A stretch of 64,000 nucleotides of DNA. It comes from Lachnospiraceae bacterium (lineage in GTDB: Bacteria; Bacillota; Clostridia; Lachnospirales; Lachnospiraceae). The position numbers were made by a program, and so were the translations under genes. Position 1 is the first letter of the stretch, and each line of letters opens with the position of its first letter. This document shows positions 1 through 64,000 of the stretch, in pieces. Location: assembly GCA_015057835.1 (NCBI GenBank), contig SVDL01000002.1, positions 26,103 through 90,102 of the forward strand, written 5' to 3'. The notes beneath the pieces were generated by a model, which was given only the letters and a program-made list of their open reading frames with translations, had not been told where the DNA came from and made no database searches.

Positions 1-764
1 GCGACGGGCGGCTCCACGCCGAGATCTCACGGGAATTCGGCGACCGCATCGGGCTTACGGTCTGCGGGGAATATGATCAGAACGGCATGTTCTACGCGGA
101 GTACGTATTTCCTTATTTCAGAGGGAAAAATGAAAGCTCCTATGAATCCGTCGTCATTGAAAAGCACGTGGCAAATGATTCCTGCTGCGGAGCCTGCGAT
201 GACCTGAGGGTCGGGGCAACACTCATTTTCTATCTTCAGAACATGGCCGAATATGCCGTGCGCACTCTGCAGAGGAAAAAGCGGAATGAGATTCGGGCGA
301 CGGTATTTTCCGCACTGTCCATGGACGGGACGGTACTGCTGCCGGTCGAAAAAGATGAGAGCGCGGCAGCGGAGGAACAGACCGGCATTGACCGCGAACA
401 GCTTCTCCAGGCGGCGCGGGAGGGCGACGCCGAGGCGATCGAATATCTGTCGGAAGAGGATTTTGACACCTATTCCATGCTGATCGAGAGGGTCAGCCGC
501 GAGGACGTCCTGTCGATCGTGGACACCTATTTCATGCCGAATGGATCGGACTGCGAGTGCTACAGCGTTCTGGGAACCATTCAGAGCGTGGAAAAAACAG
601 TCAACAGGGCGACAGGAGAGGAGATTGTCGCGCTCACGCTGGAGTGCAACGGAATTACCATGGATGTCGCCATCAACGCGGGAGATCTCGTGGGCGAACC
701 GAGAGAGGGGCGCCGCTTCCGCGGAACGATCTGGCTGATGGGACAGGTCCTTTTTGAGGATTGA
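1..764 (+). CDS. DUF3881-like conserved hypothetical protein, 5' partial
   Basis: The frame of ORF 87..764 is open back to base 3 (DGRLHAEISREFGDRIGLTVCGEY...), so the gene starts before the window. The sequence resembles the clostridial DUF3881 family (from recall). Confidence 0.65.
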   Translation, partial: DGRLHAEISREFGDRIGLTVCGEYDQNGMFYAEYVFPYFRGKNESSYESVVIEKHVANDSCCGACDDLRVGATLIFYLQNMAEYAVRTLQRKKRNEIRATVFSALSMDGTVLLPVEKDESAAAEEQTGIDREQLLQAAREGDAEAIEYLSEEDFDTYSMLIERVSREDVLSIVDTYFMPNGSDCECYSVLGTIQSVEKTVNRATGEEIVALTLECNGITMDVAINAGDLVGEPREGRRFRGTIWLMGQVLFED

Positions 765-907
765 AGGTGCCGGAACGGATGATCCGGACCGGCAGGACAG
801 CTGGGAAAACACAGGTAAACGAAAAGTCATTCCGTCGTTTCCTTGCGTTTTTCGGAAATCAGAGTTATAGTGTTTAAAATGTTTCACCGAGAGAAGGGAG
901 TATAAAA

Positions 908-1792
908 ATGGCTATTTTTAAGGGCGCCGGTGTTGCGATCGCCACACCGATGAAAGAAAACGGCGAGATCAATTATGAGACATTTGAAAAACTGATCGAG
1001 GACCAGATCAAAAACGAGACGGACTGCATTATCGTAGTGGGAACGACCGGCGAGGCGCCGACACTTGACGACGACGAACATCTGGAAGCGATCCGCTTTA
1101 CGGTAGCGCAGGCTGCGAAGAGAGTCCCTGTCATTGCGGGCACAGGCTCGAATAACACGGCTCACGCCATCATGATGTCGAAAGAAGCGCAGAAGTTTGG
1201 TGCGGACGGCGTACTGCTTGTTGCTCCGTATTACAACAAAGCGACGCAGAACGGTCTCATTCAGAGCTTTTCCGCAATTGCAAATGCGATTGACATTCCG
1301 TGCGTTCTCTACAATGTTCCGTCCCGTACAGGCTCCAATATCCTTCCGGATACCGCGGCATACCTCGGCAAACACGTTGAAAATATCGTAGCGGTCAAGG
1401 AAGCCTGCGGAAACATTTCCCAGATCGCGGAACTGATCGAGAAGGCGGAAGGTTCTCTGGACGTTTATTCCGGAAACGACGATCAGATCGTTCCGATCTG
1501 CTCTCTCGGCGGAATCGGCGTTATTTCCGTACTTTCCAACGTCGCGCCGAAGTTCACGCATGACCTTGTCATGAAATGCCTGAACGGAGACTATGTCTCC
1601 GCGGCGAAAGATCAGATCCGCTGCGCAGAACTGGTCCGCAGCCTCTTCTGTGAAGTAAACCCGATTCCGGTTAAGGCGGCTCTTAACATGCAGGGCTATG
1701 ACTGCGGCATCCCGCGTCTCCCGCTGACCGAGATGGAGGAGGCTCACAAAGAGCGTCTCCGCAAGGCGATGGTGGAGTTCGGCTGCCTGTAA
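908..1792 (+). CDS. dapA: 4-hydroxy-tetrahydrodipicolinate synthase
   Basis: GTTGEAPTL, YYNK, LYNVPSRTG, VKEA (Schiff-base Lys) and NPIPVKAAL motifs; RBS AAGGGAG upstream. Confidence 0.95.
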   Translation: MAIFKGAGVAIATPMKENGEINYETFEKLIEDQIKNETDCIIVVGTTGEAPTLDDDEHLEAIRFTVAQAAKRVPVIAGTGSNNTAHAIMMSKEAQKFGADGVLLVAPYYNKATQNGLIQSFSAIANAIDIPCVLYNVPSRTGSNILPDTAAYLGKHVENIVAVKEACGNISQIAELIEKAEGSLDVYSGNDDQIVPICSLGGIGVISVLSNVAPKFTHDLVMKCLNGDYVSAAKDQIRCAELVRSLFCEVNPIPVKAALNMQGYDCGIPRLPLTEMEEAHKERLRKAMVEFGCL

Positions 1793-1845
1793 GATAAAAA
1801 CCTTTCCGGGTATTTCGGATAAGGCCGGTCTGACATAAAAACACA

Positions 1846-1909
1846 AATAAAACAGGGCACTGCTTTCATTGAAGAATAATCGGTAATGAGAACAGCGCCC
1901 TGTTTTATT
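1846..1909. terminator. Long bidirectional terminator-like hairpin between convergent genes
   Basis: Arms AATAAAACAGGGCACTGCTTTCATT (1846-1870) and AATGAGAACAGCGCCCTGTTTTATT (1885-1909): 25 bp with 3 mismatches and a 14-nt loop. Confidence 0.7.
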
Positions 1910-1950
1910 ATGTCAACCGAATAAGACGGCCCGGTTGCGGGGCTCCCGCA

Positions 1951-4674
1951 TCACGGCAGGAACAGCAGGTAAATGATATATCCCGCGCACAGGAGGACGA
2001 ACAGCAGCATACCGGGATTCAAAAGGACGGTCCGGAAACCGGTGCCGCGGGGGAGCTGCTGCACAGTCGGCTCGAAAATGAGGCGCCGCACATTGACGAT
2101 GAACAGCACAAGTCCGACGATCCAGCTGATCAGGATCACTCCCAGGTAGACAAGCAGGGCGATCATCCGGGGCGAGCGCAGGGCTTTCGAGATCAGCGCC
2201 GGATCCCCGGAGGAGAGGCTGTCAAGAAGGGAATTGTCTTTGCCGAACAAAAGCAGAGAAGCAATATTGCCGGTGAAGTTGATCGCCATATGGAGCGCGA
2301 CCGACCAGCGGAGCTGTCCGGTCCGGGTATACACATAACCGAAAACGAGCCCGAGCGCGGTCGCGTACAGGAACTGCTGCAGGTTCAGATGGAAGAGGCC
2401 GAAGCAGAGCGCGGAGGTCACGATGGCAGGGATTTCGCCGTAGGGATGCAGACGGTCGATCAGCGCTTTGCGGAATACAAGTTCTTCAAATACCGGCGCC
2501 AGCACACAGGTGAACAGCAGCTGGAGAAATTTTGAGCTGCCCGACAGTACCTCGTACAGAGGATTCAGTGTTTCGGGAGAAGCCCCCGGGTGGAGGGCCA
2601 TCATAATAATGACGCCGACAATATTGCATACGTACATCATAAAAATGCAGCAGAAGAAAGCAGTGAACCATTTGCGGAGAGGCATCGGCCGGACATAGAG
2701 CTTTTCCGCAGGCACCTTTTTCATGATCTTAAGACCGAGCGGGATCGCGGCGGCATAGAGAGGCAGGAAGCGGCATAACCACTGGAGCAGGATATTGTCT
2801 TCCCACGCCGGGACCGCCATATTGAGGATCAGGGTAAGTGCGTACCGGATCACAACGAGTGCGCACAGAATACCCAGCAGCCCGAAGCCGATCCTGCTGA
2901 TCTGTTTCCGGACTTCGGAAAGATCAACGTTCCGCAGAGCAGCCGTCCGCTGTCTCCCTCCGTATGGCTCCAGCATGGAAGCGGACAGCAGCATGAACAG
3001 CATCCCGAGACCGGCACAGACGAGGACGGTAATGACGGAGCCGGCGTAAATATTACCGAGGACGGCCGCCACAGCCATAATGGCGGCGCAGGGAAGCAGT
3101 CCGAAATACAGGAACATGATCGTGACAACCTGCTTGATCGTCTTATCGACGGAAGCGGGCACCGCGAGATTGATAAACGTGCTGGTATTGGTCGAATAGA
3201 AATCCACCGCGGCGATGAAAGGAAGCCATGCGAGGAACAGCAGAGGATTCGCGCCGATGATGAGTGAGGCCAGGATGAGCGCGGGGACCGCGTCAAGGAC
3301 GCAGTTGACCGTGCCTGCGAGCAGGGACCAGAATACTTTTTTCAGGGAGCTTTCCGGGATCAGACGGAAGAAATCCATCTTCGTGTCTTCTTCGAGCGGA
3401 TTTCTCATCGACCGGTAAAAGACGAGAACGGTAATCGTGAAGACCACGATATACGGCGTTTTGGTGTTGATGACGACCCGGGACAGGACCGCCGTGAGAG
3501 CCGCGGCGGCGAGGTACGTTCCGGACGTTTTCGTGAAAATGCCGAATTTCGCGAACCGGAAGCGGTTATAGAGCGATTTGTGGAAGAACATATTTGCCCC
3601 GGATCCGCGCGTGAGACCGTCCCGGCGGAGTTTTTCGCTCTTGTCTTTTTTGTCCGCTCTCTTCGAGCGGATCTTTCTTCCCGAGGCCATTGCCTCCATA
3701 AGTTCCGCTGTCTGCTCGGAGCGCGCCATGGCATCTTCGTAGAAATCAGCTTTCACGCTTCGGATGAGGTGGATCAGAGCGCCGAGGGCGGCAGCGGTCA
3801 GGATGAGGCAGAGGATCGTTAAGGCGGCGTTTTTTTCCGTCGTAAACATCACGATTCCTTTCAGCCATCCCCAGATCGGGATAAACCGGGAGTACTTACT
3901 GTTAAAAAAGGCAAATGCAGCGTCGAGAGGCGTCATTTTTGACGTCCGCCAGAAAACGAGCCAGGCAGCCGCAGTGATGCCGAGGACGGTGTAGACCGCG
4001 GGAGCAATGTACTTTTTGGTGCCTGTACGGGTCGTCGTTACGGTATAAAGGAGCACCTGGAGGAATTTTCCGGTAAGGATCATGAGGAACCACACCAGGA
4101 GCATGATGAAAGCTGCAGCGGGGGAAAGACCCACGTTAAAGATAAGGTTCGGGATCTGGAACAGCAGATAAATCGAAGCAAATACTGCCGCGCCGGCCTG
4201 CATGAGCAGCCGGAAAAACAGGACGGACTGAGGGCGCAGCGGGGATGGGAACAGGAGATTTACATCCGCAGGGAGAAAGATCTTTCCACCGCTTTTATCT
4301 GCGCTGAGAATGAGAAATACGAATATCCCCAGCAGAAGGGCGCCGAGGATCAGCTCGAACACTTCCGTTTTGAACTTTTCCGGCGGTGTGCCGGGTGCGG
4401 CGGAGATAACTGCCGGAGTATCTTCTCCGATATACTCGGAGAATTCTTCCGGCAGCTCTTCGGAGCCTTCGAATTCGGAATATTCTCCGGACAGGAGCTC
4501 TTCCTCAGCTTCCGGCTGATTTTCTTCTGCCGCCTCGGAAAGCGCGCCGATCCCTGCGCCGATCAGTCCTCCGATCAGCGCGCACGCGAGAATGAATACA
4601 AGGATCCACGTCTTAAATATCTTTTTCAGCTGATTCAAAAAAGAGTGGACCGCGTAGTAGCCGATCATGCGCAT
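1951..4674 (-). CDS. Putative ABC exporter permease fused to a C-terminal CPBP (Abi/CAAX) intramembrane protease
   Basis: The N-terminal ~570 aa are multi-TM with the ADVNLLFPSPLRPQSVL and DFYEDA motifs of ABC_export-type permeases. The C-terminal ~330 aa carry EELVFR, FGLFH and HMAIN (CPBP motifs). The gene follows an ABC ATPase. Confidence 0.8.
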   Translation of the reverse strand: MRMIGYYAVHSFLNQLKKIFKTWILVFILACALIGGLIGAGIGALSEAAEENQPEAEEELLSGEYSEFEGSEELPEEFSEYIGEDTPAVISAAPGTPPEKFKTEVFELILGALLLGIFVFLILSADKSGGKIFLPADVNLLFPSPLRPQSVLFFRLLMQAGAAVFASIYLLFQIPNLIFNVGLSPAAAFIMLLVWFLMILTGKFLQVLLYTVTTTRTGTKKYIAPAVYTVLGITAAAWLVFWRTSKMTPLDAAFAFFNSKYSRFIPIWGWLKGIVMFTTEKNAALTILCLILTAAALGALIHLIRSVKADFYEDAMARSEQTAELMEAMASGRKIRSKRADKKDKSEKLRRDGLTRGSGANMFFHKSLYNRFRFAKFGIFTKTSGTYLAAAALTAVLSRVVINTKTPYIVVFTITVLVFYRSMRNPLEEDTKMDFFRLIPESSLKKVFWSLLAGTVNCVLDAVPALILASLIIGANPLLFLAWLPFIAAVDFYSTNTSTFINLAVPASVDKTIKQVVTIMFLYFGLLPCAAIMAVAAVLGNIYAGSVITVLVCAGLGMLFMLLSASMLEPYGGRQRTAALRNVDLSEVRKQISRIGFGLLGILCALVVIRYALTLILNMAVPAWEDNILLQWLCRFLPLYAAAIPLGLKIMKKVPAEKLYVRPMPLRKWFTAFFCCIFMMYVCNIVGVIIMMALHPGASPETLNPLYEVLSGSSKFLQLLFTCVLAPVFEELVFRKALIDRLHPYGEIPAIVTSALCFGLFHLNLQQFLYATALGLVFGYVYTRTGQLRWSVALHMAINFTGNIASLLLFGKDNSLLDSLSSGDPALISKALRSPRMIALLVYLGVILISWIVGLVLFIVNVRRLIFEPTVQQLPRGTGFRTVLLNPGMLLFVLLCAGYIIYLLFLP

Positions 4675-4677
4675 GGC

Positions 4678-5409
4678 TTAATCCTCCTTTGAGGAATAAT
4701 GATCTTCGGGACGCAGCCCTTCCGTGACGTCAAAGAACAGTTCTTCCAGGGTCCTGCCGGTGCTGCTCAGATCTTCGCGGGTGACATTTGCACGGACTTC
4801 TCCGCTTTGCATGATCACGGTGCGGTCCCACAGCATGTCGATACTGTCGATCATGTGCGTACTGACAAGGAGAGTCCTGCCCTGCGAGCGCATTTCCTCA
4901 ATTAATAATTTCAGCTCCTTGATGGCGTGCGGATCAAGGCCGATCATCGGCTCATCGAGGAGGATGATCTCCGGTTCCGGGAGGAGTCCGAGACAGATGT
5001 TCAGCTTCTGCTGCATGCCTTTTGAGAGCTCGTCGCCGAATTTTTTCCGGTGGTCGTTCAGCTCAAAACGGGTAAACAGGTCGTCGATCCGCGCTTTATA
5101 GTCTGTGAGCTTATAGGCGCGGGCGAGGAATTCCATATGCTCCGAGACTGTGAGATTCGGATAGAGAGAGGGGAGTTCCGGAATATAGCCCAGGACGCGG
5201 CGCGCCTCGACGGATTTGTTCGGCATGCCGTTCACCTGCACGGAACCGTCATATTTCAGAAAACCTATGACGGATTTTATGATCGTGCTTTTGCCGGCGC
5301 CGTTCGGTCCGAGGAGAACGGTTACCGTACCGTCGTCAAGAGTAAAGCTGACATCGCGGCATGCAGGATTTTTTCCATAGAATTTAGTGACATGACTGAT
5401 TTCTAACAT
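4678..5409 (-). CDS. ABC transporter ATP-binding protein (exporter type)
   Basis: Walker A GPNGAGKS, signature LSKGMQQK, Walker B ILLDEP, H-loop STH. Confidence 0.95.
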   Translation of the reverse strand: MLEISHVTKFYGKNPACRDVSFTLDDGTVTVLLGPNGAGKSTIIKSVIGFLKYDGSVQVNGMPNKSVEARRVLGYIPELPSLYPNLTVSEHMEFLARAYKLTDYKARIDDLFTRFELNDHRKKFGDELSKGMQQKLNICLGLLPEPEIILLDEPMIGLDPHAIKELKLLIEEMRSQGRTLLVSTHMIDSIDMLWDRTVIMQSGEVRANVTREDLSSTGRTLEELFFDVTEGLRPEDHYSSKED

Positions 5410-5507
5410 TTGGATTCCTTTCCGGGAACAGATTATTCCCAGACACCGAATTGTTACTGTATAATAATATACAACACCGGATCATGGTGACACCAGAAGG
5501 AGAAGTT

Positions 5508-5930
5508 ATGAAAATCTATATCGCATCACCCTTTTTCAACGAGAAAGAATGTGAAGTGCTCTCCCGTGCGGAGGAGATTTTAAAAAACCGGGGATTCAGC
5601 GTTTTTTCTCCGCGGGAGCATGAAACCAGGGAGGGAAATGTCGGATCTTTGGCGTGGAGCAAAGAGACATTTCTCAATGATAAAGCAGGCATTGACTGGA
5701 GTGACTGCATTGTGATGCTGTACTGGGGTAATTACAGCGATTCCGGAACAGCGTGGGAATGCGGCTACGCATATGGAACACACAAACCGGTCGTGGTCGT
5801 ACAGCTCGGAGAGTCGTCGAATCTCATGATCCACGAGGGGTCGCATACGAATCTGTTCGGAGTGGAAGCGCTTGAGGACTATGATTTTGAGTTCATGCCC
5901 CGCGAGCCTTACACCGGAAAAATGTTCTGA
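5508..5930 (+). CDS. Nucleoside 2-deoxyribosyltransferase family protein
   Basis: KIYIASPFFN, DxAGIDWSD and DSGTAWECGYAY motifs. Start moved to ATG 5508, which follows RBS AAGGAG. Confidence 0.88.
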   Translation: MKIYIASPFFNEKECEVLSRAEEILKNRGFSVFSPREHETREGNVGSLAWSKETFLNDKAGIDWSDCIVMLYWGNYSDSGTAWECGYAYGTHKPVVVVQLGESSNLMIHEGSHTNLFGVEALEDYDFEFMPREPYTGKMF

Positions 5931-7052
5931 TTAACGGGACGACAATATGTATTCCCGGAGCCCGGCGTAAATGGCTTCTTCGTCCGGAGGACAACCCGGA
6001 ATGCTGGTCTTAAAGGCGGCCGTGCATTTGCCGACGCCGAGATTTCCCGTCTTTCCGCACATGCCCTGGCCGATCCCGATCTTTTCCTTCAGATCGGATA
6101 ACAGGCCCTCTTCCTCGAGACGGAAGAGGGCGCCGATGAGGGAACTGTAGCAGGCACTGCAGGCGTCCGCGTCTTCCGCCGCATAGGATACGTCCAGGGC
6201 GTGTCCGGACAGCGGCTCTTCCGTATCTTTGAGGAACCGGAACCGTCCCGGTTCCTTTTCTTCTATCTGCAGGATCTCAGCCCGGCCAAGGTCGGAGCAG
6301 CCTACGCCGAGTTCTTCGGCAAAACCGATATAGGGAACCGTTTCCGTCTCTACTCCCAGCAGACGGCAGGCGTAGCTGTCGGTCAGGACCGGGTCCAGCG
6401 CCGCCATAACGCAGTTCCGGATGAGCGGCCGTCCTCCCTCCTCAAAATCGGGGTCGCCGCAGATGTGGTCGACGACAATAAAATCCTGCTTCACCGCCGC
6501 CGCGAGATGCGCGATCGGGCGGTGGAGCCCTTCTTTATGGAACCGTCTTTTTTCCGTATTCGGAAGCAGTCCCTTGAGGTTCTTCATTGCGCAGGTGACG
6601 CGGGTCTGGCAGTGGCCTTTGAGGACCGGCACGTTGATCAGGAAATCAAAGCCGGCAGCGGCGTCCGTAAGAAGAAACGAAAAGCCGTCCTGTTTCTCCG
6701 TAAAGGAGCGGGATTTCTGTGTATCGACAAACGGGACGCCGTATTTTTCGGATAAGGCGCGGAATCCACAGATCTCGAAAGCGTCTTCCGTCCGGTCTCC
6801 GATCCACGACCCCTCCGCAATCACAAGATTCCGGAAGCCGTTTTCCTGCAGATATTCGATGATCCCGGCGACGACTTCCGGGTGCGTCGTCGCGCCGAAT
6901 TCCGCCGGAGAAGGGCAGACGAGGTTCGGCTTGACGGCGATGCGGGAGTCCGGGGACGGGATCATTTCCGCAAGGCGCGCTGCGGTGAGCAGCGCTTTTG
7001 TATTTTCTTTATAGTCGGTTCCGTAGATTTTCAGGATCTGGTTCGGTTTCAT
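5931..7052 (-). CDS. DUF362 domain protein with a C-terminal Cys-rich (putative Fe-S) region
   Basis: VKPNLV, GATTHPEVV, NVPVLKGH and KNLKG motifs; C-terminal CSAC, GKCT and PGCPP. Start estimated at MKPNQ. Confidence 0.8.
   Translation of the reverse strand: MKPNQILKIYGTDYKENTKALLTAARLAEMIPSPDSRIAVKPNLVCPSPAEFGATTHPEVVAGIIEYLQENGFRNLVIAEGSWIGDRTEDAFEICGFRALSEKYGVPFVDTQKSRSFTEKQDGFSFLLTDAAAGFDFLINVPVLKGHCQTRVTCAMKNLKGLLPNTEKRRFHKEGLHRPIAHLAAAVKQDFIVVDHICGDPDFEEGGRPLIRNCVMAALDPVLTDSYACRLLGVETETVPYIGFAEELGVGCSDLGRAEILQIEEKEPGRFRFLKDTEEPLSGHALDVSYAAEDADACSACYSSLIGALFRLEEEGLLSDLKEKIGIGQGMCGKTGNLGVGKCTAAFKTSIPGCPPDEEAIYAGLREYILSSR
6232..6256 (-). repeat. Possible REP-like hairpin copy inside the DUF362 CDS
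   Basis: The minus strand reads AGGAACCGGGA-CGGT-TCCGGTTCCT, with the GGGACGGTTC core and a self-complementary stem. Confidence 0.4.
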
Positions 7053-7509
7053 TTTCCGTCTGCATCTCGGACAGCTGTCCATTCTGTGCTCTCTGCATTA
7101 TGCGGAGACTTTTTTGTTTCTTTTTATAATAGTAATCGGTTTTCCGGGAAGATGCAATCCGCCCGAAGAGAATGACCCCGGCGGCGAGCATGATCCACCC
7201 AGCCAGGAACAGGATCGTCTGATAGACGGAGGATGTGCCGGCGATCTCGAAAATGCCCCGGAGCAGCGAGCTGACCGTGATGCAGATGACACCGTAGTGA
7301 TAAATGTCCGGGAAATGCATTCGCCCCGCAAACGCTGCCGTCAGAGACGGCACAAATCCCAGCGCGAAAGGCCACAGCCACAGAAATGTCATATAGAACG
7401 ACCGCACATTATGTGAAAAACGGTCATAAATGAGAAAAAAGAGAAAACAGAAAGCCGCAAAGGCCGCATAACGGGCGGCCGTCCGGTATTCAGACCGCGA
7501 TGTAGACAA
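7009..7509 (-). CDS. Hypothetical membrane protein (about 4 TM helices)
   Basis: Hydrophobic segments; overlaps the stop of the upstream phosphodiester glycosidase gene; the hydrophilic C-terminal tail may be run-on. Confidence 0.65.
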   Translation of the reverse strand: MSTSRSEYRTAARYAAFAAFCFLFFLIYDRFSHNVRSFYMTFLWLWPFALGFVPSLTAAFAGRMHFPDIYHYGVICITVSSLLRGIFEIAGTSSVYQTILFLAGWIMLAAGVILFGRIASSRKTDYYYKKKQKSLRIMQRAQNGQLSEMQTENETEPDPENLRNRL

Positions 7510-8404
7510 TGTCGCTCACACTCCTTTCTTTGATCTTGTTTCTTCCGGATGTCGGGTTGTTGATCACTTCCCCGTTATAGTACATGGTGCTGGAACCGCC
7601 GCCGTCGAGATTGTAGGCTTCCGTGCAGCCCAGCTCCTGCATGATTTCGGCAAGTTCATAGAGAGTCAGGCCTTCACTTTCTGAAGTGCGGCCGTCGGAG
7701 ACGACCATGACGTAATGTCCCGGTTCGATCATGCCGATCGCCGTGCGTGGATTGCTGCTGCGGGACTGATCCACTTCCGTATCCGTGCCGACGGCGATCT
7801 CACCGTCCTCTACAAGTCCGGGACCGAAAGAGAAGATCTGCACGGCCCCGGCAGCGGAGAGTTCTTCCGCCGTTACATCCGACTCATCGATGATATCCAT
7901 GGTTCCGTCCGCATAGACAACAAGATCCTCATTGCCGCTTCCGGAGCGCGCCGTGCTCCGGTACAGATAGCCGTTGCGCATGACATATCCGGAATCGCGG
8001 AATCCGTAATAATCCCCGTTGATCGCGAGGAGCGCGCCGTTTTCCTCCGCCATACTGGACGTTTTATCGGTGACGTTGCGGCCGAAGGTATTCTCCGCGA
8101 CGGCCGTCATAAGCTGTGAGGGATCGGAGAGGTAAATATCGGCGATATAGACCTGCGTATCGCTGACCGTGATTTCTGTTACTTCGATGGATTTTGTGTC
8201 ATCCCCGGTTTCTGTTCCGCCGGCGGCGTATGTCTCCTCAGTTTCGCCGGCGGCCTGTTCCTTTGTTGAAGATTCATCTTCCGCAAAAGCCGTGGCGGTC
8301 ACCGGCATAAGATCCTTGGGAAGAACAAAAGTATCAAGCAGCGTGAATATCGTGTAAGCGGCGAGAAATGCCGCGAAGAGAATGTGACTGATTTTTCTGT
8401 ACAT
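7490..8404 (-). CDS. Phosphodiester glycosidase (NAGPA/EpsL-like) family protein, membrane anchored
   Basis: AINGDYYG, SFGPGLV, NPRTAIG, VSDGR and AYNLDGGGSS motifs; N-terminal TM helix. Confidence 0.88.
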   Translation of the reverse strand: MYRKISHILFAAFLAAYTIFTLLDTFVLPKDLMPVTATAFAEDESSTKEQAAGETEETYAAGGTETGDDTKSIEVTEITVSDTQVYIADIYLSDPSQLMTAVAENTFGRNVTDKTSSMAEENGALLAINGDYYGFRDSGYVMRNGYLYRSTARSGSGNEDLVVYADGTMDIIDESDVTAEELSAAGAVQIFSFGPGLVEDGEIAVGTDTEVDQSRSSNPRTAIGMIEPGHYVMVVSDGRTSESEGLTLYELAEIMQELGCTEAYNLDGGGSSTMYYNGEVINNPTSGRNKIKERSVSDIVYIAV

Positions 8405-9524
8405 GATGATTACCTTCTTTTCTGAAAACCCATTCTTTCTGAATCCGGTAGCTGATCACAAATAGAGCGGTATCGACGAGGATCTTTGCGGCAGGAGGGG
8501 GAAGCAGCATGGAAAAGACCGACGTTCCCAGCGCGCTGGCAGCCATGACGCCGGTAAAGAGCACGGCGTAACGGGCGGCTTCTCCCGGACACCTGCCCCT
8601 GCTCCGGAAGCTCCATTTCCGGTTGAGTAGAAAGTTGAGGCTTCCCGAGAGCAGCCTTGCAAGACAGACAGCTGCGGCAGTGCAGAGCGCGGTACGTCCT
8701 GAAAATGCCTCCGTGATACCGGACGCGGCAGCGGTCGAAGACATAACGTTCCATAATCCTGAAAATGCCCCGGTCCGGAGCAGAATGCCGCGGATCCCGG
8801 CGAAGAACAGCAGGTCCGCCGCGCAGCTGAGTGCGGAGGCGGCCGCGAAGCGCAGCGGTCTGCCGTAGATGCGCACCGCGTCCCGGAACGGCCGGAAATG
8901 GGAGCTCTCGTTATTATTTTCATAGATCGTCCGGATCGGTACCGGAAAAATATCCGCTTCTTTTACCGCGTCGGTGAGAAAATTCATCTCATATTCATAG
9001 CGGTCGCCTTCTTCCGAGAGGGCAAGCGGAATGAGCACGGCAGGAATTCCCCGGAGTCCCGTCTGCGTATCCGGACAGGATCTGCCGGTGGTGAGACGGA
9101 AAAATGCCGAGGAGATCCTGTTGCCCGCCCGGCTTTTCCACGGGACTCCTTTTTCGGAGAAATCCCTGGTGCCGAGGACCAGGGCGTCCGGATGTCCGGA
9201 CAGGGCGGCAACCACGGAAAGAATATCTTCCGGTGCGTGCTGACCGTCTGCGTCGGCGGTGATCACGCAGAAGGATTCTTTACCTGAAATGGCCGAGGCC
9301 GTTTCGATTCCGGTGCGCAGAGCGGCTCCTTTTCCGCGGTTTTCGGAATGGTGAACGACGGAAATGCCGCCTTCTTCGAGCTTCGAAAAGACGGGGAGGA
9401 AGGATTCTCCGCTGCCGTCGTCGACGGCAATGATATTTTCAAAACCGGCATTGCGCAATTCCTGCGTCAGCGCGGGCAGCCGGTCATCAGGCCGATAGGC
9501 GGGAATGATAAGAAATGTTTTCAT
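8334..9524 (-). CDS. Bifunctional GT2 glycosyltransferase / GtrA-like protein
   Basis: IIPAY, VDDGS, NRGKGAAL, TADADGQH and DTQTGLRG motifs; hydrophobic C-terminus with NFLLNRKWSF typical of GtrA. Confidence 0.88.
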   Translation of the reverse strand: MKTFLIIPAYRPDDRLPALTQELRNAGFENIIAVDDGSGESFLPVFSKLEEGGISVVHHSENRGKGAALRTGIETASAISGKESFCVITADADGQHAPEDILSVVAALSGHPDALVLGTRDFSEKGVPWKSRAGNRISSAFFRLTTGRSCPDTQTGLRGIPAVLIPLALSEEGDRYEYEMNFLTDAVKEADIFPVPIRTIYENNNESSHFRPFRDAVRIYGRPLRFAAASALSCAADLLFFAGIRGILLRTGAFSGLWNVMSSTAAASGITEAFSGRTALCTAAAVCLARLLSGSLNFLLNRKWSFRSRGRCPGEAARYAVLFTGVMAASALGTSVFSMLLPPPAAKILVDTALFVISYRIQKEWVFRKEGNHHVQKNQSHSLRGISRRLHDIHAA

Positions 9525-9834
9525 TTTCGTCAGAATCCTCTCTTTGATTGGAAAACATACACAGGATCAGGAGAAGGATGAACAGCAGGATCGTTTTCAT
9601 TTTTTTTGCCCCTTTCTTGGGTTAGCTCCCCCTTTTGCAGAGTATTCTGCGGGAGAAACCTTAAGCGGACTATAAAGGAGGGAAAGAAATCAGAGCGGAG
9701 AAAGGGACTTTATGGTATAGTTTTCTATAAGCACATAAAAAAAGACCCGCATGCGGGAAGCTCCCCCGGATACCCTGAGAGCCTGAGGAAGGACTGCCCG
9801 TCCGGAGTTTTTGGAATAAAAGGAGGAAAACACT

Positions 9835-11460
9835 GTGAAGACACTGTTTAAAAACGGAATGATCTATGACGGCAGCGGTCAGAAGCCCTTTGCCGGAGAT
9901 GTGCTGATCGAAGACGACCGGATCCTGCAGGTCGGAGGATCGATCGACAGCGCGGAGCTGGCAGGAGAGGACAGGGTGATCGATCTTGACGGACTGGAGA
10001 TCTGCCCCGGTTTTATAGACGCCCATTCCCACAACGACTTCTTTTATGACCGGGAGGACGCGGAGAAATTTTACCGTCCGTTCATTGAGCAGGGCATTAC
10101 GACACAGATCACCGGAAACTGCAGCTTTTCTCCGTTTGGCGTTGACGAAAATACTCCCTACAAAGACAAGATCGGCGGCGGTCTGTTCCAGCCGGTCGCG
10201 CCGGGGAGTTTCGCCTCCTTCAAGGAGAGGGCAAAAGGCAGGCTGTATGTTAATCTGGTGCCGCTGATCGGACAGGGATCCGTGAGGGCGGGAATGACCG
10301 GGTATGATCCGACGCCGTTTACTCCCGAACAGATCGAAAAAGAACTGACTTATGTGAGAGAGGCGATGAAAGGCGGCGCGTTCGGCGGTTCTTTCGGATT
10401 TATGTACGAGCCGGACCGGTACGCGAAAGAGGACGAGATCCTGGCGTTTGCGAAAGAGATCGCGAAATACGACGGCATTGTCACGATCCACCCGCGCGCC
10501 TGCTCGGTCGTGAGCGCCGATTATCCGTTATTTACGAAAAAATCCCATCTCGAGATGGGTCTCGACGAGGCGGTGGAAATCATGGAAAAATCCGGCTGCC
10601 GTCTGGAGTACAGTCATCTGATCTTCACCGGTGCCCGCAGCTGGAAACTGCTGGGCAATATGCTGGAGACCTTCCGGCGCGCCCGCCGCAAGGGAGGAGA
10701 GATCGCATTTGACAACTACGCGTTCCATTACGGGGCGTCGGTCATCACGGTGGTATTTCCGGAGTGGTATGCGGCACTCTCGAAAGAGGAGAGTCAGAAG
10801 CCGGTCAATAAAATGAAGCTTTCGCTCACGATCCTCATGTACAGAAAAGTGCTCGGCATCGACTGGGATGATATGGTGGTCGCCTACATTTCCGATGATC
10901 ATAAGGAGTATGAGGGCAAAAATGTTCTGGAGCTCGCGCAGGAAGAGGGCTTAAAGCCGATCGACATGTATCTGAAGCTCGTGGAGCTGTCGGACAGAAA
11001 AGGGAGCATTTACCTCGGAAAATATTATAATGATGAGATCGTGCACCGGCTCATGGAGGATGATCTCTCGGTCTTCATGACAGACGCGTGGGTCGAGGAA
11101 AAGGGCCTGCAGAATATCGCGGCGTTCCAGACGTTCCCGCAGTTTTTCCTCCTCGCGAAACGCTGGGGGATTCCGACGGAGAAGATCGTGCGGAAAATGA
11201 CCGGGGCGACGGCGGACCGATATAAAATTGCGGAGAGAGGGTATCTGCGCAGCGGGTATAAGGCGGATATTACTGTGATTGACCGCAAAAACATGAGCGT
11301 AAATGAAAAAGTTCCGGACGCGAAACCGGGCGGAATCGTTCATGTCTATGTCAACGGCATGCCGGTGATGGAAAACGGAGAATATACCGGAGGCAGAGCC
11401 GGTGAGGTGATTCTGAAGAAGCCGGCTGCGGAGCAGGCGGCCGGAACGGGAGTGAAATGA
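9835..11460 (+). CDS. Amidohydrolase, N-acyl-D-amino-acid deacylase family
   Basis: PGFIDAHSH, TTQITGNC, MTGATADRY and GYKADITV motifs. Confidence 0.85.
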   Translation: MKTLFKNGMIYDGSGQKPFAGDVLIEDDRILQVGGSIDSAELAGEDRVIDLDGLEICPGFIDAHSHNDFFYDREDAEKFYRPFIEQGITTQITGNCSFSPFGVDENTPYKDKIGGGLFQPVAPGSFASFKERAKGRLYVNLVPLIGQGSVRAGMTGYDPTPFTPEQIEKELTYVREAMKGGAFGGSFGFMYEPDRYAKEDEILAFAKEIAKYDGIVTIHPRACSVVSADYPLFTKKSHLEMGLDEAVEIMEKSGCRLEYSHLIFTGARSWKLLGNMLETFRRARRKGGEIAFDNYAFHYGASVITVVFPEWYAALSKEESQKPVNKMKLSLTILMYRKVLGIDWDDMVVAYISDDHKEYEGKNVLELAQEEGLKPIDMYLKLVELSDRKGSIYLGKYYNDEIVHRLMEDDLSVFMTDAWVEEKGLQNIAAFQTFPQFFLLAKRWGIPTEKIVRKMTGATADRYKIAERGYLRSGYKADITVIDRKNMSVNEKVPDAKPGGIVHVYVNGMPVMENGEYTGGRAGEVILKKPAAEQAAGTGVK

Positions 11461-12029
11461 ACACAGAAAAGTTTGACAGTTTTATTTTGGAATATCCGAT
11501 CTTTGAATACCGCGTGATCGATACTGCTGAGATCAATATCTATGAGCGAGTCCGGATGATCTGTAAAAATGAGTGCCAGCGGTACGGCAGTACCTGGGCA
11601 TGCCCTCCGGCGGTGGGAGACCTCGTGAAATGCGGGGAAAAGATACGGGAATATGACAAGGCGGTGATCTTCTCCAGCGTGGCGGAGGTATCGGATATTC
11701 TGAATTTCGAAGAGAATCTCGCGACGAGAGCCGCTCACGAGGAAATCACGGAAAAAGTCGGGGAATTCTGGCGGGAGCAGGGACATGATATCTTTATACT
11801 CTCCACGGAATCCTGTGATATATGCGAGCACTGCACCTATCCGGAGGGGAAGCCCTGCCGCTTCCCGGAGCGCATGCATCCCTGCATCGAGGGCTTCGGC
11901 GTGCTGGTCAGCGAGATCACGGAGAACCATCAGATGGAATATGATCTCGGAGGGAACACGATCCTCTGGTTCTCGATGGTGCTGCTGCGGCAGGGGTCCA
12001 ATGGGGACGGTTCTCTTTGGACCCGCTGA
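11457..12029 (+). CDS. DUF2284 family Cys-rich metal-binding protein
   Basis: CxNxCxxYGxxWACPP and CDICEHC...CRFPERMHPCIEGFG motifs; 4-bp overlap with the upstream gene. Confidence 0.85.
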   Translation: MNTEKFDSFILEYPIFEYRVIDTAEINIYERVRMICKNECQRYGSTWACPPAVGDLVKCGEKIREYDKAVIFSSVAEVSDILNFEENLATRAAHEEITEKVGEFWREQGHDIFILSTESCDICEHCTYPEGKPCRFPERMHPCIEGFGVLVSEITENHQMEYDLGGNTILWFSMVLLRQGSNGDGSLWTR

Positions 12030-12145
12030 TATTGCTCTCATGACAAAAGAACATGGACACCGCTTTACGCGACGCGTCGTCCATGTTCTTTTTTTCTGTT
12101 TTGTGACATTCGTTGGGTCCAAAGAGAACCGTCCCCCGTGGATCC
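11994..12145. repeat. Pair of inverted REP-like hairpins enclosing a terminator hairpin
   Basis: Perfect 22-bp inverted repeat 12003-12024 / 12115-12136 (GGGGACGGTTCTCTTTGGACCC); inner stem AAAAGAACATGGAC / GTCCATGTTCTTTT. Confidence 0.8.
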
Positions 12146-12547
12146 TTAGAACGTGACGGTTTCCGGAGCTGCCGTGAAGGAGCTGAAGGTGGCGGTGCCT
12201 TCCTCAATATAGAGGACCTGGGTGTTGTCATCATCTTCGCTGTACATTCTTCTCAGGGACGGATATTCTTCAAGCATTTTTACTTTGGTCTCTCTGCTGT
12301 CATCGTTGACAAATTTTCCGGAGACGCGGACCCATATGCCGTCCTTGAAGGCGCAGATCTCAAATTTCGGATTCGCGGCCAGCTGTTTGGAGACATCTTT
12401 TACTTTTCCGGTCTGGATGTACAGCTTGCCGTCAATAATCGCTGCTGTGCCGAACGGGCGGACTCTCGGCTGATCGCCGTCGACGGTCGCGAGATAATAC
12501 GTTCCTGCTTCTTTCAAAAAAGCGCATACTCTTTCAATAGCTTCCAT
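12146..12547 (-). CDS. Pyridoxamine 5'-phosphate oxidase-like (FMN split-barrel) protein
   Basis: YYLATVDGDQPRVRPFG, QLAANPKFEICA and WVRVSG motifs. Confidence 0.85.
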   Translation of the reverse strand: MEAIERVCAFLKEAGTYYLATVDGDQPRVRPFGTAAIIDGKLYIQTGKVKDVSKQLAANPKFEICAFKDGIWVRVSGKFVNDDSRETKVKMLEEYPSLRRMYSEDDDNTQVLYIEEGTATFSSFTAAPETVTF

Positions 12548-12840
12548 TTTTCATTGCCTTTCTATAGAACTGGGACAGGGTTTTTTTGTTCCATAATAAT
12601 TATAACACTTTTCTGCGCAGGACAATCTTTATTCTAAAGCTTTTTTGACACTTTTCTGTGATCGGGAGGCTGTTCCTTCCGGAGAAGCCCCGCTGTTTCC
12701 CTTCCTTTGTGAAATACTGCCAATTTGAACCTTTCTTTTTCATGTATATTTGCTGTGTCGGCTCTTGTTTTTTTCTGCCTGAAACCGATATAATAAAACT
12801 ATATATAAGGATTATTTAACCCCCTATAAGGAAAAGTTTT

Positions 12841-14658
12841 ATGAGTATATTCGACATCCTGTCCCTCCTGGGCGGACTTGCCATGTTTCTCTACGGTATG
12901 CGCCTCATGGGCGACTCTCTGAAGGAAAATTCATCGGGAGCCCTGAAGAAGGCGATGGAACAGGTCACAAATAATCCCATCAAAGCATTCTTTCTCGGTC
13001 TTGCCGTAACAGCGCTGATCCAGTCCTCCACGGCCACCATCGTTATCACCTCCGGTCTTGTCGGCGCGGGAATACTGACGCTGCACCAGTCCCTCGGCAT
13101 CATCATCGGCGCCAACGTCGGTACCACGGTCACCGGCCAGATCATCCGGCTGCTCGATCTCAATGCCTCCGGGGGCACTTCCTGGCTTCGCTTTTTCCAG
13201 CCCTCCACTTTGGCACCGATCGCCCTGATTCTCGGTATGGTGCTCATTATGGGCGGCCAGCGCATTAAAAATTCAAAATCCATCGGCAATATCGCGATTG
13301 GCTTCGGCATCCTTTTCTCCGGTCTTCTTAATATGACCGGCGCAGTGGATGCTCTGTCGGAATCGGGCATGATCGAAAAGCTGTTTTCCGGCCTCGGCGC
13401 CAATCCGTTCCTCGGGTACCTGACCGGTGCGGGCGTCGCGTTCATGCTGCAGAGCTCCTCCGCGACCATCGGTATTCTGCAGGCATTTTCCGCATCCGGT
13501 GCGCTGACATTTAAGGCGATCTACGCCGTTATCGTCGGTATTTACCTCGGGGACTGCGTGACCACCGCTATCGTGTGCTCGATCGGGGCGAAGGCCGAAG
13601 CGAAGCGTGTCGGAATCGTCAATATTCTCTTCAATCTGAGTGAGACGGTCCTCGTGCTCGCGGTCGTGACGATCGTGCACCGGATAGGCCTTCTGAATTC
13701 CCTCTGGGACAAAACGGTCAATTCCGGTATCATTGCGAATACGAACACGATCTTCAACCTCTCCTGCGCGGTCGCGCTGATGCCGATGATCGGCATTTAC
13801 GAGAAAACCGCCCGAAAGATCATAAAGGACGAACCGGAAGCGGAACAGAAATACAAAGAGAAGCTGGACGCGCTCAATCCGGCCTTCTTCAATACACCGG
13901 CGCTCGCTTTGAACAGCTGCTATGACCTTCTTCTGACGATGTTCCTCTCGGCGCGGGGAAATATTGAGAAATCCCTGACCCTTCTTGAGAAATATGATCA
14001 GAAAGTCTACAGCGAGATCCAGGAAGAGGAAAATGAACTCGACCAGATGACGGACCACATGAGCCATTACACTGTCGAGCTTCTTCCGCATCTTCACAAT
14101 GAAACGCATGTCGGCATTCTCGACCAGTACTATAAAGTCACTGCCGAATTCGAGCGTCTCGGCGATCATGCTGTTAATATCAGCGACAATGCCGCCTCCC
14201 TCGCAAAGAACGGCACCAGCTATTCAACGGCGGCGATTGCGGAACTGCATGTTCTTGAGCAGGCGCTTTCAAAGCTTCTTGATCTCGCGGAACTGTCCTT
14301 TAAGAAAAGGGACGCGGACGTCGCCGTTCAGATCGAACCGCTGGTCCAGGTGACCAAGGAGCTCACCACACACCTCAAAAAGAACCACTTAAAGCGCATG
14401 AGCAGCGGCGAATGCAGCGTCATCGCGGACGCGAGCTTCACGAACCTCATGGTCGACATCGACAGGATCGCCAGTATCTGCTCCAACATCGGCATCGCGA
14501 CCATCGTTCGTGTCCGCCCGGAGCTGGCGGATCACGAGCACCTCTATTACGAGACGCTTCACGCAGGCGGAAACAAAGAATTTGACACTGCATTTGAGAA
14601 GGCGCACGACCTGTATTTCATGCAGCTGAAAGATCTCGAGAACGCCGCGAAGGCGTAA
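12841..14658 (+). CDS. Na/Pi cotransporter family protein with PhoU-like C-terminal domains
   Basis: LIQSSTAT, GANVGTTVT and QSSSAT repeats; C-terminal EFERLGDHAVNI. Confidence 0.92.
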   Translation: MSIFDILSLLGGLAMFLYGMRLMGDSLKENSSGALKKAMEQVTNNPIKAFFLGLAVTALIQSSTATIVITSGLVGAGILTLHQSLGIIIGANVGTTVTGQIIRLLDLNASGGTSWLRFFQPSTLAPIALILGMVLIMGGQRIKNSKSIGNIAIGFGILFSGLLNMTGAVDALSESGMIEKLFSGLGANPFLGYLTGAGVAFMLQSSSATIGILQAFSASGALTFKAIYAVIVGIYLGDCVTTAIVCSIGAKAEAKRVGIVNILFNLSETVLVLAVVTIVHRIGLLNSLWDKTVNSGIIANTNTIFNLSCAVALMPMIGIYEKTARKIIKDEPEAEQKYKEKLDALNPAFFNTPALALNSCYDLLLTMFLSARGNIEKSLTLLEKYDQKVYSEIQEEENELDQMTDHMSHYTVELLPHLHNETHVGILDQYYKVTAEFERLGDHAVNISDNAASLAKNGTSYSTAAIAELHVLEQALSKLLDLAELSFKKRDADVAVQIEPLVQVTKELTTHLKKNHLKRMSSGECSVIADASFTNLMVDIDRIASICSNIGIATIVRVRPELADHEHLYYETLHAGGNKEFDTAFEKAHDLYFMQLKDLENAAKA

Positions 14659-14694
14659 GATTAGCGTACAAACCGGAAAATATTGATCAGACGA

Positions 14695-14724
14695 AAAACC
14701 GGCGGACATTGATCCGCCGGTTTT
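14695..14724. terminator. Bidirectional intrinsic terminator
   Basis: AAAACCGGCGGA-CATTGA-TCCGCCGGTTTT between convergent genes. Confidence 0.8.
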
Positions 14725-14746
14725 CTTTCTCAGGTATTCCTGTTTA

Positions 14747-15561
14747 TTATTCAGGAAGGTACATCTTTGTCAGAATCCATTCTTTTGTCCGGTCGGGCAT
14801 GACGCGGAGAAGCTGCATGAGCAGCTTGTATTCCGCACCGACAGGAACCCTTGCCGGGGGATTCTTCTGAGAGGCCAGTTTCAGTGCGGCGGCGGCGACC
14901 GTCTGCGGGGAACGGCCGTTTCTTTCATCCTGTTCCATTTTTGCAACGCTGTTTTTGCACAGCTCATAGTAGACGGAATTTTCGGAAATACCGTATTTCC
15001 GCGCATCTGTAAAGCCGGTCCGGGTATCTCCCGGTTCGATAATGGAGGCGCGGACGCCGAAACGTCTCATCTCCATGCGGACGGCGTCGGAAAAAGCTTC
15101 CAGCGCGTATTTGCTGGAGGAGTAGTGGCTCTGCATCGGGATCGGCACGCGGCCGGCGATGGAACCGATCATAAGCAGGAGACCGCGCCCCTGTTCCCGC
15201 ATCCGGGGCAGGACCGCTTCCGCGACGGTGACGGTGCCGAAATAGTTCACTTCCATCTGCCGCCGGACGAGATCCATCGGCAGTTCTTCCGCGGGGCCAG
15301 CGACCCCCATGCCCGCGCAGAGCACGGCGATATCGATGCGGGGGAGAGAGCCGGTGACGGCTGCGACAGCATTTTCATCGGTCACATTCATTCTGCGCAT
15401 TGTAAGAGATCCGCCGCCCGGATAATGGGACGTCTTTTCTTCGCAGTTCCGCGAGACGCCGGTAACAGTGCAGCCCTCCCGGGCAAATACCTCCGCGCAC
15501 GCGAGGCCGATGCCGCTCGAGGCGCCGGTGACGAAAATGTTTTTCCGTAGCAGTTTTTCAT
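14747..15561 (-). pseudogene. SDR oxidoreductase with a frameshift near its start
   Basis: The RBS-linked ATG at 15561 reads MKNCYGK, but the Rossmann motif NIFVTGASSGIG and the rest (YSSSK, IIEPGD) are in another frame. The junction is an A5 run at 15540-15544. Confidence 0.75.
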
Positions 15562-15638
15562 ACGTTCTTCCTCTTGATCGGATTTCCTCAAATGCAGAGT
15601 TTATCTGCGCATTGGCCGGATTTCTGCAAACGAGGATA

Positions 15639-15719
15639 TTATCTGCGCTTATAACCGGTGATCATGGTGAGGAAGAAGCTGGTAACAGTCGCCCAGGCGA
15701 AAAATTTGTGCCATTTCAT
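15639..15719 (-). CDS. Possible 26-aa membrane peptide, in frame with the MBL C-terminus
   Basis: Internal RBS AAAGGAAATACTTAT-ATG; product MKWHKFFAWATVTSFFLTMITGYKRR. Confidence 0.45.
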   Translation of the reverse strand: MKWHKFFAWATVTSFFLTMITGYKRR

Positions 15720-16628
15720 ATAAGTATTTCCTTTCTTTTTTTCAGAAGCAGAGCGGTTCCCGGCATGGTCGCTCCGGGATTTTGCCGGCGGAGGGTCGCG
15801 GAGGATCAATTCGTCTCCGCTGTGAACATATTCGAGCTGCTCTTCCATGATCTTTTTCATGGCCTCAAACGGTATTTCTCCGGTGCAGTGGCCGGTGTAG
15901 AACATGGTCCGGTGTCTGGTAAGTTCCAGCGCCGTATCGATGATGAACTGCGTATCTTCTTCCGTATAGCCGGAATCCTTTTTCATATGAAAGCCGCTGA
16001 CGACATGCGTCGGGTCGTCTCCGAAAAGCTCCCGGTAGCGGTCCAGAATGTTGAGAATGCCGTGGTGCGCGCATCCGGAGAAGAGAACGTTCTTCCTTCC
16101 CTCGCGGACGACCAGGCACTGCTCATGGCTGAAAGAATCATTTGCGTAGTCGTCTGCCGTTTTTTCCTTGAGATCCCCGTTGGCGGAAGAGATGGGATGG
16201 GAGAGGCCGATCCCCGCGAAGAGCGACAGTTCGCTGTCGATCCGGAGTTCCCCGACGGGAGGGACGAAAATGAGGCCCTGCAGGGCTTTCGCATTTTCGG
16301 AAATGCCGATGTAGCGGGGCTCCTCTCCCTCCCGGACGGAATAATAATCTCCGGTAGCCGCTGTCTGCAGGAAAATGGGGGCGTTCGCATTTACCGAACG
16401 GAACGTAACGAGGCCGCCGCTGTGATCGTAATGGCCGTGGCTTAAGACGACCAGATCGACGGCTTTGAGATCGACGCCAAGACGCTGCGCGTTCTCAAAG
16501 AACAGCTCCGAGGCGCCTGTGTCCATAAGGATTTTGTGGCGCGCGGTCTCGATATAAAAACTCAGGCCGTGCTCGGCGCCGCACCCTGACGGGCCGGCGG
16601 TATTTTCGACAAGATTGATGATTTTCAA
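15639..16628 (-). CDS. MBL-fold metallo-hydrolase
   Basis: SHGHYDHSGG, GCAHHG, SGFH and TGHCTG motifs. Confidence 0.88.
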   Translation of the reverse strand: MKIINLVENTAGPSGCGAEHGLSFYIETARHKILMDTGASELFFENAQRLGVDLKAVDLVVLSHGHYDHSGGLVTFRSVNANAPIFLQTAATGDYYSVREGEEPRYIGISENAKALQGLIFVPPVGELRIDSELSLFAGIGLSHPISSANGDLKEKTADDYANDSFSHEQCLVVREGRKNVLFSGCAHHGILNILDRYRELFGDDPTHVVSGFHMKKDSGYTEEDTQFIIDTALELTRHRTMFYTGHCTGEIPFEAMKKIMEEQLEYVHSGDELILRDPPPAKSRSDHAGNRSASEKKKGNTYMKWHKFFAWATVTSFFLTMITGYKRR

Positions 16629-16691
16629 TGGATCTGCTCCTTTCCGCTGCTGTCTAAATGACGGCCGGGCTTTCCCAAATTAAAGAAAGCG

Positions 16692-17414
16692 CTATTCGCC
16701 GCACTCTTCATAAAATTCTTCCTGCGTCTCGAGGCAGATACAGGCCAGCCTGCCGCCGAAGCCCGCCCCGCAGTCGATCGCGATGTGGCCGCAGTTCCGG
16801 AAAATGTATCCCGGACGGGGATTTCCCGGGATCGCCATCGTCGGCGTGTGGCCGGTGATCACAAAGCGGTCCGGCCGGTCGGGAAAATAGGGAACATTGT
16901 AATCCGGGCGTTCCCAGACGAGCTCGTCGATATGGTAATCCCACAGCTCCTTGTCCGGACGGAAATTCCCGAGACCGGCGTGGACGAGAATGTATTCCGC
17001 GTCATCCGTGAACACTTCGTCAAAAAGCTCGAAATCGGACAGAAAGTCCAGAACGGCTCTCTGCGTCTGCGCGCTGAGTTTTGAGAAAGCGTCGATCGTC
17101 GGCTCCGACCCGTTCATCTGCCAGGTCAGGAGCTTTTCGATCCGCTCCTTGTCAAATACCCGGATATTTTCTTCCGTGACTTCTTTGGTCAGAAACTGCA
17201 GGCAGTCCATCGCCATGAGTTCATGATTGCCCGCGATACAGATGACGTTCGGGCGCGCCATGAGATCCAGCACGATCCGGATCGGCTCGGGTCCCCGGTC
17301 GAGAATATCCCCGAGGACATAAAGCGTATCCGATTCGGAGAACCGGATTTTTTCCAGAAGGCGCATATACGCTTCATAGTTGCCGTGGATGTCGGAGATA
17401 ACGTATGTACTCAT
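16692..17414 (-). CDS. Metallophosphoesterase (PPP-like Ser/Thr phosphatase)
   Basis: SDIHG, GDILDRG, GNHE, HAG, GHTPT and IDCG motifs. Confidence 0.9.
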   Translation of the reverse strand: MSTYVISDIHGNYEAYMRLLEKIRFSESDTLYVLGDILDRGPEPIRIVLDLMARPNVICIAGNHELMAMDCLQFLTKEVTEENIRVFDKERIEKLLTWQMNGSEPTIDAFSKLSAQTQRAVLDFLSDFELFDEVFTDDAEYILVHAGLGNFRPDKELWDYHIDELVWERPDYNVPYFPDRPDRFVITGHTPTMAIPGNPRPGYIFRNCGHIAIDCGAGFGGRLACICLETQEEFYEECGE

Positions 17415-17598
17415 AAATTCGCAAGGACCTGTTTTAATATCCGCTCCCTCTGTTCCGGAGGCGGTTCACTGTATTGGATGATGTAGGAAAACAACAGGCG
17501 CACCGGATCCTTTTCGGGATCCGGGCTGTTTTCTGTGATTTGATTGTAATCCCTGCACATGGTATTTTCCAATCTTTTTGAGAGACAGCAGCGATTTT

Positions 17599-18441
17599 TC
17601 AGATATCTTCCAGATAGATCTTATTTTCCCGGTCGAGGAAGAAGGCGCAGTTTCTGTAGTTGATCGTGCCGTCCGGCTCGTTCGGCGTATATTTCTGCGG
17701 GCAGGCGATGACAAAGGGCACTTTGCCCCAGTGATTGCTCTTCATCGTGACCGTGAACCAGAACCCGCCGCAGCCGTATTCACTGCTGTCGACGTCGTAA
17801 TTTTCACATCCGTTGGAAAATGCGGCCGTCATGATCATCCATTCGCTGACATCATTCACGCCCGGCGCCCGGTTGGTGGAGATGCCCAGCAGGCGTCTGC
17901 GGGGACTCGATTCGGTGATGTCAAAGCCGGGAGTGACATTCTCCGCCTCGATCGTGCCGACGGTGTAAATGATTTCGTCGTAGTCATAAAACATTGTGTA
18001 ATCGCGGGGATAATAGATGGTGCCGCTTCCGAAGCACCCGGAATCCGGGAAACTTTTGCCGCCGGAGACCTGGCCCCAGACTATCTGCAGCGTTTCCGTG
18101 TCGCTTCCGTGGATCCAGGGGCTCATCTGCACGGTCTGCCGGGTGGTGTAGCCGTCGCTGTCGGTGGTGTCACAGGTCATAGTGGTCCACCGGATCGCCG
18201 AGGGGTCGGCAGAGGACATTTCTTCATATGACTCCTCGTAATTATCCTCATAGGATTCTTCATAATAATCCGGTTCTTCGTACGTGTATTCTTCCGACGG
18301 ATCCGGATCGTCGATCCCGATGATGACAACCGGTTCGGAATAAGATTCTTCCGCGGCGGCAGCGGCGGATTCCTGACGCCCGCAGGCGGCGGCGGAAATG
18401 CTGAGGACGGTGATAAGAATGAGAGAGATTATTTTTTTCAT
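17599..18441 (-). CDS. Hypothetical lipoprotein
   Basis: Signal peptide with lipobox AAAC; acidic Tyr-rich N-terminal linker. Confidence 0.75.
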   Translation of the reverse strand: MKKIISLILITVLSISAAACGRQESAAAAAEESYSEPVVIIGIDDPDPSEEYTYEEPDYYEESYEDNYEESYEEMSSADPSAIRWTTMTCDTTDSDGYTTRQTVQMSPWIHGSDTETLQIVWGQVSGGKSFPDSGCFGSGTIYYPRDYTMFYDYDEIIYTVGTIEAENVTPGFDITESSPRRRLLGISTNRAPGVNDVSEWMIMTAAFSNGCENYDVDSSEYGCGGFWFTVTMKSNHWGKVPFVIACPQKYTPNEPDGTINYRNCAFFLDRENKIYLEDI

Positions 18442-18561
18442 GGATACTCCTTCCTTACGCGGTCTGGCCGCGGCTTTTTTTGCTTTACACCTGATAGACG
18501 CAGAGAAAGCGCGGAAGGATTTAAAATAATGAAAAAAATAAAAGAAGAATTTCGGAAGGGA

Positions 18562-19776
18562 TCATGCAGCGGCTTTCCGCGGACGGGTGAAGTAGGCGAT
18601 GCAGATCAGTATAAAGGAAATGGCTGTAAATACCGTGAAAATCGTGTAGCTGGGCACATAGCTTCCCGTTATGTCGGCGAGAATGCCGGAGAGAGGGGAC
18701 ATGATGAGGCCGCAGATAAACATTGTCATATTCAGGGTCTGCGTGGCGCGCTCATATTCGCCGGCCGGACACAGATCTTCCGCAAAAAGAGGGATGCCGA
18801 TGGTGGAGATGGGAAGCCCAAGAGCGAACAGGACCGCTCCGGTGAAACCGAGAACATGGATGCGGCACAGACACATGAAAACAGAGCCGATGATCTCGAT
18901 CACAAATGCCCCGATGCCGATATAGCGGTTTCCGAAAATATCCTCGAGTCTGCCGTACAGGATCTTTGCGATGGTCAGAACGCCTCCGTAGAGGGACATA
19001 ATAAGTGCCACTTCTTCGCTTGTGTAACCGGCAGCCGTGTACAGCATGGAGATCTGGGAGCATCCCGCCAGAGCGAGACCTGCGAAGAATCCGTAAGCAA
19101 TGACGGCCAGAAGGATGGCGCGTTTCGTATGAACTCCCTCGCTTTTATGAATACGGGCATTCTTTTTATCATTTTCAATGTCGGAAAATGCCGTCATTTT
19201 CAGATCCCGGGGGTGGTCCCGGATCATCAGAAGGACAAGAACGGCGCATAGGGCGACGACGCCGGCACAGATCAGAAGACCGGCACGGAGCGAATACCGG
19301 TTCATGACAGGCGTCAGGATCGGCGGAAAAATAACGGTGGCAAGGCCGCTGGAGGAAGAACAGATCCCGAGGGCAAATGCCATATGGGAATGAAACCATC
19401 TGGGCAGAAGCAGCGAAACCAGCATCATCGAGCCGAGACTGTAGCAGAAGCCGATGAGGGCCGCAGCGGCGTAGTAAACGGGAGCGGAAGCGGAAAATGC
19501 AAAAATAAGAAGACCGGCGGTACATCCCACGAGGGAAAGAAAGCCGCTCAGGCGGAGCCCGATCTTCATATGTATATGATGGCAGGCGGAGAGCCCGACG
19601 CAGACGAAGAGCATCCGGATCGTGGGAATCATGGAAACCTGTGTGTTTGTCAGATTTCCCACTTTCATAAGGTAGGGATTGAATACGGGAAATACAGTTG
19701 CGCAGATCCCCCAGATACAGAACAGCAGCAGTGCACACGCGGCGCAGATGACCCACGCATAATGCGGCTTTTTCAT
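18562..19776 (-). CDS. MFS transporter (OFA/MCT-like)
   Basis: About 12 TM helices; KPHYAWVI start, RWFHSHMAFALGI, GILADITGSY. Confidence 0.88.
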   Translation of the reverse strand: MKKPHYAWVICAACALLLFCIWGICATVFPVFNPYLMKVGNLTNTQVSMIPTIRMLFVCVGLSACHHIHMKIGLRLSGFLSLVGCTAGLLIFAFSASAPVYYAAAALIGFCYSLGSMMLVSLLLPRWFHSHMAFALGICSSSSGLATVIFPPILTPVMNRYSLRAGLLICAGVVALCAVLVLLMIRDHPRDLKMTAFSDIENDKKNARIHKSEGVHTKRAILLAVIAYGFFAGLALAGCSQISMLYTAAGYTSEEVALIMSLYGGVLTIAKILYGRLEDIFGNRYIGIGAFVIEIIGSVFMCLCRIHVLGFTGAVLFALGLPISTIGIPLFAEDLCPAGEYERATQTLNMTMFICGLIMSPLSGILADITGSYVPSYTIFTVFTAISFILICIAYFTRPRKAAA

Positions 19777-19905
19777 GATGTCGGTCCCCTCCGATGTCAG
19801 ATTTGTATCGATGTAATGTTACCTTTGCACAGTCATGGGTAAAAAGCAACATCGATTTACGAAACCTTTCACGAAAATAAAATTGCTGACCGGGAAAAAT
19901 AATCC

Positions 19906-19934
19906 TTGACATCGCCGATTTAATGCGTTAAAGT
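19906..19934 (+). promoter_or_regulatory. Sigma70-type promoter for the sodium:solute symporter
   Basis: TTGACA-17 nt-TAAAGT. Confidence 0.55.
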
Positions 19935-19960
19935 GTAACGAGCTAAAGCGCGAAAATATC

Positions 19961-19991
19961 GGGGCCGACAGGGACGGTTCTCTTTGGCCCC
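19961..19991 (+). repeat. REP-like hairpin
   Basis: GGGGCCGACAGGGA-CGGT-TCTCTTTGGCCCC, directly before RBS AAAAAGGAG. Confidence 0.75.
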
Positions 19992-20008
19992 CAAAAAGGA
20001 GTTTCATT

Positions 20009-21559
20009 ATGTTTATTAAAGTTCTGCTTCTCGTAATCTTTTTCGGCGTTATGATCGGGATCGGTCTGTACTGCCGGAAAAATGCCACCGACGTCAACGG
20101 ATTTGTGCTCGGCGGCCGCTCGGTCGGCCCGTGGCTCACTGCCTTCGCTTACGGCACTTCCTATTTCTCGGCGGTCATTTTCGTGGGTTACGCGGGGCAG
20201 TTCGGCTGGAAATACGGCATCGCGGCGACGTGGGCAGGCCTCGGAAACGCGTTCCTCGGTTCTCTGCTTGCCTGGGCAGTTCTCGGACGCCGCACGCGTA
20301 TTATGACCCAGCACCTGAATTCCGCGACAATGCCGGATTTCTTTGCGAAGCGGTTTGACAGCAGACCGCTCAAGATTGCGGCGTCGATCGTCACATTCAT
20401 TTTCCTGATCCCGTACACGGCATCCCTGTACAACGGACTCTCCCGCCTGTTCGGCATGGCGTTCAATATCGATTATTCGATCTGCGTGGTCGTGATGGCA
20501 GTTCTGACCGGTATTTATGTTGTTACCGGCGGTTACATGGCGACGGCGATCAACGATTTTATCCAGGGCTGCATCATGCTCGTGGGTATCGTAGCGGTCA
20601 TCGTAGCTGTCATGAAAACACAGGGCGGCTTTATGGGAGCTTACCAGGGGATGGCGCAGGTCATGGACCCGACAGTCACGGAAGTGCCGGGCATGTTTGC
20701 CTCCTTCTTCGGACCGGATCCGGTCAACCTTCTCGGCGTTGTTCTCCTGACGTCCCTCGGCACCTGGGGACTTCCCCAGATGGTGCAGAAATTCTACGCG
20801 ATCAAGAGCGAGCGCTCCATCTACACAGGCACGGTAGTGTCGACGGCATTTGCGGTCATCGTGGCGGGCGGATGCTATTTCCTCGGCGGCTTCGGCAGAC
20901 TTTTCTGCACACCGGAGGAAGTGGCGGCGAACGGATTTGACTCCATCGTCCCCAAAATGCTTTCCGGCCTCCCGGATTTCCTGATCGCGGTCGTTGTGAT
21001 CCTGGTCCTGTCCGCGTCCATGTCGACACTCTCCTCGCTGGTCCTGACCTCGAGCTCGACGCTGACGCTCGACCTCATCAAGGGAACGATCGTCAAAGAA
21101 GAAGATATGGATGAGAAAAAGCAGGTCTCCATCATGCGGATCCTCGTCGTCGTGTTCATCGCGATCTCGGTCATCATCGCGATCATTCAGTACAAGTCCT
21201 CCGTGACCTTTATCGCACAGCTGATGGGTGTTTCATGGGGAGCGCTGGCAGGCGCGTTCCTGGCTCCGTTCCTGTACGGCCTGTACTGGAAGGGAACGAC
21301 GGCGGTCTCCTGCTGGGTCAGCTTCATTTTCTCGACGGTCGTCATGCTGGCAAATATGTTCGTCCGCAGCGCGTTCCCAGCGCTCCTGCAGTCGCCGATC
21401 AACGCCGGCGCGTTCTGTATGATCGCGGGACTGATCATCGTCCCGGTGGTATCCCTGTTCACGAAGAAACCGGACAAAAAGCTGGTGGAGGACGCGTTCG
21501 CGAGCTACACAAGGAAGGTCTACGTCGAACAGAGACGTGCACTGGAAGGCGATTCGTAA
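20009..21559 (+). CDS. Sodium:solute symporter family protein
   Basis: FVLGGRSVGPW, SYFSAVIFVGYAG, GGYMATAINDFIQG, GLPQMVQKFYA and SASMSTLSS motifs. Confidence 0.92.
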   Translation: MFIKVLLLVIFFGVMIGIGLYCRKNATDVNGFVLGGRSVGPWLTAFAYGTSYFSAVIFVGYAGQFGWKYGIAATWAGLGNAFLGSLLAWAVLGRRTRIMTQHLNSATMPDFFAKRFDSRPLKIAASIVTFIFLIPYTASLYNGLSRLFGMAFNIDYSICVVVMAVLTGIYVVTGGYMATAINDFIQGCIMLVGIVAVIVAVMKTQGGFMGAYQGMAQVMDPTVTEVPGMFASFFGPDPVNLLGVVLLTSLGTWGLPQMVQKFYAIKSERSIYTGTVVSTAFAVIVAGGCYFLGGFGRLFCTPEEVAANGFDSIVPKMLSGLPDFLIAVVVILVLSASMSTLSSLVLTSSSTLTLDLIKGTIVKEEDMDEKKQVSIMRILVVVFIAISVIIAIIQYKSSVTFIAQLMGVSWGALAGAFLAPFLYGLYWKGTTAVSCWVSFIFSTVVMLANMFVRSAFPALLQSPINAGAFCMIAGLIIVPVVSLFTKKPDKKLVEDAFASYTRKVYVEQRRALEGDS

Positions 21560-21600
21560 AAATATTAAAAAATTATACGCAGGCAGCTTTCTCCTAAAAA

Positions 21601-21642
21601 GCAGTGCCGGATCAGGAAAACCCTGCCGGCACTGCATTTTTT
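21601..21642 (+). terminator. Intrinsic terminator
   Basis: GCAGTGCCGG...CCGGCACTGC followed by ATTTTTT. Confidence 0.75.
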
Positions 21643-21697
21643 GGTACAATATTTTCCCGTTTCAGATATAATGGAAAAGAAGGAGAGTATTAAGAAA

Positions 21698-22573
21698 ATG
21701 AATGATCCGTTTGAACAGCAGAACAAAGGACAGGGAAACAGAAAAGGTCCGGTTATCATTTCTACGGCAATCGTGCTTGTGCTGGCATTGATTGTGGCAG
21801 TGGCTGCAGGACGACTGTTCGGATTTCCTTTCTTCGGGGAAAAAGGAAAGCAGAAGGAAGAAATATCACAGGCGGAAGCCCCCGCAGAGAGCGGAGTGAC
21901 CGTGCTCGGCGCGGATTCTCAGGGAGAGACTCCGGAAGGCGTGAAACCGGCGATCAGGCTGCCGGGCATAAAGGCGGAAGAGGAAGAGGCGGAGAGTGCC
22001 GCATCGGAAAATGCAGCCGCAGAGAGTTCAGCCGCGGAAACGGAGCAGATTCCCGCCGCGTCCGCACCTGAGAATCAGGAGCCCGCGGAGCAGATTCCCG
22101 CCGCGTCCGCACCCGAAAATCCGGAACCAGCGGAAGAGGCCTCCCAGCCGGCAGCACCGGCACCGGAATCCACGAATGAAGCGGCCCAGCCCGCGGCACC
22201 GTCTCCGGAATCCGCAGCCCAGCCGGCGCAGGATGACATTGAGAGTCTGAAGAGTTTTATAGCGGGTTATTGGGAGTGCGAGCTGACCAATGAGGAAAAG
22301 CCCTATCTCTATCTGTATTTTAGCCCGGATTATTCCTATAAGATGGGCTTCAAGTCCGATCAGCGCCTGACGACGCAGGAGATCGCGAAAAGCTTTAAAC
22401 AGGAGATCACTTCCGTGAGAATGGAAGGTGACTGGCTTGTGATCGACGCGTTCTTCATTGACGGAGACCTGCACACGGTTTCCGTCCGCAGAGACGAGGA
22501 GGCGGAGGACGGCATCATTTACCTGAGAATTACAGGGGATGAAGCAAAACTGACCAGAATGAAAGAAGACTAG
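21698..22573 (+). CDS. Hypothetical membrane-anchored protein with an Ala/Glu/Pro-rich repeat linker
   Basis: Single TM helix (VIISTAIVLVLALIVAVAA); EQIPAASAPEN repeated with a 45-bp period; start chosen from RBS AAGGAG. Confidence 0.7.
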   Translation: MNDPFEQQNKGQGNRKGPVIISTAIVLVLALIVAVAAGRLFGFPFFGEKGKQKEEISQAEAPAESGVTVLGADSQGETPEGVKPAIRLPGIKAEEEEAESAASENAAAESSAAETEQIPAASAPENQEPAEQIPAASAPENPEPAEEASQPAAPAPESTNEAAQPAAPSPESAAQPAQDDIESLKSFIAGYWECELTNEEKPYLYLYFSPDYSYKMGFKSDQRLTTQEIAKSFKQEITSVRMEGDWLVIDAFFIDGDLHTVSVRRDEEAEDGIIYLRITGDEAKLTRMKED

Positions 22574-22613
22574 TTCATTTATTGCCGAAAGAGTAAACGA
22601 GGACGGAACAACC

Positions 22614-23357
22614 ATGGGTTATGAATTCTTATCCCGCATTCGCTACAGCGAAGTCGATCAGAACGAGAAGCTCACGATCGATCATCTTGCGGATTATTTT
22701 CAGGACTGCACAATTTATCACGACGACTCGGTCGGGCTCGGTCTCGCCTACTGGCGGGAGCGCGGCGCGATGTGGGTCACGACGTCGTGGAAAATACTGT
22801 TTTTTGACATGCCGCGCTGCTGCGACTATGTAAAAGTGCGCACAGACGCCATTCAATGCCGCAGCTTTATCGGGACCCGCAGTTTCACCCTGCGCTCGGA
22901 GCGCGGGAAGCTGCTCGCGGCGGCATTTGCCAAATTCGCGCTGCTGGATTCCAAAACGGGAAAACCGGTCCGGATCCTCCCGGAGGAGGGCGGCGCCTAC
23001 GGCAGGAGCGATCCGATTCCGATGGAAGAGGAGAAGCAGCACATTGTCCTGCCGGCCGACGCGGAGGAAAAAGAACCGATCGTCGTCGGCATCCACCATC
23101 TGGACCCGAATCACCACGTCAACAACGTGCAGTATATCATCATGGCGATGAATTACCTTCCGGAGGGGTTCACTCCGAAAATGATGCGGTTTTCCTATCA
23201 CCTCTCCGCACTGCTCGGGGACGTTATCATTCCGAAAATCGCATATTCCGAACACGATGTCACCGGAATGCTCATGCGGGAGGACGGGGAGATGTACGCC
23301 GCGTTCCGGTTCTCGGATGTTCTCTCGGAGCAGGATGAAAAGGTAGCGGAACTATAG
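22614..23357 (+). CDS. Acyl-ACP thioesterase
   Basis: RIRYSEVD, DYFQDC and LDPNHHVNNVQY motifs. Confidence 0.88.
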   Translation: MGYEFLSRIRYSEVDQNEKLTIDHLADYFQDCTIYHDDSVGLGLAYWRERGAMWVTTSWKILFFDMPRCCDYVKVRTDAIQCRSFIGTRSFTLRSERGKLLAAAFAKFALLDSKTGKPVRILPEEGGAYGRSDPIPMEEEKQHIVLPADAEEKEPIVVGIHHLDPNHHVNNVQYIIMAMNYLPEGFTPKMMRFSYHLSALLGDVIIPKIAYSEHDVTGMLMREDGEMYAAFRFSDVLSEQDEKVAEL

Positions 23358-23366
23358 GAGAAAAAG

Positions 23367-24224
23367 ATGATCGAAATCGGCAAATGGAACGACCTTATCG
23401 TCGTCAAAAAAGTGAACTTTGGCGTGTATCTCGGGGAAAATGCGGACGTGTCCGAAAAGGACCGGATCCTCCTCCCCGAGAAACAGGTGCCCGAAAATAT
23501 AAAAGAGGGCGATCCCCTCACGGTTTTCGTCTACCGCGATTCCGAGGACAGAATGATCGCGACGGTGCATGAGCCGCTTCTTACGCTGGGGCAGATCGGC
23601 CGGCTTACGGTCCGGGAAGTCACGAGAATCGGTGCTTTTCTCGACTGGGGTCTCGAGAAGGATCTCTTCCTGCCTTTCAAGGAGCAGACCCGGAAAGTGA
23701 AAGAGGGGGAGGTCGTGCTGGCGGCGCTCTACAAAGATAAGAGCGGCCGGCTGTGCGCGACCATGAATGTCTACCCCTATCTGTCGACCCGCTGCCCTTA
23801 CCACGCAGGCGCGCAGGTCGAGGGAACGGTATACGAGACCTCCGATAATTTCGGCGTATTCGTGGCCGTCGCGGACGCTTATTCCGGTCTGATCCCGAAG
23901 AGAGAGGCGGAGGACGCGGATCTTACCATCGGGCAGAAAGTGGAGGTCCGGATCTCCCGGGTCCGGAAAGACGGAAAACTGGAGCTGTCTTTGAAGGACA
24001 AGGCCTATAAACAGATGGATGCGGACGCGGAAAAGATCGCAAAAGCGATCAAAGAGCAGTATGGCGGCGTCCTCCCGTTTGACGACAAGGCGGATCCGGA
24101 GCAGATCCACAGTGCCTTCGGCATGTCGAAAGCCGCTTTCAAGCGGGCGGTCGGCGCGCTTTATAAAGAGAGAAGAGTTGTTCTGGGAGACGGGACGATC
24201 CGGCTTGCGGAAACGAAACACTGA
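23367..24224 (+). CDS. CvfB-like S1 RNA-binding domain protein
   Basis: FGVYL, ILLP, GAFLDWGLEKDLFLPFKEQ and SKAAFKRAVGALYK motifs. Confidence 0.9.
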   Translation: MIEIGKWNDLIVVKKVNFGVYLGENADVSEKDRILLPEKQVPENIKEGDPLTVFVYRDSEDRMIATVHEPLLTLGQIGRLTVREVTRIGAFLDWGLEKDLFLPFKEQTRKVKEGEVVLAALYKDKSGRLCATMNVYPYLSTRCPYHAGAQVEGTVYETSDNFGVFVAVADAYSGLIPKREAEDADLTIGQKVEVRISRVRKDGKLELSLKDKAYKQMDADAEKIAKAIKEQYGGVLPFDDKADPEQIHSAFGMSKAAFKRAVGALYKERRVVLGDGTIRLAETKH

Positions 24225-24314
24225 ATCCGGCCGGGCAGCGGGCTCATTTGCCTGAAGAAACCGTAAATTACAGACAGCGCCGCGCGGCGGCGTCATTTTC
24301 AGGAGAAACACGAT

Positions 24315-27300
24315 ATGCGGTTTACGCATCTGCATGTCCACACCGAGTATTCGCTCCTTGATGGATCCAATAAAATAAAAGAGTACATCGCCCGGGTCAA
24401 GGAACTCGGGATGACGAGCTGCGCGATCACGGATCACGGCGTCATGTACGGCTGCATCGATTTCTACAAAGCCGCCTGGGAGGAAGGTATCAAGCCGATC
24501 ATCGGGTGCGAGGTCTACGTCGCTCCGGGGAGCCGTTTCGAGAAGGGCGGCGCGGGCGGCCGCGGCAGTGCGGCAAATGCCGACGACAAGTATCACCATC
24601 TGATCCTGCTTGCCGAGAACAATCAGGGCTATGCGAACCTGATGAAGATCGTCTCCGCCGGCTTTGTGGAGGGGTATTATTACCGCCCGAGAGTCGATAA
24701 GGAGCTGCTGCGGAAATATCACGAGGGCATTATCGCGTCCTCCGCGTGTCTTGCGGGCGAGATCGCGAAGCTTCTCATGCGCGGCGAGTATGAGGAGGCC
24801 AAAAAGACGGCTCTCGAGTACAGGGATATTTTCGGGGAAAATAACTTCTTCCTGGAACTTATGGATCACGGCATTCCGGAGCAGAAGCGGGTCAATCAGC
24901 TTCTTAAGGAGATCAGCCGGGAGACCGGCATTCCGATGATCGTTACCAACGACGCGCATTATACATTTAAAGAGGACGCGGAGCCCCACGACATACTGCT
25001 TTGCATCCAGACGGGCAAAAAAGTGCAGGACGAGGACCGGATGCGCTACACCGGCGGCCAGTACTACATCAAATCCGCGGAGGAAATGGCCGCGCTCTTC
25101 CCGGACGTCCCCGAAGCGCTTGAAAATACCAGCCGCATCGCGGACCGCTGCAACGTGGAGATCGTCTTCCACGAGCGCAAACTTCCCAAATACGATCTTC
25201 CGCCCGGAAGGCGGCCGTTTGAATACCTGGAGAGCCTTTGCACCGAGGGGCTGAAAAACCGGTACGCCGTTGTCACGAGAGAGATCGAGGACCAGCTGCA
25301 TTATGAGCTGTCCACGATCCGCAGCATGGGGTTTGTCGACTATTTCCTCATTGTCTGGGATTTCATCAAATACGCCCGCGATCACGGCATCGCCGTCGGG
25401 CCCGGAAGAGGCTCCGCCGCGGGATCGATCGTGTCCTATTCGCTGGGAATCACACAGCTTGATCCGCTGCAGTATAACCTCCTGTTTGAGCGCTTCCTGA
25501 ACCCGGAGCGCGTGTCGATGCCCGATATCGACGTCGATTTCGACCCGGAGAGAAGACAGGAAGTCATCGAATATGTCATGAATAAATACGGCCGCGACAA
25601 ATGCGTTCAGATCGTCACGTTCGGAACGCTGAAAGCCCGGAACGTCATCCGCGACGTCGGCCGCGCCCTCGACATGTCCTACGGCGAAGTCGATGTGATC
25701 GCGAAAATGATCCCGATGGAGCTCGGCATCACCATCGACAAGGCGATGAAAATGAATCCGGAGCTCGCCGCCGCCTATAATGAGCAGGAAAATGTCAAAT
25801 ACCTGATCGACATGGCAAAACGTCTCGAGGGACTCCCCCGCCACACGTCCATGCACGCGGCGGGCGTCCTGATCTGCCAGAACCAGGTCGACGACTACGT
25901 TCCGCTCTCCGTCGCGGCGGACGGAACGATCACGACGCAGTACACGATGACGACCCTCGAGGAACTGGGCCTTCTGAAAATGGACTTCCTCGGCCTGCGG
26001 AACCTCACCGTCATTCAGAACGCGGAGAAGCTGGTCAACGCCAATATTCCGGAGGGATCCCCGAAACTGGATATCGACCGGATCGACCTCAGCGAGCCGA
26101 ACGTGCTGAACATGATCGGCAAAGGGGACACTGAGGGCGTCTTCCAGCTGGAGAGCGCCGGAATGACGAGTTTCATGAAGGAGCTCCGCCCGGAGCGGTT
26201 CGAAGATATTATCGCGGGGATCGCGCTGTATCGTCCGGGTCCGATGGATTTCATTCCGAAATATCTGGCCGGCAAGCGCAACGCGGCGTCCGTCACGTAC
26301 GACTGCCCGGAACTTATGCCGATCCTTGAGCCGACCTACGGCTGCATCGTCTACCAGGAACAGGTCATGCAGATCGTTCAGGAGCTGGGCGGCTATACGC
26401 TCGGGCGGGCGGATCTCGTCCGGCGCGCGATGTCCAAGAAAAAAGAATCCGTCATGATCAAGGAGCGGAAGAATTTCGTCTACGGAAATCCCTCCGAGGG
26501 CGTTCCGGGATGCCTGAGCCGCGGCATTTCCGAGGAAGTGGCCAATAAGATCTTCGACGAGATGATGGATTTCGCGAAGTACGCATTTAACAAATCCCAC
26601 GCCGCGGTCTACGCCTATGTCGCCATGCAGACCGGATATCTCAAATATTATCATCCGGTCGAGTACATGGCCGCCCTTATGACGAGCGTCATCGGAGCCC
26701 CGGCAAAGTGCGCGGAGTACATTCTGCACTGCCACGACATGAATATTTCCATTCTTCCTCCGTCGGTCAACGAGGGGGAAGGCGTGTTTACAGCGGAAAA
26801 CGGCAGTATCCGGTACGGCATGTACGCGGTCAAGCATGTCGGGCGACCGGCGGTGGACGCGATCGTGCGAGAGAGAAAGACGGGAGGACCGTTTACGTCT
26901 CTCAAGGATTTCCTGACCAGGGTGCAGGGCTCGGAACTGAACAAGAGGGCAATTGAAAACCTCATCAAGGCCGGCGCCCTGGACGGACTGGACGGCAACC
27001 GCAGGCAGTGCATGATGGCGTTCCCGCTTATGATGGAAGACGCCGCCCGGGAGAAAAAGGAATCAATTTCCGGGCAGATCAGTCTGTTCGATTTCATGCA
27101 GCCGGAGGATACGCCGCCCTCGAAGCAGCTGCTTCCCGACGTGCCGGAATTCCCGAAAGAGGAGAAGCTGGCGTTTGAAAAGGAAGTCATGGGCGTCTAT
27201 CTGTCCGGCCATCCGCTCGAGGAGGAGGAAAAGCTCTGGAGAAAGACGATCTCCGCCAAAGCGATGGATTTTGCGCCGGAAGAGACCTCCGAGGAAGAGC

Positions 27301-27821
27301 CGGCCGCCCAGAGCGGAGGCAGAAAGCGGCTCTGGAACGGAGAAAAAGAGATCATCGGCGGCATCATGACGGGCAAGACGATCAAGTACACGAAGAACAA
27401 CAAGGTCATGGCGTTCATCACCCTGGAGGATCTGACCGGCTCCGTGGAAGTGCTGGTCTTCCCGCAGACCTACGAAAAGTATGCGGGACTTATGACCCCG
27501 GACGCGAAGCTGTTCGCGGAAGGCAAAGTGTCCGTCGAGGACGAGAAGGCCAGCAAGCTCCTGGCGGACCGGCTGTGGTCCTTCGACGAGGTGCCGCGCG
27601 AGGTCTGGATCCAGTTCCCGGACAAGGCGTCCTATGACGCGCAGGAAACGGAAATGATGCGGATCATCGGCTCCGCTCCCGGGAAAAACCGGGTGTGCGT
27701 TTATCTCCGGGACCGGAAAGCGGTCAAGAAGCTTCCTCTTGAGGACGCCGTTTCGACGGATGCCGGGACGGTGGGGCGCCTCAGGGAGGTTTTTGGAGAA
27801 GCAAATGTGAAGATAGTGTAA
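24315..27821 (+). CDS. dnaE: DNA polymerase III alpha subunit
   Basis: HLHVHTEYSLLDG (PHP domain), GPGRGSAAGS, SMPDIDVDF, KMDFLGL, YAFNKSHA and C-terminal OB fold. Confidence 0.97.
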   Translation: MRFTHLHVHTEYSLLDGSNKIKEYIARVKELGMTSCAITDHGVMYGCIDFYKAAWEEGIKPIIGCEVYVAPGSRFEKGGAGGRGSAANADDKYHHLILLAENNQGYANLMKIVSAGFVEGYYYRPRVDKELLRKYHEGIIASSACLAGEIAKLLMRGEYEEAKKTALEYRDIFGENNFFLELMDHGIPEQKRVNQLLKEISRETGIPMIVTNDAHYTFKEDAEPHDILLCIQTGKKVQDEDRMRYTGGQYYIKSAEEMAALFPDVPEALENTSRIADRCNVEIVFHERKLPKYDLPPGRRPFEYLESLCTEGLKNRYAVVTREIEDQLHYELSTIRSMGFVDYFLIVWDFIKYARDHGIAVGPGRGSAAGSIVSYSLGITQLDPLQYNLLFERFLNPERVSMPDIDVDFDPERRQEVIEYVMNKYGRDKCVQIVTFGTLKARNVIRDVGRALDMSYGEVDVIAKMIPMELGITIDKAMKMNPELAAAYNEQENVKYLIDMAKRLEGLPRHTSMHAAGVLICQNQVDDYVPLSVAADGTITTQYTMTTLEELGLLKMDFLGLRNLTVIQNAEKLVNANIPEGSPKLDIDRIDLSEPNVLNMIGKGDTEGVFQLESAGMTSFMKELRPERFEDIIAGIALYRPGPMDFIPKYLAGKRNAASVTYDCPELMPILEPTYGCIVYQEQVMQIVQELGGYTLGRADLVRRAMSKKKESVMIKERKNFVYGNPSEGVPGCLSRGISEEVANKIFDEMMDFAKYAFNKSHAAVYAYVAMQTGYLKYYHPVEYMAALMTSVIGAPAKCAEYILHCHDMNISILPPSVNEGEGVFTAENGSIRYGMYAVKHVGRPAVDAIVRERKTGGPFTSLKDFLTRVQGSELNKRAIENLIKAGALDGLDGNRRQCMMAFPLMMEDAAREKKESISGQISLFDFMQPEDTPPSKQLLPDVPEFPKEEKLAFEKEVMGVYLSGHPLEEEEKLWRKTISAKAMDFAPEETSEEEPAAQSGGRKRLWNGEKEIIGGIMTGKTIKYTKNNKVMAFITLEDLTGSVEVLVFPQTYEKYAGLMTPDAKLFAEGKVSVEDEKASKLLADRLWSFDEVPREVWIQFPDKASYDAQETEMMRIIGSAPGKNRVCVYLRDRKAVKKLPLEDAVSTDAGTVGRLREVFGEANVKIV

Positions 27822-27825
27822 GGCA

Positions 27826-27856
27826 GGAGCCAGAGGGGACGGTTCTCTCTGGCTTC
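27826..27856 (+). repeat. REP-like hairpin just after the dnaE stop
   Basis: GGAGCCAGAGGGGA-CGGT-TCTCTCTGGCTTC. Confidence 0.75.
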
Positions 27857-27914
27857 TCGGTATTTTAGTCAATTTCGGGACGTAATATTTGGTAAAAAAG
27901 CCGAAAGTTATAAG

Positions 27915-27943
27915 TTGACAGCTTGTAATACAACTTGTATAAT
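27915..27943 (+). promoter_or_regulatory. Consensus sigma70 promoter with a palindromic operator in the spacer
   Basis: TTGACA-17 nt-TATAAT; the spacer contains TTGTA-A-TACAA (27923-27933), overlapping TACAA-C-TTGTA (27929-27939). Confidence 0.8.
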
Positions 27944-28043
27944 GGTAGCAGGATGAAAAAGAATCAAACGAACCCTTTAGAACAGAGGGTTTTCGGGCGA
28001 GACGAAGCAGCATTTTCAAGCGATCGATGATGGAGGAAGATGT

Positions 28044-28835
28044 ATGGAACTGGGACTGAAGGATAAGGTCGTTCTGATCACGGGCTCCGCGAAGGGAATC
28101 GGCAAAGAAATCGCGAAAGCATTTGCCGCGGAAGGCGCTGTCCTTGTACTGAATGACGTCCTTGCGGATGTGCTCGAAGAGACAGTAAAAGAGTTCAACG
28201 ACGCAGGCACAAAGACTTACGGATACGCATTTGACATCACCAATGAAGCAGCTGTTACGGAAGCAGTCGCGAAGATCGAGGCGGAAGTCGGACCGATCGG
28301 CGTACTCATCAACAACGCGGGTCTTCAGAGAAGATTCCCGCTGGAGGAGTTCCCGCTGGACGAGTTCAAACGGGTCATCGACGTCGACCTCATCGGATCG
28401 TTCATCGTCAGCAAAGCTGTCGCGAAATACATGATCCCGAGACATGCGGGACGCATCGTAAACATCACTTCCCTTAACGCGGAACTGGTCCGCAAGGACA
28501 TTTCCCCGTACTGCGCGGCGAAGGGAGCTCTCAAGCAGCTCACCAAGTCGATGGCGGAAGAGTGGGGCAAATACGGCATCAGCGCCAACGCGGTAGGCCC
28601 GGGCTACATCAAGACGGACATCAACAAAGCGCTCTGGTCAAAACCGGATTTCGACCAGTGGGTATGCGACGAGACCTGCCTCAAGGAATGGGGCAAAGTC
28701 GAGCACATCGCGAACGCGGTCGTCTATCTCGCATCCGACGCGGCGTACTACATCACCGGTCAGTCCATCTATGTGGACGGCGGCTGGCAGGCACACCTCG
28801 GCGGTGACCCGACAAAGGAAGCGCTGCAGGGCTGA
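28044..28835 (+). CDS. SDR oxidoreductase, gluconate 5-dehydrogenase-like
   Basis: TGSAKGIG, INNAGLQRRFPL, YCAAK and NAVGPGYIKT motifs. Confidence 0.85.
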   Translation: MELGLKDKVVLITGSAKGIGKEIAKAFAAEGAVLVLNDVLADVLEETVKEFNDAGTKTYGYAFDITNEAAVTEAVAKIEAEVGPIGVLINNAGLQRRFPLEEFPLDEFKRVIDVDLIGSFIVSKAVAKYMIPRHAGRIVNITSLNAELVRKDISPYCAAKGALKQLTKSMAEEWGKYGISANAVGPGYIKTDINKALWSKPDFDQWVCDETCLKEWGKVEHIANAVVYLASDAAYYITGQSIYVDGGWQAHLGGDPTKEALQG

Positions 28836-28910
28836 TTACGGAAATCGTTGAAAATGTAAAATGAGGCGGAGAGCACCGTCTGCACACAATAAAAAAGAGG
28901 AGAATTTATC

Positions 28911-29951
28911 ATGGCAGAACACGCATATCTCAAATGGTTTGCAACTCAGACACCGGCTAAATACTGGCACGATTCCGCAATCCGCGCGGAGCAGCTCGAA
29001 GCGTTCGGAAACGGCGCTGTCGGCATGACCACCAACCCGTTCCTGATCCAGGCAACTCTGAACAGCGACCGCGCTTTCTGGGCAGAGAAGCTTGAGAAGT
29101 TCCCGAAAGACCTCAAGGGCGATGAAAAGGCTATGGAACTCATCCGCCTGGTCACCGGATATTATCTTGAAGAAGCTAAGCCGATCTTTGAAAAAGGCGT
29201 CGAGGGCGAAGGCTACATCTGCGCACAGACCAGCCCGCTGCACTGCGGCGATGATGAATTCATGATTGACCAGGTCAAATATTACGGCACATGGGCTCCG
29301 AACCTTACCATCAAAGTTCCGGCGACCAAGGCCGGCATCACCGCTTACGAAGAAGGCGTAGCGATGGGCTTCAACATGGCTGCTACCGTCAGCTTCACCG
29401 TTCCGCAGGTCATCGCTGTTGCGGAAGCTGCAGAGCGCGGCAAAAAGAGAGCCGAAGCTGCAGGCATTAAGCCGGGTCTCACCTGCGCCGTTATCATGGC
29501 AGGCCGCCTTGACGACTATCTCCGCGACGTCGCGCACGACAGCAAAGCGAACGTCTCCGAGAGCGACATCACCCAGGCCGGTATTGCCGTCATGAAGAAA
29601 TCCTACAAGATCTTCAACGAGAAGGGCTACAGCACATGGATCCTGCCGGCAGGCCTCCGCGGCGCAAACCAGGTCTATGAGATGGCCGGCGCGAAGATGA
29701 TCTTCTCGATCGCTCCGAAGATCGCCAAACTCGTTGATCCGAATGCTCCGCAGGAAGAGCGCGTGAACATCCCGGTAGAGCAGGATGTCATCGACCGTCT
29801 TCTCACCATGCCGGAATTCCGCAAAGCTTTCCTCACCGAGGAAGAGGGCGGCATGAAGCAGGAAGAGTTCATGACCTTCGGTTCCACGAACCGCACGATC
29901 GACCAGTTCATCAACGACGGCTGGAACAACCTGACGGGCTTCAAGTTCTGA
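28911..29951 (+). CDS. Transaldolase-family protein (divergent)
   Basis: WHDSA, TTNP, IKVPAT (Schiff-base Lys) and AGRLDD motifs. Confidence 0.85.
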   Translation: MAEHAYLKWFATQTPAKYWHDSAIRAEQLEAFGNGAVGMTTNPFLIQATLNSDRAFWAEKLEKFPKDLKGDEKAMELIRLVTGYYLEEAKPIFEKGVEGEGYICAQTSPLHCGDDEFMIDQVKYYGTWAPNLTIKVPATKAGITAYEEGVAMGFNMAATVSFTVPQVIAVAEAAERGKKRAEAAGIKPGLTCAVIMAGRLDDYLRDVAHDSKANVSESDITQAGIAVMKKSYKIFNEKGYSTWILPAGLRGANQVYEMAGAKMIFSIAPKIAKLVDPNAPQEERVNIPVEQDVIDRLLTMPEFRKAFLTEEEGGMKQEEFMTFGSTNRTIDQFINDGWNNLTGFKF

Positions 29952-29992
29952 TAGAACTTCCTGACAGAATAAAGCTGAATAAAACCAATAAT

Positions 29993-30024
29993 AAGAACCG
30001 CTCCGGATTTCCGGAGCGGTTCTT
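29993..30024. terminator. Bidirectional intrinsic terminator
   Basis: AAGAACCGCTCCGG-ATTT-CCGGAGCGGTTCTT, perfect 14-bp stem. Confidence 0.85.
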
Positions 30025-30050
30025 TCGCATTTGTTTGTTGTTTTTAATTA

Positions 30051-31178
30051 TTACAGATCCAGCACGAGATCATACACCTCAGGGTTCAGCACTTTGATCG
30101 TGTCCATGTATTCGCCCATGAGCTCAAGGTTCTGGTCATATTCCAGCGGATAATGTTTGAGAAGGTTGAAGTACGCCCACGCCGAGTTGGAATCGGGATA
30201 GACGGTGGCCTTCAGGAAGTATTCCTTCGCGAGAGCGGAGTTAATATACAGTTTGCAGTACACTTTCCCGGCGGAGCAGCGGATCTCGCCGGTCTTGTAA
30301 AACAGCCCGAGCCGGTTGGCCGCGTACGGTTCATACTTATCCGCCGCGATGGTGAGATAATGGATATAGTTTTCGATCCGTCCGGAGAGTTCGGAAGCTC
30401 CGGCGCCCGGGGCCTGTGCCTCTTTGCCAAGGTTCTCGATCTTCCCGGCGCCCGTGTCCTCCGCCTCTCTGCTCAGCCGCACGATCTCTTCCGCCTCCGC
30501 GACAGCGAGATTGTTGCAGGCATAGACGTACCCCGCCTGTGCCGCTGCCCGGAAGTATTCCTTTGAGAGCGCGGCGCAGTCCTTACAGCTTTCGCATTTT
30601 CCGGTCGTCAGTTCCAGGGTGGAAAATGTCCGCGCGGCAGCATTTTCCCGAACGAGAGACTCGAGCTCCCGGTACAGTTCTTCGTTTCCGGCGATCTCGG
30701 CGAGAATGCGTCCGACCAGATTAACGGCCTCCGACGCGCCGGTATAATCGATGCAGGAGATCGCAAGCTCAAGCGCGGTCCCGAACCGCCCGGAAAGCGT
30801 CATTCCGTCGATCAGCGGGATCTCTTCACAGGTGCGCAGGAATGAATCCCGGTGATAATTCACAAGGTAGTAGCCGACGGACCAGAAAGAGAGCGGAAAT
30901 GCGGCCGCCCCGCACTCCCAGGAGCCGTCCTCCCGGATCGCAATGGCCGCGGCTTTCATGTAGAGATCGAACGCGTCGCGGTACGGATCCCTGCGGAGGA
31001 TCTTTTTATAGAAAATAAGATCGCCGAAAAGCTTGGAGGCGACGGTATTTCCGGCGTCGGACATGCACAGGACTTCGCGCTCCGCGCTCGGAGAAAAAAC
31101 GCCTACCCGCGCGACGATCTGTTCGCTGTAATCCTTCAGGAAAGTGAGATAGCTGCTGTCACATTGAAAGCGGTTCAT
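30051..31178 (-). CDS. Hypothetical helical protein with Sel1-like repeats
   Basis: AAQAGYVYACNNLA, YAANRLGLFYKTG and SAWAYFNL segments. Confidence 0.6.
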   Translation of the reverse strand: MNRFQCDSSYLTFLKDYSEQIVARVGVFSPSAEREVLCMSDAGNTVASKLFGDLIFYKKILRRDPYRDAFDLYMKAAAIAIREDGSWECGAAAFPLSFWSVGYYLVNYHRDSFLRTCEEIPLIDGMTLSGRFGTALELAISCIDYTGASEAVNLVGRILAEIAGNEELYRELESLVRENAAARTFSTLELTTGKCESCKDCAALSKEYFRAAAQAGYVYACNNLAVAEAEEIVRLSREAEDTGAGKIENLGKEAQAPGAGASELSGRIENYIHYLTIAADKYEPYAANRLGLFYKTGEIRCSAGKVYCKLYINSALAKEYFLKATVYPDSNSAWAYFNLLKHYPLEYDQNLELMGEYMDTIKVLNPEVYDLVLDL

Positions 31179-31377
31179 TTCTGTTTCCTCTCTGAAAGGC
31201 AGTGGTTTTTCACTGCATAGTTCTTATTTTCCGACTGCTCCGGAATTCTCCGGCAGACGGAAATCTTTCCTAATTATAGATTCACGGACACTTATTTTCA
31301 ATATGCCGCTCCGGATAAGATATTTCGGGACGCGTGAGGACAGGTATATGCATAAAAAGCGGCTCCCGGAAACAGTC

Positions 31378-31407
31378 TTGACATTTGAGAAGTTCCGCGG
31401 CTATAGT
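31378..31407 (+). promoter_or_regulatory. Candidate sigma70 promoter for the M32 peptidase
   Basis: TTGACA-18 nt-TATAGT. Confidence 0.5.
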
Positions 31408-31530
31408 CATTTTCGTAAAGAGAAGGGCATTTTATGAGGACAGCGCGGAAGATCTGTCTCATAAAGAACAGACCTTCATGCGAACAGCAGGGATAACTGT
31501 CGCAGAAGAACTGCCGGGAGGAGCGCAGCC

Positions 31531-33126
31531 GTGACAAGAGAGGAAAAATGGCAGAAATACTGTGAATGGAGAGAGAGGCTGAATGCCTTCGGAACAGCGC
31601 TGATCATCACAAGACTGGACAACGATTCCGCTCCTGTTCTCGGCAGAACATACCGCACCGAAATGCGGACGATCCTCGCCGGAGAATATGAACGGCTGAA
31701 GCGGGACGATTCGATTTATGAGATCCTGCTTTCTCTTAAGGAAGAGGCTCTCACAGAGGAACGGGATGCGGGCAGGGAAGAAGCTGCCGAGATCCTTCTC
31801 AGGCTTGCGCAGATGGAGAAAGACCGCGCGGTTCCGGCGGAAAAAGCGCTGGAATACGCTGCGATCCTTGACGAATCGGTCAGGGCCTGGCTTGCCGGAA
31901 AAGCGGAAGGAAAGGCGGCAGATTATAAAGCGTATGCGCCTTATCTTGATGCGCTGATCGGCTCTTATAAGGAAATCACGGCGCTGAAAGCAGGTGCCAT
32001 TAACCAAAAGAAATCTTTGCAGATTACCGGAACACAGGAAACCGCTATAACGGACGGAGCGCTGACTCGTGAATCTCTCTACGATTACATGCTCGATGAG
32101 CACCAGCCGGGCTGGAACCGGGACCGCTATGACCGCTTCTTCGCCGGAATGAAGAACCGCATCGTACCTCTTCTGCAGGAGATCAAGGAGGCGGAACCCG
32201 TCCCGGAGGAATTCCTGCACCGGGGTTTTCCGGCGGAGCAGCAGCGGATCTTCATGAGATGCGTAACGGAGTACATGAGATTTACCGATGACTGGGGAAG
32301 GCTGTCCGAGTCGGAACACCCGCTGACGACGCCGGTCTGCCGGGGAGATGTGCGTATTTCCACCAAATATCGCGAAAATAATCCCGTTCAGGCTGTTTTC
32401 TCGACCGTGCACGAGATCGGGCACGCTTATTATACGCATCATCTGGACGAGCGGTTTGAAGGGAAAATGATCGGTTACGCCATAAGCGCCGGCATGAACG
32501 AATCCCAGTCGCGTCTTACGGAGAATCATCTCGCCCGCTCGCGGGCTTTCTGGGAGGCGCTGTTCCCGGAAATGAAAGCGGTCTTTCCGGAGCAGCTGCG
32601 CGGGATCACGGCGGAGCAGCTCTGGCGCGCGGCAAATGCCGTCAAACCCTCCACGATCCGTACGGAAGCGGATGAAGTGACGTATCCGCTGCATATCATG
32701 ATCCGCTATGAGCTTGAAAAAGAGATGATGGACGGGTCTCTCCGCGCGGCGGATCTGGAAGAGGCCTGGAACGCGAAATATCAGGAATATATGGGTGTTT
32801 GTCCGGCAAATGCGGCGGAAGGGATCCTGCAGGACATGCATTGGTCGTACGCGTATTTCGGATATTTTCCGACGTATGCACTGGGAAGTGCGGCCGCGGC
32901 GCAGATATTTTCAAAAATGAGTGCGCAGATCGACGTGCCCGCCTGCCTTCGGGAAAACCGGGTCGACACGATCGAAGACTGGCTCGGCGAGCATGTGCAC
33001 AGGACCGGCGCGCTGTATTCTATGGAGGAGACCATCGCCCGAGCCTGCGGGGAGCCGTTTTCGGAGGAATATTATTTCCGGTATCTGGAAGAAAAATACA
33101 GAGAAATATATGGGCTGGCGCAATAA
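31531..33126 (+). CDS. Carboxypeptidase, M32 family
   Basis: SEHP, HEIGH, NESQS, IRTEADEVTYPLH, QDMHW and YFPTYALG motifs. Confidence 0.92.
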   Translation: MTREEKWQKYCEWRERLNAFGTALIITRLDNDSAPVLGRTYRTEMRTILAGEYERLKRDDSIYEILLSLKEEALTEERDAGREEAAEILLRLAQMEKDRAVPAEKALEYAAILDESVRAWLAGKAEGKAADYKAYAPYLDALIGSYKEITALKAGAINQKKSLQITGTQETAITDGALTRESLYDYMLDEHQPGWNRDRYDRFFAGMKNRIVPLLQEIKEAEPVPEEFLHRGFPAEQQRIFMRCVTEYMRFTDDWGRLSESEHPLTTPVCRGDVRISTKYRENNPVQAVFSTVHEIGHAYYTHHLDERFEGKMIGYAISAGMNESQSRLTENHLARSRAFWEALFPEMKAVFPEQLRGITAEQLWRAANAVKPSTIRTEADEVTYPLHIMIRYELEKEMMDGSLRAADLEEAWNAKYQEYMGVCPANAAEGILQDMHWSYAYFGYFPTYALGSAAAAQIFSKMSAQIDVPACLRENRVDTIEDWLGEHVHRTGALYSMEETIARACGEPFSEEYYFRYLEEKYREIYGLAQ

Positions 33127-33189
33127 ACCGGCGGAGGTATGCCCAAAGTGGAGAAAAACACACCTTGATTTCAATCCTTCAATGAAAAG

Positions 33190-33241
33190 CGCACGGAACC
33201 GGCGTCCCGTGCGATCTTTATTCTCTATGCAGCATTTCTGC
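33190..33241 (-). terminator. Terminator cassette after nadE (copy 1 of a ~53-bp repeat)
   Basis: CGCACGGAACCGGCGTCCCGTGCG hairpin followed by TTCTCTATGCAGCATTTCTGC. Confidence 0.65.
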
Positions 33242-33247
33242 CGGGTC

Positions 33248-34036
33248 TCAATCTTTCAGTGCGCGTTCAATATCCTCCGGCACATACTTCGGCATGAGGC
33301 GGAGCTTATGGAGATTGAGACGGTGCAGGCGGTCAATGCGCGCTTTTGTGGTCTCGTCTTCGCAGACGCCGGTGTTGATGTAGTCGGCGAGGGCAGCGTA
33401 TGTGAAGCCCAGTTTGTCTTCATCGGTGAGACCGCTGAGGCCGTCCGACGGAGCTTTGTAGAGGAGTTTGTCCGGGAGGCCGAGTTCCGCACCGATCTGC
33501 AGGACTTCATCCACAAGGAAAGAAGCGAGCGGGCTGAAATCACCGGCGGCATCGCCGTATTTGGTGGAGTAGCCGACGTAATCTTCGGAGAGATTGCAGG
33601 TGTTGACGACGCGGCCGCCTTCCGGCAGCATCTGTCCGACGGCGTAAAGGGTCGTCATGCGAAGACGGGGCGGCATATTGATGCCGGCGTCTTTCGAAAT
33701 GCCCTCAATACCGGTGATCGCGCGCAGTTCTTCGTTCGAGCTGAGCATCTCTTTCATTGCTTCACTGGCTTTACCGATGTTCAGCTCTACCGCCGGAATG
33801 CCGAGCGTTTCCACAAGAAGGCGCGAGTCGCTGATATCGCTCTGGACGCCGTCCGGCATGAGAACGCCGATGACGCGGTCTTTCCCCAGCGCTTCGGCAC
33901 AGAGGGCAGCGGTCACGCTGGAATCTTTTCCGCCGGAAATGCCGATCACGGCGCGGCAGGTCGGTCCGTTTTCTTTAAAATAGTCACGGATCCATGCGAC
34001 GATTTCATCTTTTGTTTTTTTCGGATCTTTCAGCAT
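33248..34036 (-). CDS. nadE: NH3-dependent NAD+ synthetase
   Basis: GISGGKDSSV, RLRM, LSEDYVGYSTKYGD, KAPSDGL and DEDKLGFTY motifs; start reset to MLKDPK after RBS GGAGG. Confidence 0.93.
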   Translation of the reverse strand: MLKDPKKTKDEIVAWIRDYFKENGPTCRAVIGISGGKDSSVTAALCAEALGKDRVIGVLMPDGVQSDISDSRLLVETLGIPAVELNIGKASEAMKEMLSSNEELRAITGIEGISKDAGINMPPRLRMTTLYAVGQMLPEGGRVVNTCNLSEDYVGYSTKYGDAAGDFSPLASFLVDEVLQIGAELGLPDKLLYKAPSDGLSGLTDEDKLGFTYAALADYINTGVCEDETTKARIDRLHRLNLHKLRLMPKYVPEDIERALKD

Positions 34037-34073
34037 ATTCTTGCCTCCATATTCAATGAACTTTTCAGAGGAA

Positions 34074-34436
34074 TCAGTACCCGAGTTTCTTAAGTTCCTC
34101 CTGCACAAAGATTCCTTTTGCGTTGCCTTTCTTTGCGGCGTAATGACTCCATTTCCGCGCTTTTTCGTAATTCGGCACGTCCTCAAATGTTCCGAGAAAA
34201 TATCCTTCCGCGATCTCGCCGGCAGCTTCCAGGTCTCCGACGGCTGCCCGGTCGATGAGATCGAAGAGCTTTTGTTTCTCAGGAGTGATGACGACCTCAT
34301 CCGGCACATCCTTCAGGGAAGAAACCGTTTTGGCAGAAGCGTTCTGCTCACTTTCCGCGCCGCTTCCGGCGGAGCGGAAATTCGCTGCGATACTGTTTTT
34401 TAAATAGTTATTTGCTGCTTTCTTACTGCTGTTCAT
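34074..34436 (-). CDS. Small protein with one Sel1-like repeat
   Basis: AAVGDLEAAGEIAEGYFLG...NYEKARKWSHYAAKKGNAKG. Confidence 0.6.
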   Translation of the reverse strand: MNSSKKAANNYLKNSIAANFRSAGSGAESEQNASAKTVSSLKDVPDEVVITPEKQKLFDLIDRAAVGDLEAAGEIAEGYFLGTFEDVPNYEKARKWSHYAAKKGNAKGIFVQEELKKLGY

Positions 34437-34627
34437 TTTTGATGGTTTTGTCCTTTATCGGAAGAAAAATGACCCCGGCTGCCGTGTGCTCTGCGGATTT
34501 TTCTATTCTTTGTTCAGACCCAGACACCGGCAATACGGAATACTCCGCACCCCTCCCGGGACCGGCGGTCACACAGTCATTATATATGGAGAAGGAAAAT
34601 TGTTCCATAGAAAAGAAGAAAAAAGAA

Positions 34628-34681
34628 CGCACGGAACTTCGGTTCCGTGCGAAATCATCATTCTATATGCAGCATTTCTGC
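34628..34681 (-). terminator. Terminator cassette after the radical SAM gene (copy 2)
   Basis: CGCACGGAACTTCGGTTCCGTGCG hairpin followed by TTCTATATGCAGCATTTCTGC. Confidence 0.65.
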
Positions 34682-34710
34682 TTTTGAAAAGCAGCTTGTG
34701 AAGTGATGCT

Positions 34711-34780
34711 GAGAGCCGCTTCACATCTCCCCGCGAAGCAAAACCGAGAGCTGCTTCACATCTCCCCGCGAAGCAGAGCC
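34711..34780. repeat. 35-bp tandem duplication including the radical SAM stop codon
   Basis: GAGAGC(C/T)GCTTCACATCTCCCCGCGAAGCA starts at 34711 and again at 34746. Confidence 0.85.
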
Positions 34781-35853
34781 TCGACCTGATCCCGCTTCTC
34801 GTGCAGGACGCATCCGCCGATGTGGTCATCCGCGAGGATCTCGCTGCTGCGCAGCGCCTCGAACAGCCTTGAGTGCATGGCTTCCCGAAGGGACGTGTCA
34901 CGCACGTTGATGTCGGAGTAGGGTGAGAACGGGCACGGCTCCGCGCCGCCGTGGGAATTGATGTGGAAAAATCCTCTGCCCGCCGCGACGCAGCCGCCGG
35001 ATTCCTTTTCATCTCCGGGGAAGGAAATGAAAACGATCTCCGGATATTCTTCCCGAAGGCGCATGATCTCATCGCTGAGGTATTTCTGTTCCTCTTCCGT
35101 GAGGGCGAGTTCCGTACTCTCGTCGGAGACGGGGACGTATTCGACGTAAATGACCGCGACACAGCCGCGCCTTTTCAGGCTGTCCAGGAATTCCGGAGAG
35201 GACACTTCTTTGATATTTTCCCTGGTCACGGTGACGGATGCGCCGAAGAAAAGGTGCCTGTCATGGAGTTTGTCCATGTTTTTGATGAGGACATTGTAAA
35301 TGCCTTTTCCCCGTCTTGCGTCCGTGACTTCTTCATTTCCTTCAATGCTCATGACCGGGAGAAGATTCCGGCAGCGGTCGAAGAGATCAAAATATTTTTC
35401 GTCCATAAACGTCCCGTTTGTGAGGATCGGGAACAGGATGTTCTGCATTTCGCCCGCTTTTTCGATGATATCCCTGCGAAGCAGCGGCTCGCCGCCCGCG
35501 AGAAGCACGAAACTCACGCCGAGTTCATCCGCCTCCCGGAAGATCTTAAACCATTCCTCTGCGGTCAGCTGCTGAACCGGAGCATCATCGACGGTGGCGT
35601 TATTGCAGCGGGAATAGCAGCCCGCGCAGTGCAGGTTGCAGCGGCTCGTGATGCTGCAGATGAGATAGGACGGGATGTGTTCGCCGGCCTTTTCAAGCTC
35701 TTCCCTGTGTTTGGACGCTTTGCGGCTCGCCGAGGCGAATTTTATCATAAAAGTGCTCTCGCGCGGATCGCGGAGCGTGGCCTTCAGCGCATCTTTGACG
35801 ACCTGTTCGACGCCCTGCGCGAGATATTCCTGGAGATCGAATTCTTCCTTCAT
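34756..35853 (-). CDS. Radical SAM protein with a SPASM/twitch-like C-terminus
   Basis: CNLHCAGC, GGEPLLR, CVAAGRGFFHIN...EPCPF and GGC motifs. Confidence 0.9.
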   Translation of the reverse strand: MKEEFDLQEYLAQGVEQVVKDALKATLRDPRESTFMIKFASASRKASKHREELEKAGEHIPSYLICSITSRCNLHCAGCYSRCNNATVDDAPVQQLTAEEWFKIFREADELGVSFVLLAGGEPLLRRDIIEKAGEMQNILFPILTNGTFMDEKYFDLFDRCRNLLPVMSIEGNEEVTDARRGKGIYNVLIKNMDKLHDRHLFFGASVTVTRENIKEVSSPEFLDSLKRRGCVAVIYVEYVPVSDESTELALTEEEQKYLSDEIMRLREEYPEIVFISFPGDEKESGGCVAAGRGFFHINSHGGAEPCPFSPYSDINVRDTSLREAMHSRLFEALRSSEILADDHIGGCVLHEKRDQVEALLRGEM

Positions 35854-36109
35854 ATTTTATTATTACCTGCAGACCCTTCTGATATTACTAAGGATACATC
35901 AGCAACACCTTATCACAAACTGTTATAGTGCGCAATGCACAGTTTGCCGGGCGGTATTTTATCAGGGGAAAATGCATTCGCCGGCCGGCAGTTCCATGAG
36001 AAACCCGGCATTGCAGGCCCCGGCAAAAAGGAAAATGTGTTAAAGATTGATTTCCATCCGAAAAAACCATATATTTAGATATATCAGAAAACAGAAGGAG
36101 AGACAGATT

Positions 36110-37219
36110 ATGGAGACCAGACCTTATGTTTCATGGGAACTCATGAATTCGTTCCTGATCGACGCTTTTAAGGCGTACGGCGTTCCGGAAGACGACGCGG
36201 CGATCTGTGCCGACGTGCTTCTTCAGTCCGACCGCTTCGGCATCGAGAGCCACGGCTGCAACCGCTTTAAGCCGATCTATATCGACAGGATCGTAAAAGG
36301 AACACTGAAACCCGTCACGGAGATCGAGATCGTCAAGGATACCCCGACCACCGTGGTCATCGACGCCCATGACGGCATGGGCATGGTCGCCAGCCATAAG
36401 ATGATGGAGATGCTGATCGAAAAGGCCGGAAAATACGGCATGGCCGGCGGCGCCATCCGGAATTCGACTCACTACGGCATTGCCGGATACTGGCCGCTCA
36501 TGGCGGTGAAGAAGGGCATGATCGGCATTACCGGGACGAACGCGAGACCGTCCATCGCGCCGACATTCGGCGTCGAAAATATGCTGGGCACGAATCCGCT
36601 GACATTTTCCATGCCGACGGATGAGGAATTTCCGTTCTTCCTCGACTGCGCGACGTCCATCGTGCAGCGCGGCAAGATCGAATACTACGCGCGCATAGGC
36701 AAAGACACGCCGGCGGGCATGGTCGTCTCAAGAAGCGGCGAAACGGTCACGGATTCCAATCAGATCCTGAAGGATCTCGTGGACGGAAATGCAGCCCTCG
36801 CGCCCCTTGGCGGAGGTCCGGGCGATGAGATGTGCGGATATAAGGGATACGGCTACGCGACCGTGGTGGAGATTCTTTCCGCGGCTCTCGCGGGAGGCCC
36901 GTTCATGAAAGCGCTGACCGGCGTCGATGAGAACGGCAATCCGCAGATGTATCATCTCGGACATTTCTTCTTTGTCATTAATCCGGAATTCTTCATGGGT
37001 CTCGATACCTTTAAGAAGATCGCAGGCGATATCTGCCGCGCGCTGCGCGCTTCCGCAAAGGCGCCGGGGTATGACCGGATCTATACGGCAGGCGAAAAAG
37101 AATTTATCATCTGGCAGGAGCGCCGGGAGAAGGGCGTCCCGGTCGGGGAAGCGGTCCAGAAGGAGATCCTGAAGGTCCGCGACGAGAAGAAGCTGCCGTA
37201 CACATTCCCGTTTGAATAA
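36110..37219 (+). CDS. Ldh_2-family oxidoreductase (type-2 malate/L-lactate dehydrogenase fold)
   Basis: SHG, DAHDGMG, NSTHYGIAGYW, GTNP, LDCATS and YKGYG motifs; start after RBS AAGGAG. Confidence 0.88.
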   Translation: METRPYVSWELMNSFLIDAFKAYGVPEDDAAICADVLLQSDRFGIESHGCNRFKPIYIDRIVKGTLKPVTEIEIVKDTPTTVVIDAHDGMGMVASHKMMEMLIEKAGKYGMAGGAIRNSTHYGIAGYWPLMAVKKGMIGITGTNARPSIAPTFGVENMLGTNPLTFSMPTDEEFPFFLDCATSIVQRGKIEYYARIGKDTPAGMVVSRSGETVTDSNQILKDLVDGNAALAPLGGGPGDEMCGYKGYGYATVVEILSAALAGGPFMKALTGVDENGNPQMYHLGHFFFVINPEFFMGLDTFKKIAGDICRALRASAKAPGYDRIYTAGEKEFIIWQERREKGVPVGEAVQKEILKVRDEKKLPYTFPFE

Positions 37220-37288
37220 AATCCTGTAAAGACGAAGCCGGCGGGTACGGTTGAATAAAATCCTGTAAAAATGAAGCCGGCGGGCATG
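37211..37288. repeat. 39-bp tandem duplication including the stop codon
   Basis: TTGAATAAAATCCTGTAAA(GAC/AAT)GAAGCCGGCGGG occurs twice, 39 bp apart. Confidence 0.85.
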
Positions 37289-37309
37289 GCTCCGGTGCGG
37301 GATCTGTCC

Positions 37310-37378
37310 GCGGGATGACAAAAATCTGCGGGATGACAAAATCTGCGGGATGACAAAATTTGCGGAATGACAAAAAAC
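37310..37378. repeat. Four tandem copies of a 17-18 bp unit
   Basis: GCGG(G/A)ATGACAAAA.. at 37310, 37328, 37345 and 37362. Confidence 0.9.
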
Positions 37379-37425
37379 GGATTGAACAACAATTGCTATA
37401 TAGAAACAAAAGGAGAAGCACTACC

Positions 37426-38588
<1,163 letters not shown>

Positions 38589-38598
<10 letters not shown>

Positions 38599-38692
38599 GG
38601 GATTTCTGCGCGGCGCGGATCTGAGGGATTTCAGCGCGGCGCGAATCTGAGGGATTTCTGCGCTGCAGGAATTTGAGAAATTCTGACGCAGC
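38589..38692. repeat. 26-bp tandem repeat (3 copies plus 1 degenerate) beginning in the last codons of malic enzyme
   Basis: GCG(G/A)ATCTGAGGGATTTC(T/A)GCGC(G/T)GC at 38589, 38615 and 38641. Confidence 0.88.
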
Positions 38693-38730
38693 AAGAATCT
38701 GAAAAATTCCCCCATCAGCGGAGAAAAGAG

Positions 38731-38964
38731 ATGTTTCTGAAAAGGGTACTTCGAAAAGAGAAAAAAGCAGCGAACGCATTTCCTTATGATCCTGCGCGCC
38801 ATACGGCGGTGATCCGGTGCAGCATTTGTACCGGTGAGCAGACGGCGGGATTTAAGGACAATGAGACCGGTGTATTTCATGAAGAGCGCCTGATCCGCGG
38901 AGAGGAAGATCTGGAGCAGTTCAAAGCGCAGTATCATCTTCAGGATATCAGAAAGGAATACTGA
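38731..38964 (+). CDS. Small conserved hypothetical protein
   Basis: IRCSICTGEQTAGFKD motif, which I recall from a small clostridial family. Confidence 0.7.
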   Translation: MFLKRVLRKEKKAANAFPYDPARHTAVIRCSICTGEQTAGFKDNETGVFHEERLIRGEEDLEQFKAQYHLQDIRKEY

Positions 38965-39010
38965 TCCGGCAGGAAGAAGTATGATTTGCAGGACGTGCCG
39001 GCTGGAGGAA

Positions 39011-39090
39011 AAAAGGTGCCTGCAGCCCGTAGAAAACAGGCCGGCTGGCGGAAAAGTGCCGGCAGCCAGGAGAAAACAGGCCGGTCGGAA
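39011..39090. repeat. Imperfect 40-bp tandem duplication
   Basis: GTGCC(T/G)GCAGCC...AGAAAACAGGCCGG; AGAAAACAGGCCGG at 39031 and 39071. Confidence 0.7.
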
Positions 39091-39151
39091 AACCGGATCC
39101 CGAAAAGCAGCATAAATGACCGCAGAAAATTACTGAGAAAGAGGAAATGAC

Positions 39152-39484
39152 ATGGCTATTACGGTTAATCTTTACTACACGGGAGAAAACGGAAACGCAC
39201 GCCGCTTCGCGGAGGAAATGCTACAGTCCGGCACTGCCGCGGCGATCCGCGCGGAGGACGGAAATCTGAAATACGACTACTTTATTCCCATGGATGACCC
39301 GGAAACCGTACTGCTGATCGACAGCTGGCGCGACCAGGCAGCGATCGATCTCCATCACGCGTCGCCGATGATGGCAAAAATCGCGGAACTGCGCGACAAA
39401 TACGACCTCCATATGAGAGTGGAGAGGTATGTTTCGGACGATGCGGGGATGCCGGAGGGGGACGATAAATTCATAAGAAAATAA
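39152..39484 (+). CDS. Antibiotic-biosynthesis-monooxygenase (ABM) domain protein
   Basis: IRAEDGNLKYDYF, LLIDSWRDQAAIDLHHASP. Confidence 0.85.
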   Translation: MAITVNLYYTGENGNARRFAEEMLQSGTAAAIRAEDGNLKYDYFIPMDDPETVLLIDSWRDQAAIDLHHASPMMAKIAELRDKYDLHMRVERYVSDDAGMPEGDDKFIRK

Positions 39485-39569
39485 TTGTTTATCTGTTTTG
39501 AAAGCAATTTTCATGTTTTGAATAAGGAGCGGTTACAATTTCTTAAAGAGAAGAAATGTCTCATTTTCT

Positions 39570-40031
39570 TCAGGATCTCCAGAAAAATACCCCCGCTGCA
39601 GAGGTGAGCTTCTGCAGCAGTTCCAGAAGATGCACGGACGGATTGTAGACTGTTATCGAGGTATCGCCGAAATCGAAATCGATCATGGCGTCTTCCGATG
39701 GGAAAAGGACCCGGAGAAATCCGGGCTCTTTTCCTTTGTGCAGAGCTTCCGCGAAGGACTCCGGATCCGGATTGCATCTTTCTTTCGACGAATCTCCGTG
39801 CAGAATATCTTCCGCGTCTTCCTCCGGATCAAAGCTGACTGCCATATCAAAATAGCAGTTCAGCCGCAGCAGAATATCCGCGTATTTGCGGTGGATCATC
39901 TCCCGGCGGGGGGATTGCAGGTAATACTGTTCGATCGCAAAGTACTGCCCGCCGGCATTGTCCGGAACCTGTTCCGGGAGGATATCGATGATCCAATAGG
40001 GTGTTTCCAGTAATTCTTCAATACTTTTCAT
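39570..40031 (-). CDS. Conserved hypothetical protein
   Basis: PYWIIDILPEQVP...GQYFAIE; follows the ADP-ribosylglycohydrolase on the same strand. Confidence 0.7.
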   Translation of the reverse strand: MKSIEELLETPYWIIDILPEQVPDNAGGQYFAIEQYYLQSPRREMIHRKYADILLRLNCYFDMAVSFDPEEDAEDILHGDSSKERCNPDPESFAEALHKGKEPGFLRVLFPSEDAMIDFDFGDTSITVYNPSVHLLELLQKLTSAAGVFFWRS

Positions 40032-40112
40032 CGTTTTTTTTATCTTCTACTCTTCTTATCTTCGTATCCTGTCCGGAGAAGCATACAGATGTGTGCCGAA
40101 CCGTTCCTCCGA

Positions 40113-41129
40113 TCACGCCCCAAAGCCGTTTTCACTCGCCGCGTTCGTCTCGTCGCAGACCGACTCGATCCAATCCCTGCGCTGGATGACGCAGAGCCAC
40201 TTCGACGGGATCTGAGAATATCCGTAAAAGAGTCCGGCGAGACCGCCTGCGATCGCAGCCACGGTATCTGTGTCCTCGCCGAGATTGACAGCTGTGAGGA
40301 GCGCATCCTCGAAAGAATCTTCCTGAAGGAGCGACCAGACTGCCGCCTCCAGCGCGGCGACCACGTAGCCGCTTCCGCGGATTTTGCTGACCGGAACGTT
40401 TTCAAAGGCCGCAAGATCACGGAGTCTGTCGTAACAGCGCAGCTCTTCGAGAATCGCCGGATCCTTTTCGTAGAACGCAAATCCGGCATCCAGCCCTGCC
40501 TGAAGACATTCGGCGAGAGTTCTTTCTTTCGGGGTGTTTGTACTATCCGTGAGAATCTCCCTCACCATGAAAAAGTATAGTCCGCAGGCGATTTTGGCGC
40601 GCAGGTGATTGTGCGTCAGCCCGGAAATGCAGTGGATCAGGGCAACAGCCTCCTCGTCCGTCATTTTGCCGGCACGCTGCATCGTGAAAGCGTACAGGCA
40701 GACCGGCATGATCCGCATGAGAGATCCGTTTCCGTTGTCACTTGCGCCTCTGCCGCCGCACGTGCGGACGTCGTGCGTCCTTATGTAGCGGAAAATGCTC
40801 TCGGTCGTCGCCCTGCCGTTGTCGAAGGATTCTCCGAAAGGCGTGTATTCTCCGTCATTCAGCCAGCGCACGAACCGGTCCATAATGTCTTCCGGATCGA
40901 CGCATTTCTTTTCCAGAATACTGACAAGCGCTGCCATCGTAAGGCTGCCGTCATCCGTCCAGGAGCCGGCGGGCAGATGAAACGTGCCGTATCCGCGCAT
41001 TCCCGTGACAGGATTCCTTGCGACCTGTTCCCTTGAGAGAAACTGCACCGGGCAGCCGAGAGCGTCCCCTGTGATGACGCCCATGATACCATTTTTCCAA
41101 ATGTTGTTCTTCATATCGTTTTCCTCCAT
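40113..41129 (-). CDS. ADP-ribosylglycohydrolase family protein
   Basis: GDALG, WTDD, GNGSLMR and GEDTDTVAAIAG motifs. Confidence 0.92.
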   Translation of the reverse strand: MEENDMKNNIWKNGIMGVITGDALGCPVQFLSREQVARNPVTGMRGYGTFHLPAGSWTDDGSLTMAALVSILEKKCVDPEDIMDRFVRWLNDGEYTPFGESFDNGRATTESIFRYIRTHDVRTCGGRGASDNGNGSLMRIMPVCLYAFTMQRAGKMTDEEAVALIHCISGLTHNHLRAKIACGLYFFMVREILTDSTNTPKERTLAECLQAGLDAGFAFYEKDPAILEELRCYDRLRDLAAFENVPVSKIRGSGYVVAALEAAVWSLLQEDSFEDALLTAVNLGEDTDTVAAIAGGLAGLFYGYSQIPSKWLCVIQRRDWIESVCDETNAASENGFGA

Positions 41130-41197
41130 TCGTATTTGATGGTATCAGTATAGCCCGTTCCGAAAAAGGATTGGTCGCCTCCGGGGCGACATTTTTA

Positions 41198-41356
41198 TTA
41201 CCTTCCGAAAATCCGGTCCCGGTCTTCCTCTTCCCGGCGCTCTTTTTCCAGCTCTTCCTGTTCACGAATGTACATCGTCGCGTAATCTCTCTCGTCCACT
41301 GTGCCGTCCAGATCGGTATCCAGTGCCGGATCGTACGGAATGTCAAAAGGTCCCAT
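41198..41356 (-). CDS. 52-aa acidic microprotein with a DxDxDG calcium-loop-like motif
   Basis: RBS AGGAGG then ATG at 41356; contains DTDLDGTVDERD. Confidence 0.55.
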   Translation of the reverse strand: MGPFDIPYDPALDTDLDGTVDERDYATMYIREQEELEKERREEEDRDRIFGR

Positions 41357-41574
41357 TTTCTGCCTCCTGCTGTTGAATGTATTTTCTGTAAAATGCATTT
41401 TTTGAACCCGGATGGTGAATGCATCTTCATTATACTATAGAAACAGAAAATTAACAGGCGGGGAGGGCGAGCTCATTTTCAAACAAAAATACGGGAAATG
41501 ATTTTTAAAGCACATCGTCTGCCGACGGTATGGTATTATAAAATGAATAAAATCTCTAAAAAGGAGACTTGAAC

Positions 41575-43782
41575 ATGAAAAAGAAAATTATAGCAATTAT
41601 CCTGACCGCTGCATTGCTCGTCACCGGCTGCGGCGCGTCTTCCGGCACAGCGTCTTCGGAAAATGCTTCCGCCCAGGAAACAGCCGCCGAAAGCGGTGAG
41701 GAAAATGCGGACGCCGCCGAAGAGGAAGAGACGGAAGAAGATCCGGATGCCGCCGCTGACCAGAATGAGGAAGGCACCCCGGAAACCGGGGAAGAGGAAG
41801 AAGGAGCGGAGGATTCTTACGGCGTGACCACGGGCGGATCCCCCTGGATCGACTCGGAGATCCGGGAAAATCTCTCCGAAGATATGCCGACAGACCCGAA
41901 GGACGACTTCCATCTGTACGCGAACAAGGAATGGCTGCTCGGAAATACTATTCCGGACGGGTATTCCAGCTGGAACCACTATTCGGAGCGCGGGATCGAG
42001 GTCACGAAGCAGTGCATTGAACTGCTGAAGGACGAGAGCATTGAAGGGCACGACGCGGATCTGATCCGGACGTATAACGGCCTGCTTCTCGACTGGGACG
42101 CCCGCAATGAGAGCGGGGTGTCGGAGATCCAGGAGGCATTTGACGAGATCCGAGGCCTGAAAAACCTGGAGGAGCTGAATGCGCTGTTCCTGGATGACGA
42201 GTATATTTCCGGGATCTTTGATTTCTTCGCCCGCGGTGCCGGGCTCGGCCTTGAAAATACCGGCCGCTATATCGTCCTCGTAGACGCCCCGGAAACGCTG
42301 CTCCGTGATTCCGCGGAATATCCGGAGCGGTCGGAATACGGCGATATGATCTACGGATATTATAAAGATCTTTTCTGCTATATCGCGCAGAAACTGGGCA
42401 TGACGGAAGAGGAAGCGGAAGCGTGCTTCGACTCGGCGATCGATTTTGAGGCGCAGTACGCCGATGCGATCATGACGACGGACGACATGTACAGCGAGGA
42501 CTATTACGACCGGATCAACAACATCATGACCTGGGAGGAAGTCGCGGCGCTCACGGATGCGGTCCCGGTCGGGAAGATCATGGAAAAGGAAGGTTATAAA
42601 TACGACGGGGAGTACCTCGTAATGCAGCCGGATTTCTTTAAAAAACTGAGCGAGGTCTACACCGAAGAGAACTTTGAGGGGATCCGCGACCGCGTGCTGG
42701 TCGATTATGTCATGGGGTTCCGGAAGAGTCTTGACCGCGAGACCTACGAGTATATGAATGACACCTACAACGGCTATTTCGGCACCGAAGGAATGGTGGA
42801 CGACGATCAGATGGCTTATGAGACCGTCGTGGAAGCGCTGCCTTCCGCCATGCAGAAGGTCTACCTCGCGAAATACGGCTCGGAAGAAGACAAGAAGAAA
42901 GTCGAGGACCTGTGCAAAATGGTCATGGAGACCTACCGGGAAATGCTCTCGGAAAATGACTGGGCTTCCGAAGAGACCGTGCAGTACGCGATCGAAAAGC
43001 TCGACAAAATGAAGATCCACGCCGCTTATCCGGACAAATTCCGGGATCTGACCGAACTCGATCTTAAGGACTGCTCGCTCCTCGAAGCGGAAGACCGTAT
43101 CGGCCGCTATGAAATGGCCTATGATGTGAGCCTTGTCGGCAAGGAAGTCGACCGGGAAATGTGGGCGGAAGGCTTTAATATTCTGGAATGCAACGCCTTC
43201 TACGATTCGGGCGAGAACACGATCAACATGATCATCGGCATGATGGGAGAGCCCTTCTTCTCGGACGATATGAGCACGGAAGAACTGTATGCCTCCATGG
43301 GCGCTTTCTGGATCGGCCATGAGATCTCTCACGCATTTGACAGCAACGGCGCGCAGTTCGACGCCGACGGCAATTATGCCGACTGGTGGACCGAGGAAGA
43401 TTATGAGCAATTCAGCGAGCGCATTTCCAAGATGGACGACTATCTGGACACCATCGTCGCGTTCGGCGACTACAATGTCATCGGCAGCAATGTCGACACG
43501 GAGATGGCCGCCGACATGACCGGTCTCCAGTGTGCGCTCCGCATGGCTTCCAAGGTGGAAAATTTCGATTACGATGTTTTCTTCACCAAATACGCGCAGA
43601 TGAACGCCAACATCGCTGTTTACAGCACCGAACTCTCCCAGCTGACACAGGACGAGCATCCGCTGGATTACCTGCGCACCAATGTGCCGGTCCAGCAGTT
43701 TGAGGAATTCTATACGACCTACGGCGTCACGGAAGGGGACAACATGTATCTTGCGCCGGAGGACAGGCTGATCATCTGGTAA
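41575..43782 (+). CDS. M13-family metallopeptidase (neprilysin/PepO-like) lipoprotein
   Basis: Lipobox LVTGC, PKDDFHLYAN, NAFY, HEISH and EMAAD motifs. Confidence 0.92.
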   Translation: MKKKIIAIILTAALLVTGCGASSGTASSENASAQETAAESGEENADAAEEEETEEDPDAAADQNEEGTPETGEEEEGAEDSYGVTTGGSPWIDSEIRENLSEDMPTDPKDDFHLYANKEWLLGNTIPDGYSSWNHYSERGIEVTKQCIELLKDESIEGHDADLIRTYNGLLLDWDARNESGVSEIQEAFDEIRGLKNLEELNALFLDDEYISGIFDFFARGAGLGLENTGRYIVLVDAPETLLRDSAEYPERSEYGDMIYGYYKDLFCYIAQKLGMTEEEAEACFDSAIDFEAQYADAIMTTDDMYSEDYYDRINNIMTWEEVAALTDAVPVGKIMEKEGYKYDGEYLVMQPDFFKKLSEVYTEENFEGIRDRVLVDYVMGFRKSLDRETYEYMNDTYNGYFGTEGMVDDDQMAYETVVEALPSAMQKVYLAKYGSEEDKKKVEDLCKMVMETYREMLSENDWASEETVQYAIEKLDKMKIHAAYPDKFRDLTELDLKDCSLLEAEDRIGRYEMAYDVSLVGKEVDREMWAEGFNILECNAFYDSGENTINMIIGMMGEPFFSDDMSTEELYASMGAFWIGHEISHAFDSNGAQFDADGNYADWWTEEDYEQFSERISKMDDYLDTIVAFGDYNVIGSNVDTEMAADMTGLQCALRMASKVENFDYDVFFTKYAQMNANIAVYSTELSQLTQDEHPLDYLRTNVPVQQFEEFYTTYGVTEGDNMYLAPEDRLIIW

Positions 43783-43803
43783 ATAGTTTTTGAAAATGTA
43801 TTT

Positions 43804-44883
43804 CTATACGCTTCTGGGTCTCAGTGCGCAGGTATCCCGTTTAACCAGATAGGCCGGATAAATATAGGTATAAGGCCATTTGACGGAGCCGTCCATGAGA
43901 CCGAGCATCGCCCGTGCGCACCGTCGTCCCATTTCCGTTTTGGGATGGGAGATGGAAGTCAGATGGGGATCCGTGCTTTGCGCAATATATGTATCATCAA
44001 ATCCTATGACGGATACGTCCTGCGGAACGCGGATCCCGCTTATTGAAAGAAGACGCATGCATTTCAGCGCGATCTTATCGTTATAGCAGAAAATGCCTGT
44101 GATATTTTCGCTGCGAATCGTGCGGACAAGTGTTTTCTCGAGGTTGTCATGATATTCAATCATGACAACTTTTTCTATGCCGTATTCCGTTGCGGCAGTC
44201 CTGAATCCTATGCATCTTCTTGAAGAATCGACATACTGAGGGTCGTAAATGATGCCGCACCGTTTGTGGCGGAATGCGGCCAGATGTTCCGCGACTCGTG
44301 CTCCCCCGCCGTAATCATCGAAGGATACCATGGAGAAATCCGCTTTACTGAGGTTGCTGTCGATCATGAGACAGGGGATATTGTACTCGCGGAACCGGTT
44401 TGCTATTCTGCAGAGCTTTTCGGTTGTCTTTTCATCCGCGTGATGTGCAAGCTGGAAGATTACTCCGGAATCCCTGGAATCCAGGCAGGATTCCAGACGA
44501 CGGAAAAGGATTCCCGCGTCTGTGCTGGTGTCCAGAATATTGAGGTGGCATTTGTCTTCCGTCATAACTTCCCGAAGACCATCTACGTAATAGGAAACAA
44601 AATAGGTATTATTCATATCAAGCAGTGCCGTGACGACCCTGGAAGAAGCGCTGCTCACAGTGCGGACGAAGGTTCCTTTCCCCTGGTGCTTGATCAGAAG
44701 TCCTTCCGATAACAGAACATTCAGGGCATTCCGTATGGTTATCCTCCCGACGCCGTATTGTTTCATCATTTCTGATTCACTGGGAAGCTTTGCGTCCGGG
44801 GGAATGCTGCCGGAATGAATTGCTTCACGAAGTTCGGCGGCGATCTGAAGATAGAGAGGAGACTGTGTCGTTCGGTCAAGCAT
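43804..44883 (-). CDS. GntR-HTH plus LacI-type sensor domain regulator (AraR-like architecture)
   Basis: LPSESEM...GRITIRNAL...QGKGTFV N-terminus; VPQDVSVIGFDD C-terminus; start reset to MLDRTTQ. Confidence 0.9.
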   Translation of the reverse strand: MLDRTTQSPLYLQIAAELREAIHSGSIPPDAKLPSESEMMKQYGVGRITIRNALNVLLSEGLLIKHQGKGTFVRTVSSASSRVVTALLDMNNTYFVSYYVDGLREVMTEDKCHLNILDTSTDAGILFRRLESCLDSRDSGVIFQLAHHADEKTTEKLCRIANRFREYNIPCLMIDSNLSKADFSMVSFDDYGGGARVAEHLAAFRHKRCGIIYDPQYVDSSRRCIGFRTAATEYGIEKVVMIEYHDNLEKTLVRTIRSENITGIFCYNDKIALKCMRLLSISGIRVPQDVSVIGFDDTYIAQSTDPHLTSISHPKTEMGRRCARAMLGLMDGSVKWPYTYIYPAYLVKRDTCALRPRSV

Positions 44884-45071
44884 ATAGGTGTCCCTTTCTG
44901 TTGAATAGAATAAGTACAGAACGTTCTTGCATATAAGTATAGAATAAGTTAATGACGAAAGACAAGCGTCCAGTTGGTTTTTTATCCGAAATGCCTTGTT
45001 TTTACAGAGATATATTGTAAAAAATGACGAATTATGCAGCGTAATACAAATAATAACTGTTAAATATGCTA

Positions 45072-45087
45072 TTATATAGACGTATAA
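45072..45087. promoter_or_regulatory. Candidate operator for the divergent GntR/AraR-like regulator
   Basis: TTATA-TAGACG-TATAA near-palindrome. Confidence 0.35.
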
Positions 45088-45224
45088 CAGTTGCTGTCGA
45101 AAACGAAACATGATTTAGAATATGTCGTGCTGACAGCTTCTCAGTCCGAAGCAGAAGGTGCATGAGGAGATAACTGTAGAATAAGTATCCTGCGGGGACT
45201 GGATCATCACAAAAGGAGGAAAAA

Positions 45225-46565
45225 ATGAAAAGGAAAGTGAAACAAGTAATTGCACTGTTGCTGTGTATCTTCCTGATCGGAGGGCTTACTGCCTGTGGTG
45301 GTTCATCAGGAGGGGAAGCATCCTCCACTGCGGAAGGAGAAGGCGCTGCTTCCGGAGAGAAAGTAGAACTTACGGTCTGGATCAACGGTAAAGACAGTTA
45401 TATCAGTCCGGATGAACAGAAAAAGCCGGAAGAGGAGTGGTACATTAATCAGGCGATTGCCCGCTTTGAAGAGAAATACCCGAATATCACCGTAAAAATG
45501 ATCGTATCGGCAGATGGTGAAACGGCACATCAGCAGTTTAAAGCAGATGAACTTGCCGGCACCGCGCCCGATATGGCGAATCTGTGGACCGGTCAGTATA
45601 CCTATCAGCTGGAAGATGCATGTTTAGACATCAAGGATATGATCCCGGCGGAAGATAAAGAAAACATTTTAGGATGGGATGCCGTGACGACACCAAGCGG
45701 AAAAATCCTCGGGTATCCGACCAGCGATAACCAGGTCTGCTTCTTTATGTACAATAAGAAGATCATCGAGGAGTGCGGCCTTGATTTTGAAAACAATCCA
45801 CCGCGTACGACCGAAGAATTTGATGCGGCGTGCGAAGCGATCAAGGCAAAAGGATATACACCGATCGTGACCGATGAAGCATTCCCGTGGTTCGGCTGCT
45901 TCATTATGAACTACTGGTGGGCACAGCTTTCCGGAGTCGACAGGATCGTCGCAAACTGCGATGGAACACAGAAGTTTGCGGACGATGAAGGCCTGTTCAA
46001 GGCAGCGGGTTATTACCGCTCTCTTATGGAAAAAGGCTACATCAATGAAGACGCTCTTACATCAGCGGACTCTTTCAACCGCTTTACCTCCGGACAGGCG
46101 GCAATGACGCCGCAGGTCTCCTCCGCGGTCGGCGATGCGGAAGCTGCCCTCGGCGCGGAAAATCTCGGCGCAATTCTTCCTCCGGATATGGACGGCGCTT
46201 CGATCACCGGCGGAACGATCGGCGGTCCGGGACAGGATATCGTTGTCTCTGCCAGTACAAAGCATCCGCAGGAATGCATTCAGTTCCTGAGCTATCTGAA
46301 CTCCAAAGAAGAGATCATGGAATTTGAAAAAGTACAGACAAAAGTTTCCACAAGAAAAGATGTTACGGCAGAAGATCTCAATATTCAGGAAGGCACTGCG
46401 ACGGCGAAGCTTTTCGAATATTCCAATAACATGGTCTTCTGGGTCGACAATACGCTCACATCTGATGTCTGTGCTGAGTTTACACAGCTTCTTTCCATGG
46501 TACTTGGCGGCCAGATGTCCATCGAAGATTTCGCTGCAGACCTTGATAACGCAGCAGCAGGCTGA
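45225..46565 (+). CDS. Carbohydrate ABC transporter substrate-binding lipoprotein
   Basis: Lipobox LTAC; YNKKI and FTSGQAAM; CUT1-type size. Confidence 0.9.
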   Translation: MKRKVKQVIALLLCIFLIGGLTACGGSSGGEASSTAEGEGAASGEKVELTVWINGKDSYISPDEQKKPEEEWYINQAIARFEEKYPNITVKMIVSADGETAHQQFKADELAGTAPDMANLWTGQYTYQLEDACLDIKDMIPAEDKENILGWDAVTTPSGKILGYPTSDNQVCFFMYNKKIIEECGLDFENNPPRTTEEFDAACEAIKAKGYTPIVTDEAFPWFGCFIMNYWWAQLSGVDRIVANCDGTQKFADDEGLFKAAGYYRSLMEKGYINEDALTSADSFNRFTSGQAAMTPQVSSAVGDAEAALGAENLGAILPPDMDGASITGGTIGGPGQDIVVSASTKHPQECIQFLSYLNSKEEIMEFEKVQTKVSTRKDVTAEDLNIQEGTATAKLFEYSNNMVFWVDNTLTSDVCAEFTQLLSMVLGGQMSIEDFAADLDNAAAG

Positions 46566-46596
46566 TGTTGAAAATGCCTGAAGTCTGAAATAATAA

Positions 46597-46625
46597 CGAA
46601 CGGCCCGGCTGTGCCGGGCCGTTCG
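46597..46625 (+). other. Strong hairpin without a U-tract after the SBP gene (probable mRNA-stabilising stem)
   Basis: CGAACGGCCCGGC-TGT-GCCGGGCCGTTCG, 13-bp perfect stem. Confidence 0.65.
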
Positions 46626-46643
46626 GAAAGGAAAAGGGCATTG

Positions 46644-47570
46644 ATGGCACAAAAAGAAACAGATAAAAAAACAGGCAGCGGAACGGGAAAACTGGCGCGG
46701 AATCAGCGCATTTGCGCAGTTCTGTCAGTTATACCGGCTGCGCTGATCATTGCGTCGGTCAAGGCTTGGCCCATAATCCAGACGGTCTGGCACAGCTTTA
46801 CCAACTGGGACGGGCTCTATAAAAACGATTTTGTAGGGTTGGCGAATTACAGGACCTTTATTTCTACCGGGCTGTTTTCCAAGCTTTTGGGCAACAGCCT
46901 TTTTCTGCTGATCAGTGTGCCGGCACAGGTATTGATCGGTATTCTTGTTGCGGTGCTGCTCTACGAGAAAACAGCGGGATGGAAAGCATTTCGTTCCATA
47001 TACTATATCCCGCAGATCATCTCGCTCGTGATACTCGGTTATCTTTTTAAATCCATGTTTTCACAGAACGGGCCGATCAATCAGATCCTGATGCTGCTGG
47101 GCTTTATAAAAACACCCGTCGAATGGCTCGCAAAAGGCACGACGGCTCTTCCGGTACTGACGATCTGCATAACCTGGTATTCGGTCGGATGGCAGGTAAT
47201 CATGATTCTGGGAGGGATGTCCTCTATTGACCCGCAGGTATTTGAGGCGGCTAAAATAGACGGGGCAAACTTTTTTACAAGGATTTTTAAGATCATTATC
47301 CCTATGATCTCGAGTACGCTTACGTATTGCGTGGTCATGTCCGTTGTGTGGACATTTACCAGTCTCTTCTCGCTGATCTATTCCATGACGAACGGCGGAC
47401 CGGGATATGAGACGATGACGCTTGACTACATGGTGTATGCCAGATCGTTCCTCAAAGGCGATCAGTTCGGTTTTGCGTGTGCCGTTGCGGTCGTACTGCT
47501 GATCATCGTTATGATCATCACATTTATTAACCTGCGGATTTCAAAAGCAGCGGAAAAGGAATGGGGGTGA
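46644..47570 (+). CDS. Carbohydrate ABC permease
   Basis: FVGLANY; EAAKIDGA (EAA loop). Confidence 0.92.
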   Translation: MAQKETDKKTGSGTGKLARNQRICAVLSVIPAALIIASVKAWPIIQTVWHSFTNWDGLYKNDFVGLANYRTFISTGLFSKLLGNSLFLLISVPAQVLIGILVAVLLYEKTAGWKAFRSIYYIPQIISLVILGYLFKSMFSQNGPINQILMLLGFIKTPVEWLAKGTTALPVLTICITWYSVGWQVIMILGGMSSIDPQVFEAAKIDGANFFTRIFKIIIPMISSTLTYCVVMSVVWTFTSLFSLIYSMTNGGPGYETMTLDYMVYARSFLKGDQFGFACAVAVVLLIIVMIITFINLRISKAAEKEWG

Positions 47571-47574
47571 GCAT

Positions 47575-48414
47575 GTGAAAAAAAAGACGCCGATGGCCAG
47601 ACTCGGAAGAGCAGTCATTTTTATCGTCCTTGTAGCCCTTGCTCTGACATTCCTGTATCCGTTGTTCTTTATGTTTTCCAACTCTTTGAAAACACTTGGC
47701 GGTTACTACAGAGATCCTTTCGGACTTCCGAAAGAAGCGCTGGAGTGGAATAATTTCTTTATCATGATCCGCCAGTTTAAGATCTTCAAGCTGTTTGGAA
47801 ATACGCTGATCGTATCACTTGCTACGGTTATTGGTCTGATTGTTTTCGGGGTTCCTGCAAGTTACGCTTTTTCGAAAGTGCGCTTTCCGGGCGGAGACGC
47901 TCTCTATTTCGCGATCCTCGCAACACTTTTTATTCCGGTGCAGGTAACGATTATTCCGATGTATGTCACCTTTGCCAAGCTGAAGCTGGTGGACAATTTC
48001 TTCAGTGTCATCCTGGCAAACTGGGCGGCATTTCTTCCGGAGACGATCATGCTTATGACAGCTATGTTTAAGAGCATTCCCAACGCGCTTCTGGAGGCGG
48101 CAGAGATCGACGGGTGCAATTATCTGCAGAGGCTTCTGCATATCATTGTTCCGATGGGGAGGCCTGCGATCTCGCTGACGGTGATCATTTTCTTTATCAA
48201 TTCCTGGAATGATCTTTTTACGCCGATGATACTCCTGAAGAGTACTGAAAAGAGAACGGTTATTGTAGCGCTTTCCTCTCTGGTAGGCCGCTACAGCGGA
48301 GATCCGCCGTTTCAGTATGCAGGGCTCCTTCTGAGCGCGATTCCGGCGCTGATTATTTATATTATTTTCCAGAAACGGATCATTGACGGTATGAGTATGG
48401 GGGCCGTTAAGTAA
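47575..48414 (+). CDS. Carbohydrate ABC permease
   Basis: EAAEIDGC, WND and QKRIIDGMSMGAVK motifs. Confidence 0.92.
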   Translation: MKKKTPMARLGRAVIFIVLVALALTFLYPLFFMFSNSLKTLGGYYRDPFGLPKEALEWNNFFIMIRQFKIFKLFGNTLIVSLATVIGLIVFGVPASYAFSKVRFPGGDALYFAILATLFIPVQVTIIPMYVTFAKLKLVDNFFSVILANWAAFLPETIMLMTAMFKSIPNALLEAAEIDGCNYLQRLLHIIVPMGRPAISLTVIIFFINSWNDLFTPMILLKSTEKRTVIVALSSLVGRYSGDPPFQYAGLLLSAIPALIIYIIFQKRIIDGMSMGAVK

Positions 48415-48446
48415 CGGATGAACCGAATATATTGAGGAGGCATTAT

Positions 48447-49832
48447 ATGAGAAAACCCAGACTGGGCCTGCTGGGCCTTATGGCAGGTACTTATGAACCT
48501 ATTTTTCCGGGGATCATCGAACGCCAGGAAAACTATGCCAGGGAACTTGTAAAAACATTCAGTGCGGTAGCGGATATTGATTTCCCCGGCGCTGCAACAA
48601 ATCGGGAAATGATAGGACAGAGGGTCCGGTATTTCAATGAAAAGCAGCTCGACGGCATCCTGATCGTTCTGCTCACCTATTCGCAGGGAACCTGGCTTCT
48701 GCAGCCTCTTCTTGAGAACAGGCTGCCGCTTGCGCTCGCGGTCATTCAGCCGGATTCTTATGTGGACGAAGAGTTCTATGAGCTTGATCTGACGGTCAAT
48801 CAGGGAATTCACGGTGCACAGGACAACTCGAATATGATCGTCAGGAACGGAATCAAATGTCAGTTCTTCGCTGCGGAGCGAAATGATCCCGCCCTCGTGA
48901 AATTTGTTGCGGATTTCGGCCATGCAGCCATGACTTACAAGGAAATGCGTGGAATGAAAGTCGGCGTTCTTTCGAGAATGCAGGGCATGGGAGATATTCT
49001 CCTCGACGATATGGCCTATTCCGCAAGGATCGGGGCAGAGTTCTGCAATGATACAGCCGGCTCGATCTATCGGCGGATGGAAGCGCTTACAAAAGCGGAG
49101 ATCGATGATCAGATCGCCAAAGACCATGAGACATTTGTCATCGATCCTAAACTGACTTATGAGAGTCATGCGGAAGCGGTCAGAATGTATCTCGCATTTA
49201 AAAAATGGCTTATTGATAATGATTTCAAGGCATTTACGGCACACTTTGACATTTTCGGCGACGACGGACGATTCCATCAGCTGCCGCTGTACGCCGCTTC
49301 CCAGTTAATGGCGGACGGCTACGGTTATGCCGCAGAAGGCGATCAGTCCTGCGCGGCAATGGTCATGGCGGCGCATCTTCTCGGCGAAGGCGGCGGAAAC
49401 TTTACGGAAATGTATATGATGGACTTCAAAGTCAACGGGATCTGCTTCTGTCACGCCGGTGAAGGCAACTGGGCGACTTCGGAAAAGAAACCGAGACTGA
49501 TCGACCGGTATCTCGGAGAGGGCGGTCTGGAGAACCCGCCGACGATCATGTTCGTTCCGAAGGCGGGGCGTGCTACGCTGACATCGCTTGCACCGATGAA
49601 CGGAGATTATATGAGGCTGCTTGTTGCGGGCGGTGAAATGCTCCCGAAAGATGACCTGAAGAACTGCGAGATGCCTTATTTCTTCTGGCGTCCGGACAGC
49701 GGCGTTACGACCTGTGTAAAGAACTGGCTGGCAAACGGCGGTACACATCACGAAGTCATAAATCTCGGAGACGTTTCCGACAGATGGAAAATGCTCTGTG
49801 ACCTTTGGGATATCGAATTCGTACAGGTATAA
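48447..49832 (+). CDS. Sugar isomerase of the L-arabinose/L-fucose isomerase fold
   Basis: Metal-ligand motifs GYAAEGD, FTEMY, CHAGEG and GGTHH. Confidence 0.85.
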   Translation: MRKPRLGLLGLMAGTYEPIFPGIIERQENYARELVKTFSAVADIDFPGAATNREMIGQRVRYFNEKQLDGILIVLLTYSQGTWLLQPLLENRLPLALAVIQPDSYVDEEFYELDLTVNQGIHGAQDNSNMIVRNGIKCQFFAAERNDPALVKFVADFGHAAMTYKEMRGMKVGVLSRMQGMGDILLDDMAYSARIGAEFCNDTAGSIYRRMEALTKAEIDDQIAKDHETFVIDPKLTYESHAEAVRMYLAFKKWLIDNDFKAFTAHFDIFGDDGRFHQLPLYAASQLMADGYGYAAEGDQSCAAMVMAAHLLGEGGGNFTEMYMMDFKVNGICFCHAGEGNWATSEKKPRLIDRYLGEGGLENPPTIMFVPKAGRATLTSLAPMNGDYMRLLVAGGEMLPKDDLKNCEMPYFFWRPDSGVTTCVKNWLANGGTHHEVINLGDVSDRWKMLCDLWDIEFVQV

Positions 49833-49833
49833 C

Positions 49834-51348
49834 ATGAAATACATATTGACGTTTGATATAGGAACGACAGCAGTCAAGGCGTGCCTCTTTGATGAGAGGC
49901 TGCGCCTTGCGGCTTGTTCTAATGAAGAATATGCGCTGCTGACGGCTGAAGACGGGACGATAGAACTGGAGCCCTGCCGGTATTGGGAAGCGGTGAAGGC
50001 CGGCGCAAAGGCAGCGATCGAAAAAGCGGAAATCGATCCGGCCGATGTTTCTGCCGTTTCCGTGACTACGCAGGGAGAGACTCTGATCCCTGTAGATGAG
50101 AACGGAGATCCCCTGCGGAATGCAATCGTATGGCTGGACCAGAGGGCGGAAAAAGAGGCGGCGGAACTGGCGGAAAAGTTCCCTGCGGATGTTTTCTACA
50201 GAAAAACAGGACTTCCGGAGCTCAATGGGTATACACCGATCGCAAAGGTGATGTGGATCCGGAACAATGAGCCGGAAATTTACAGAAAAACGGACTGTTT
50301 CCTCCTTCTGGAAGACTATATTTTCTTTAAACTCACAGGAAAGCGGGTCACGGAAAAATCTCTCGCGACGTCGACCGGGTGGTATACGTTTGACGGTGAC
50401 GGGTATTACAGGGAGATCCTGGAAGCGGCAGGTCTTGATATCGGGAAATTTCCGCCGATGCTGGAGAGCGGGGAGATCATTCCCGGCGGTCTGCTGCCGG
50501 AGGTAAGAAAAGAACTGGGGCTTTCCGACAGCGTTGCGGCCGTGACCGGCGCGATGGATCAGACCGCGGGAGCGCTCGCAATGGGAAATGTGAAGCCCGG
50601 AAGAGTGACGGAAACAACAGGTACCGCTTTAGTGATCGGAGCGACGCTCCCGTCCTTTGATCCTGCCGCAGAACCGAAAGTCACGGTATACAGGCATTAT
50701 AAAAAAGACCTGTATCTCATGATGCCGATCTGCATGACCGCGGGGATGTTCCTGAAATGGTTCCGGGATGAATTCTGCGCAGAAGAGAAAGAAACGGCAG
50801 AGAAAAGAGGCATTTCCTCCTATCAGATCATCGATGAGGAAGTAGAGAGTATACCTGCCGGATCCGGCGGACTGGTTGCACTGCCTTATCTTACGGGTTC
50901 TCTTCAGCCGGTGCAGGATTCAAAAGCGAGGGGTATATTCTTCGGATTTGGCCTGGAACATAAAAGGCCGCATTTTCTCAGAGCGGTTTTTGAGAGCGTT
51001 GCTTTCATGCTGCGCGAAAATATCGAACTGATTGAAAAAGCCGGCAGACTTCACGTAAGCAGTATCATCTCTCTCGGAGGAGGGGCGTCGTCCCCTGTCT
51101 GGTGCAGGATCAAGGCAGATACGCTCGGACAGACGATCTGTGTTCCGGAAGTGACCGAGAGCACATCCTGCGGAGCGGCGGTACTCGCAGCGGTGGCGAT
51201 CGGCTGGTATGCGGATGCGGAAGCCGCGGCAGAAGCCGCTTCCGGAAAAATGTCATTTTACGAGCCGGATCCGTCAGGAGCGAAAGAGTATGACAAGGCA
51301 TACGCGAAGTATAAAGCGCTGTATGAACACACAAGGACTCTTTTTTAG
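49834..51348 (+). CDS. FGGY-family carbohydrate kinase
   Basis: FDIGTTAVK, AIVWLDQRA, GAMDQ, ETTGT, RAVFESVAF and GGGASS motifs. Confidence 0.92.
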   Translation: MKYILTFDIGTTAVKACLFDERLRLAACSNEEYALLTAEDGTIELEPCRYWEAVKAGAKAAIEKAEIDPADVSAVSVTTQGETLIPVDENGDPLRNAIVWLDQRAEKEAAELAEKFPADVFYRKTGLPELNGYTPIAKVMWIRNNEPEIYRKTDCFLLLEDYIFFKLTGKRVTEKSLATSTGWYTFDGDGYYREILEAAGLDIGKFPPMLESGEIIPGGLLPEVRKELGLSDSVAAVTGAMDQTAGALAMGNVKPGRVTETTGTALVIGATLPSFDPAAEPKVTVYRHYKKDLYLMMPICMTAGMFLKWFRDEFCAEEKETAEKRGISSYQIIDEEVESIPAGSGGLVALPYLTGSLQPVQDSKARGIFFGFGLEHKRPHFLRAVFESVAFMLRENIELIEKAGRLHVSSIISLGGGASSPVWCRIKADTLGQTICVPEVTESTSCGAAVLAAVAIGWYADAEAAAEAASGKMSFYEPDPSGAKEYDKAYAKYKALYEHTRTLF

Positions 51349-51410
51349 GCGGATTGTTTTGCAGAACAGTTCGCTTAATAAGAGGGCCTTGCTGAAAAGG
51401 AGATTGCAGG

Positions 51411-52427
51411 ATGGAATACCGCAGACTGAAAGAATATATCGGTCACAGGGCTCAGCTGTTTGAAGTACGGGAGTCGAGACTGTCCGGCGGAAGGGCGGAC
51501 GGGACAAGGATCGTGGATATTTTCAACGGGGGGAACCTTTCAGTGACGATCGTCCCGGATGCCTGTATGGATATACTGAGTGTTCGATACAAGGGCAGGT
51601 GTCTGAATTATATCTCCCCTTCCGGACAGGCGCATCCGGCTTATTACAATCCGTTCGGAGAGGGCTGGAGCGAGGTCTTTCCTGCAGGCTTTTTATTTAC
51701 CTGCGGGCTTTCCCATATAGGAATAAAGGATGACGACTGGGAGGGGATGAAAGAACACGGCGCCATCGGCAACCGTCCGGCGGAGCACCTCAATATTACG
51801 GAATATGAGACGGAGGACGGCCGGCCTGGTGTACTGCTGGAGGGAACCATGAGAGAGTCGATGCTGGCAGGCAGAAACCTCTCTTTGCGAAGGCGCATCC
51901 GCATGGAATATGCGAAAGACGTGATCGAGATCGAGGATACGGTGAAAAATGAAGGCTTCCGTGCAGTGCCGCATATGATCCTCTATCATTGCAACATGGG
52001 TTGGCCGCTTCTTTCTCCGGAAAGCTGTGTGAAGATTCCCAACAAAGGGATCAGGCCGAGAACAGAATTTGCAGAGAAAATGAGGGACGCATTTTCCACG
52101 ATTCCGGAACCGTTTGATTCGTTGGAAGAAATGTGCTATTACTACGACACCATCGAAGATGAGGACGGAATGGTCACTGTGGAAATGAGAAATCCGCAGG
52201 AAGGCGCGGGGATAAAACTGCGCTACGGAAAGAAAACACTGCCGCAGTTCGTACAATGGAAAAACTTTGTCAAAGGAGAGTATATTATGGGACTCGAACC
52301 AGGCAATGCGACCATTGACGGAAAGGCAGACGCGGAAAACAGGGGCGCGCTCCCAATGATCGGGCCGCAGGAAGAAATATCCTACCATTTGTGTTTCTCA
52401 TTTAATGACGGACAGGAAGAGGGCTGA
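51411..52427 (+). CDS. Aldose-1-epimerase-like (DUF4432) protein
   Basis: GFLFTCGLSHIG, LYHCNMG and MGLEPG motifs. Confidence 0.8.
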   Translation: MEYRRLKEYIGHRAQLFEVRESRLSGGRADGTRIVDIFNGGNLSVTIVPDACMDILSVRYKGRCLNYISPSGQAHPAYYNPFGEGWSEVFPAGFLFTCGLSHIGIKDDDWEGMKEHGAIGNRPAEHLNITEYETEDGRPGVLLEGTMRESMLAGRNLSLRRRIRMEYAKDVIEIEDTVKNEGFRAVPHMILYHCNMGWPLLSPESCVKIPNKGIRPRTEFAEKMRDAFSTIPEPFDSLEEMCYYYDTIEDEDGMVTVEMRNPQEGAGIKLRYGKKTLPQFVQWKNFVKGEYIMGLEPGNATIDGKADAENRGALPMIGPQEEISYHLCFSFNDGQEEG

Positions 52428-53476
52428 TGATGGCTGGACGGGTATTTGGCACAGATAAGGAAGGCAGAGCGATCCGGGCGTACACGATCGGAACAGATAA
52501 GCTTCGGGCTGTGATCCTGGATTACGGCGCAACGGTCCAAAGCCTGTTTGTTCGCGGTGCGGACGGAAAAGAGAGGGATATTGTTTTAGGTTATGACAAT
52601 GCGGAAGGGTATATTGCGGGAGAGCAGTATTTCGGAGCGACGATCGGAAGAGTCGCCAACCGCATCGCAGGCGCGGAATTTGAATTAAATGGCAGGAAAT
52701 ATGAGCTTGCAAAGAATGAGAGAGACTATAACAGCCACGGAGGGATAGTTGGATTTGATAAAAGGATCTGGGATGCTTTAGACAGCGGATCCGATTATGT
52801 CCGTATGCATTACAGAAGTCCCGACGGAGAGGAAGGTTTTCCGGGCACGCTGGATGTGGATGTCACATTTTCGATCGAGGGGGAGTCCCTCGTGATCACA
52901 TATGAGGCAGTCACGGATAAAGATACGATCCTGAATCTGACAAATCACAGCTATTTCAATCTTGACGGCGGCGGGAGCGTAGAAGAGCAGCTTCTCATGA
53001 TCCGCGCGGATACATTTACGGAAATTGATGAGGCGATCCTTCCGACGGGAAGGATCCTGCCGGTTAAAGATACAGCGCTGGATTTCCGGGAGGAAAAGCC
53101 GATCGGAAAGGACGTTGACCGCAATGCACCATATATGGCTGCCGGCGCCGGGTATGATCATAATTTTGTTATTGCCGATGAGTGCCGGTCCGGGCAGATT
53201 CCCTTTGCGGCTGCATTTTCTTCAAAAAGCGGCATCCGCATGACCTGTTTTACGGATCAGCCCGGCGTGCAGCTGTATACGCCGGATTATATCAGTGAAA
53301 CTGCCAAAGGGGGGAAAGCGCCCGGCCGCCGGCCGGCGTTCTGCCTTGAAACACAACATTTTGCGGATGCTGTACACCATCCGCATTTTCCGTCGATCGT
53401 TCTCGAGGCAGGAGAGCGGTTCTGCAGCTGCACGCGATTCTGCTTTGATGTCCCAATAGAAGGGGAAGCAGGGTAA
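52427..53476 (+). CDS. galM: Aldose 1-epimerase (galactose mutarotase family)
   Basis: GRVANRI, HGG, NLTNHSYFNL, YDHNF and FCLETQ motifs. Confidence 0.9.
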   Translation: MMAGRVFGTDKEGRAIRAYTIGTDKLRAVILDYGATVQSLFVRGADGKERDIVLGYDNAEGYIAGEQYFGATIGRVANRIAGAEFELNGRKYELAKNERDYNSHGGIVGFDKRIWDALDSGSDYVRMHYRSPDGEEGFPGTLDVDVTFSIEGESLVITYEAVTDKDTILNLTNHSYFNLDGGGSVEEQLLMIRADTFTEIDEAILPTGRILPVKDTALDFREEKPIGKDVDRNAPYMAAGAGYDHNFVIADECRSGQIPFAAAFSSKSGIRMTCFTDQPGVQLYTPDYISETAKGGKAPGRRPAFCLETQHFADAVHHPHFPSIVLEAGERFCSCTRFCFDVPIEGEAG

Positions 53477-53508
53477 GCAAAAAGCTGTATATGAAACCAA
53501 TGAATAAG

Positions 53509-53540
53509 AAAATGACAGGGGAAGCCCCCTGTCATTTTTT
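53509..53540. terminator. Bidirectional intrinsic terminator
   Basis: AAAATGACAGGGG-AAGC-CCCCTGTCATTTTTT. Confidence 0.85.
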
Positions 53541-53571
53541 ATATCGGTTGAACGGATTACACCGCGCCTTT

Positions 53572-53793
53572 TTAATTGCGGTTGTTTTTGATCACATAAC
53601 CCATTTTCCGCCGGTCAAATACGAGTTCTTTGCCCGTATCGCTCCGCTCCGATAAATGCGCGCGAATATCATCGATATCCCGCTGGATCGTTCTCGATCC
53701 GACCTGAAAGCGCTGCGCCTCCTCGTTTTTTATCAGTGTTCTGCCTTCCAGCAGCCGGTCATACATACTTAAGATTCGTTCTGCCTTTGCCAT
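53572..53793 (-). CDS. 73-aa stand-alone winged HTH (resembles the N-terminal HTH of WYL regulators)
   Basis: RILSMYDRL...EAQRFQVGSRTIQRDIDDIR...GY; RBS GGGGGAAAG. Confidence 0.75.
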   Translation of the reverse strand: MAKAERILSMYDRLLEGRTLIKNEEAQRFQVGSRTIQRDIDDIRAHLSERSDTGKELVFDRRKMGYVIKNNRN

Positions 53794-54138
53794 TTCTCTT
53801 TCCCCCGTATACTGGTGTAATGTCAATAGATGTCTATCTGTGGGTAAAGACACGCCGCGGACTGATAAGGTTCAAAAAAGTAAAAAGAAATTGCATCAGA
53901 TTTCAAAGTAAAAAATTCCCAAAACAATACATTGTGAAACCCAAAACTTCCGGAGTTTTCCAACATCTTTTACTCTATCAGCAAGGGATGACACTATTTG
54001 TCTATCACTTTTCATAAACCTCATTTTCCGCGGATTTCTTCCCAAAAAAGAGAAAATCAGGCCGGCGTCCTGTGGTATACTTTTTTGTGAGGAGAGACGG
54101 TATTTGCCGGGAAAGACAGCATTGCCGCGCGTGAAAAA

Positions 54139-55083
54139 ATGGATACCAGAGTACAGAAAATATGCAGCGAAATCGGTACCGTCATCATCGGCAAGGATGA
54201 GATCATCCGCCGGGTCCTGATGGCATTTTTAAGTGAGGGGCACATTCTCCTGGAAGACGTGCCCGGGACGGGGAAAACGACACTGGCCATGACGGCAGCG
54301 AAAGTGCTGGGACTCGACAGCCGGAGAGTGCAGTTCAATTCCGATACGATGCCCTCGGACATCATCGGTTTCTCCGTCTATGACCATGAGAGAAAAGCGC
54401 TGGTGTATCAGGAAGGCGCGATCATGACGAATCTGCTTCTCGCGGACGAGATCAACCGGACGTCCAGCAAGACGCAGTCCGCGCTGCTCGAGGCAATGCA
54501 GGAGCGCCGGGTCACCGTTGACGGAAATACCTACGCCCTCCCGACCCCGTTCATCGTCATCGCGACCCAGAATCCGGCGGGCTCCGCGGGCACGCAAATG
54601 CTTCCGAACGCCCAGCTGGACCGCTTCCTCGTCCGGCTCGCCATGGGCTACCCGAGCCGGGAGAGCCAGATCGATATTATGAAGAACCGCCAGACCGCAG
54701 ATCCGCTGGACGCCTGTTCGGCGGTTGTCAGCCATGAAGAATTCATGGAAATGGTGAAGGCTGTCCGGCAGATTCATGTGAGCGACCGCATTTACGAATA
54801 CATTACGGATCTTGTGGAAAAGACGCGCCTGAACCCCTATGTGGAGCTGGGCGTGAGTCCCCGCGGCGGCATCGCGGTGTGCCGGATGGCGAAAGCGGCG
54901 GCATTTGTCAACGGAAGAGATTATGTGACGCCGGCGGACGTCCGGGAAATTTTCACGGATGTCTGCGCGCACCGTCTGATCCTCTCCCCGCAGGCAAGAC
55001 TCCACGAGCAGCGCGCGGAAGCGATCCTCGGGGGCGTGCTCCGGCAGGTCAAGAGCCCGGACGTGGCGGAACTTTCTTTGTAG
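54139..55083 (+). CDS. MoxR-family AAA+ ATPase
   Basis: GHILLEDVPGTGKT, LLADEINR, QSALLEAMQE, ATQNP and QLDRF motifs. Confidence 0.95.
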   Translation: MDTRVQKICSEIGTVIIGKDEIIRRVLMAFLSEGHILLEDVPGTGKTTLAMTAAKVLGLDSRRVQFNSDTMPSDIIGFSVYDHERKALVYQEGAIMTNLLLADEINRTSSKTQSALLEAMQERRVTVDGNTYALPTPFIVIATQNPAGSAGTQMLPNAQLDRFLVRLAMGYPSRESQIDIMKNRQTADPLDACSAVVSHEEFMEMVKAVRQIHVSDRIYEYITDLVEKTRLNPYVELGVSPRGGIAVCRMAKAAAFVNGRDYVTPADVREIFTDVCAHRLILSPQARLHEQRAEAILGGVLRQVKSPDVAELSL

Positions 55084-55090
55084 GAGCGGC

Positions 55091-56281
55091 GTGATGGCGA
55101 TGAAGAGAACCGTTTCCGCTGGCGCCTTTGGCGCATGGGGACTGCTGTTGATCCTGACAGGTGCCGCAGCCCTGTTCAGTACGAGCCTGATCGCGAAGGC
55201 AGCCTTTTTCTTCTGTCTGTTTCTTCCGGGATGCTCGGCATTGACCGCGCGGGCGGTGAGGAAGCACCTTAGAGCTGATTTTTCACTTCCGGTCAGTGCA
55301 GTGAAGTCACAGACGGCGGGCGGCGAAAGCGTTCAAAGCGCGTTTGGTGCAGTCAATCTCCACAACGGAGGATTTTTATCCTGCGGGCGGGTCGACGTGA
55401 CCTTTTCGATCAAAAATGAGCTGACCGGAGAAGCATCGGAGCATACGGTAACATTGTCTGCGCCGTCGAGGGGAGGTTCGGCGGCATCTTTCTCATTTTC
55501 ACCGAATTACTGCGGAATGCTGACATTTTCCATAAAAAATGCGGTGCTTTATGACTGGTTTGGCCTGTTACGGATCCCGGCTGCACTCACGGCACAGGGG
55601 AGCGTGACGGTGCTGCCGGCGACATTTGACGCGTCGGTAATGGTGGATCTCCCCTATTCGGAACAGGGAGATGAGGAAAATATCAACCCGCTTCGCGGAA
55701 CCGAGGATCCGTCCGTGATCTATGCCCTGCGCGAATATCAGGCGGGGGATCCCGTGCGCAGAATGCACTGGAAACTGTCGGCAAAGAGAGATCTTCCGAT
55801 CGTAAAGGAGATCAGCCGGCCGGTCAGCCGCTCCCTCGTCCTTTTTTGGAATAAGACAGCAGGACTTCCGGCGGGGGTGACGGATGCGCTGGCGGAGGTA
55901 TTTGCTTCCGTGGCGATGTCGCTGACGAAGCAGGGGATCCCTTTCACGGCCGGCTGGAGAGACAGCGGCGGAGAGCAGTTCTCCGATATCAGCGGGGAAG
56001 AAGAGCTGTTTGCCGTAATCGCCCGGTCGGTGCGGCGTGGGGCGGGAGAGCCCGATGCTGCAGCACTTTCCGAAGCCGGATTCTCTGAAATCATAAATTT
56101 ATGCCAAAATGCGAAAACCGTCTGGTTCGCCGGAGAATATCCATTTGCGGAGGAACCGTTTCTTTCCGGGGACAGCACCGTTTTTCTGTGCGGGAAAGAA
56201 CCTCCTGCGTCGGGCGTACGCTTTACTTTGACGTTTGCGCCGGAGGAGGCGGAGCAGGTATTCCGTGCGGTCCGGATTTAA
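55091..56281 (+). CDS. DUF58 domain membrane protein
   Basis: Two N-terminal TM helices; LREYQAGDPVRRMHWKLSAK signature. Confidence 0.9.
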   Translation: MMAMKRTVSAGAFGAWGLLLILTGAAALFSTSLIAKAAFFFCLFLPGCSALTARAVRKHLRADFSLPVSAVKSQTAGGESVQSAFGAVNLHNGGFLSCGRVDVTFSIKNELTGEASEHTVTLSAPSRGGSAASFSFSPNYCGMLTFSIKNAVLYDWFGLLRIPAALTAQGSVTVLPATFDASVMVDLPYSEQGDEENINPLRGTEDPSVIYALREYQAGDPVRRMHWKLSAKRDLPIVKEISRPVSRSLVLFWNKTAGLPAGVTDALAEVFASVAMSLTKQGIPFTAGWRDSGGEQFSDISGEEELFAVIARSVRRGAGEPDAAALSEAGFSEIINLCQNAKTVWFAGEYPFAEEPFLSGDSTVFLCGKEPPASGVRFTLTFAPEEAEQVFRAVRI

Positions 56282-56287
56282 AGAAGT

Positions 56288-58723
56288 GTGAGGAAACCCC
56301 GATCCATGAGCAGCGTGAAACTCCAATTTCAGAATAGAGCCGCGGTCTCTTTCCAGGAGATCGTTCTTGCCATGCTCGCCGCCGCGTTGTGCACGGCGGG
56401 TGCGGCAGCGGCGCTGGTTCCGGTCTTCCCGCATATTCCGGGAAGCTGGGGCATCTACGCTCTGATCGGCGCAGTACTCACGGCGGCATTCTGTTTCCTG
56501 CTCTATATGCCTGTCGGCAGAAGATTGACGCTCATCGTCAGCGGAGCCGTTCTGCTGATTTTTGCCGTTCGTTTTCGCGCTTTCCGCAATGGAATGCTTG
56601 TGCTCGGCAATGATTTTCAGGAATTCCTGACCGGCCGCACAGGGCGGATCCACCTCTATTTCAGAACACAGGGCAATGCAGGCTCGATATTGGTGCCGGC
56701 GCTCTATCTGATCCTGATTTCCATCATTAGCGCGACCTCGCAGCGCCGCGGAAAAAGATTCCCGATGATCCTCCTCGCGCTCTCCGCGGTTGCCATGATC
56801 TTCGGATTTCCCGTTTCGCCATGGAGTGTTCTGCTCCTCGCCGCAGCGGCTGTTATAGGTGTGCAGAATCCAAATAGCTTCACCATCCGATCCCCGCGGC
56901 GCGGATTCCTGTCCGCCCTCATCCCGGCGGCGTTCGCCCTCGCGGCAGTCGGCATCCTGTTTTTTATCGGTTATCTTGTCGCGGGAACAGAGGAATTCCG
57001 GACCGCCGGCGCGGTGGACGGGATCCATCGGAAGATCCACGAGTTCCGCTATGAACGGGGCGGCAGGATCGCCATGCCGGAAGGGGATCTTCGTAGCTAT
57101 GAGCCTCCGGAAAATGAAACCGACCCCCTGCTCACGATCAAAATGAGCCATCCGGAGAAGCTCTATCTCCGCGGCTTTACCGCAGAAGTATTTGAAAATG
57201 ACATCTGGCGCAGCTGTGACAGCGACGCATATATCGAAAATGCTCCCCTTTTCTACACGCTCCATGAAAATGCATTCTACGGCCAGAAAATGATCGCCTC
57301 CGCCGCGGAAGCCGCCGGATGGGAAGGGGCTTCATCGGACAGCGCCTCACCGGAAAAACCTTCACCGGAAAAAGATTCATCGGAAAAACCTTCATCGGAT
57401 CATGCTTTATCAGAAAAAGCAACTCCGGGCGAAGACGCAGACCAATCAGCTGTCATCACAATAAAAAATGAAAACATCTGCCGGAAATACCGGTTCCTGC
57501 CGTATGCCATGAAAGAGCAGGATCTGTTGGATCCGCTGGCGATCGGAGATGCAGGTGCGCTGACGGAACATTCCGCCGCGGATCCGGACACTACCGAGAT
57601 CCAGTATCTTCCCGGCAGCATCCCGGAGTGGTATGAAATCGGGCTCGCACTGGTGTCCGATGCCGAAGACACTGCCGGCGCCTCCGACGTCACCACCCCG
57701 TCAGACGGTCCCGCCGGAGCCGGGGCCGATTCCGCCGCAGCCGGAGGCGAATCCGCGGGCAGCATCTATGCTCCGGCATCCGCATTTCAGTATCTCCGCC
57801 TTGAACAGGCCTATTATGACAGTGTTCTTAAACAGGACCGCCAGCTGCCGCCCGACGCGGCTTCCGAATGCGCCGCGCTGTTCGGTGAGGAACCGAAGGA
57901 GAGAAAGCTCTCCGACATCCTGGCCCTCGTGCACGAAACGCTGGAAAATTCAAAATATGAAGATACCTACCACTACGCCTCCGCGGCGGCGCTCATGCTC
58001 CGCTATCTCGGCGTGCCCGCGCGGTACGTGGAGGGTTTCCTGCTGACTGCGGAGGAAGCCGCGGAGATCGGGCCGGAGGAAGAAGCCGCGCTGACCGCCG
58101 CAAATACCCACGCCTGGGCAGAATTTTATCTCCGCGGCATTGGCTGGATCCCCTTCGAGGCGACGCCCGGATACAGGGATAACGAAGAAATTTCCCGCAT
58201 TGCGATCCTGGTGGAGAAGTCCAGGAACGCGTCCGGAGAAGCCCCGATATTTGCGCAGACGGAGATCGTGTATACCTCCGGCATTTACGATACGGCGGCT
58301 CCTTATGGGACAGCGGGGAAAATGCATTTCCGCTGGAAATGGTGGTTCTGGCTTATTCCTGCGGGAGCGGCAGCGGAAGTGATGCTGGTATGGATCATTT
58401 TCGAGATCAATGAGCGCCGCAGGCAGTATAAAAAGGCGATGGCAACGATCCGCGCCGCCAGAGAGGAGGGCCGGTTCCCGGACGCGGTCGCCCTCGAATA
58501 CGCCTACGCCCGAAGGCTCATGAAGGAGGCGGACATTCAGGATCCGCCGGGGCTCGCGAGGATGCAGCGTCTCAACGAGGAGGCGGTCTTCAGCGATCAC
58601 GCACTTACGGAGGAAAATGCCCGCGAGGCGGAAGCATTTACCCAAAATATCATCACGGAATGTAAGCGGAAATGGTCTCTTAGGGAGCGGCTGTACCACC
58701 GCTGGGTCAACGGGATCATCTGA
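56288..58723 (+). CDS. Multi-TM transglutaminase-like protein lacking the catalytic Cys
   Basis: YLRGF, HYASAAALMLRYLGVPARYVEGF, HAWAE and WIPFEATPG motifs; Thr at the expected Cys position; C-terminal TM helix. Confidence 0.85.
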   Translation: MRKPRSMSSVKLQFQNRAAVSFQEIVLAMLAAALCTAGAAAALVPVFPHIPGSWGIYALIGAVLTAAFCFLLYMPVGRRLTLIVSGAVLLIFAVRFRAFRNGMLVLGNDFQEFLTGRTGRIHLYFRTQGNAGSILVPALYLILISIISATSQRRGKRFPMILLALSAVAMIFGFPVSPWSVLLLAAAAVIGVQNPNSFTIRSPRRGFLSALIPAAFALAAVGILFFIGYLVAGTEEFRTAGAVDGIHRKIHEFRYERGGRIAMPEGDLRSYEPPENETDPLLTIKMSHPEKLYLRGFTAEVFENDIWRSCDSDAYIENAPLFYTLHENAFYGQKMIASAAEAAGWEGASSDSASPEKPSPEKDSSEKPSSDHALSEKATPGEDADQSAVITIKNENICRKYRFLPYAMKEQDLLDPLAIGDAGALTEHSAADPDTTEIQYLPGSIPEWYEIGLALVSDAEDTAGASDVTTPSDGPAGAGADSAAAGGESAGSIYAPASAFQYLRLEQAYYDSVLKQDRQLPPDAASECAALFGEEPKERKLSDILALVHETLENSKYEDTYHYASAAALMLRYLGVPARYVEGFLLTAEEAAEIGPEEEAALTAANTHAWAEFYLRGIGWIPFEATPGYRDNEEISRIAILVEKSRNASGEAPIFAQTEIVYTSGIYDTAAPYGTAGKMHFRWKWWFWLIPAGAAAEVMLVWIIFEINERRRQYKKAMATIRAAREEGRFPDAVALEYAYARRLMKEADIQDPPGLARMQRLNEEAVFSDHALTEENAREAEAFTQNIITECKRKWSLRERLYHRWVNGII
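57332..57421 (+). repeat. Six in-frame copies of a 15-bp unit (SxEKx-like) inside the transglutaminase-like gene
   Basis: TCATCGGACAGCGCC TCACCGGAAAAACCT TCACCGGAAAAAGAT TCATCGGAAAAACCT TCATCGGATCATGCT TTATCAGAAAAAGCA. Confidence 0.8.
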
Positions 58724-58786
58724 AGATGGGCAGTCCACAGGGAATGAAGATCAGCGGGAAAGGCTGAATATCAGAAATAGAGGAAA

Positions 58787-61513
58787 ATGACAGAACAGGA
58801 TCGCGCAAACATCATAAAGCTGGCCGAAAATGCCAGAGCGGGAGACACCGAAGCCTTTGAACAGCTGTACCGGCGGACTGCGCCTTCTCTGCGCAGTGTC
58901 TGCGCGCGCTATTTCGGAAATGCATATGATATTGACGAGGCGCTGCAGGAGACCTATGTCCGCATTTACCGGAGTCTTGGGCAGCTCGGCACGGCGGAGG
59001 CATTTTTTACATGGAGCCGCACGATCGCGCAGAACACCTGCCTGAACATGATCCGGAGCAGAAATCTGGTCAGCGCGCATGAGACATTTGCCGGCGTGTT
59101 CCCGGGAGAGGATCCGGAGGAGGAAAATGACATCTCCGCCGCCGAATACCGCAAAGAATGGAATCCCGAGGCCGCGGCGGAAAATGAGATGAAGGCCCGG
59201 ATCCTGCAGGATATCCTGAATTCCGTCTCCGATGTGCAGCGGAGCTGTATCCTTCTCTGGGCGGAGGGGTACACGTATCAGAATATCGCGCAGCGCCTCG
59301 GTATGCCCGCCGGCAGCGTCAAAAGTACGGTTCATTATACGAAGAAAAAGATTACCGGCTATATTCTGAAGCTCGAAAAAGAGCAGGGCATCTCCCTGCA
59401 CAGCATGGCGCCGATTCCGTATTTCCTGTGGCTGCTTGAAAATGATCCGGAAAATGGCTCCGCGGCCGGCAGCGCAGCTGCAGCGGCCGGTCTGTCTGCA
59501 GGGGAATTTTCTGTCGCCGATCTGGCAGGTCTCACTGCGGCGATGGAAGAACTGTCTGGATTTGGAGCGGGCGCCGGAGCCGGCGTGATGGCCGGGGATG
59601 CGTTGACTGGCGCAGGCAGCATGCTTGCCGGTGGTGCTCTGACCGGTGCAGGCGGCATGATGGCCGGCGAAGCTCTGACCGGCGCCTTAGGATCTGCCCC
59701 TTCCCACGCCCGTCCCGCCTTCCTCGCGGCGGCTGTCCTGTTTCTTGCTCTGCTTCTGCCGGCGGGAAGTACCCTTGCCGCGTCCATGACGGAGCGCGTC
59801 GCGCCGCAGGAAGCCGCCGTGCTCGCGGAAGCAGTCCATGAATTTCAGCCGTCCAATCTCGTCTCCGGCGGCAGCGCCAGTGAGTCGGACCGGACGTCCG
59901 GTATCGGGGCGGAGAGCGGCAGCAGCGAGACCATTCAGTCGAATGGGGCTGCCGCGACCGCAGAAGTGGCAGCTTACGGGGGACAGAGCACATCGGATGA
60001 TCATACGGCAGCGAAGAAACGGCCGGCAGGAAGTCTACATTCTCGGGAAGGATCGCACCCGGAAGAAGGAAAAGGCAGTCTCTGGCACCGGATGGCGGGG
60101 GTATTTTCCCCGTTGGGACAGGAGGATGCTGACCGCACCGGAGAGAATTTACAGAATAAGAATGCCCCGGAAAACACAGAAGGGACAGGAAACGAAAACA
60201 GTGACAGCACAGTGGGTGACACTGCGGATGCCGCAGATGATAAAAACGGAGAAAATCCGTCGGATCCGGAGAAAACGCCCTCCGGCACTCCGGAAAAACG
60301 TCCCGCAGACGACAAATCCGGTGAAAATACGGCGCAGACATCTCCGGATCCTACACAGAACAGCAGAAGATCCGATGAGGATCTGACAGATCCCTCCGGC
60401 AGCGGCGATGGCCGTGATCAGGCAAATTCCGCCGGAAATACCGGAAATACTCCCTCCGGCAGTTCTTCCGGCCGCCCGCAGGGGGATTCCTCCGGAAGCA
60501 GCACGCCGGGCGGCAGCGGATCCGGAAATGATTCCTCCGGAGGATCATCCTCCCGTCAGGAGTCAGGCGATCCTTCCTCCGGGACGCCGGGTATGAATGA
60601 CAGCACGGAGAATCCGGTGATCACGGAAGCCCCGGCGCCGGGACCGACGGCGTCGCCGACAGCAGCGCCGTCTCCGACGGGAGAATCGACACCATCACCG
60701 ACTGCCGTGCCGACCCCAGCCCCGACCGCCGTGCCGACGTCCACGCCGGAACCCACACAGACGCCGGAGCCGACGCCGGAAGAGATTCCGATCCAGTCCT
60801 TCCGCTTCACGGTTCCGGACCTGGATTTTGTGCTGAATGCCTATGAACCCATACAGATCCCCTATGAGATCTATCCGCCGAACGCGACGGAAAAAGTAGT
60901 CTGGTCCAACGGGGAAAATGATTTCGTGGAAATCGACGAAAACGGCGTAGCCACCTTTTATCCCCCGGAGCCCGGCAGAGAGCAGTCGGCAACCATGTGC
61001 GTCGCCTCCACCAGCGCCGGCACATTCCAGCTTTGGAGCCTGCTCTCCTTTAACAGCACGTCGGTCCCCTACGGCCCGTGCGGCGATAATGCTTCCTGGC
61101 GGTTGGATGGCAATACACTGGTCATTTCCGGCAGCGGGGTTGTAGATTGGCAGGAACCGGATGCGCCGATCTCACAGGCCCGCTGGATCCGCTACGGCAG
61201 TCAGATCTATTCCATTCAGATCGAGGAGGGGATCACGGATATCGGCGGATTCTGGCATTTGCAGCATGTAAATGAAGTCGTCATTCCGGAAGGCGTCACA
61301 AGGATCGACAGAAACGCTTTCCTTATGTCGAAGGTCACTAAGTTCTATTTGCCGAAAAGCCTGGAAATACTGGAGGCTGCCGCGCTGAACAACGGCTACG
61401 CACTGCCGATCGATATTGTTTACGCAGGTTCGGAAGAGGACTGGAACAATGTCTATGACGGGGATCCGGATGGGTGGCGGTGGATGATTCAGTCGATCAC
61501 GTATCTCGAGTAG
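58787..61513 (+). CDS. ECF sigma factor fused to a TM helix, Ser/Gly/Thr/Pro linker, Ig-like domain and BspA-like LRRs
   Basis: Sigma2 (GDTEAFEQLY...DIDEALQETYVRIY...WSRTIAQNTCLN), sigma4 (YTYQNIAQRLGMPAGSVKS), TM near aa 311-328, PT-rich linker, YPPNATEKVVWS, CGDNASWRLDGNTLVISGSG and VVIPEGVTRIDRNAF. Confidence 0.85.
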   Translation: MTEQDRANIIKLAENARAGDTEAFEQLYRRTAPSLRSVCARYFGNAYDIDEALQETYVRIYRSLGQLGTAEAFFTWSRTIAQNTCLNMIRSRNLVSAHETFAGVFPGEDPEEENDISAAEYRKEWNPEAAAENEMKARILQDILNSVSDVQRSCILLWAEGYTYQNIAQRLGMPAGSVKSTVHYTKKKITGYILKLEKEQGISLHSMAPIPYFLWLLENDPENGSAAGSAAAAAGLSAGEFSVADLAGLTAAMEELSGFGAGAGAGVMAGDALTGAGSMLAGGALTGAGGMMAGEALTGALGSAPSHARPAFLAAAVLFLALLLPAGSTLAASMTERVAPQEAAVLAEAVHEFQPSNLVSGGSASESDRTSGIGAESGSSETIQSNGAAATAEVAAYGGQSTSDDHTAAKKRPAGSLHSREGSHPEEGKGSLWHRMAGVFSPLGQEDADRTGENLQNKNAPENTEGTGNENSDSTVGDTADAADDKNGENPSDPEKTPSGTPEKRPADDKSGENTAQTSPDPTQNSRRSDEDLTDPSGSGDGRDQANSAGNTGNTPSGSSSGRPQGDSSGSSTPGGSGSGNDSSGGSSSRQESGDPSSGTPGMNDSTENPVITEAPAPGPTASPTAAPSPTGESTPSPTAVPTPAPTAVPTSTPEPTQTPEPTPEEIPIQSFRFTVPDLDFVLNAYEPIQIPYEIYPPNATEKVVWSNGENDFVEIDENGVATFYPPEPGREQSATMCVASTSAGTFQLWSLLSFNSTSVPYGPCGDNASWRLDGNTLVISGSGVVDWQEPDAPISQARWIRYGSQIYSIQIEEGITDIGGFWHLQHVNEVVIPEGVTRIDRNAFLMSKVTKFYLPKSLEILEAAALNNGYALPIDIVYAGSEEDWNNVYDGDPDGWRWMIQSITYLE

Positions 61514-61537
61514 AAAAAGAATGAACGGCTGCGTGCG

Positions 61538-61616
61538 CTTTTTGCTGCATGAAATCTTGAAAAAGGATTCTCTCTCAGACGTTTTCTGCTGCATGAAAGC
61601 TTGTAAATGGATTCTC
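61538..61616. repeat. Imperfect 44-bp tandem duplication
   Basis: TGCTGCATGAAA(T/G)CTTG...GGATTCTC at 61543 and 61587. Confidence 0.75.
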
Positions 61617-61642
61617 GTTTTTGAAGAAACAGGAGGTTTGTC

Positions 61643-63028
61643 ATGGCTATAGTTGGTGCGTTTATGGTGCCGCATCCGCCGATGATCGTACCGGAAGTCG
61701 GCCGGGGCGGTGAAAAGCAGATCGAAAAGACAGTCCGTGCGTATGAGCGGGTGGCCTCGGAAGTCGCCGCGCTGCGCCCTGAGACAATCATCATCACAAG
61801 TCCGCATACGGTGATGTATACGGATTATTTCCATATTTCTCCGGGAAGATCGGCGACAGGCTCTTTTTCCCAGTTCCGGGCGAGGGATGTCCGCTTCACG
61901 GAATCTTATGACACGGAGCTGATCCGCGCCGTGAAAGAAATTGCGCAGGAAAATGCATTTCCGGCCGGAACACAGGGAGAGCGCGACGCGGCGCTGGACC
62001 ACGGCGTGATGGTGCCGCTCTATTTCATTGAGAAGCTTTACAAAGATTTCAAACTGGTGAGGATCGGTCTCTCCGGATATCCGCTCACCATGCATTATCA
62101 GCTCGGGCAGATTCTGCAGCAGGCAGTACAGGAGACCGGCCGGCGGGTGGTTTTGATCGCGAGCGGAGATCTGTCCCATAAACTGCAGTCCTACGGACCG
62201 TATGGATTTGCCCCGGAGGGTCCGCAGTATGATAAGCGGATCATGGACGTTATGGGGAGAGGTGCATTTGGCGAGCTGTTTGAATTTGACGAGACATTCT
62301 GTGACAGGGCGGCGGAATGCGGCCACCGGTCTTTCTGTATTATGGCCGGCGCATTTGACGGACAGGCGGTCCGTGCGGAAATGCTGTCCCATGAAGATGT
62401 TACCGGCGTCGGATACGGGATCTGCACGTTTTACCCGCAGGGGGAGGACGAGACAAGATATTTCCTGAAAGAGTACCTGAAAAAAGCAAAAGCCAGTCTG
62501 ACTAAGAAGCGCCTGGAAGAAGATGACTATGTCCGTTTTGCGCGGAAGTGCGTCGAGTCATATGTGCTCGGAGACAGGATCACCCGGGTCCCGGAAGGCC
62601 TTCCGGAAGAGATGCTGATCCGCGCCGCGGGCGTATTTGTCTCGATCCATGAACACGGCCGGCTCCGCGGATGCATCGGCACGATCCTCCCGGTGCGCCG
62701 CTGCATCGCGGAAGAGATCATGTCGAACGCCGTCAGCGCCTGCGCGAAAGACCCGAGATTTGATCCGGTCCGCCCGGACGAACTGCCGTTCCTTGACATC
62801 AACGTCGACGTCCTCACCTCGCCGGAACCGATCGAAAGCAAAGCGGAACTGGATGTGAAAAAGTATGGCGTCATCGTATCCTGCGGCGCCCGCCGCGGCC
62901 TTCTCCTGCCGGATCTAGACGGCGTGGACACCGTGGACGACCAGGTCGATATCGCGATGCGGAAGGGCGGCATTTCTCCGACGGAGAACTATTCTTTGGA
63001 TCGGTTTGAGGTGATCCGGCACCGGTGA
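61643..63028 (+). CDS. amrA: AmmeMemoRadiSam system protein A: LigB/Memo-like domain fused to AMMECR1
   Basis: VPHPPMIVPEVG, SPH, LDHG and ASGDLSH; C-terminal GVFVSI...LRGCIGT, DPRF and GLLLPDL motifs. Confidence 0.88.
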   Translation: MAIVGAFMVPHPPMIVPEVGRGGEKQIEKTVRAYERVASEVAALRPETIIITSPHTVMYTDYFHISPGRSATGSFSQFRARDVRFTESYDTELIRAVKEIAQENAFPAGTQGERDAALDHGVMVPLYFIEKLYKDFKLVRIGLSGYPLTMHYQLGQILQQAVQETGRRVVLIASGDLSHKLQSYGPYGFAPEGPQYDKRIMDVMGRGAFGELFEFDETFCDRAAECGHRSFCIMAGAFDGQAVRAEMLSHEDVTGVGYGICTFYPQGEDETRYFLKEYLKKAKASLTKKRLEEDDYVRFARKCVESYVLGDRITRVPEGLPEEMLIRAAGVFVSIHEHGRLRGCIGTILPVRRCIAEEIMSNAVSACAKDPRFDPVRPDELPFLDINVDVLTSPEPIESKAELDVKKYGVIVSCGARRGLLLPDLDGVDTVDDQVDIAMRKGGISPTENYSLDRFEVIRHR

Positions 63029-63032
63029 GAGT

Positions 63033-63435
63033 TGAAGAGATGACGGAAGTTCCTATGTAACGGCTTAAAAAAGCAATTGTGGTGGAAGTTTCGGCGGGAA
63101 AAATGAGTCAAGAAGATGCTGAGGCGGGTCAAATTCCCATACAACGGCAAAAAATGATTAGATGTGTGGGAGATTTGCTGCAATAAAAGCAAGATGAGAC
63201 CTTGCTGAGGCGGGTCAAATTCCCATACAACAGCACAAATGATTAGATGTGTGGGAGATTTGCTGCAATAAAAGCAAGATGAGACCTTGCTGAGGAGGGT
63301 CAAACTCCCATACAACGGCAAAAAGGATTAGATGTGTGGGAACTATGCCGCAACAAAAACAAAGAGATCTTGCCGAACCGAATTCAGTTCCCCCTGCATC
63401 AGCAAAAAAAGCATATGCGTGGGAATTTGGCCAGC
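63033..63435. repeat. Tandem array of ~85-bp units (3 near-identical plus 2 degenerate)
   Basis: TGCTGAGG(C/A)GGGTCAAA(T/C)TCCCATACAAC... at 63117, 63203 and 63288; degenerate units near 63033 and 63371. Confidence 0.9.
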
Positions 63436-63463
63436 ATCGAGCACCACAGGAAAGTGTGAATCT

Positions 63464-64000
63464 ATGAAATGCAGCGTCTGTTTCCATCACTGTGAACTAA
63501 AAGAAGGACAGCTCGGATTCTGCAGAGCAAGAATATGCAAAGGCGGTGTTATCAGGGCGGCAAATTACGGAAAAATCACCTCGCTTGCCCTCGACCCGAT
63601 CGAAAAAAAGCCTCTGAACAGATTCCATCCGGGAAGCCTGATCCTTTCCGCAGGCAGTTATGGCTGCAACCTGAGATGTCCCTTCTGCCAGAATGCGGAG
63701 ATCTCCTGGTCCGAGGAGGCGCAGCGCTTTGCGGAGACAGCGGAATACATCTCTCCGGAGAAACTGGCAGCAACGGCAGCCTATTATAGAAATAGAGGAA
63801 ATATCGGAATCGCTTTCACTTACAACGAGCCTCTGATTGGATATGAGTATGTCCGGGACGCCGCGAAGCTCTCCCATGAAAATGGCATGGTCAATGTCAT
63901 GGTCACCAACGGCACGGCGGAGCTGTCGGTTCTCCGGGAACTCGCCCCCTATATCGACGCCATGAACATCGATCTGAAGGGATTCACAGATCATTATTAC
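63464..64000 (+). CDS. amrS: AmmeMemoRadiSam radical SAM enzyme, 3' partial (absent from the ORF track)
   Basis: My translation from ATG 63464: MKCSVCFHHCELKEGQLGFCRAR...LALDPIEKKPL...GCNLRCPFCQN...IAFTYNEP; runs off the window. Confidence 0.92.
   Translation, partial: MKCSVCFHHCELKEGQLGFCRARICKGGVIRAANYGKITSLALDPIEKKPLNRFHPGSLILSAGSYGCNLRCPFCQNAEISWSEEAQRFAETAEYISPEKLAATAAYYRNRGNIGIAFTYNEPLIGYEYVRDAAKLSHENGMVNVMVTNGTAELSVLRELAPYIDAMNIDLKGFTDHYY

Follow-up and report, generated by a model that had tools for sequence, protein, structure and literature searches.

Here, we identify a transaldolase-like (TAL-like) enzyme in a Lachnospiraceae bacterium that is neither a canonical transaldolase nor a fructose-6-P aldolase (FSA) by sequence criteria, and that is encoded together with an SDR in a separate operon. 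We lean, by a narrow margin, toward a model whereby the two proteins act as a self-contained unit within a dispersed sugar-acid pathway that needs no sugar kinase, and in which the SDR would make a 5-keto-hexonate and the TAL-like enzyme would split it to tartronate semialdehyde and a dihydroxyacetone unit. We show here the fold of the enzyme, which residues are kept and which are changed, how the operon is built, that the gene neighbourhoods are conserved and that the gene is rare; the pathway steps are inferred, neither the substrate nor transfer as opposed to lyase activity is shown, and there are no biochemical data.

Results

The window, i.e., the whole stretch of DNA analysed, comprises 64,000 nt, and within it the SDR and TAL-like genes stand alone between dnaE and an unknown gene, with no other pathway genes alongside (Table 1). 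As judged from sequence alone, the pair makes up an operon of its own, which has a perfect sigma-70 promoter and terminators on both sides. A terminator-like hairpin ends the upstream dnaE gene, called from its translation and from the Pfam domains of the homologous gene in the related locus L012, and parts it from the operon. The promoter, ~100 nt upstream of the SDR start, matches the consensus at 12 of 12 positions and is the sole such site within 27700-30200; an Rfam scan of the 5' leader of the operon found no RNA element. Downstream, a two-way terminator hairpin sits between the TAL-like gene and a converging ORF.

Table 1. Positions of the operon, its flanks and four active-site codons within the window.
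Feature	Position	Strand	Details
dnaE	24315..27821		upstream gene
Terminator-like hairpin	27825..27857	+	15-pair stem, then T-rich tail
Sigma-70-type promoter	27915..27943	+	TTGACA, 17 nt, TATAAT
SDR gene	28044..28835	+	263 aa
TAL-like gene	28911..29951	+	346 aa
Asp21 codon	28971..28973	+	TalB D17 equivalent
Gln106 codon	29226..29228	+	replaces catalytic Glu (TalB E96)
Lys135 codon	29313..29315	+	Schiff-base Lys, TalB K132 equivalent
Met196 codon	29496..29498	+	replaces Phe/Tyr (TalB F178)
Two-way terminator hairpin	29993..30024	.	14 pairs, 9 G-C
Converging ORF	30051..31178	-	

The SDR has both the catalytic Ser-Tyr-Lys residues (Ser143 and Tyr156-x3-Lys160) and the glycine-rich cofactor motif (TGSAKGIG at residue 13), together with NNAG at residue 90. 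Its top NCBIfam matches are gluconate 5-dehydrogenase models, but they fall under the equivalog cut-offs (276 bits versus 369 for NF005488 and 260 versus 408 for NF005983). Among PDB entries, seven top matches at 213 to 235 bits include gluconate 5-/hexonate dehydrogenase entries, and the remaining SDRs follow in a next tier at ~170 bits or less. The SDR is a member of the gluconate/hexonate 5-dehydrogenase group, an inference that rests on sequence alone; its initial description as gluconate-5-dehydrogenase-like held by these best matches, though the curated cut-offs were not reached. By the same kind of inference, and without biochemical support, the SDR could convert a hexonate to a 5-keto-hexonate by oxidizing its penultimate carbinol. 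Orthologues with 50 to 86% identity adjoin or lie near a TAL-like gene in L012, L015, L046, L062, L080-L083 and L091. Most relatives pair the TAL-like enzyme with other SDR subfamilies (~35% identity) and, therefore, the oxidized substrate may differ between loci. A different substrate for the TAL-like enzyme, 2,5-diketo-3-deoxygluconate, which is the product of DhuD/KduD-like SDRs similar to the window SDR, was rejected on chemistry because it is without the hydroxyl needed for the retro-aldol cut.

The TAL-like protein is a TIM barrel of the transaldolase/FSA superfamily. It matches Pfam PF00923 (E 1e-30, 107 bits versus a cut-off of 27), and with its predicted AF2 model (pLDDT 90.5) all top 50 Foldseek matches are transaldolases, with a TM of ~0.75 to the enzymes of N. 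gonorrhoeae (PDB 3clm) and C. glutamicum (PDB 3r5e). Residues were mapped with MAFFT, using E. coli TalB and FsaA from NC_000913; with hhalign, comparing TalB with a profile built from 12 family members (probability 97%); and with phmmer against solved type-2 transaldolases, in which 'yicaQtsp' lies opposite 'fvslEvsp'. The TalB residues D17, N35, K132, T156, R181 and R228 are kept as D21, N42, K135, T159, R199 and R250, while E96, N154, S176, F178 and S226 are changed to Q106, A157, V194, M196 and G248, respectively. For D17, MAFFT alone places H20 at this position, and the W-x-D motif of type-2 transaldolases places D21. The resulting Gln106/Met196 pattern is that of neither transaldolase (Glu/Phe) nor FSA (Gln/Tyr).

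Several claims of an earlier, sequence-only reading of this DNA can be judged from these data. It had placed both genes, and the two ORFs lie exactly there. It had also listed the same six residues as kept and the same five as substituted and had concluded that the enzyme fits neither known type; all of this held, with the three alignment methods in agreement. A proper alignment restoring E96 and F178 had been named as what would refute it, and neither residue was restored by the alignments that were run. Its claim that the phosphate site is altered held only in part, because Ser226 alone is lost and both arginines are retained. Arg199 and Arg250 are a putative anion site, and it is possible that the site formed with Gly248 accommodates phosphate, carboxylate or both; these assignments are predictions from residue identities.

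Profile scores also set the protein apart. It lies under all eight NCBIfam TAL/FSA cut-offs (best score 69 bits versus 367), and the FSA model TIGR00875 gives 30 bits versus a cut-off of 246. The Gln of FSA is present, but the Tyr131 position is Met196 and the length is 346 rather than ~220 aa. The protein is thus neither a canonical transaldolase nor an FSA by sequence criteria; there are no assay data on fructose-6-P/sedoheptulose-7-P transfer. With neither Glu nor Tyr, its acid-base catalyst is unidentified, and this counts against the proposed mechanism. His20, which does not vary within the TAL1 and TAL2 clades, was considered as a new catalytic base and rejected as a general solution because Asn, Cys, Ile or other residues take its position in the wider Gln/Met superfamily.

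The active-site signature is fixed in ~60 orthologues from three phyla, and Gln/Met is found in nearly all of 68 distant representatives; therefore, these are not chance substitutions. The Gln/Met branch is a large, unannotated superfamily within the transaldolase fold, the genes of which are currently called 'transaldolase family protein' or 'hypothetical'; clustering at 50% identity gives at least 96 groups for E<1e-30 and 495 for E<1e-10. The TAL-like gene is rare in the bacterial family to which its host belongs, with a homologue at E<=1e-60 in just 1 of 120 other genera sampled. Thus, it is not a housekeeping gene, as expected of an accessory catabolic trait. No published account of the enzyme was found in the open-access literature searched, a scope that leaves out most subscription journals.

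To place the pair in context, we used 62 non-redundant related loci from Bacillota, Spirochaetes and Planctomycetes. An SDR gene is present in 48 of them and adjoins the TAL-like gene in 29. A beta-hydroxyacid dehydrogenase of the tartronate semialdehyde reductase type is encoded in 42 loci, in 24 of them directly adjoining. Two of these reductases were scored individually, and both exceed the curated cut-offs of a pair of equivalog models for 2-hydroxy-3-oxopropionate reductase (481 versus 397 bits and 430 versus 341 bits). All 44 scanned reductases match NF008592 at E<=1e-115 and 41 match TIGR01505 at the same level, which lies over the TIGR01505 cut-off by our own conversion. Glycerate kinases of two unrelated folds (PF02595 and DUF4147/MOFRL) are found in 10 loci. 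The sequence-only reading had named a nearby tartronate semialdehyde reductase or glycerate kinase as a check on its proposal, and this check was passed. In L015, where the SDR is 58% identical to the window SDR, the order is GntR, SDR, TAL-like gene, reductase, a metallo-beta-lactamase-fold protein and glycerate kinase.

Other neighbours recur as well. An IolO-like ketose 3-epimerase, best matched by the 5-keto-L-gluconate epimerase IolO (TM0416), directly adjoins the TAL-like gene in 17 of the 62 loci; a split transketolase is present in 27, and a second paralogue, TAL2, in 15. The Zn-ADH of relatives matches the IolM and IdnD models below the curated cut-offs. The regulators are of the GntR/FCD type. 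TRAP/TTT uptake systems are encoded in 18 loci, and ABC systems also serve transport in relatives, in some loci with Peripla_BP_4 or Peripla_BP_6 components that are not diagnostic of acids. The best sequence matches of the TRAP binding protein are the EFI structures 4p1l, 4ovq, 4pf8 and 4mhf, at just 25 to 30% identity; as putative hexuronate complexes, these structures are an unverified lead on the TRAP substrate. No recurrent sugar kinase, and no dihydroxyacetone kinase gene, was found among the recurrent neighbours in the 62 loci. Sphaerochaeta halotolerans 4-11 (L068) and Sphaerochaeta sp. S2 (L064) are cultured carriers of the cluster.

In the genome that contains the window, a 182-contig draft, reductase, kinase, transketolase and transporter genes lie on other contigs. 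One of these (C166) carries Zn-ADH, TK, TK, GntR, SDR and reductase genes, this reductase having 89% identity to the L033 enzyme, and another (C178) carries glycerate kinase. The sole other short transaldolase-family member in the genome (on C151) is of the Gln/Tyr FSA type, and no canonical Glu/Phe transaldolase was found there. The link of the pair to the remaining pathway thus rests on orthology, with relatives 79 to 90% identical, and on genes elsewhere in the draft.

Discussion

In the model that we favor, a six-carbon sugar acid would be imported by TRAP, TTT or ABC systems in relatives and by transporters encoded elsewhere in the genome of this bacterium. The SDR would oxidize C5 of the hexonate, e.g., D-gluconate or L-idonate to 5-keto-D-gluconate or, alternatively, D-mannonate or L-gulonate to D-fructuronate. 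The head of the product, HOCH2-CO-CHOH-CHOH-, would be the same donor motif as in fructose-6-P, and in relatives the IolO-like epimerase would fix the carbon beside the keto group in a transaldolase-compatible configuration. Lys135 would then form a Schiff base with the C5 keto group, the C3-C4 bond would be broken, and tartronate semialdehyde would leave, its carboxylate occupying the position of the fructose-6-P phosphate at Arg199 and Arg250. The enzyme-bound dihydroxyacetone unit would most likely be transferred to glyceraldehyde-3-P, giving fructose-6-P. We favor transfer because Met196 is no proton donor like Tyr131 of FSA, and because kinases for dihydroxyacetone or other sugars are not recurrent members of the clusters. 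Tartronate semialdehyde reductase would yield D-glycerate, which glycerate kinase would pass to glycolysis. We speculate that the loss of Glu96 fits an anionic substrate whose own carboxylate would lie near the hydroxyl to be deprotonated (substrate-assisted catalysis).

The cleavage of a 5-keto-hexonate to tartronate semialdehyde and a dihydroxyacetone unit was already inferred in the sequence-only reading, and the neighbourhoods support it. Further support comes from the adjoining IolO-like epimerase, the carboxylate-type TRAP/TTT uptake and the GntR/FCD regulators; all of this is genomic context, none of it is biochemical, and the exact hexonate remains undetermined. The split transketolase, which that reading did not foresee, and TAL2 have no explained role in the scheme, and this counts against it.

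We considered four other explanations. That the protein is an ordinary, merely sequence-divergent fructose-6-P/sedoheptulose-7-P transaldolase of the pentose phosphate pathway would agree with its PF00923 fold, with the kept Lys, Asp, Asn, Thr and both arginines, and with a genome in which no canonical Glu/Phe enzyme was detected and the C151 member is of the Gln/Tyr type; moreover, an enzyme making fructose-6-P must also take it as a donor. However, the catalytic Glu is substituted in every member, scores lie far under all curated transaldolase cut-offs, only 1 of 120 other family genera has a homologue, as is not the case for a housekeeping gene, and the gene is consistently set among sugar-acid genes with dedicated transporters and regulators. 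We regard this explanation as very unlikely. Alternatively, the enzyme could be a transaldolase whose donor is a ketose with neither charge nor phosphate. In this case, the SDR/Zn-ADH and the ketose 3-epimerase would turn a polyol into fructose, L-sorbose or a rare ketohexose, from which the enzyme would yield fructose-6-P and glyceraldehyde, the latter to be reduced by the linked reductase. The polyol-type dehydrogenases (SDR and Zn-ADH), the action of other relatives of the epimerase on neutral ketoses and the ribose-type Peripla_BP_4 ABC systems of some loci speak for it. It is nevertheless unlikely: in 41 to 44 loci the linked reductase matches tartronate semialdehyde reductase at equivalog level, glycerate kinases of two folds and GntR/FCD regulators are present, TRAP and TTT systems, which are typical carboxylate carriers, occur in 18 loci, both anion-binding arginines are kept, and the epimerase has its closest match in IolO, which acts on keto-gluconate.

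A shorter keto acid is likewise an improbable substrate, whether a 4-keto-pentonate split to glyoxylate and a dihydroxyacetone unit or a 3-oxo-tetronate, a beta-keto acid, decarboxylated by the Schiff-base lysine to the dihydroxyacetone enamine. Decarboxylation would make the Glu unnecessary, and loss of the base for the C4 hydroxyl is expected in a decarboxylase; a beta-hydroxyacid dehydrogenase with a hydroxypyruvate-isomerase-like TIM barrel is also a signature of threonate/erythronate catabolism, with weak matches to the NCBIfam L-threonate dehydrogenase and 2-oxo-tetronate isomerase models; and SDRs producing 3-oxo acids from C4-C6 sugar acids exist (PMC12994016). Against it, the reductase scores 481 bits for tartronate semialdehyde reductase versus 200 for L-threonate dehydrogenase, the TIM barrel scores 180 bits for IolO versus 42 for 2-oxo-tetronate isomerase, the window SDR groups with hexonate 5-dehydrogenases, and neither variant gives tartronate semialdehyde or accounts for the glycerate kinases. 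Finally, the enzyme could act on the same substrate as a lyase like FSA, freeing dihydroxyacetone without transfer to an aldose phosphate. The enzyme is like FSA (Gln59, Leu107 and Ala129) in its Gln at Glu96 and in having small hydrophobic side chains at positions 154 and 176. The Tyr at the Phe178 position of FSA is its proton donor; this FsaA Tyr ("APY") is Met in the TAL-like enzyme. Dihydroxyacetone kinase genes are also missing from the recurrent neighbours, and in 27 loci the cluster comes with the split transketolase, which would fit a flow into sugar phosphates. Thus, we consider a lyase unlikely.

The TAL-like enzyme shares with classical transaldolases (TalB and the type-2 enzymes 3clm and 3r5e) the TIM barrel, at a TM of ~0.75, a Schiff-base Lys on the same strand and the equivalents of Asp17, Asn35, Thr156, Arg181 and Arg228, and at ~350 aa it is as long as type 2. 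By contrast, identity is 17 to 20%, Gln, Met, Ala, Val and Gly stand at E96, F178, N154, S176 and S226, scores lie under curated cut-offs, and the gene is an accessory one that shares operons with sugar-acid genes and is seldom found in its own family. FsaA has Gln at Glu96 and hydrophobic residues at 154 and 176 in common with it, but differs at Tyr131 (Met) and in length (220 versus 346 aa), and hhalign covers just 71 residues around the Lys.

The proposed pathway logic is that of 6-deoxy-6-sulfofructose transaldolase (SftT/BmSF-TAL; PDB 8bc3 and 8c4i, both among the phmmer and Foldseek matches of the TAL-like protein): an anionic, non-phosphorylated ketose would give a C3 unit to glyceraldehyde-3-P, and an anionic C3 aldehyde would be reduced by a beta-hydroxyacid dehydrogenase without a sugar kinase. 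This enzyme, which the sequence-only reading had cited, holds as a precedent: its donor is anionic and carries no phosphate, and its fold is the same (PMC7491151). A transketolase and a transaldolase can also share one cluster, as in the bifurcated sulfo-TK/TAL pathway (PMC11659671). Sulfofructose transaldolase differs in being short (~220 aa) and in matching the TAL-like protein only over residues 17-97 (26 bits for 8bc3). Sulfoglycolysis itself was rejected: the linked reductase is of the tartronate semialdehyde and not the sulfolactaldehyde type (481 versus 221 bits), and no sulfoquinovose isomerase or sulfoquinovosidase genes were found in the 62 related loci.

In the E. coli garL-garR-garK route, C-C cleavage also gives tartronate semialdehyde, followed by the reductase and glycerate kinase, and L015, L049 and L053 have this order with the TAL-like gene in the place of garL. 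GarL, an aldolase that requires a metal and has a different fold, cleaves 5-keto-4-deoxy-glucarate and releases pyruvate, while the proposed co-product of the TAL-like enzyme is a dihydroxyacetone unit. The window SDR groups with Gno/IdnO gluconate 5-dehydrogenase, and the Zn-ADH and epimerase of relatives match L-idonate 5-dehydrogenase IdnD and the Thermotoga maritima IolM and IolO proteins, all of which make or interconvert 5-keto-hexonates. All of these matches are under curated cut-offs, and in the known ketogluconate/idonate and inositol routes the keto-hexonate is first reduced or dehydrated, with phosphorylation to follow; Schiff-base cleavage of the keto-hexonate is part of none of them.

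A bolder reading, to which we give slightly less than even odds, is that the substrates of the whole Gln/Met branch are keto sugars with a carboxylate and no phosphate, and that catalysis in this branch needs neither of the two known acid-base residues. The window enzyme would be the first member examined and, with the SDR, would provide a kinase-free route from hexonate to 5-keto-hexonate and, with glyceraldehyde-3-P, to fructose-6-P and tartronate semialdehyde, the latter going on to glycerate. Possibly, the split transketolase makes an analogous cut on 4-keto-pentonates, likewise giving tartronate semialdehyde; this would account for the mirror-like cluster order in Sphaerochaeta (SDR-TK / reductase / TAL-SDR).

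Among the substrates commonly met in the gut or derived from plants are hexonates and hexuronates, including gluconate, idonate, glucuronate, galacturonate and the breakdown products of ascorbate. To our knowledge, no textbook bacterial route for them avoids dehydration or phosphorylation. Within the open-access literature searched, the enzyme has never been characterized, and the proposed kinase-free splitting of six-carbon sugar acids would be undescribed. If the model is true, the transaldolase fold works without its canonical Glu or Tyr, genes now carrying uninformative names could be better annotated, and a large enzyme branch would be opened to study and biocatalysis, e.g., stereoselective C-C bond formation with acid aldehydes. 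For the bacteria that carry it, the Schiff-base cut of a free keto-hexonate, with half of the molecule passing straight to glycolysis, would be a new entry into central metabolism and the carboxylate counterpart of sulfoglycolysis by transaldolase.

Results

The TAL-like protein matches Pfam TAL_FSA (E 1e-30). Against the eight NCBIfam models for transaldolase and fructose-6-P aldolase, it scores far under every curated cut-off (69 bits versus 367 for the best). Its AlphaFold2 model (pLDDT 90.5) is closest to the transaldolases of N. gonorrhoeae and C. glutamicum (TM about 0.75, 17-20% identity). Residues were mapped by alignment of E. coli talB/fsaA with family members, by hhalign of the family profile against TalB (probability 97%), and by phmmer alignments to solved type-2 transaldolases. 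D21, N42, K135, T159, R199, and R250 are retained (TalB D17, N35, K132, T156, R181, and R228); Q106, A157, V194, M196, and G248 replace TalB E96, N154, S176, F178, and S226. The three approaches concur, and the kept and changed residues called by eye in the sequence-only reading held alike, as did its coordinates for both ORFs. The acid-base residue is a Glu in transaldolase and a Tyr in fructose-6-P aldolase; the present family has neither.

These active-site changes are not noise but characterise the family. About 1,720 homologues are present in a 90% clustered collection, most of them unnamed or annotated "transaldolase family protein." Across 80-odd copies taken from related loci, H20-D21-N42-Y102-C104-Q106-K135-A157-T159-V194-M196-R199-G248-R250 hardly varies. 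When 1.84 billion representatives were searched exhaustively with HMMER, at least 96 superfamily clusters (50% identity) were obtained at E<1e-30 and 495 at E<1e-10. Nearly all of 68 full-length representatives, the most distant at about 28% identity, have Gln where TalB has Glu96 and Met where it has Phe178, whereas His20 is not conserved to this extent. These two residues therefore mark out a distinct and large branch of the transaldolase fold, termed "Gln/Met" here. Gln/Met proteins typically have 330-360 aa (representatives P0125-P0273), and the collections searched give a name to none of them. In longer forms, of 495 and 655 aa, only the C-terminal part matches; the 655-aa P0174 has the Gln/Met pattern.

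The SDR and TAL-like genes are co-directional and, because they have their own promoter and hairpins on either side, form a separate bicistronic operon (see table). An Rfam scan found no element in the leader, and the converging 375-aa ORF has no Pfam or NCBIfam match. The catalytic set of the SDR (Ser143/Tyr156/Lys160) is intact. Its top NCBIfam models are gluconate 5-dehydrogenase, below cut-off. Among solved structures, its top seven matches (213-235 bits), which include the gluconate 5-/hexonate dehydrogenase entries, score well above other SDRs. Thus, the earlier label of gluconate-5-dehydrogenase-like held for the group, though under curated cut-offs.

Features in the window and on other contigs (C) of the same genome, with the same positions in locus numbering (L)
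Feature	Location	Strand	Description
Sodium:solute symporter	20009-21556		No visible link to operon
dnaE	24315-27821	+	Upstream of the SDR/TAL-like pair
Hairpin	27825-27857	+	Closes dnaE; upstream of promoter
Promoter	27915-27943	+	Perfect TTGACA-17-TATAAT, ahead of SDR
SDR	28044-28835	+	263 aa
TAL-like	28911-29951	+	346 aa
Strong two-way hairpin	29993-30024		Downstream of TAL-like
ORF	30051-31178	-	375 aa; next gene, converging on operon
Ldh_2-family gene (malate/L-lactate dehydrogenase type 2), then malic enzyme gene	36047-38595	+	No visible operon link
TAL2	C19:9172-10230 = L010:1384-2442	-	43% identical to TAL-like
SDR	L010:2510-3256	-	Flanks TAL2
Zn-ADH	L010:230-1276	-	Flanks TAL2
Short PF00923 protein	C151:8517-9161 = L009:1480-2154	-	224 aa; Gln/Tyr, fructose-6-P-aldolase type
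ZnADH-TKn-TKc-GntR-GntR-SDR-reductase	C166:20598-28152		GntR/FCD regulators; plus a small 158-aa ORF
TK-TK-TIM barrel-2-hydroxyacid dehydrogenase-ABC	C6
Peripla_BP_6 ABC system	C147
Glycerate kinase	C178

Contexts were gathered by exact-protein look-ups and a scan of species-representative genomes; neighbouring ORFs were clustered and cluster representatives annotated. The 62 non-redundant loci are spread over Clostridia (Lachnospiraceae, Oscillospiraceae, and others), spirochaetes (Sphaerochaeta and Treponema), and Planctomycetes. The sequence-only reading had proposed looking nearby for a tartronate semialdehyde reductase or glycerate kinase. Both were found: a beta-hydroxyacid dehydrogenase of this reductase type in 42 loci (adjacent in 24) and a glycerate kinase in 10. 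An SDR, from one of several subfamilies, is present in 48 (adjacent in 29), a split transketolase (halves TKn and TKc) in 27, a TRAP or TTT transporter in 18, an AP_endonuc_2 TIM barrel adjoining the TAL-like enzyme in 17, and both TAL paralogues in 15. In the unfiltered locus set, about 27 loci have a Zn-ADH and about 29 have GntR/FCD regulators. Neither a sugar kinase nor a dihydroxyacetone kinase recurs among the neighbours. Three architectures are repeated: TKn-TKc-GntR-reductase-ZnADH-ABC-epimerase-TAL-SDR, sometimes followed by a 2-hydroxyacid dehydrogenase and glycerate kinase; SDR-epimerase-TAL-TAL2-reductase-TRAP-LacI; and, in Sphaerochaeta, GntR-TctCBA-SDR-TKn-TKc-reductase-TAL-SDR. 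The mirror-like order SDR-TKn-TKc, reductase, TAL-SDR lies behind TctCBA or TRAP in Sphaerochaeta and other spirochaetes (L064, L068, L070, L071, L074, L076, and L079). The clearest single sugar-acid cluster around a TAL-like gene is locus L015 (GntR, SDR, TAL-like, reductase, metallo-beta-lactamase-fold protein, glycerate kinase), whose SDR is 58% identical to that of the window. A 6-phosphogluconate-dehydrogenase-like gene (NAD_binding_2 + 6PGD) lies inside four clusters (L013, L036, L080, and L088), in two of them (L036 and L088) directly 3' of the TAL-SDR pair, which hints at a link to gluconate metabolism.

Against both 2-hydroxy-3-oxopropionate (tartronate semialdehyde) reductase equivalogs, the reductase scores above the curated cut-off (481 versus 397 and 430 versus 341 bits); its scores for sulfolactaldehyde reductase, L-threonate dehydrogenase, and 3-hydroxyisobutyrate dehydrogenase are much lower. 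All 44 neighbour reductases tested match NF008592 at E<=1e-115, and 41 match TIGR01505 at the same threshold, above cut-off by our conversion. Glycerate kinases are of two unrelated folds, PF02595 (L015, L049, and L053) and DUF4147/MOFRL (seven cluster members). By best matches, the adjacent TIM barrel is a ketose 3-epimerase, closest to Thermotoga TM0416/IolO, a 5-keto-L-gluconate epimerase. The Zn-ADH matches IolM, threonine dehydrogenase, and L-idonate 5-dehydrogenase models, all below cut-off. Transport systems are DctPQM, TctABC, or ABC, and the TRAP binding protein has 25-30% identity to binders of sialic acid and sugar acids, which it resembles.

The 91%-complete draft genome (2.66 Mb, 182 contigs) has three PF00923 genes, encoding the TAL-like protein, TAL2, and a protein with the motifs "HVQV," "APYINR," and "ASFKN" (Gln, Tyr, Lys), its only short member; the draft yielded no transaldolase of the canonical Glu/Phe kind. 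TAL2 has a fixed signature of Leu104, Cys157, and Gln196 versus Cys, Ala, and Met in the TAL-like enzyme. Because TAL2 directly follows the TAL-like enzyme in 15 related loci, the two likely act in one pathway. The remaining pathway modules are present but dispersed over contigs. By analogy, the C166 cluster, whose reductase shares 89% identity with the L033 reductase, would be the rest of the pathway that adjoins the TAL-like enzyme in relatives, here apart from it. The nearest full-cluster relatives of the TAL-like protein (L032 and L033) are 79% identical; a 90% identical relative (L012) shares the dnaE-SDR-TAL order.

Discussion

The sequence-only reading had proposed that the SDR makes a 5-keto-hexonate, which the TAL-like enzyme cleaves to tartronate semialdehyde plus a dihydroxyacetone unit. 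We judge such a route the simplest chemistry using all recurring parts and lean toward it, although there are no biochemical data and both the substrate and transfer rather than lyase activity are inferred. In this view, a dehydrogenase would oxidise the penultimate carbon of a hexonate; a ketose 3-epimerase, where needed, would give the adjacent centre the D-threo configuration that the transaldolase fold requires; and the Schiff-base TAL-like enzyme would cut C3-C4. The acid half would leave as tartronate semialdehyde, to be reduced to glycerate and phosphorylated. From stereochemistry, which we derived rather than computed, direct substrates would be D-fructuronate (5-keto-D-mannonate, also 5-keto-L-gulonate) and 5-keto-D-gluconate (also 5-keto-L-idonate); the 5-keto-D-galactonate or psicuronate type would first need the epimerase. 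With Glu96 lost, the substrate carboxylate might itself accept the proton from the hydroxyl two carbons away, an attractive but untested idea. The split transketolase may cut 4-keto-pentonates, also giving tartronate semialdehyde. This would explain the mirror order, and two kinase-free cleavage routes might then converge on one reductase. Alternatively, the split transketolase could use hydroxypyruvate.

Gene rarity, the sugar-acid context, and the missing Glu make it very unlikely that the TAL-like protein is an ordinary transaldolase. A transaldolase for a neutral ketose is also improbable given the equivalog-level reductase, glycerate kinases, carboxylate transporters, and IolO-like epimerase. 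Shorter keto-acids, cleaved to glyoxylate or decarboxylated, would give no tartronate semialdehyde and find little support in the low scores of the corresponding NCBIfam models, so we consider them unlikely substrates. A real open alternative is that the enzyme is a lyase, freeing dihydroxyacetone. We consider it more likely that the C3 unit is passed to glyceraldehyde-3-P, because Met196 cannot serve as a proton donor, a role reported for the Tyr of fructose-6-P aldolase, because no dihydroxyacetone kinase recurs, and because the logic then mirrors that of sulfofructose transaldolase (PMC7491151).

Of 120 other genera sampled in the same family, a single one has a homologue at E<=1e-60, which marks the TAL-like gene as an accessory trait; horizontal spread is suggested by its occurrence in three phyla. 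We found no report, in the full-text literature searched, of a transaldolase-fold enzyme with keto-hexonates or uronates as substrates. Among published systems, that sulfofructose transaldolase and the bifurcated sulfo-TK/TAL pathway (PMC11659671) come closest. A recent study of sugar-acid SDRs (PMC12994016) involves kinases and decarboxylases, unlike the kinase-free route proposed here. Altogether, the fold and covalent chemistry are known; what is new is the set of catalytic residues, probably the class of substrate and, if the proposed route is correct, the pathway.

Follow-up and report, generated by a model that had tools for sequence, protein, structure and literature searches.

A sugar operon of a Lachnospiraceae genome built around a distinct clade of the L-arabinose isomerase superfamily

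A locus that encodes an isomerase resembling L-arabinose isomerase (AraA) together with a sugar kinase, and has no araD, raises the question of which sugar it serves. We think it reasonably probable that it is an operon for the use of one free neutral aldose, under local repression and probably gained by horizontal transfer, and that its specificity is new; L-arabinose, D-xylose and D-galactose can most likely all be discounted as substrates. Within the window (the whole 64,000-nucleotide stretch of DNA that was analysed), Pfam and NCBIfam profile searches found all eight genes at the positions in Table 1. Their domain matches agree with the gene content given by an earlier sequence-only reading, namely an AraR-like regulator, a CUT1 importer without ATPase, an isomerase, an FGGY kinase and two mutarotase-fold genes. 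The terminator with which that reading closed the locus is present, and domain searches of the locus bear out its statement that no glycosidase, 4-epimerase, aldolase or transketolase is encoded there; in the profile searches no locus gene matched an ATPase, glycosidase, aldolase or transketolase. The eight genes are a self-contained operon for import of a free sugar, its isomerisation and its phosphorylation, set between genes unrelated to it (an M13 peptidase, an ADP-ribosylglycohydrolase and a MoxR/DUF58/transglutaminase set). The G+C content is 47–51% in the locus versus 53–58% in the flanks, the isomerase family occurs in 2 of 301 genomes of the order, and the operon was probably acquired horizontally.

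Table 1. Positions of genes and other features of the sugar locus in the window
Feature	Coordinates	Strand	Basis or remarks
Repressor, AraR architecture	43804..44884	-	N-terminal GntR winged helix and LacI/PBP-type sugar-binding domain
Divergent control region	44885..45224		Four TAGAATAAGT copies: 44906, 44940, 45116 (one mismatch), 45177
CUT1 extracellular solute-binding protein	45225..46565	+	SBP_bac_1/SBP_bac_8
GC-rich hairpin, 13 pairs	46597..46625		Between binding-protein gene and first permease gene
ABC permease 1, MalF/UgpA/GlcT-like	46611..47570	+	BPD_transp_1
ABC permease 2, MalG/UgpE/GlcU-like	47575..48414	+	BPD_transp_1
Aldose-ketose isomerase, AraA superfamily, 461 aa	48447..49832	+	AraA_central (PF24856) and Arabinose_Iso_C (PF11762)
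FGGY sugar kinase, resembling XylB but distinct from it	49834..51348	+	FGGY_N/C
DUF4432 protein, mutarotase-like fold	51411..52427	+	PF14486, 280 bits
GalM-type aldose 1-epimerase	52427..53476	+	PF01263, 267.8 bits
Intrinsic terminator	53509..53541	+	AAAATGACAGGGG-AAGC-CCCCTGTCATTTTTT; 13-bp stem, then T-run, after galM

Judged by its sequence, the isomerase stands apart as a clade of its own within the AraA superfamily. In a tree that also took in the genome's iso2 paralogue, a ~480-aa group, the PF02952 short forms and FucI, its family formed a monophyletic clade (100/100 support) apart from all of these, and canonical AraA formed a separate clade, also with 100/100 support. Against the AraA equivalog model NF002795 the protein scored 134.2 bits (137 in the genome search) with a cut-off of 622. 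Similarity to AraA is nevertheless clear by BLAST (1e-25 to 1e-35) and against AraA entries of the PDB (E = 1e-21 to 1e-29), whereas four PF02952 short-form isomerases and FucI gave no BLAST match at E<1 and PF02952 (Fucose_iso_C) itself none at E<=0.001. The phylogeny that the sequence-only reading had called for places the isomerase outside AraA and FucI, the PF02952 class being represented there by its short forms. An isomerase nested within AraA together with an araD under the same regulator, which that reading had set against its own proposal, was looked for and not found.

Compared with AraA (EC 5.3.1.4; PDB 4R1O, 2AJT, 4LQL and 7CX7), the isomerase shares the fold, the domains, the Glu/Glu/His/His ligands and the N-terminal NQxxHG motif, but is only ~25% identical and ~35 residues shorter, lacks linkage to araB or araD and occurs independently of canonical AraA. 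Retention of the metal ligands had been claimed beforehand, and E297, E321, H336 and H434/435 do align with those of AraA (Glu306/Glu333/His350/His450-type); the peptide motifs quoted with that claim are also in the sequence. The roles of the AraA ligands and of the substrate-positioning residues M185, F279 and Y333 have been described (PMC11172353). In our alignment the isomerase is identical to AraA at these three positions, with I371 replaced by Glu and D332 by Met. Since several pocket residues of AraA are kept, the substrate could be arabino- or galacto-configured, L-arabinose included. Literature searches returned nothing relevant for the isomerase family name, for DUF4432 or for a part played by UPF0047 in sugar metabolism.

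The kinase ATG lies 1 nt past the isomerase stop codon. The nearest family model is XylB (TIGR01312), on which the kinase reaches 352.3 bits and so stays below the cut-off of 380.25, and it is 28–31% identical to the XylB proteins that adjoin XylA in three genomes (G086, G088 and G303). The locus therefore follows the same isomerase-then-kinase logic as XylA/XylB, but its isomerase is unrelated in fold to XylA, a TIM barrel. On the GlpK model the kinase scores 199 bits (cut-off 590), which sets it apart from T. maritima TM0952, a GlpK-type kinase. Of the two mutarotase-fold proteins, the DUF4432 protein has a single PDB match, 3TY1, described as a 'hypothetical aldose 1-epimerase', and its gene adjoins the isomerase-kinase pair in many relatives; GalM exceeds the cut-off of NF008277 (257 bits versus 240) and falls short of that of TIGR02636 (285 versus 398).

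A family-1 binding protein with two MalF/MalG-type permeases identifies the transporter as a CUT1 importer. The best NCBIfam matches of the permeases, both below cut-off, are the archaeal glucose permease GlcT for the first and GlcU (119.8 bits) for the second. Orthologues of the binding protein are 61–64% identical to it; among solved structures it has no close relative (best 63 bits), and inference of the ligand from binding-protein structures was dropped because the nearest one is too distant. The true start of the first permease is probably ~10 codons downstream of the one in Table 1, and the hairpin preceding it, which matches no Rfam family at threshold, may serve differential mRNA stability or attenuation. 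An Rfam search of the locus found no riboswitch or other family. The locus has no dedicated MalK-type ATPase; MalK/MsmX-type genes lie elsewhere in the genome (G000:C36:89500-90777 and five weaker candidates), and by analogy with the MsmX/MsmK systems of Firmicutes the importer may share an ATPase in trans.

The repressor reading frame extends to 45111, but its start was placed at the ATG at 44884 on account of a ribosome-binding site and of the match to orthologue lengths (359–369 aa), which gives a protein of 360 aa. It carries the AraR-type fusion of a GntR helix-turn-helix with a LacI-type effector domain (Pfam matches GntR and Peripla_BP_1/3/4). Among PDB entries it matches the B. subtilis AraR effector domain 3TB6 best, though with a score of just 82.7 bits, and 4EGY is matched as well; its orthologues are 43–47% identical. 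The AraR operator is of the type ATTTGTACGTACAAAT (PMC1950556); allowing <=3 mismatches, we found this type nowhere in the locus and at just two poorly matching sites in the genome. By contrast with an expectation of 0.08 from shuffled sequences, the control region holds four matches to TAGAATAAGT at <=1 mismatch, and three of the five exact copies in the 2.66-Mb genome are located there. A wider regulon was rejected, as one of the two further exact sites lies within a coding region and the other upstream of an unrelated GntR gene. Among related loci, L014 has an inverted pair of the motif and L030 a single copy. These repeats are candidate operator half-sites, or else -10-like elements, and the confinement of the candidate operator to the sugar locus suggests local control.

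We examined 23 related loci. The same operon is present in three further, independent metagenome lineages (L030/L031, where L031 repeats L030; L033; and L043/L044), with isomerases 73–77% and every component 43–77% identical to those of the locus, and this recurrence indicates that the arrangement is not due to chance. In 17 of the 23 loci the isomerase-kinase pair adjoins UPF0047/YjbQ genes, usually with an archaeal-type triosephosphate isomerase (TIM) paralogue; the genome studied here, G000, has genes of both kinds away from the locus (C36 and C54). Relatives also carry an AglA-like GH4 alpha-glycosidase, and none of the 23 loci has an AraD gene nearer than ~10 kb. Isomerase relatives at >=59% identity fall into at least 120 protein clusters, widespread in metagenomes, and cultured carriers of the family include Christensenella intestinihominis, Paenibacillus macquariensis and Subdoligranulum variabile.

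We infer the following order of steps. The sugar would be taken up by the CUT1 importer, powered by an MsmX/MalK-type ATPase of which G000:C36:89500-90777 is the best candidate, its anomers would be equilibrated by GalM and the DUF4432 protein, and the aldose would be converted to the 2-ketose by the Mn/Co-type isomerase and then phosphorylated by the kinase, while the sugar would also release the repressor, predicted to act on this locus only. The ketose phosphate may feed straight into the pentose phosphate pathway, as the sequence-only reading proposed, or else reach it by way of the UPF0047/TIM-like enzymes. In the latter case, which we regard as unlikely, it would not be a standard pentose-phosphate intermediate, and the TIM paralogue and UPF0047/YjbQ would convert it through successive carbonyl shifts: a ketopentose-1-phosphate, for example, might be walked to xylulose-5-phosphate in place of AraD-type epimerisation, with the enzymes of G000 acting in trans from C36 or C54. 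The TIM-family L-erythrulose-1-phosphate isomerase is a model for such a route, which, if true, would be the first physiological role assigned to UPF0047.

A new isomerase specificity, as the sequence-only reading had it, appears the best reading in view of the separate clade, the shortfall against the AraA model, the lack of araD and the local candidate operator, but pentose alternatives have to be weighed against it. If the locus were an L-arabinose operon, its isomerase would be a paralogous AraA comparable to the AraI predicted in Caldicellulosiruptor, its kinase an AraK-type L-ribulokinase, and 4-epimerisation would fall to an unassembled araD or a non-homologous replacement. We consider this unlikely. 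The AraR-type regulator points that way, as do the AraA-like fold, ligands and pocket, the absence of canonical AraA from G000 and the GalM-type epimerase, which recalls the AraR-controlled araK-araE2-araA2-tal-tkt1-epi genes of C. acetobutylicum (PMC3507653). The arabinose cluster of that species (araK, araA1/A2, araD, epi) likewise combines a GntR/LacI-hybrid repressor and an isomerase with a non-AraB FGGY kinase and an aldose 1-epimerase, a likeness of gene content; unlike it, our locus has no araD, transketolase, transaldolase, phosphoketolase or AraR box, and has an ABC importer where C. acetobutylicum has a proton symporter. Non-orthologous arabinose isomerases have also been proposed in Clostridia-like thermophiles (PMC8579813). 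In the same work C. bescii AraI (Athe_0707), T. maritima TM0951 and DarA/DrlK are pentose isomerases by prediction only, and, compared by description only, they resemble ours in being divergent members of the same superfamily with FGGY-kinase partners and a pentose substrate predicted from context. Against L-arabinose, however, the isomerase branches apart from AraA, the regulator reaches just 83 bits on the AraR effector domain, the AraR box is missing, and AraD was not found in G000, G301 or G303. Furthermore, two carriers (G302 and G305) have, in addition to the isomerase family, canonical araA and araD next to each other, in loci that hold no match to our kinase, although such co-occurrence is compatible with one function, since C. 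acetobutylicum has two araA genes (PMC3507653). The only class II aldolase of G000, at C67, was rejected as a hidden AraD because it adjoins MtnA and two PNP-family phosphorylases, a context that by its gene content is MTA/5-deoxyribose salvage.

For D-xylose, the AraA-fold enzyme would replace XylA and the kinase would be a xylulokinase, so that xylulose-5-phosphate would feed into the pentose phosphate pathway without any additional enzyme. XylB being the top family match of the kinase favours this, C4 is the sole difference between D-xylose and L-arabinose, and the AglA-like glycosidase of relatives suggests a gluco/xylo configuration. XylA was not found in G000, but the enzyme is rare in the bacterial family (5 of 50 genomes), so its absence says little. 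Among seven carrier genomes, a small and non-independent set, the isomerase family showed no phyletic complementarity with XylA or AraA, both of which were about as frequent as in the background: XylA occurs in two (G303 and G088; background ~29% of the order) and AraA with AraD in two (G302 and G305; background AraA-like ~23%). As G000 is 91% complete in 182 contigs and its best XylB-like kinase is at a contig end, xylA or araD could be unassembled. The kinase shares only about 30% identity with XylB proteins encoded next to XylA elsewhere in the order, the UPF0047/TIM-like linkage would lack an explanation, and we hold D-xylose to be distinctly unlikely. It is very improbable that the sugar is D-galactose, isomerised to D-tagatose by an AraA side activity and passed to a tagatose kinase: AraA enzymes do act on it (PMC11172353) and the operon has a GalM-type galactose mutarotase, but some orthologous operons, L043 among them, have no galM, two galactokinases of the Leloir pathway exceed their cut-off in G000, and neither tagatose-6-phosphate kinase nor aldolase nor 4-epimerase occurs in the locus or any orthologous one. 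The sequence-only reading had also likened the isomerase to SftI/SqvD and offered a variant sulfo-sugar route using an FGGY kinase; taken as a sulfoquinovose route with an SftI-like isomerase and an FGGY sulfofructose kinase, this is close to refuted, and we give it hardly any weight. SftI, of the sulfo-transaldolase pathway, falls within the wider FucI/AraA-type superfamily, and its clusters are defined by PF02952 (PMC11968277). Both it and our enzyme are aldose-ketose isomerases from Firmicutes sugar clusters, but ours belongs to another Pfam family without detectable pairwise similarity to the PF02952 short forms, and SqvD is a cupin of the DUF4867 family. The 23 loci hold no sulfoglycolysis gene; they lack transaldolase, transketolase, aldolase, sulfolactaldehyde reductase or dehydrogenase, sulfoquinovosidase and a conserved exporter; a sulfatase and a TauE gene lie downstream on the L043 contig, but such neighbours are limited to L043/L044. 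The ~480-aa isomerase group of relatives was set aside as a possible SftI, having no adjacent transaldolase.

Many sugar loci of gut and rumen Clostridia have no assigned substrate, and this one is compact, conserved and testable in cultured species. Identification of its sugar would assign a function to the whole isomerase clade and to DUF4432, and would put right the names "L-arabinose isomerase" and "xylulokinase" that automatic annotation gives and metabolic reconstructions use; the UPF0047/YjbQ and TIM paralogues beside FGGY kinases offer a lead to the function of the very widespread UPF0047 family. The clade is now annotated as "L-fucose/L-arabinose isomerase family protein". One relative, itself unannotated, was found in a plasmid collection, on a Subdoligranulum replicon.

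The window operon (Table) varies a familiar theme, the catabolic operon of transporter, isomerase and kinase, and is not a new kind of system. Its gene inventory, drawn up from an ORF listing with Pfam and NCBIfam scans of the window, which comes from an assembly of 2.66 Mb (182 contigs, 91% complete), matches the gene list of a sequence-only reading of the same DNA. The open frame of the regulator extends to 45111, and ATG 44884, with its ribosome-binding site, gives 360 aa, a length like that of its orthologues. A single base separates the isomerase stop codon from the kinase ATG, and a strong hairpin followed by a T-run closes the operon. A second, GC-rich hairpin (13 pairs, 11 of them G-C), between the binding-protein and first permease genes, overlaps the GTG at which the permease ORF is annotated to start and may allow genes of the operon to be expressed at different levels. 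No Rfam elements were found at the locus, and the neighbouring genes (M13 peptidase, ADP-ribosylglycohydrolase and MoxR/DUF58/transglutaminase) are unrelated. The G+C content is 47-51% across the operon (window 44001-54000) versus 53-58% in the flanks, and among 301 genomes of the order only 2 were found with the isomerase family; the two findings together suggest that the operon was acquired horizontally.

Table. Features of the operon, its surroundings and related loci; positions are those of the window unless a contig or locus is named, and identities are those of the copies in three metagenome lineages to the window copy
Feature	Position	Strand	Family or model	Identity
GntR-HTH/LacI-PBP hybrid regulator (repressor)	43804-44884	-	AraR architecture	43-47%
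Divergent control region	44885-45224		TAGAATAAGT repeats	
CUT1 binding protein	45225-46565		SBP_bac_1/8	61-64%
Hairpin	46597-46625			
Permease 1	46611-47570		BPD_transp_1	60-69% (permeases)
Permease 2	47575-48414		BPD_transp_1	60-69% (permeases)
AraA-like isomerase	48447-49832		AraA_central, Arabinose_Iso_C	72-77%
FGGY kinase	49834-51348		FGGY_N/C	55-62%
DUF4432 protein	51411-52427		PF14486	57-59%
GalM-type aldose 1-epimerase	52427-53476		NF008277, 257 bits (cut-off 240)	
Hairpin and T-run	53509-53541			
MoxR, DUF58 and TgpA-like genes	54139-58723			
908-aa protein	58787-61513			
LigB-AMMECR1 fusion	61643-63028		AmmeMemoRadiSam type	
Second sugar island (L034, L003, L006, L009)	C36:81455-100532	-		
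MalK/MsmX-type ATPase	C36:89500-90777			
UPF0047 context (L047)	C110:130-4537			
UPF0047 context (L037:6933-9103)	C54:24933-27103			
Sulfatase group	L043/L044:10331-15444			

Solved AraA structures match the isomerase at E 1e-21 to 1e-29 (~25% identity), and the NQxxHG motif is retained at its N-terminus. E297, E321, H336 and H434/435 align to the four AraA ligands E306, E333, H350 and H450, whose roles in AraA have been described (PMC11172353). At the level of the alignment, residues corresponding to AraA M185, F279 and Y333 are conserved, while AraA I371 is replaced by Glu and D332 by Met. The score against the AraA equivalog model is 134 bits versus a cut-off of 622. A maximum-likelihood tree was built from the isomerase and its relatives, canonical AraA from relatives, iso2 (a paralogue from the same genome, 28% identical), a ~480-aa group, PF02952 short-form isomerases and FucI. 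The window isomerase and its relatives form a single clade with 100/100 support, and the AraA clade, also at 100/100, stands apart. Clustering with bona fide AraA was looked for in this tree and not seen; a new specificity, as proposed from sequence alone, is likely.

The same reading had likened the N-terminus to the SftI/SqvD group and offered a sulfo-sugar route, neither of which is borne out. SqvD is a DUF4867 cupin, and sulfo-transaldolase clusters are characterised by the PF02952 isomerase SftI (PMC11968277; PMC11659671). The Pfam scan gave no match to PF02952 in the window isomerase, and BLAST against four PF02952 short-form isomerases and FucI returned nothing at E<1, with values of 1e-25 to 1e-35 for AraA; SftI is represented here at the Pfam-family level (PF02952). 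Transaldolase, aldolase, reductase and a conserved exporter are absent from the window locus and related loci; both the resemblance to SftI, judged at the family level, and the sulfo-sugar route are rejected. Downstream of the orthologous operon on one metagenome contig (L043/L044) lie genes for a sulfatase, an anaerobic sulfatase-maturase-like radical SAM/SPASM protein and a TauE-family exporter; as this trio was not seen at other orthologous loci, its position is probably a coincidence.

At least 120 clusters with 59-96% identity to the isomerase came out of a search through 5.8 billion proteins; most of them are unnamed or labelled "L-arabinose isomerase" or "L-fucose/L-arabinose isomerase family protein". 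Comparison of 23 isomerase-family loci distinguishes two groups. The window operon is repeated in three independent metagenome lineages (L030/L031, L033 and L043/L044), often with an extra DUF624 gene and sometimes with GalM; no glycosidase, TIM-like or YjbQ gene was found within 10 kb in the window or these three lineages. With 100/99 support, this A-type group falls inside a wider B-type radiation (50-69% identity) hosted by Oscillospiraceae, Christensenella, Paenibacillus, Caproiciproducens, Eisenbergiella and spirochaetes. The isomerase family is present in the cultured Christensenella intestinihominis, Paenibacillus macquariensis ATCC 23464 and Subdoligranulum variabile. B-type loci usually contain a DeoR regulator, an AglA-like GH4 glycosidase and one or two UPF0047/YjbQ genes, together with an archaeal-type TIM paralogue above the NF003302 cut-off. 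Across all 23 loci, YjbQ lies within 10 kb in 17 and a TIM-like gene in 15. One locus, L014 (74% identity), is intermediate, having an AraR-like regulator as well as GH4, TIM-like and YjbQ genes.

Gene content, together with the regulator evidence below, speaks for a substrate that is none of L-arabinose, D-xylose and D-galactose. In the source genome, 91% complete, neither canonical AraA nor AraD was found, and the sole class II aldolase is part of an MTA/5-deoxyribose salvage cluster. Among genomes encoding this isomerase family (carriers), Faecousia and Caproiciproducens have adjacent canonical araA-araD in addition, with no match to the window kinase in the fetched araA-araD loci, and P. 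macquariensis (G303) and G301 have neither canonical AraA nor AraD. XylA is also absent from the source genome and present in just 5 of 50 genomes of its bacterial family; two of seven carriers (G088 and G303) have it, equal to the 29% background of the order, and the window kinase is 28-31% identical to XylB genes adjoining XylA in the same order. For D-galactose, the source genome has two Leloir galactokinases, and no tagatose-phosphate enzymes accompany the operon. The incomplete genome, the few carriers and the conservation of several AraA pocket residues mean that a non-standard substrate is not proven. Christensenella intestinihominis, another carrier, lacks canonical AraA and XylA and has three AraD-like genes and three AraA-superfamily paralogues. 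The related species C. minuta is described as a user of arabinose and of xylose; if that is right, the three C. intestinihominis paralogues would be candidates for the isomerases that are missing.

It is possible that the A-type ketose phosphate enters the pentose phosphate pathway directly, as the sequence-only reading had suggested, since all four A-type lineages are without further enzymes in the locus. The family is usually accompanied by a TIM paralogue and UPF0047, which suggests another fate, at least for the B-type. Elsewhere in the source genome are three TIM-like and four UPF0047 paralogues, and the TIM-like/UPF0047 pair adjoining iso2 on contig C36 (91456-92262 and 90951-91445) shares 76% and 73% identity with the isomerase-adjoining pair of L014, so these enzymes could possibly act in trans on the window pathway. 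In P. macquariensis, too, a TIM-like gene and a UPF0047 gene are neighbours. Shared MalK/MsmX-type ATPases are known Firmicute practice, and the missing ABC ATPase would be most simply explained by the MalK/MsmX-type ATPase on C36, several weaker candidates being present. The C36 island probably supplies the ATPase for the window transporter and possibly downstream enzymes too.

This second sugar island encodes, in order, a binding protein, two permeases, DeoR, an FGGY kinase, Amidohydro_2, iso2, the archaeal-type TIM paralogue, UPF0047, the ATPase, UPF0047, SIS, KDPG aldolase, PfkB kinase, DUF624, FGGY kinase, GalM and ROK. The same genome encodes a canonical TpiA on C116 and, on C170, a second TIM of bacterial type.

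Against the effector domain of B. subtilis AraR the window regulator scores only 83 bits, and the AraR box (defined in PMC1950556) is absent. The divergent control region holds four TAGAATAAGT repeats versus 0.08 expected; the motif is common to L014 (as an inverted pair) and L030, and none was found at other plausible promoters of the source genome.

UPF0047 recurs in the company of sugar-phosphate genes, a link for which no description was found in the open literature. On C110 it accompanies a xylose-isomerase-like TIM barrel, BtpA, an FGGY kinase and Amidohydro_2, and on C54 it is grouped with a TIM-like gene and a gene of the class II FBP-aldolase family. The window operon makes a good and tractable subject for the discovery of function, and it points to a link between UPF0047 and sugar kinases that is wider and unexplored.

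Directly downstream of the operon are genes for a MoxR-type AAA ATPase, a DUF58 protein and a TgpA-like transglutaminase membrane protein. The 908-aa protein beyond them combines N-terminal sigma-70 regions 2 and 4 with C-terminal BspA-type leucine-rich repeats, and is adjoined by the LigB-AMMECR1 fusion.

Follow-up and report, generated by a model that had tools for sequence, protein, structure and literature searches.

A predicted membrane-tethered ECF sigma factor with an Ig-like and LRR_5 ectodomain, encoded beside a MoxR-DUF58-TgpA-like gene trio in a Lachnospiraceae-type bacterium

The protein described here is very probably a membrane-tethered one-component ECF sigma factor. Its gene was found in the window, i.e. 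the whole 64,000-nucleotide stretch of DNA analysed, from a Lachnospiraceae bacterium. From the N- to the C-terminus, the protein is composed of sigma2 and sigma4, an Ala/Gly linker, one TM helix, a stalk rich in S/G/T/D and PT, an Ig-like domain and a BspA-type LRR_5 domain. The sigma core faces the cytoplasm, the TM helix is a single signal anchor and the stalk, Ig-like and LRR_5 parts are located outside. The preliminary description of this DNA had proposed the same domain layout, and each of its elements was recovered with Pfam, NCBIfam, TRF, hydropathy, AF2 and Foldseek. Comparison with orthologues indicates that the gene for this 908-residue fusion is real, its host being a gut or rumen bacterium of Lachnospiraceae type.

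Architecture and conservation of the fusion

The fusion gene and its parts are as follows.

58787..61513 (+) sigma-TM-stalk-Ig-LRR fusion gene, 908 aa
58865..59353 (+) ECF sigma core: sigma2 (aa 27-93), linker, sigma4 (aa 138-189); Pfam, NCBIfam, AF2, Foldseek
59375..59437 (+) post-sigma4 motif EKEQGISLHSMAPIPYFLWLL (aa 197-217), conserved more than any other segment
59438..59716 (+) Ala/Gly-rich cytoplasmic linker (~90 aa), including a 36-bp x2.8 tandem repeat at 59586-59685; composition, TRF
59720..59776 (+) single TM helix (aa 312-330) with invariant Pro325
59786..59881 (+) conserved juxtamembrane segment on the extracytoplasmic side; R337, P340, V350, F353, S356 and G361 invariant
59882..60784 (+) disordered S/G/T/D-rich stalk with a PT-rich linker at its end
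60785..61051 (+) Ig-like (Big_2-like) domain; high-confidence all-beta AF2 model, Foldseek
61052..61510 (+) short capped BspA-type LRR_5 domain, ~3 repeats; Pfam, AF2, Foldseek, homologues

The source genome is a fragmented MAG (182 contigs, 91% complete), and a frameshift is found close to the C-terminal end of one orthologue (P0006 in L036). Both observations could point to a fusion created by faulty assembly or by loss of a stop codon, or else to a pseudogene undergoing decay. Nevertheless, six orthologues from independent assemblies, 39-47% identical and obtained from different samples with different assemblers, keep the entire architecture uninterrupted, which argues against mis-assembly and against a lost stop. 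Conservation tracks the domains, and the ATG start codon is preceded by a good ribosome-binding site (GAGGA, 5 nt upstream). The artefact reading, which had been named earlier among the outcomes that would overturn the proposal, is thus effectively refuted by the comparative evidence. A metagenome scan yielded one further orthologous locus only (L027), and a word-based homologue search with aa 1-345 returned nothing past the six orthologues and P0010. A profile search with the full-length alignment against 1.84 billion representative proteins placed five full-length family representatives at the top of a list otherwise swamped by giant LRR_5 repeat proteins. In a genome of the same genus (G267), compared as a possible empty site, the genes flanking the fusion locus are spread over separate contigs, with no more than 43-58% identity.

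Pfam Sigma70_r2 (45.8 bits, cut-off 24) and Sigma70_r4_2 (33.5 bits, cut-off 25.7) match sigma2 and sigma4, and the NCBIfam sigma70-ECF model TIGR02937 scores 84.6 bits for a cut-off of 42.9. No Pfam r3 or r1 match, hence neither sigma3 nor sigma1.1, was found in the protein, which leaves the domain content of an ECF (group 4) sigma factor. NCBIfam equivalog and subfamily models all score far under their cut-offs (best 74.5 for 206). The AF2 model is confident (pLDDT >93 in sigma2, 88-97 in sigma4), and its best PDB matches in Foldseek are ECF sigma factors (sigmaE, AlgU, SigW, SigK). Pairwise identity among orthologues reaches 57% in sigma2 and 66% in sigma4, with invariant residues in regions 2.2-2.4 and 4.2. 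From the conservation of these regions, the sigma core is predicted to bind core RNA polymerase and to direct promoter-specific initiation. The earlier reading as a one-component ECF sigma factor is borne out. Sigma2, sigma4 and the promoter-recognition residues are among the best-conserved parts of the protein.

A 21-aa motif, EKEQGIRLHGMAPxPYFLWLL, directly follows sigma4 and shows 85% pairwise identity among orthologues. AF2 gave no confident docking of this motif onto the sigma core (pLDDT 58-64). Between sigma4 and the TM helix, no anti-sigma or other domain was matched in Pfam at E<=10 (aa 186-368, this protein and three relatives), and this includes the zinc-finger (zf-HC2/ZAS) type. 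No Pfam match to the FecR family was found in the C-terminal extension of the protein and its family members either.

The Ala/Gly linker (A 28%, G 23%) has pLDDT <50 and no Pfam domain at E<=10. The GAGxMxAGxALT repeats pointed out in the preliminary description were confirmed by TRF, with the period and copy number given above; they are not present in the orthologues. The topology check also agreed, with one TM helix. This helix (Kyte-Doolittle 2.21) occupies the same aligned place in every orthologue, and Pro325 lies in the context LLxPAG. The juxtamembrane segment that follows is 38% identical, versus 22% in the stalk beyond. No conserved signal-peptidase-type site was found after the TM helix in the orthologue alignment. 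The stalk region (~300-330 aa within aa 334-666) is rich in S/G/T/A/P/D/E and gap-rich, with 22% identity between orthologues and a short 12/24-bp PT repeat at 60687-60738 (TRF). The linkers as a whole are only 22-25% identical, as opposed to the values given above for sigma2, sigma4 and the motif. The genome contains one Peptidase_M50 (site-2 protease) ORF (C157:11344-12576). A type II single-pass TM helix, Pro325 and an M50 gene in the genome are the features of a regulated-intramembrane-proteolysis substrate. As judged from sequence, Pro325 and the M50 gene are permissive for intramembrane proteolysis, not proof of it.

The AF2 model of aa 660-908 has a pLDDT of 90.7 and a pTM of 0.84. In Foldseek, its best PDB match is an LRR protein from Eubacterium ventriosum (4h09), and its N-terminal part matches Big_2-CBM56 (7quz) and many Ig domains. 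The Pfam LRR_5 model (PF13306) reaches 24.2 bits with this protein alone, under the cut-off of 27.7; of the 7 family members, 6 match LRR_5, the lowest E-value being 3.3e-9. By profile and by fold, the C-terminus is a BspA-type LRR (LRR_5) domain. A homologue search with aa 660-908 retrieved LRR_5 proteins, including the Ser/Thr kinases P0019 and P0022. Because the Ig-LRR_5 module is also carried by Ser/Thr kinases, and the ectodomain is limited to one Ig-like domain and one capped LRR_5 unit, a sensor fits better than the adhesin that had been suggested earlier.

Gene neighbourhood and candidate promoters

The fusion gene is preceded by three genes on the same strand and by a small divergent gene.

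53572..53793 (-) small HTH gene, 73 aa, divergent from the operon; weakly matched by Pfam HTH_11, and by PADLOC to the HTH part of WYL regulators
53848..53874 (-) candidate ECF-type promoter TGAAC-N16-GTGTCT, ~55 nt upstream of the HTH start codon
54073..54081 (+) extended -10 (TGGTATACT); consensus match only
54139..55083 (+) MoxR-type AAA+ ATPase, 314 aa; Pfam AAA_3 184 bits, AAA_lid_2 84 bits
55091..56281 (+) DUF58 protein, 396 aa, anchored in the membrane at its N-terminus (TM aa 17-35); Pfam DUF58 29.3 bits (cut-off 23.4)
56288..58723 (+) TgpA-like polytopic membrane protein, 811 aa; Pfam Transglut_core 55.2 bits, TgpA_N 29 bits

Adjacent genes for a MoxR AAA_3 protein, a DUF58 protein and a membrane Transglut_core protein define a TgpA/PFNA-type operon. 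Across the orthologous loci, MoxR is 75-79% identical and DUF58 47%. The TgpA-like protein has ~7 TM segments and an acidic domain of 458 aa; the tail past its last TM is rich in K/R. Its transglutaminase core is devoid of the Cys nucleophile, which is replaced by Thr in the window and by Ser or Asp in relatives. This loss is not specific to sigma-linked copies, as it occurs in relatives with and without a sigma fusion. A TgpA-like protein without the Cys nucleophile is unlikely to be a site-1 protease, and this candidate was rejected. As a defence system, the MoxR module received no support from PADLOC.

The six loci with sufficient flanking sequence all have a TgpA-like gene next to the sigma fusion, including a rearranged case where the two genes are convergent (L035). 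The full cluster, i.e. the divergent HTH gene followed by MoxR, DUF58, TgpA-like and sigma genes, is found in 3/3 lineages with upstream sequence, with the sigma gene always last. In the closest relatives without a sigma gene, the trio is followed by genes for surface proteins of 1570-1660 aa, having cadherin-like and PQQ_2 domains plus SLH, Big_2 or Big_3. These trios also lack the HTH gene and the motif. By predicted topology, MoxR and DUF58 are cytoplasmic, and the domain of the TgpA-like protein is exposed outside, beside the conserved juxtamembrane segment of the sigma fusion. Taken as a whole, we consider a functional coupling between the fusion and the trio to be probable.

The HTH gene is single-copy in the genome and is found at the same position, 55-68% identical, in L001 and L004/L005. 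The TGAAC-N16-GTGTCT element is present with identical spacing in three orthologous intergenic regions, and none of 2000 shuffles yielded any shared 6+N+5 motif. It occurs exactly once per genome in the three genomes searched (G000, G401 and G402), each time before the HTH gene. We tentatively put it forward as the cognate promoter of the sigma fusion, an assignment based on sequence that has somewhat less than an even chance of being correct. Its -10-like half overlaps GTCT/GACAC inverted repeats, and these could simply be the operator of the HTH protein. An autoregulatory ECF promoter was searched for before MoxR and not found there. Instead, a TGnTATA(C/G)T element is aligned in the window, L001 and L004; this extended -10 is likely the housekeeping-type promoter of the MoxR operon. 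The apparent use of such a promoter by the operon, and not of an ECF-type one, counts against the overall scheme proposed below.

Related fusions and known systems

The genome encodes a paralogue, a Zn-ribbon-sigma-TM fusion (C101:14896-17004). With this paralogue, two of only five Sigma70_r2 ORFs are sigma-TM fusions, which suggests that such fusions are the working alternative sigma factors of the genome. The Zn-ribbon-sigma-TM fusions (the paralogue, L007 in Anaerostipes and L008 in Blautia) have the ECF core, Ala/Gly linker and single TM in common with the fusion described here. They also carry the post-sigma4 motif, in the version LEKxGxKLYxxAPxPFLLxLL, though their sigma domains are only 26-31% identical. 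They differ by an N-terminal zinc ribbon in many members and by other ectodomains, mostly unannotated (one YARHG, one FG-GAP), and the MoxR trio is not nearby. Related sigma-TM fusions occur in 52 of the 401 genera of the family, and the motif was present in 17/17 examined. In other genera, they never adjoin a TgpA-like gene; the trio is thus not generally needed for such sigma factors.

The closest known analogues are ECF52 (SCO4117) and IutY. In ECF52 of Actinobacteria (SCO4117 in Streptomyces coelicolor), excision by proteolysis was proposed as the activation step, not demonstrated (PMC5826349, PMC8999054). ECF52 is likewise a single polypeptide with an N-terminal ECF sigma, a TM, a Pro-rich extracytoplasmic spacer and a C-terminal binding module. 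It has a ZAS anti-sigma domain between sigma and TM and a carbohydrate-binding module, and is restricted to Actinobacteria (PMC5826349, PMC8999054). In contrast, the present fusion has the 21-aa motif and the Ala/Gly linker, an Ig+LRR_5 sensor, a Lachnospiraceae-type host and a linkage to MoxR-DUF58-TgpA-like genes. IutY (ECF243, Pseudomonas putida) is a membrane-bound sigma/anti-sigma hybrid released by Prc and then RseP (PMC8999054). As another membrane-bound sigma fusion, it provides an experimental precedent for release by regulated intramembrane proteolysis. IutY differs by its FecR-type anti-sigma/sensor part (nothing FecR-like was detected in our fusion), its TonB-dependent receptor and its Gram-negative envelope.

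In the SigI/RsgI systems of cellulolytic clostridia (for sigmaI, PMC10575876), RsgI is a separate anti-sigma factor that binds sigmaI via its RsgI_N domain. Here, the sigma factor itself is fused, is of ECF type and lacks RsgI_N. RsgI nevertheless resembles the fusion by its single TM, conserved juxtamembrane part, PT-rich linker and exchangeable C-terminal binding module, and the two share the wider Clostridia background. Finally, in the bifidobacterial PFNA cluster pkb2-fn3-moxR-duf58-tgm, the trio is accompanied by an FN3 surface protein and by a Ser/Thr kinase located in the membrane (PMC8430577). As in PFNA/TgpA-type operons, a trio of MoxR (MRP subfamily), DUF58 and membrane transglutaminase-like proteins is found here alongside a membrane signalling and surface protein. 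Unlike in PFNA, where the transducer is a Ser/Thr kinase and the FN3 protein is separate, both roles are merged in the sigma fusion, and the transglutaminase core lacks Cys.

Activation of the tethered sigma factor

The explanation that we slightly favour for the whole locus combines a tethered sigma factor, ligand sensing, proteolytic release and the HTH promoter. The Ig-LRR tip would bind an external ligand at or past the cell wall. The juxtamembrane segment would relay the signal, probably while touching the TgpA-like domain that faces outward. Regulated proteolysis would then free the sigma factor, by a site-1 cut outside followed by the action of the sole M50 site-2 protease at the Pro-kinked TM helix. 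Freed sigma may guide RNA polymerase to the unique TGAAC-N16-GTGTCT promoter before the small HTH gene, whose product could in turn control the operon. The proteolytic step taken by itself is drawn by analogy with IutY and ECF52 (PMC8999054, PMC5826349), and its chances may be close to even, if slightly below.

An alternative is that the sigma factor acts uncut, tethered in the manner of ToxR, CadC or TcpP. The ~90-aa Ala/Gly linker would let RNA polymerase and DNA be recruited at the membrane, and the ligand would alter the oligomeric state or exposure of the protein. A long low-complexity linker, not conserved in sequence, is indeed shared by all members of the wider superfamily, the protein has no anti-sigma domain that could be destroyed, and no conserved signal-peptidase-type site follows the TM helix. 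No sigma factor is known to us that acts while bound to the membrane. A helix-breaking Pro that is invariant in the TM, and a juxtamembrane segment that is conserved, are expected of an intramembrane-proteolysis substrate, and the characterised hybrid IutY requires proteolytic release (PMC8999054), so that we regard activity of the uncut protein as unlikely. Equally improbable in our view is a trio that serves as activator or trans-acting anti-sigma, a complex that holds or masks the sigma fusion until ATP-driven remodelling by MoxR releases or exposes it. To our knowledge, such a route has not been described for sigma factors. Strict adjacency in all orthologous loci, even after rearrangement, speaks for it, as do the predicted sidedness of the three proteins around the juxtamembrane segment, the position of the fusion where large surface proteins sit in related trios, and the pairing of the bifidobacterial trio with a kinase and a surface protein (PMC8430577). 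However, it is based only on where the genes lie, sigma-TM fusions that are related and carry the post-sigma4 motif have no trio nearby, and the trio might do no more than mature or fold the ectodomain, a role proposed for it with its surface-protein partners.

The position of the fusion in the cluster, together with the common occurrence of LRR_5 domains in surface proteins, would also suit a surface or adhesin-type client of the trio, in which the sigma-like domain has degenerated into a cytoplasmic anchor or a decoy and plays no part in transcription. This is very unlikely: conservation is highest in the sigma domains and the post-sigma4 motif and includes invariant residues of regions 2.2-2.4 and 4.2, the ectodomain is small, and two of only five Sigma70_r2 ORFs are such fusions. 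Beside the favoured scheme of ligand sensing and proteolytic release, a more speculative model can be drawn, with a low probability. The trio would be an ATP-driven transmembrane machine gating the tethered sigma factor. The pseudo-transglutaminase domain would read the juxtamembrane or surface state, and MoxR and DUF58 would unmask or extract sigma, using the post-sigma4 motif as a handle. If true, trio gating would be a route of sigma activation other than one in which an anti-sigma is destroyed, and the sigma fusion would be the first concrete client of the widespread, functionally obscure MoxR-DUF58-TgpA-like trio.

Membrane fusions of a sigma factor with its own sensor are known from Actinobacteria and Proteobacteria. 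The present locus shows that members of Lachnospiraceae, a family of major importance in gut and rumen, possess a separate lineage of them, whose hallmark is a short invariant motif in place of an anti-sigma domain. A rare branch of this lineage is linked to the MoxR-DUF58-TgpA-like module, in a compact system of ~7.9 kb with five genes and one candidate promoter. This locus could therefore address two questions, the release of tethered sigma factors and the action of the trio on its surface-protein partners. With two of only five sigma-70-family ORFs being such fusions, it may be mainly through them that the organism senses its surroundings.

Architecture and authenticity of the sigma fusion

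The gene at 58787-61513 (forward strand) is a single open reading frame of 908 codons, which starts at an ATG lying 5 nt downstream of a GAGGA ribosome-binding site. It encodes a cytoplasmic ECF sigma factor tethered via one TM helix to an Ig-LRR module carried on a stalk. The following features were located in the gene or in its product.

aa 27-93: Sigma70_r2 (Pfam, 45.8 bits, over cut-off)
aa 138-189: Sigma70_r4_2 (Pfam, 33.5 bits, over cut-off)
59586-59685, forward strand: 36-bp tandem repeat, 2.8 copies, encoding three GAGxMxAGxALT repeats
aa 312-330: TM helix, the sole qualifying hydrophobic segment, at the equivalent aligned position in all relatives
aa 334-666: stalk rich in S/G/T/A/P/D/E, weakly conserved, with a PT-rich linker at its end

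The sigma2 and sigma4 regions proposed in the preliminary description are supported in agreement by Pfam, by NCBIfam TIGR02937 (sigma70-ECF; 84.6 bits, cut-off 42.9) and by structure prediction. None of the finer NCBIfam models comes close to its own cut-off. In the AF2 model of residues 1-345, pLDDT exceeds 93 in sigma2 and is 88-97 in sigma4. The best PDB matches of this model are ECF sigma factors (sigmaE, AlgU, SigW, SigK and SigH), and the modelled sigma2 superposes on region 2 of E. coli sigmaE at 1.4 A. The Ala/Gly-linker repeats, the single TM helix and the disordered stalk with its PT-rich part were also borne out, the stalk by its composition and poor conservation. According to the orthologue alignment, the 36-bp repeat is found in the window lineage only. 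The C-terminus, described earlier as Ig-like with BspA-like LRRs, gave a confident AF2 model (residues 660-908; pLDDT 90.7, pTM 0.84) in which an all-beta Ig-like domain leads into a short capped LRR. The best PDB match to the model is the Eubacterium ventriosum LRR_5 protein 4h09, and the hits to the Ig part are Big_2-CBM56 and numerous Ig domains. The Pfam LRR_5 score of the sigma fusion itself (24.2) is slightly under the cut-off of 27.7; the profile matches six of the seven family members, and a homologue search with residues 660-908 retrieves LRR_5 proteins.

Six orthologues (proteins P0002-P0007 and the metagenome-scan locus L027), with 39-47% identity and lengths of 840-867 aa, originate from different samples, assembled with different programs. 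The order of parts is identical and uninterrupted in all six, P0006 alone being frameshifted near the C-terminus. There (L036:2419-4900), the last ~150 residues, corresponding to the LRR part, run on in a different frame; the copy is either misassembled or in decay. Identity among orthologues is 57% in sigma2, 66% in sigma4, 49% in the TM helix, 38% in the juxtamembrane segment, 38% in the Ig domain and 43% in the LRR, and falls to 25% in the Ala/Gly linker and 22% in the stalk. Because six independent orthologues keep the architecture and conservation tracks the domains, we consider the comparative evidence decisive for a real gene. The mis-assembly or lost stop codon envisaged in the preliminary description is thereby set aside, and an artefactual fusion is hardly credible. 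True orthologues are rare. None was found in 400 other genera sampled, including a same-genus genome; a profile search of 1.84 billion cluster representatives gave only five full-length representatives, and word-based searches returned only the six orthologues and one further protein, P0010. Those relatives that carry a name are MAGs of Lachnospiraceae and Eubacterium.

A conserved gene cluster

The sigma fusion belongs to a conserved gene cluster that couples it genetically to a transmembrane module of MoxR, DUF58 and a TgpA-like protein, and to a small HTH gene. Directly 5' of it lie genes for MoxR (AAA_3, 184 bits), DUF58 and a TgpA-like membrane protein of 811 aa that contains Transglut_core. 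The HTH gene (53572-53793, reverse strand; 73 aa) is transcribed divergently from the MoxR operon. The HTH, MoxR and DUF58 genes (55-68%, 75-79% and 47% identity in tblastn, respectively) are present in all three lineages having upstream sequence. The TgpA-like gene (41-46% identical) adjoins the sigma fusion at all six loci whose flanks are long enough to show it. At L035, one of these loci in other assemblies, it is convergent and downstream of the sigma fusion; the adjacency has therefore outlasted a rearrangement. The genes 3' of the fusion vary among loci. In the window, two direct ~30-nt copies (TGCTGCATGAAAnCTTGnAAAnGGATTCTC) fill the spacer after the sigma stop codon (61543-61616), upstream of a LigB/Memo-AMMECR1 fusion gene (61643-63028). 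TgpA-like proteins occur in 134 of 401 genera of the family, never encoded beside the other sigma-TM fusions of this sample.

In the transglutaminase-like core (57950-58170), the Cys nucleophile is replaced by Thr in the window and by Ser or Asp in relatives, while His and an acidic residue (Glu) are kept. The replacement extends to the whole clostridial clade (L067, L069, L070 and L071), with or without the sigma fusion. These residues suggest that the core is a pseudo-enzyme or uses an unusual nucleophile, and action as a Cys protease appears unlikely because the Cys nucleophile is absent. Hydropathy and a K/R-rich tail past the last TM helix would put an acidic 458-aa domain of the TgpA-like protein outside the membrane, where it would face the same side as the conserved juxtamembrane segment of the sigma fusion.

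The closest trios without a sigma gene are followed by 1570-1660-aa cell-surface proteins (L067:9175-14046, L069:2665-7647 and L071:1741-6465), immediately in L067 and L069 and with a DUF4430 gene (408 aa) in between in L071. They combine cadherin-like and PQQ_2 domains with SLH, Big_2 or Big_3. Thus, the sigma fusion occupies the position of a surface protein. Ahead of the trio, L067 has genes for a prenyltransferase-like alpha/alpha-toroid protein, an unannotated product of 645 aa and a CbiQ-like protein; genes comparable in length, matched by size alone, stand in front of it in L068 and L069. As in the bifidobacterial PFNA cluster, composed of a Ser/Thr kinase, an FN3 surface protein, MoxR, DUF58 and a transglutaminase, the trio is encoded together with signalling and surface-protein functions (PMC8430577, PMC12067865).

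Between the HTH and MoxR genes, the intergenic sequences of three lineages have no 7-mer in common and share AGACAC-N16-GTTCA at identical spacing; none of 2000 shuffles yielded any shared 6+N+5 motif. On the HTH strand it reads TGAAC-N16-GTGTCT, ~55 nt 5' of the HTH start codon (window 53874 to 53848). It occurs exactly once in each of three genomes, that of the window (G000) and two others searched (G401 and G402), each time at the HTH site; both motif and HTH gene are absent from the sigma-less trios examined. ECF promoters typically have an AAC-containing -35, a GTC-containing -10 and a 16-nt spacer, as this sequence does. The motif is a candidate cognate promoter of the sigma fusion, a reading kept tentative because inverted repeats (GTCT/GACAC; 53832-53838, 53990-54006) that may be the HTH operator overlap its -10-like half. 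The small HTH protein probably has its operator in these inverted-repeat elements. GTCTATC and GACAC-N4-TGTC elements recur in this region in the window and in L001, which also share the 17-mer GACACTATTTGTCTATC; the corresponding region of L004 contains the perfect palindrome ATCTGTACAGAT. The MoxR operon itself seems to have its promoter at an extended -10, TGnTATA(C/G)T, located at 54073-54081.

The post-sigma4 motif and related sigma-TM fusions

Directly after sigma4, EKEQG(I)RLHGMAPxPYFLWLL (aa 197-217; 85% identity) is conserved better than any other part of the protein. In the AF2 model, its first half prolongs the last sigma4 helix and PxPYFLWLL is modelled, with low confidence, as a short helix. 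Pfam detects no anti-sigma domain (ZAS, FecR, RskA, RsgI_N or DUF4179) between sigma4 and the TM helix, even at E<=10. Speculatively, the motif could act in autoinhibition or as a release handle, and the Ala/Gly tract could limit degradation following cleavage.

Related sigma-TM fusions, with open frames of ~450-880 aa, were found in 52 of the 401 genera sampled from the family. The motif recurs as LEKxGxKLYxxAPxPFLLxLL in all 17 examined and defines a wider lineage. Pfam found Sigma70_r2 and r4 in 16 of 16 and zinc ribbons in five, the ectodomains being mostly unannotated. The window's own genome encodes a 702-aa paralogue (C101:14896-17004, equal to L031:1309-3417) with an N-terminal zinc ribbon, the ECF core, the motif, a long Ala/Gly linker, one TM helix and a PT linker. 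Its ectodomain differs from Ig-LRR, its C-terminal domain is unannotated and no MoxR trio lies nearby. This 91%-complete MAG has only five Sigma70_r2 ORFs (a sigA-like one with a 422-aa frame, the two TM fusions, one of ~200 aa and a 149-aa fragment), with no apparent sporulation sigma set.

A possible signalling route and its relation to known systems

The Ig-LRR tip would sense an external ligand. LRR_5 domains related to this ectodomain are also found on the Ser/Thr kinases P0019 (1170 aa) and P0022 (860 aa), so that a second class of membrane signal transducer makes use of the same sensor module. The conserved juxtamembrane segment and the outer domain of the TgpA-like protein may relay the signal, and sigma would then be freed through regulated proteolysis. 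We infer this step from a helix-breaking Pro325 invariant in orthologues, the single M50 site-2 protease of G000, the precedent of IutY and the release model proposed for ECF52 (PMC8999054, PMC5826349). Freed sigma would transcribe the HTH gene, whose product would feed back on the operon.

Given the features expected of a cleavage substrate, a sigma factor acting while still tethered seems unlikely; the Pfam search, which detected no anti-sigma domain, is compatible with it. Unmasking of sigma driven by MoxR is similarly improbable. It would suit the predicted cytoplasmic location of MoxR and the bulk of DUF58; the related sigma-TM fusions that carry the motif have no TgpA-like gene beside them. 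A decoy or adhesin would suit the surface-protein position of the gene and is very improbable for a protein in which sigma2 and sigma4 are better conserved than the ectodomain.

Release by proteolysis remains our preferred reading, and among known kinds the ECF52 type, together with IutY, comes nearest. ECF52 proteins consist of sigma, ZAS, TM, a Pro-rich spacer and a carbohydrate-binding module, a layout that the sigma fusion resembles. However, it is without the anti-sigma domains that define ECF52 and IutY, belongs to a different phylum and bears a different sensor. Neither its motif nor its operon partnership was found in the literature searched. This compact five-gene system makes two questions testable, the release of a tethered sigma factor and the role of the MoxR-DUF58-transglutaminase trio.
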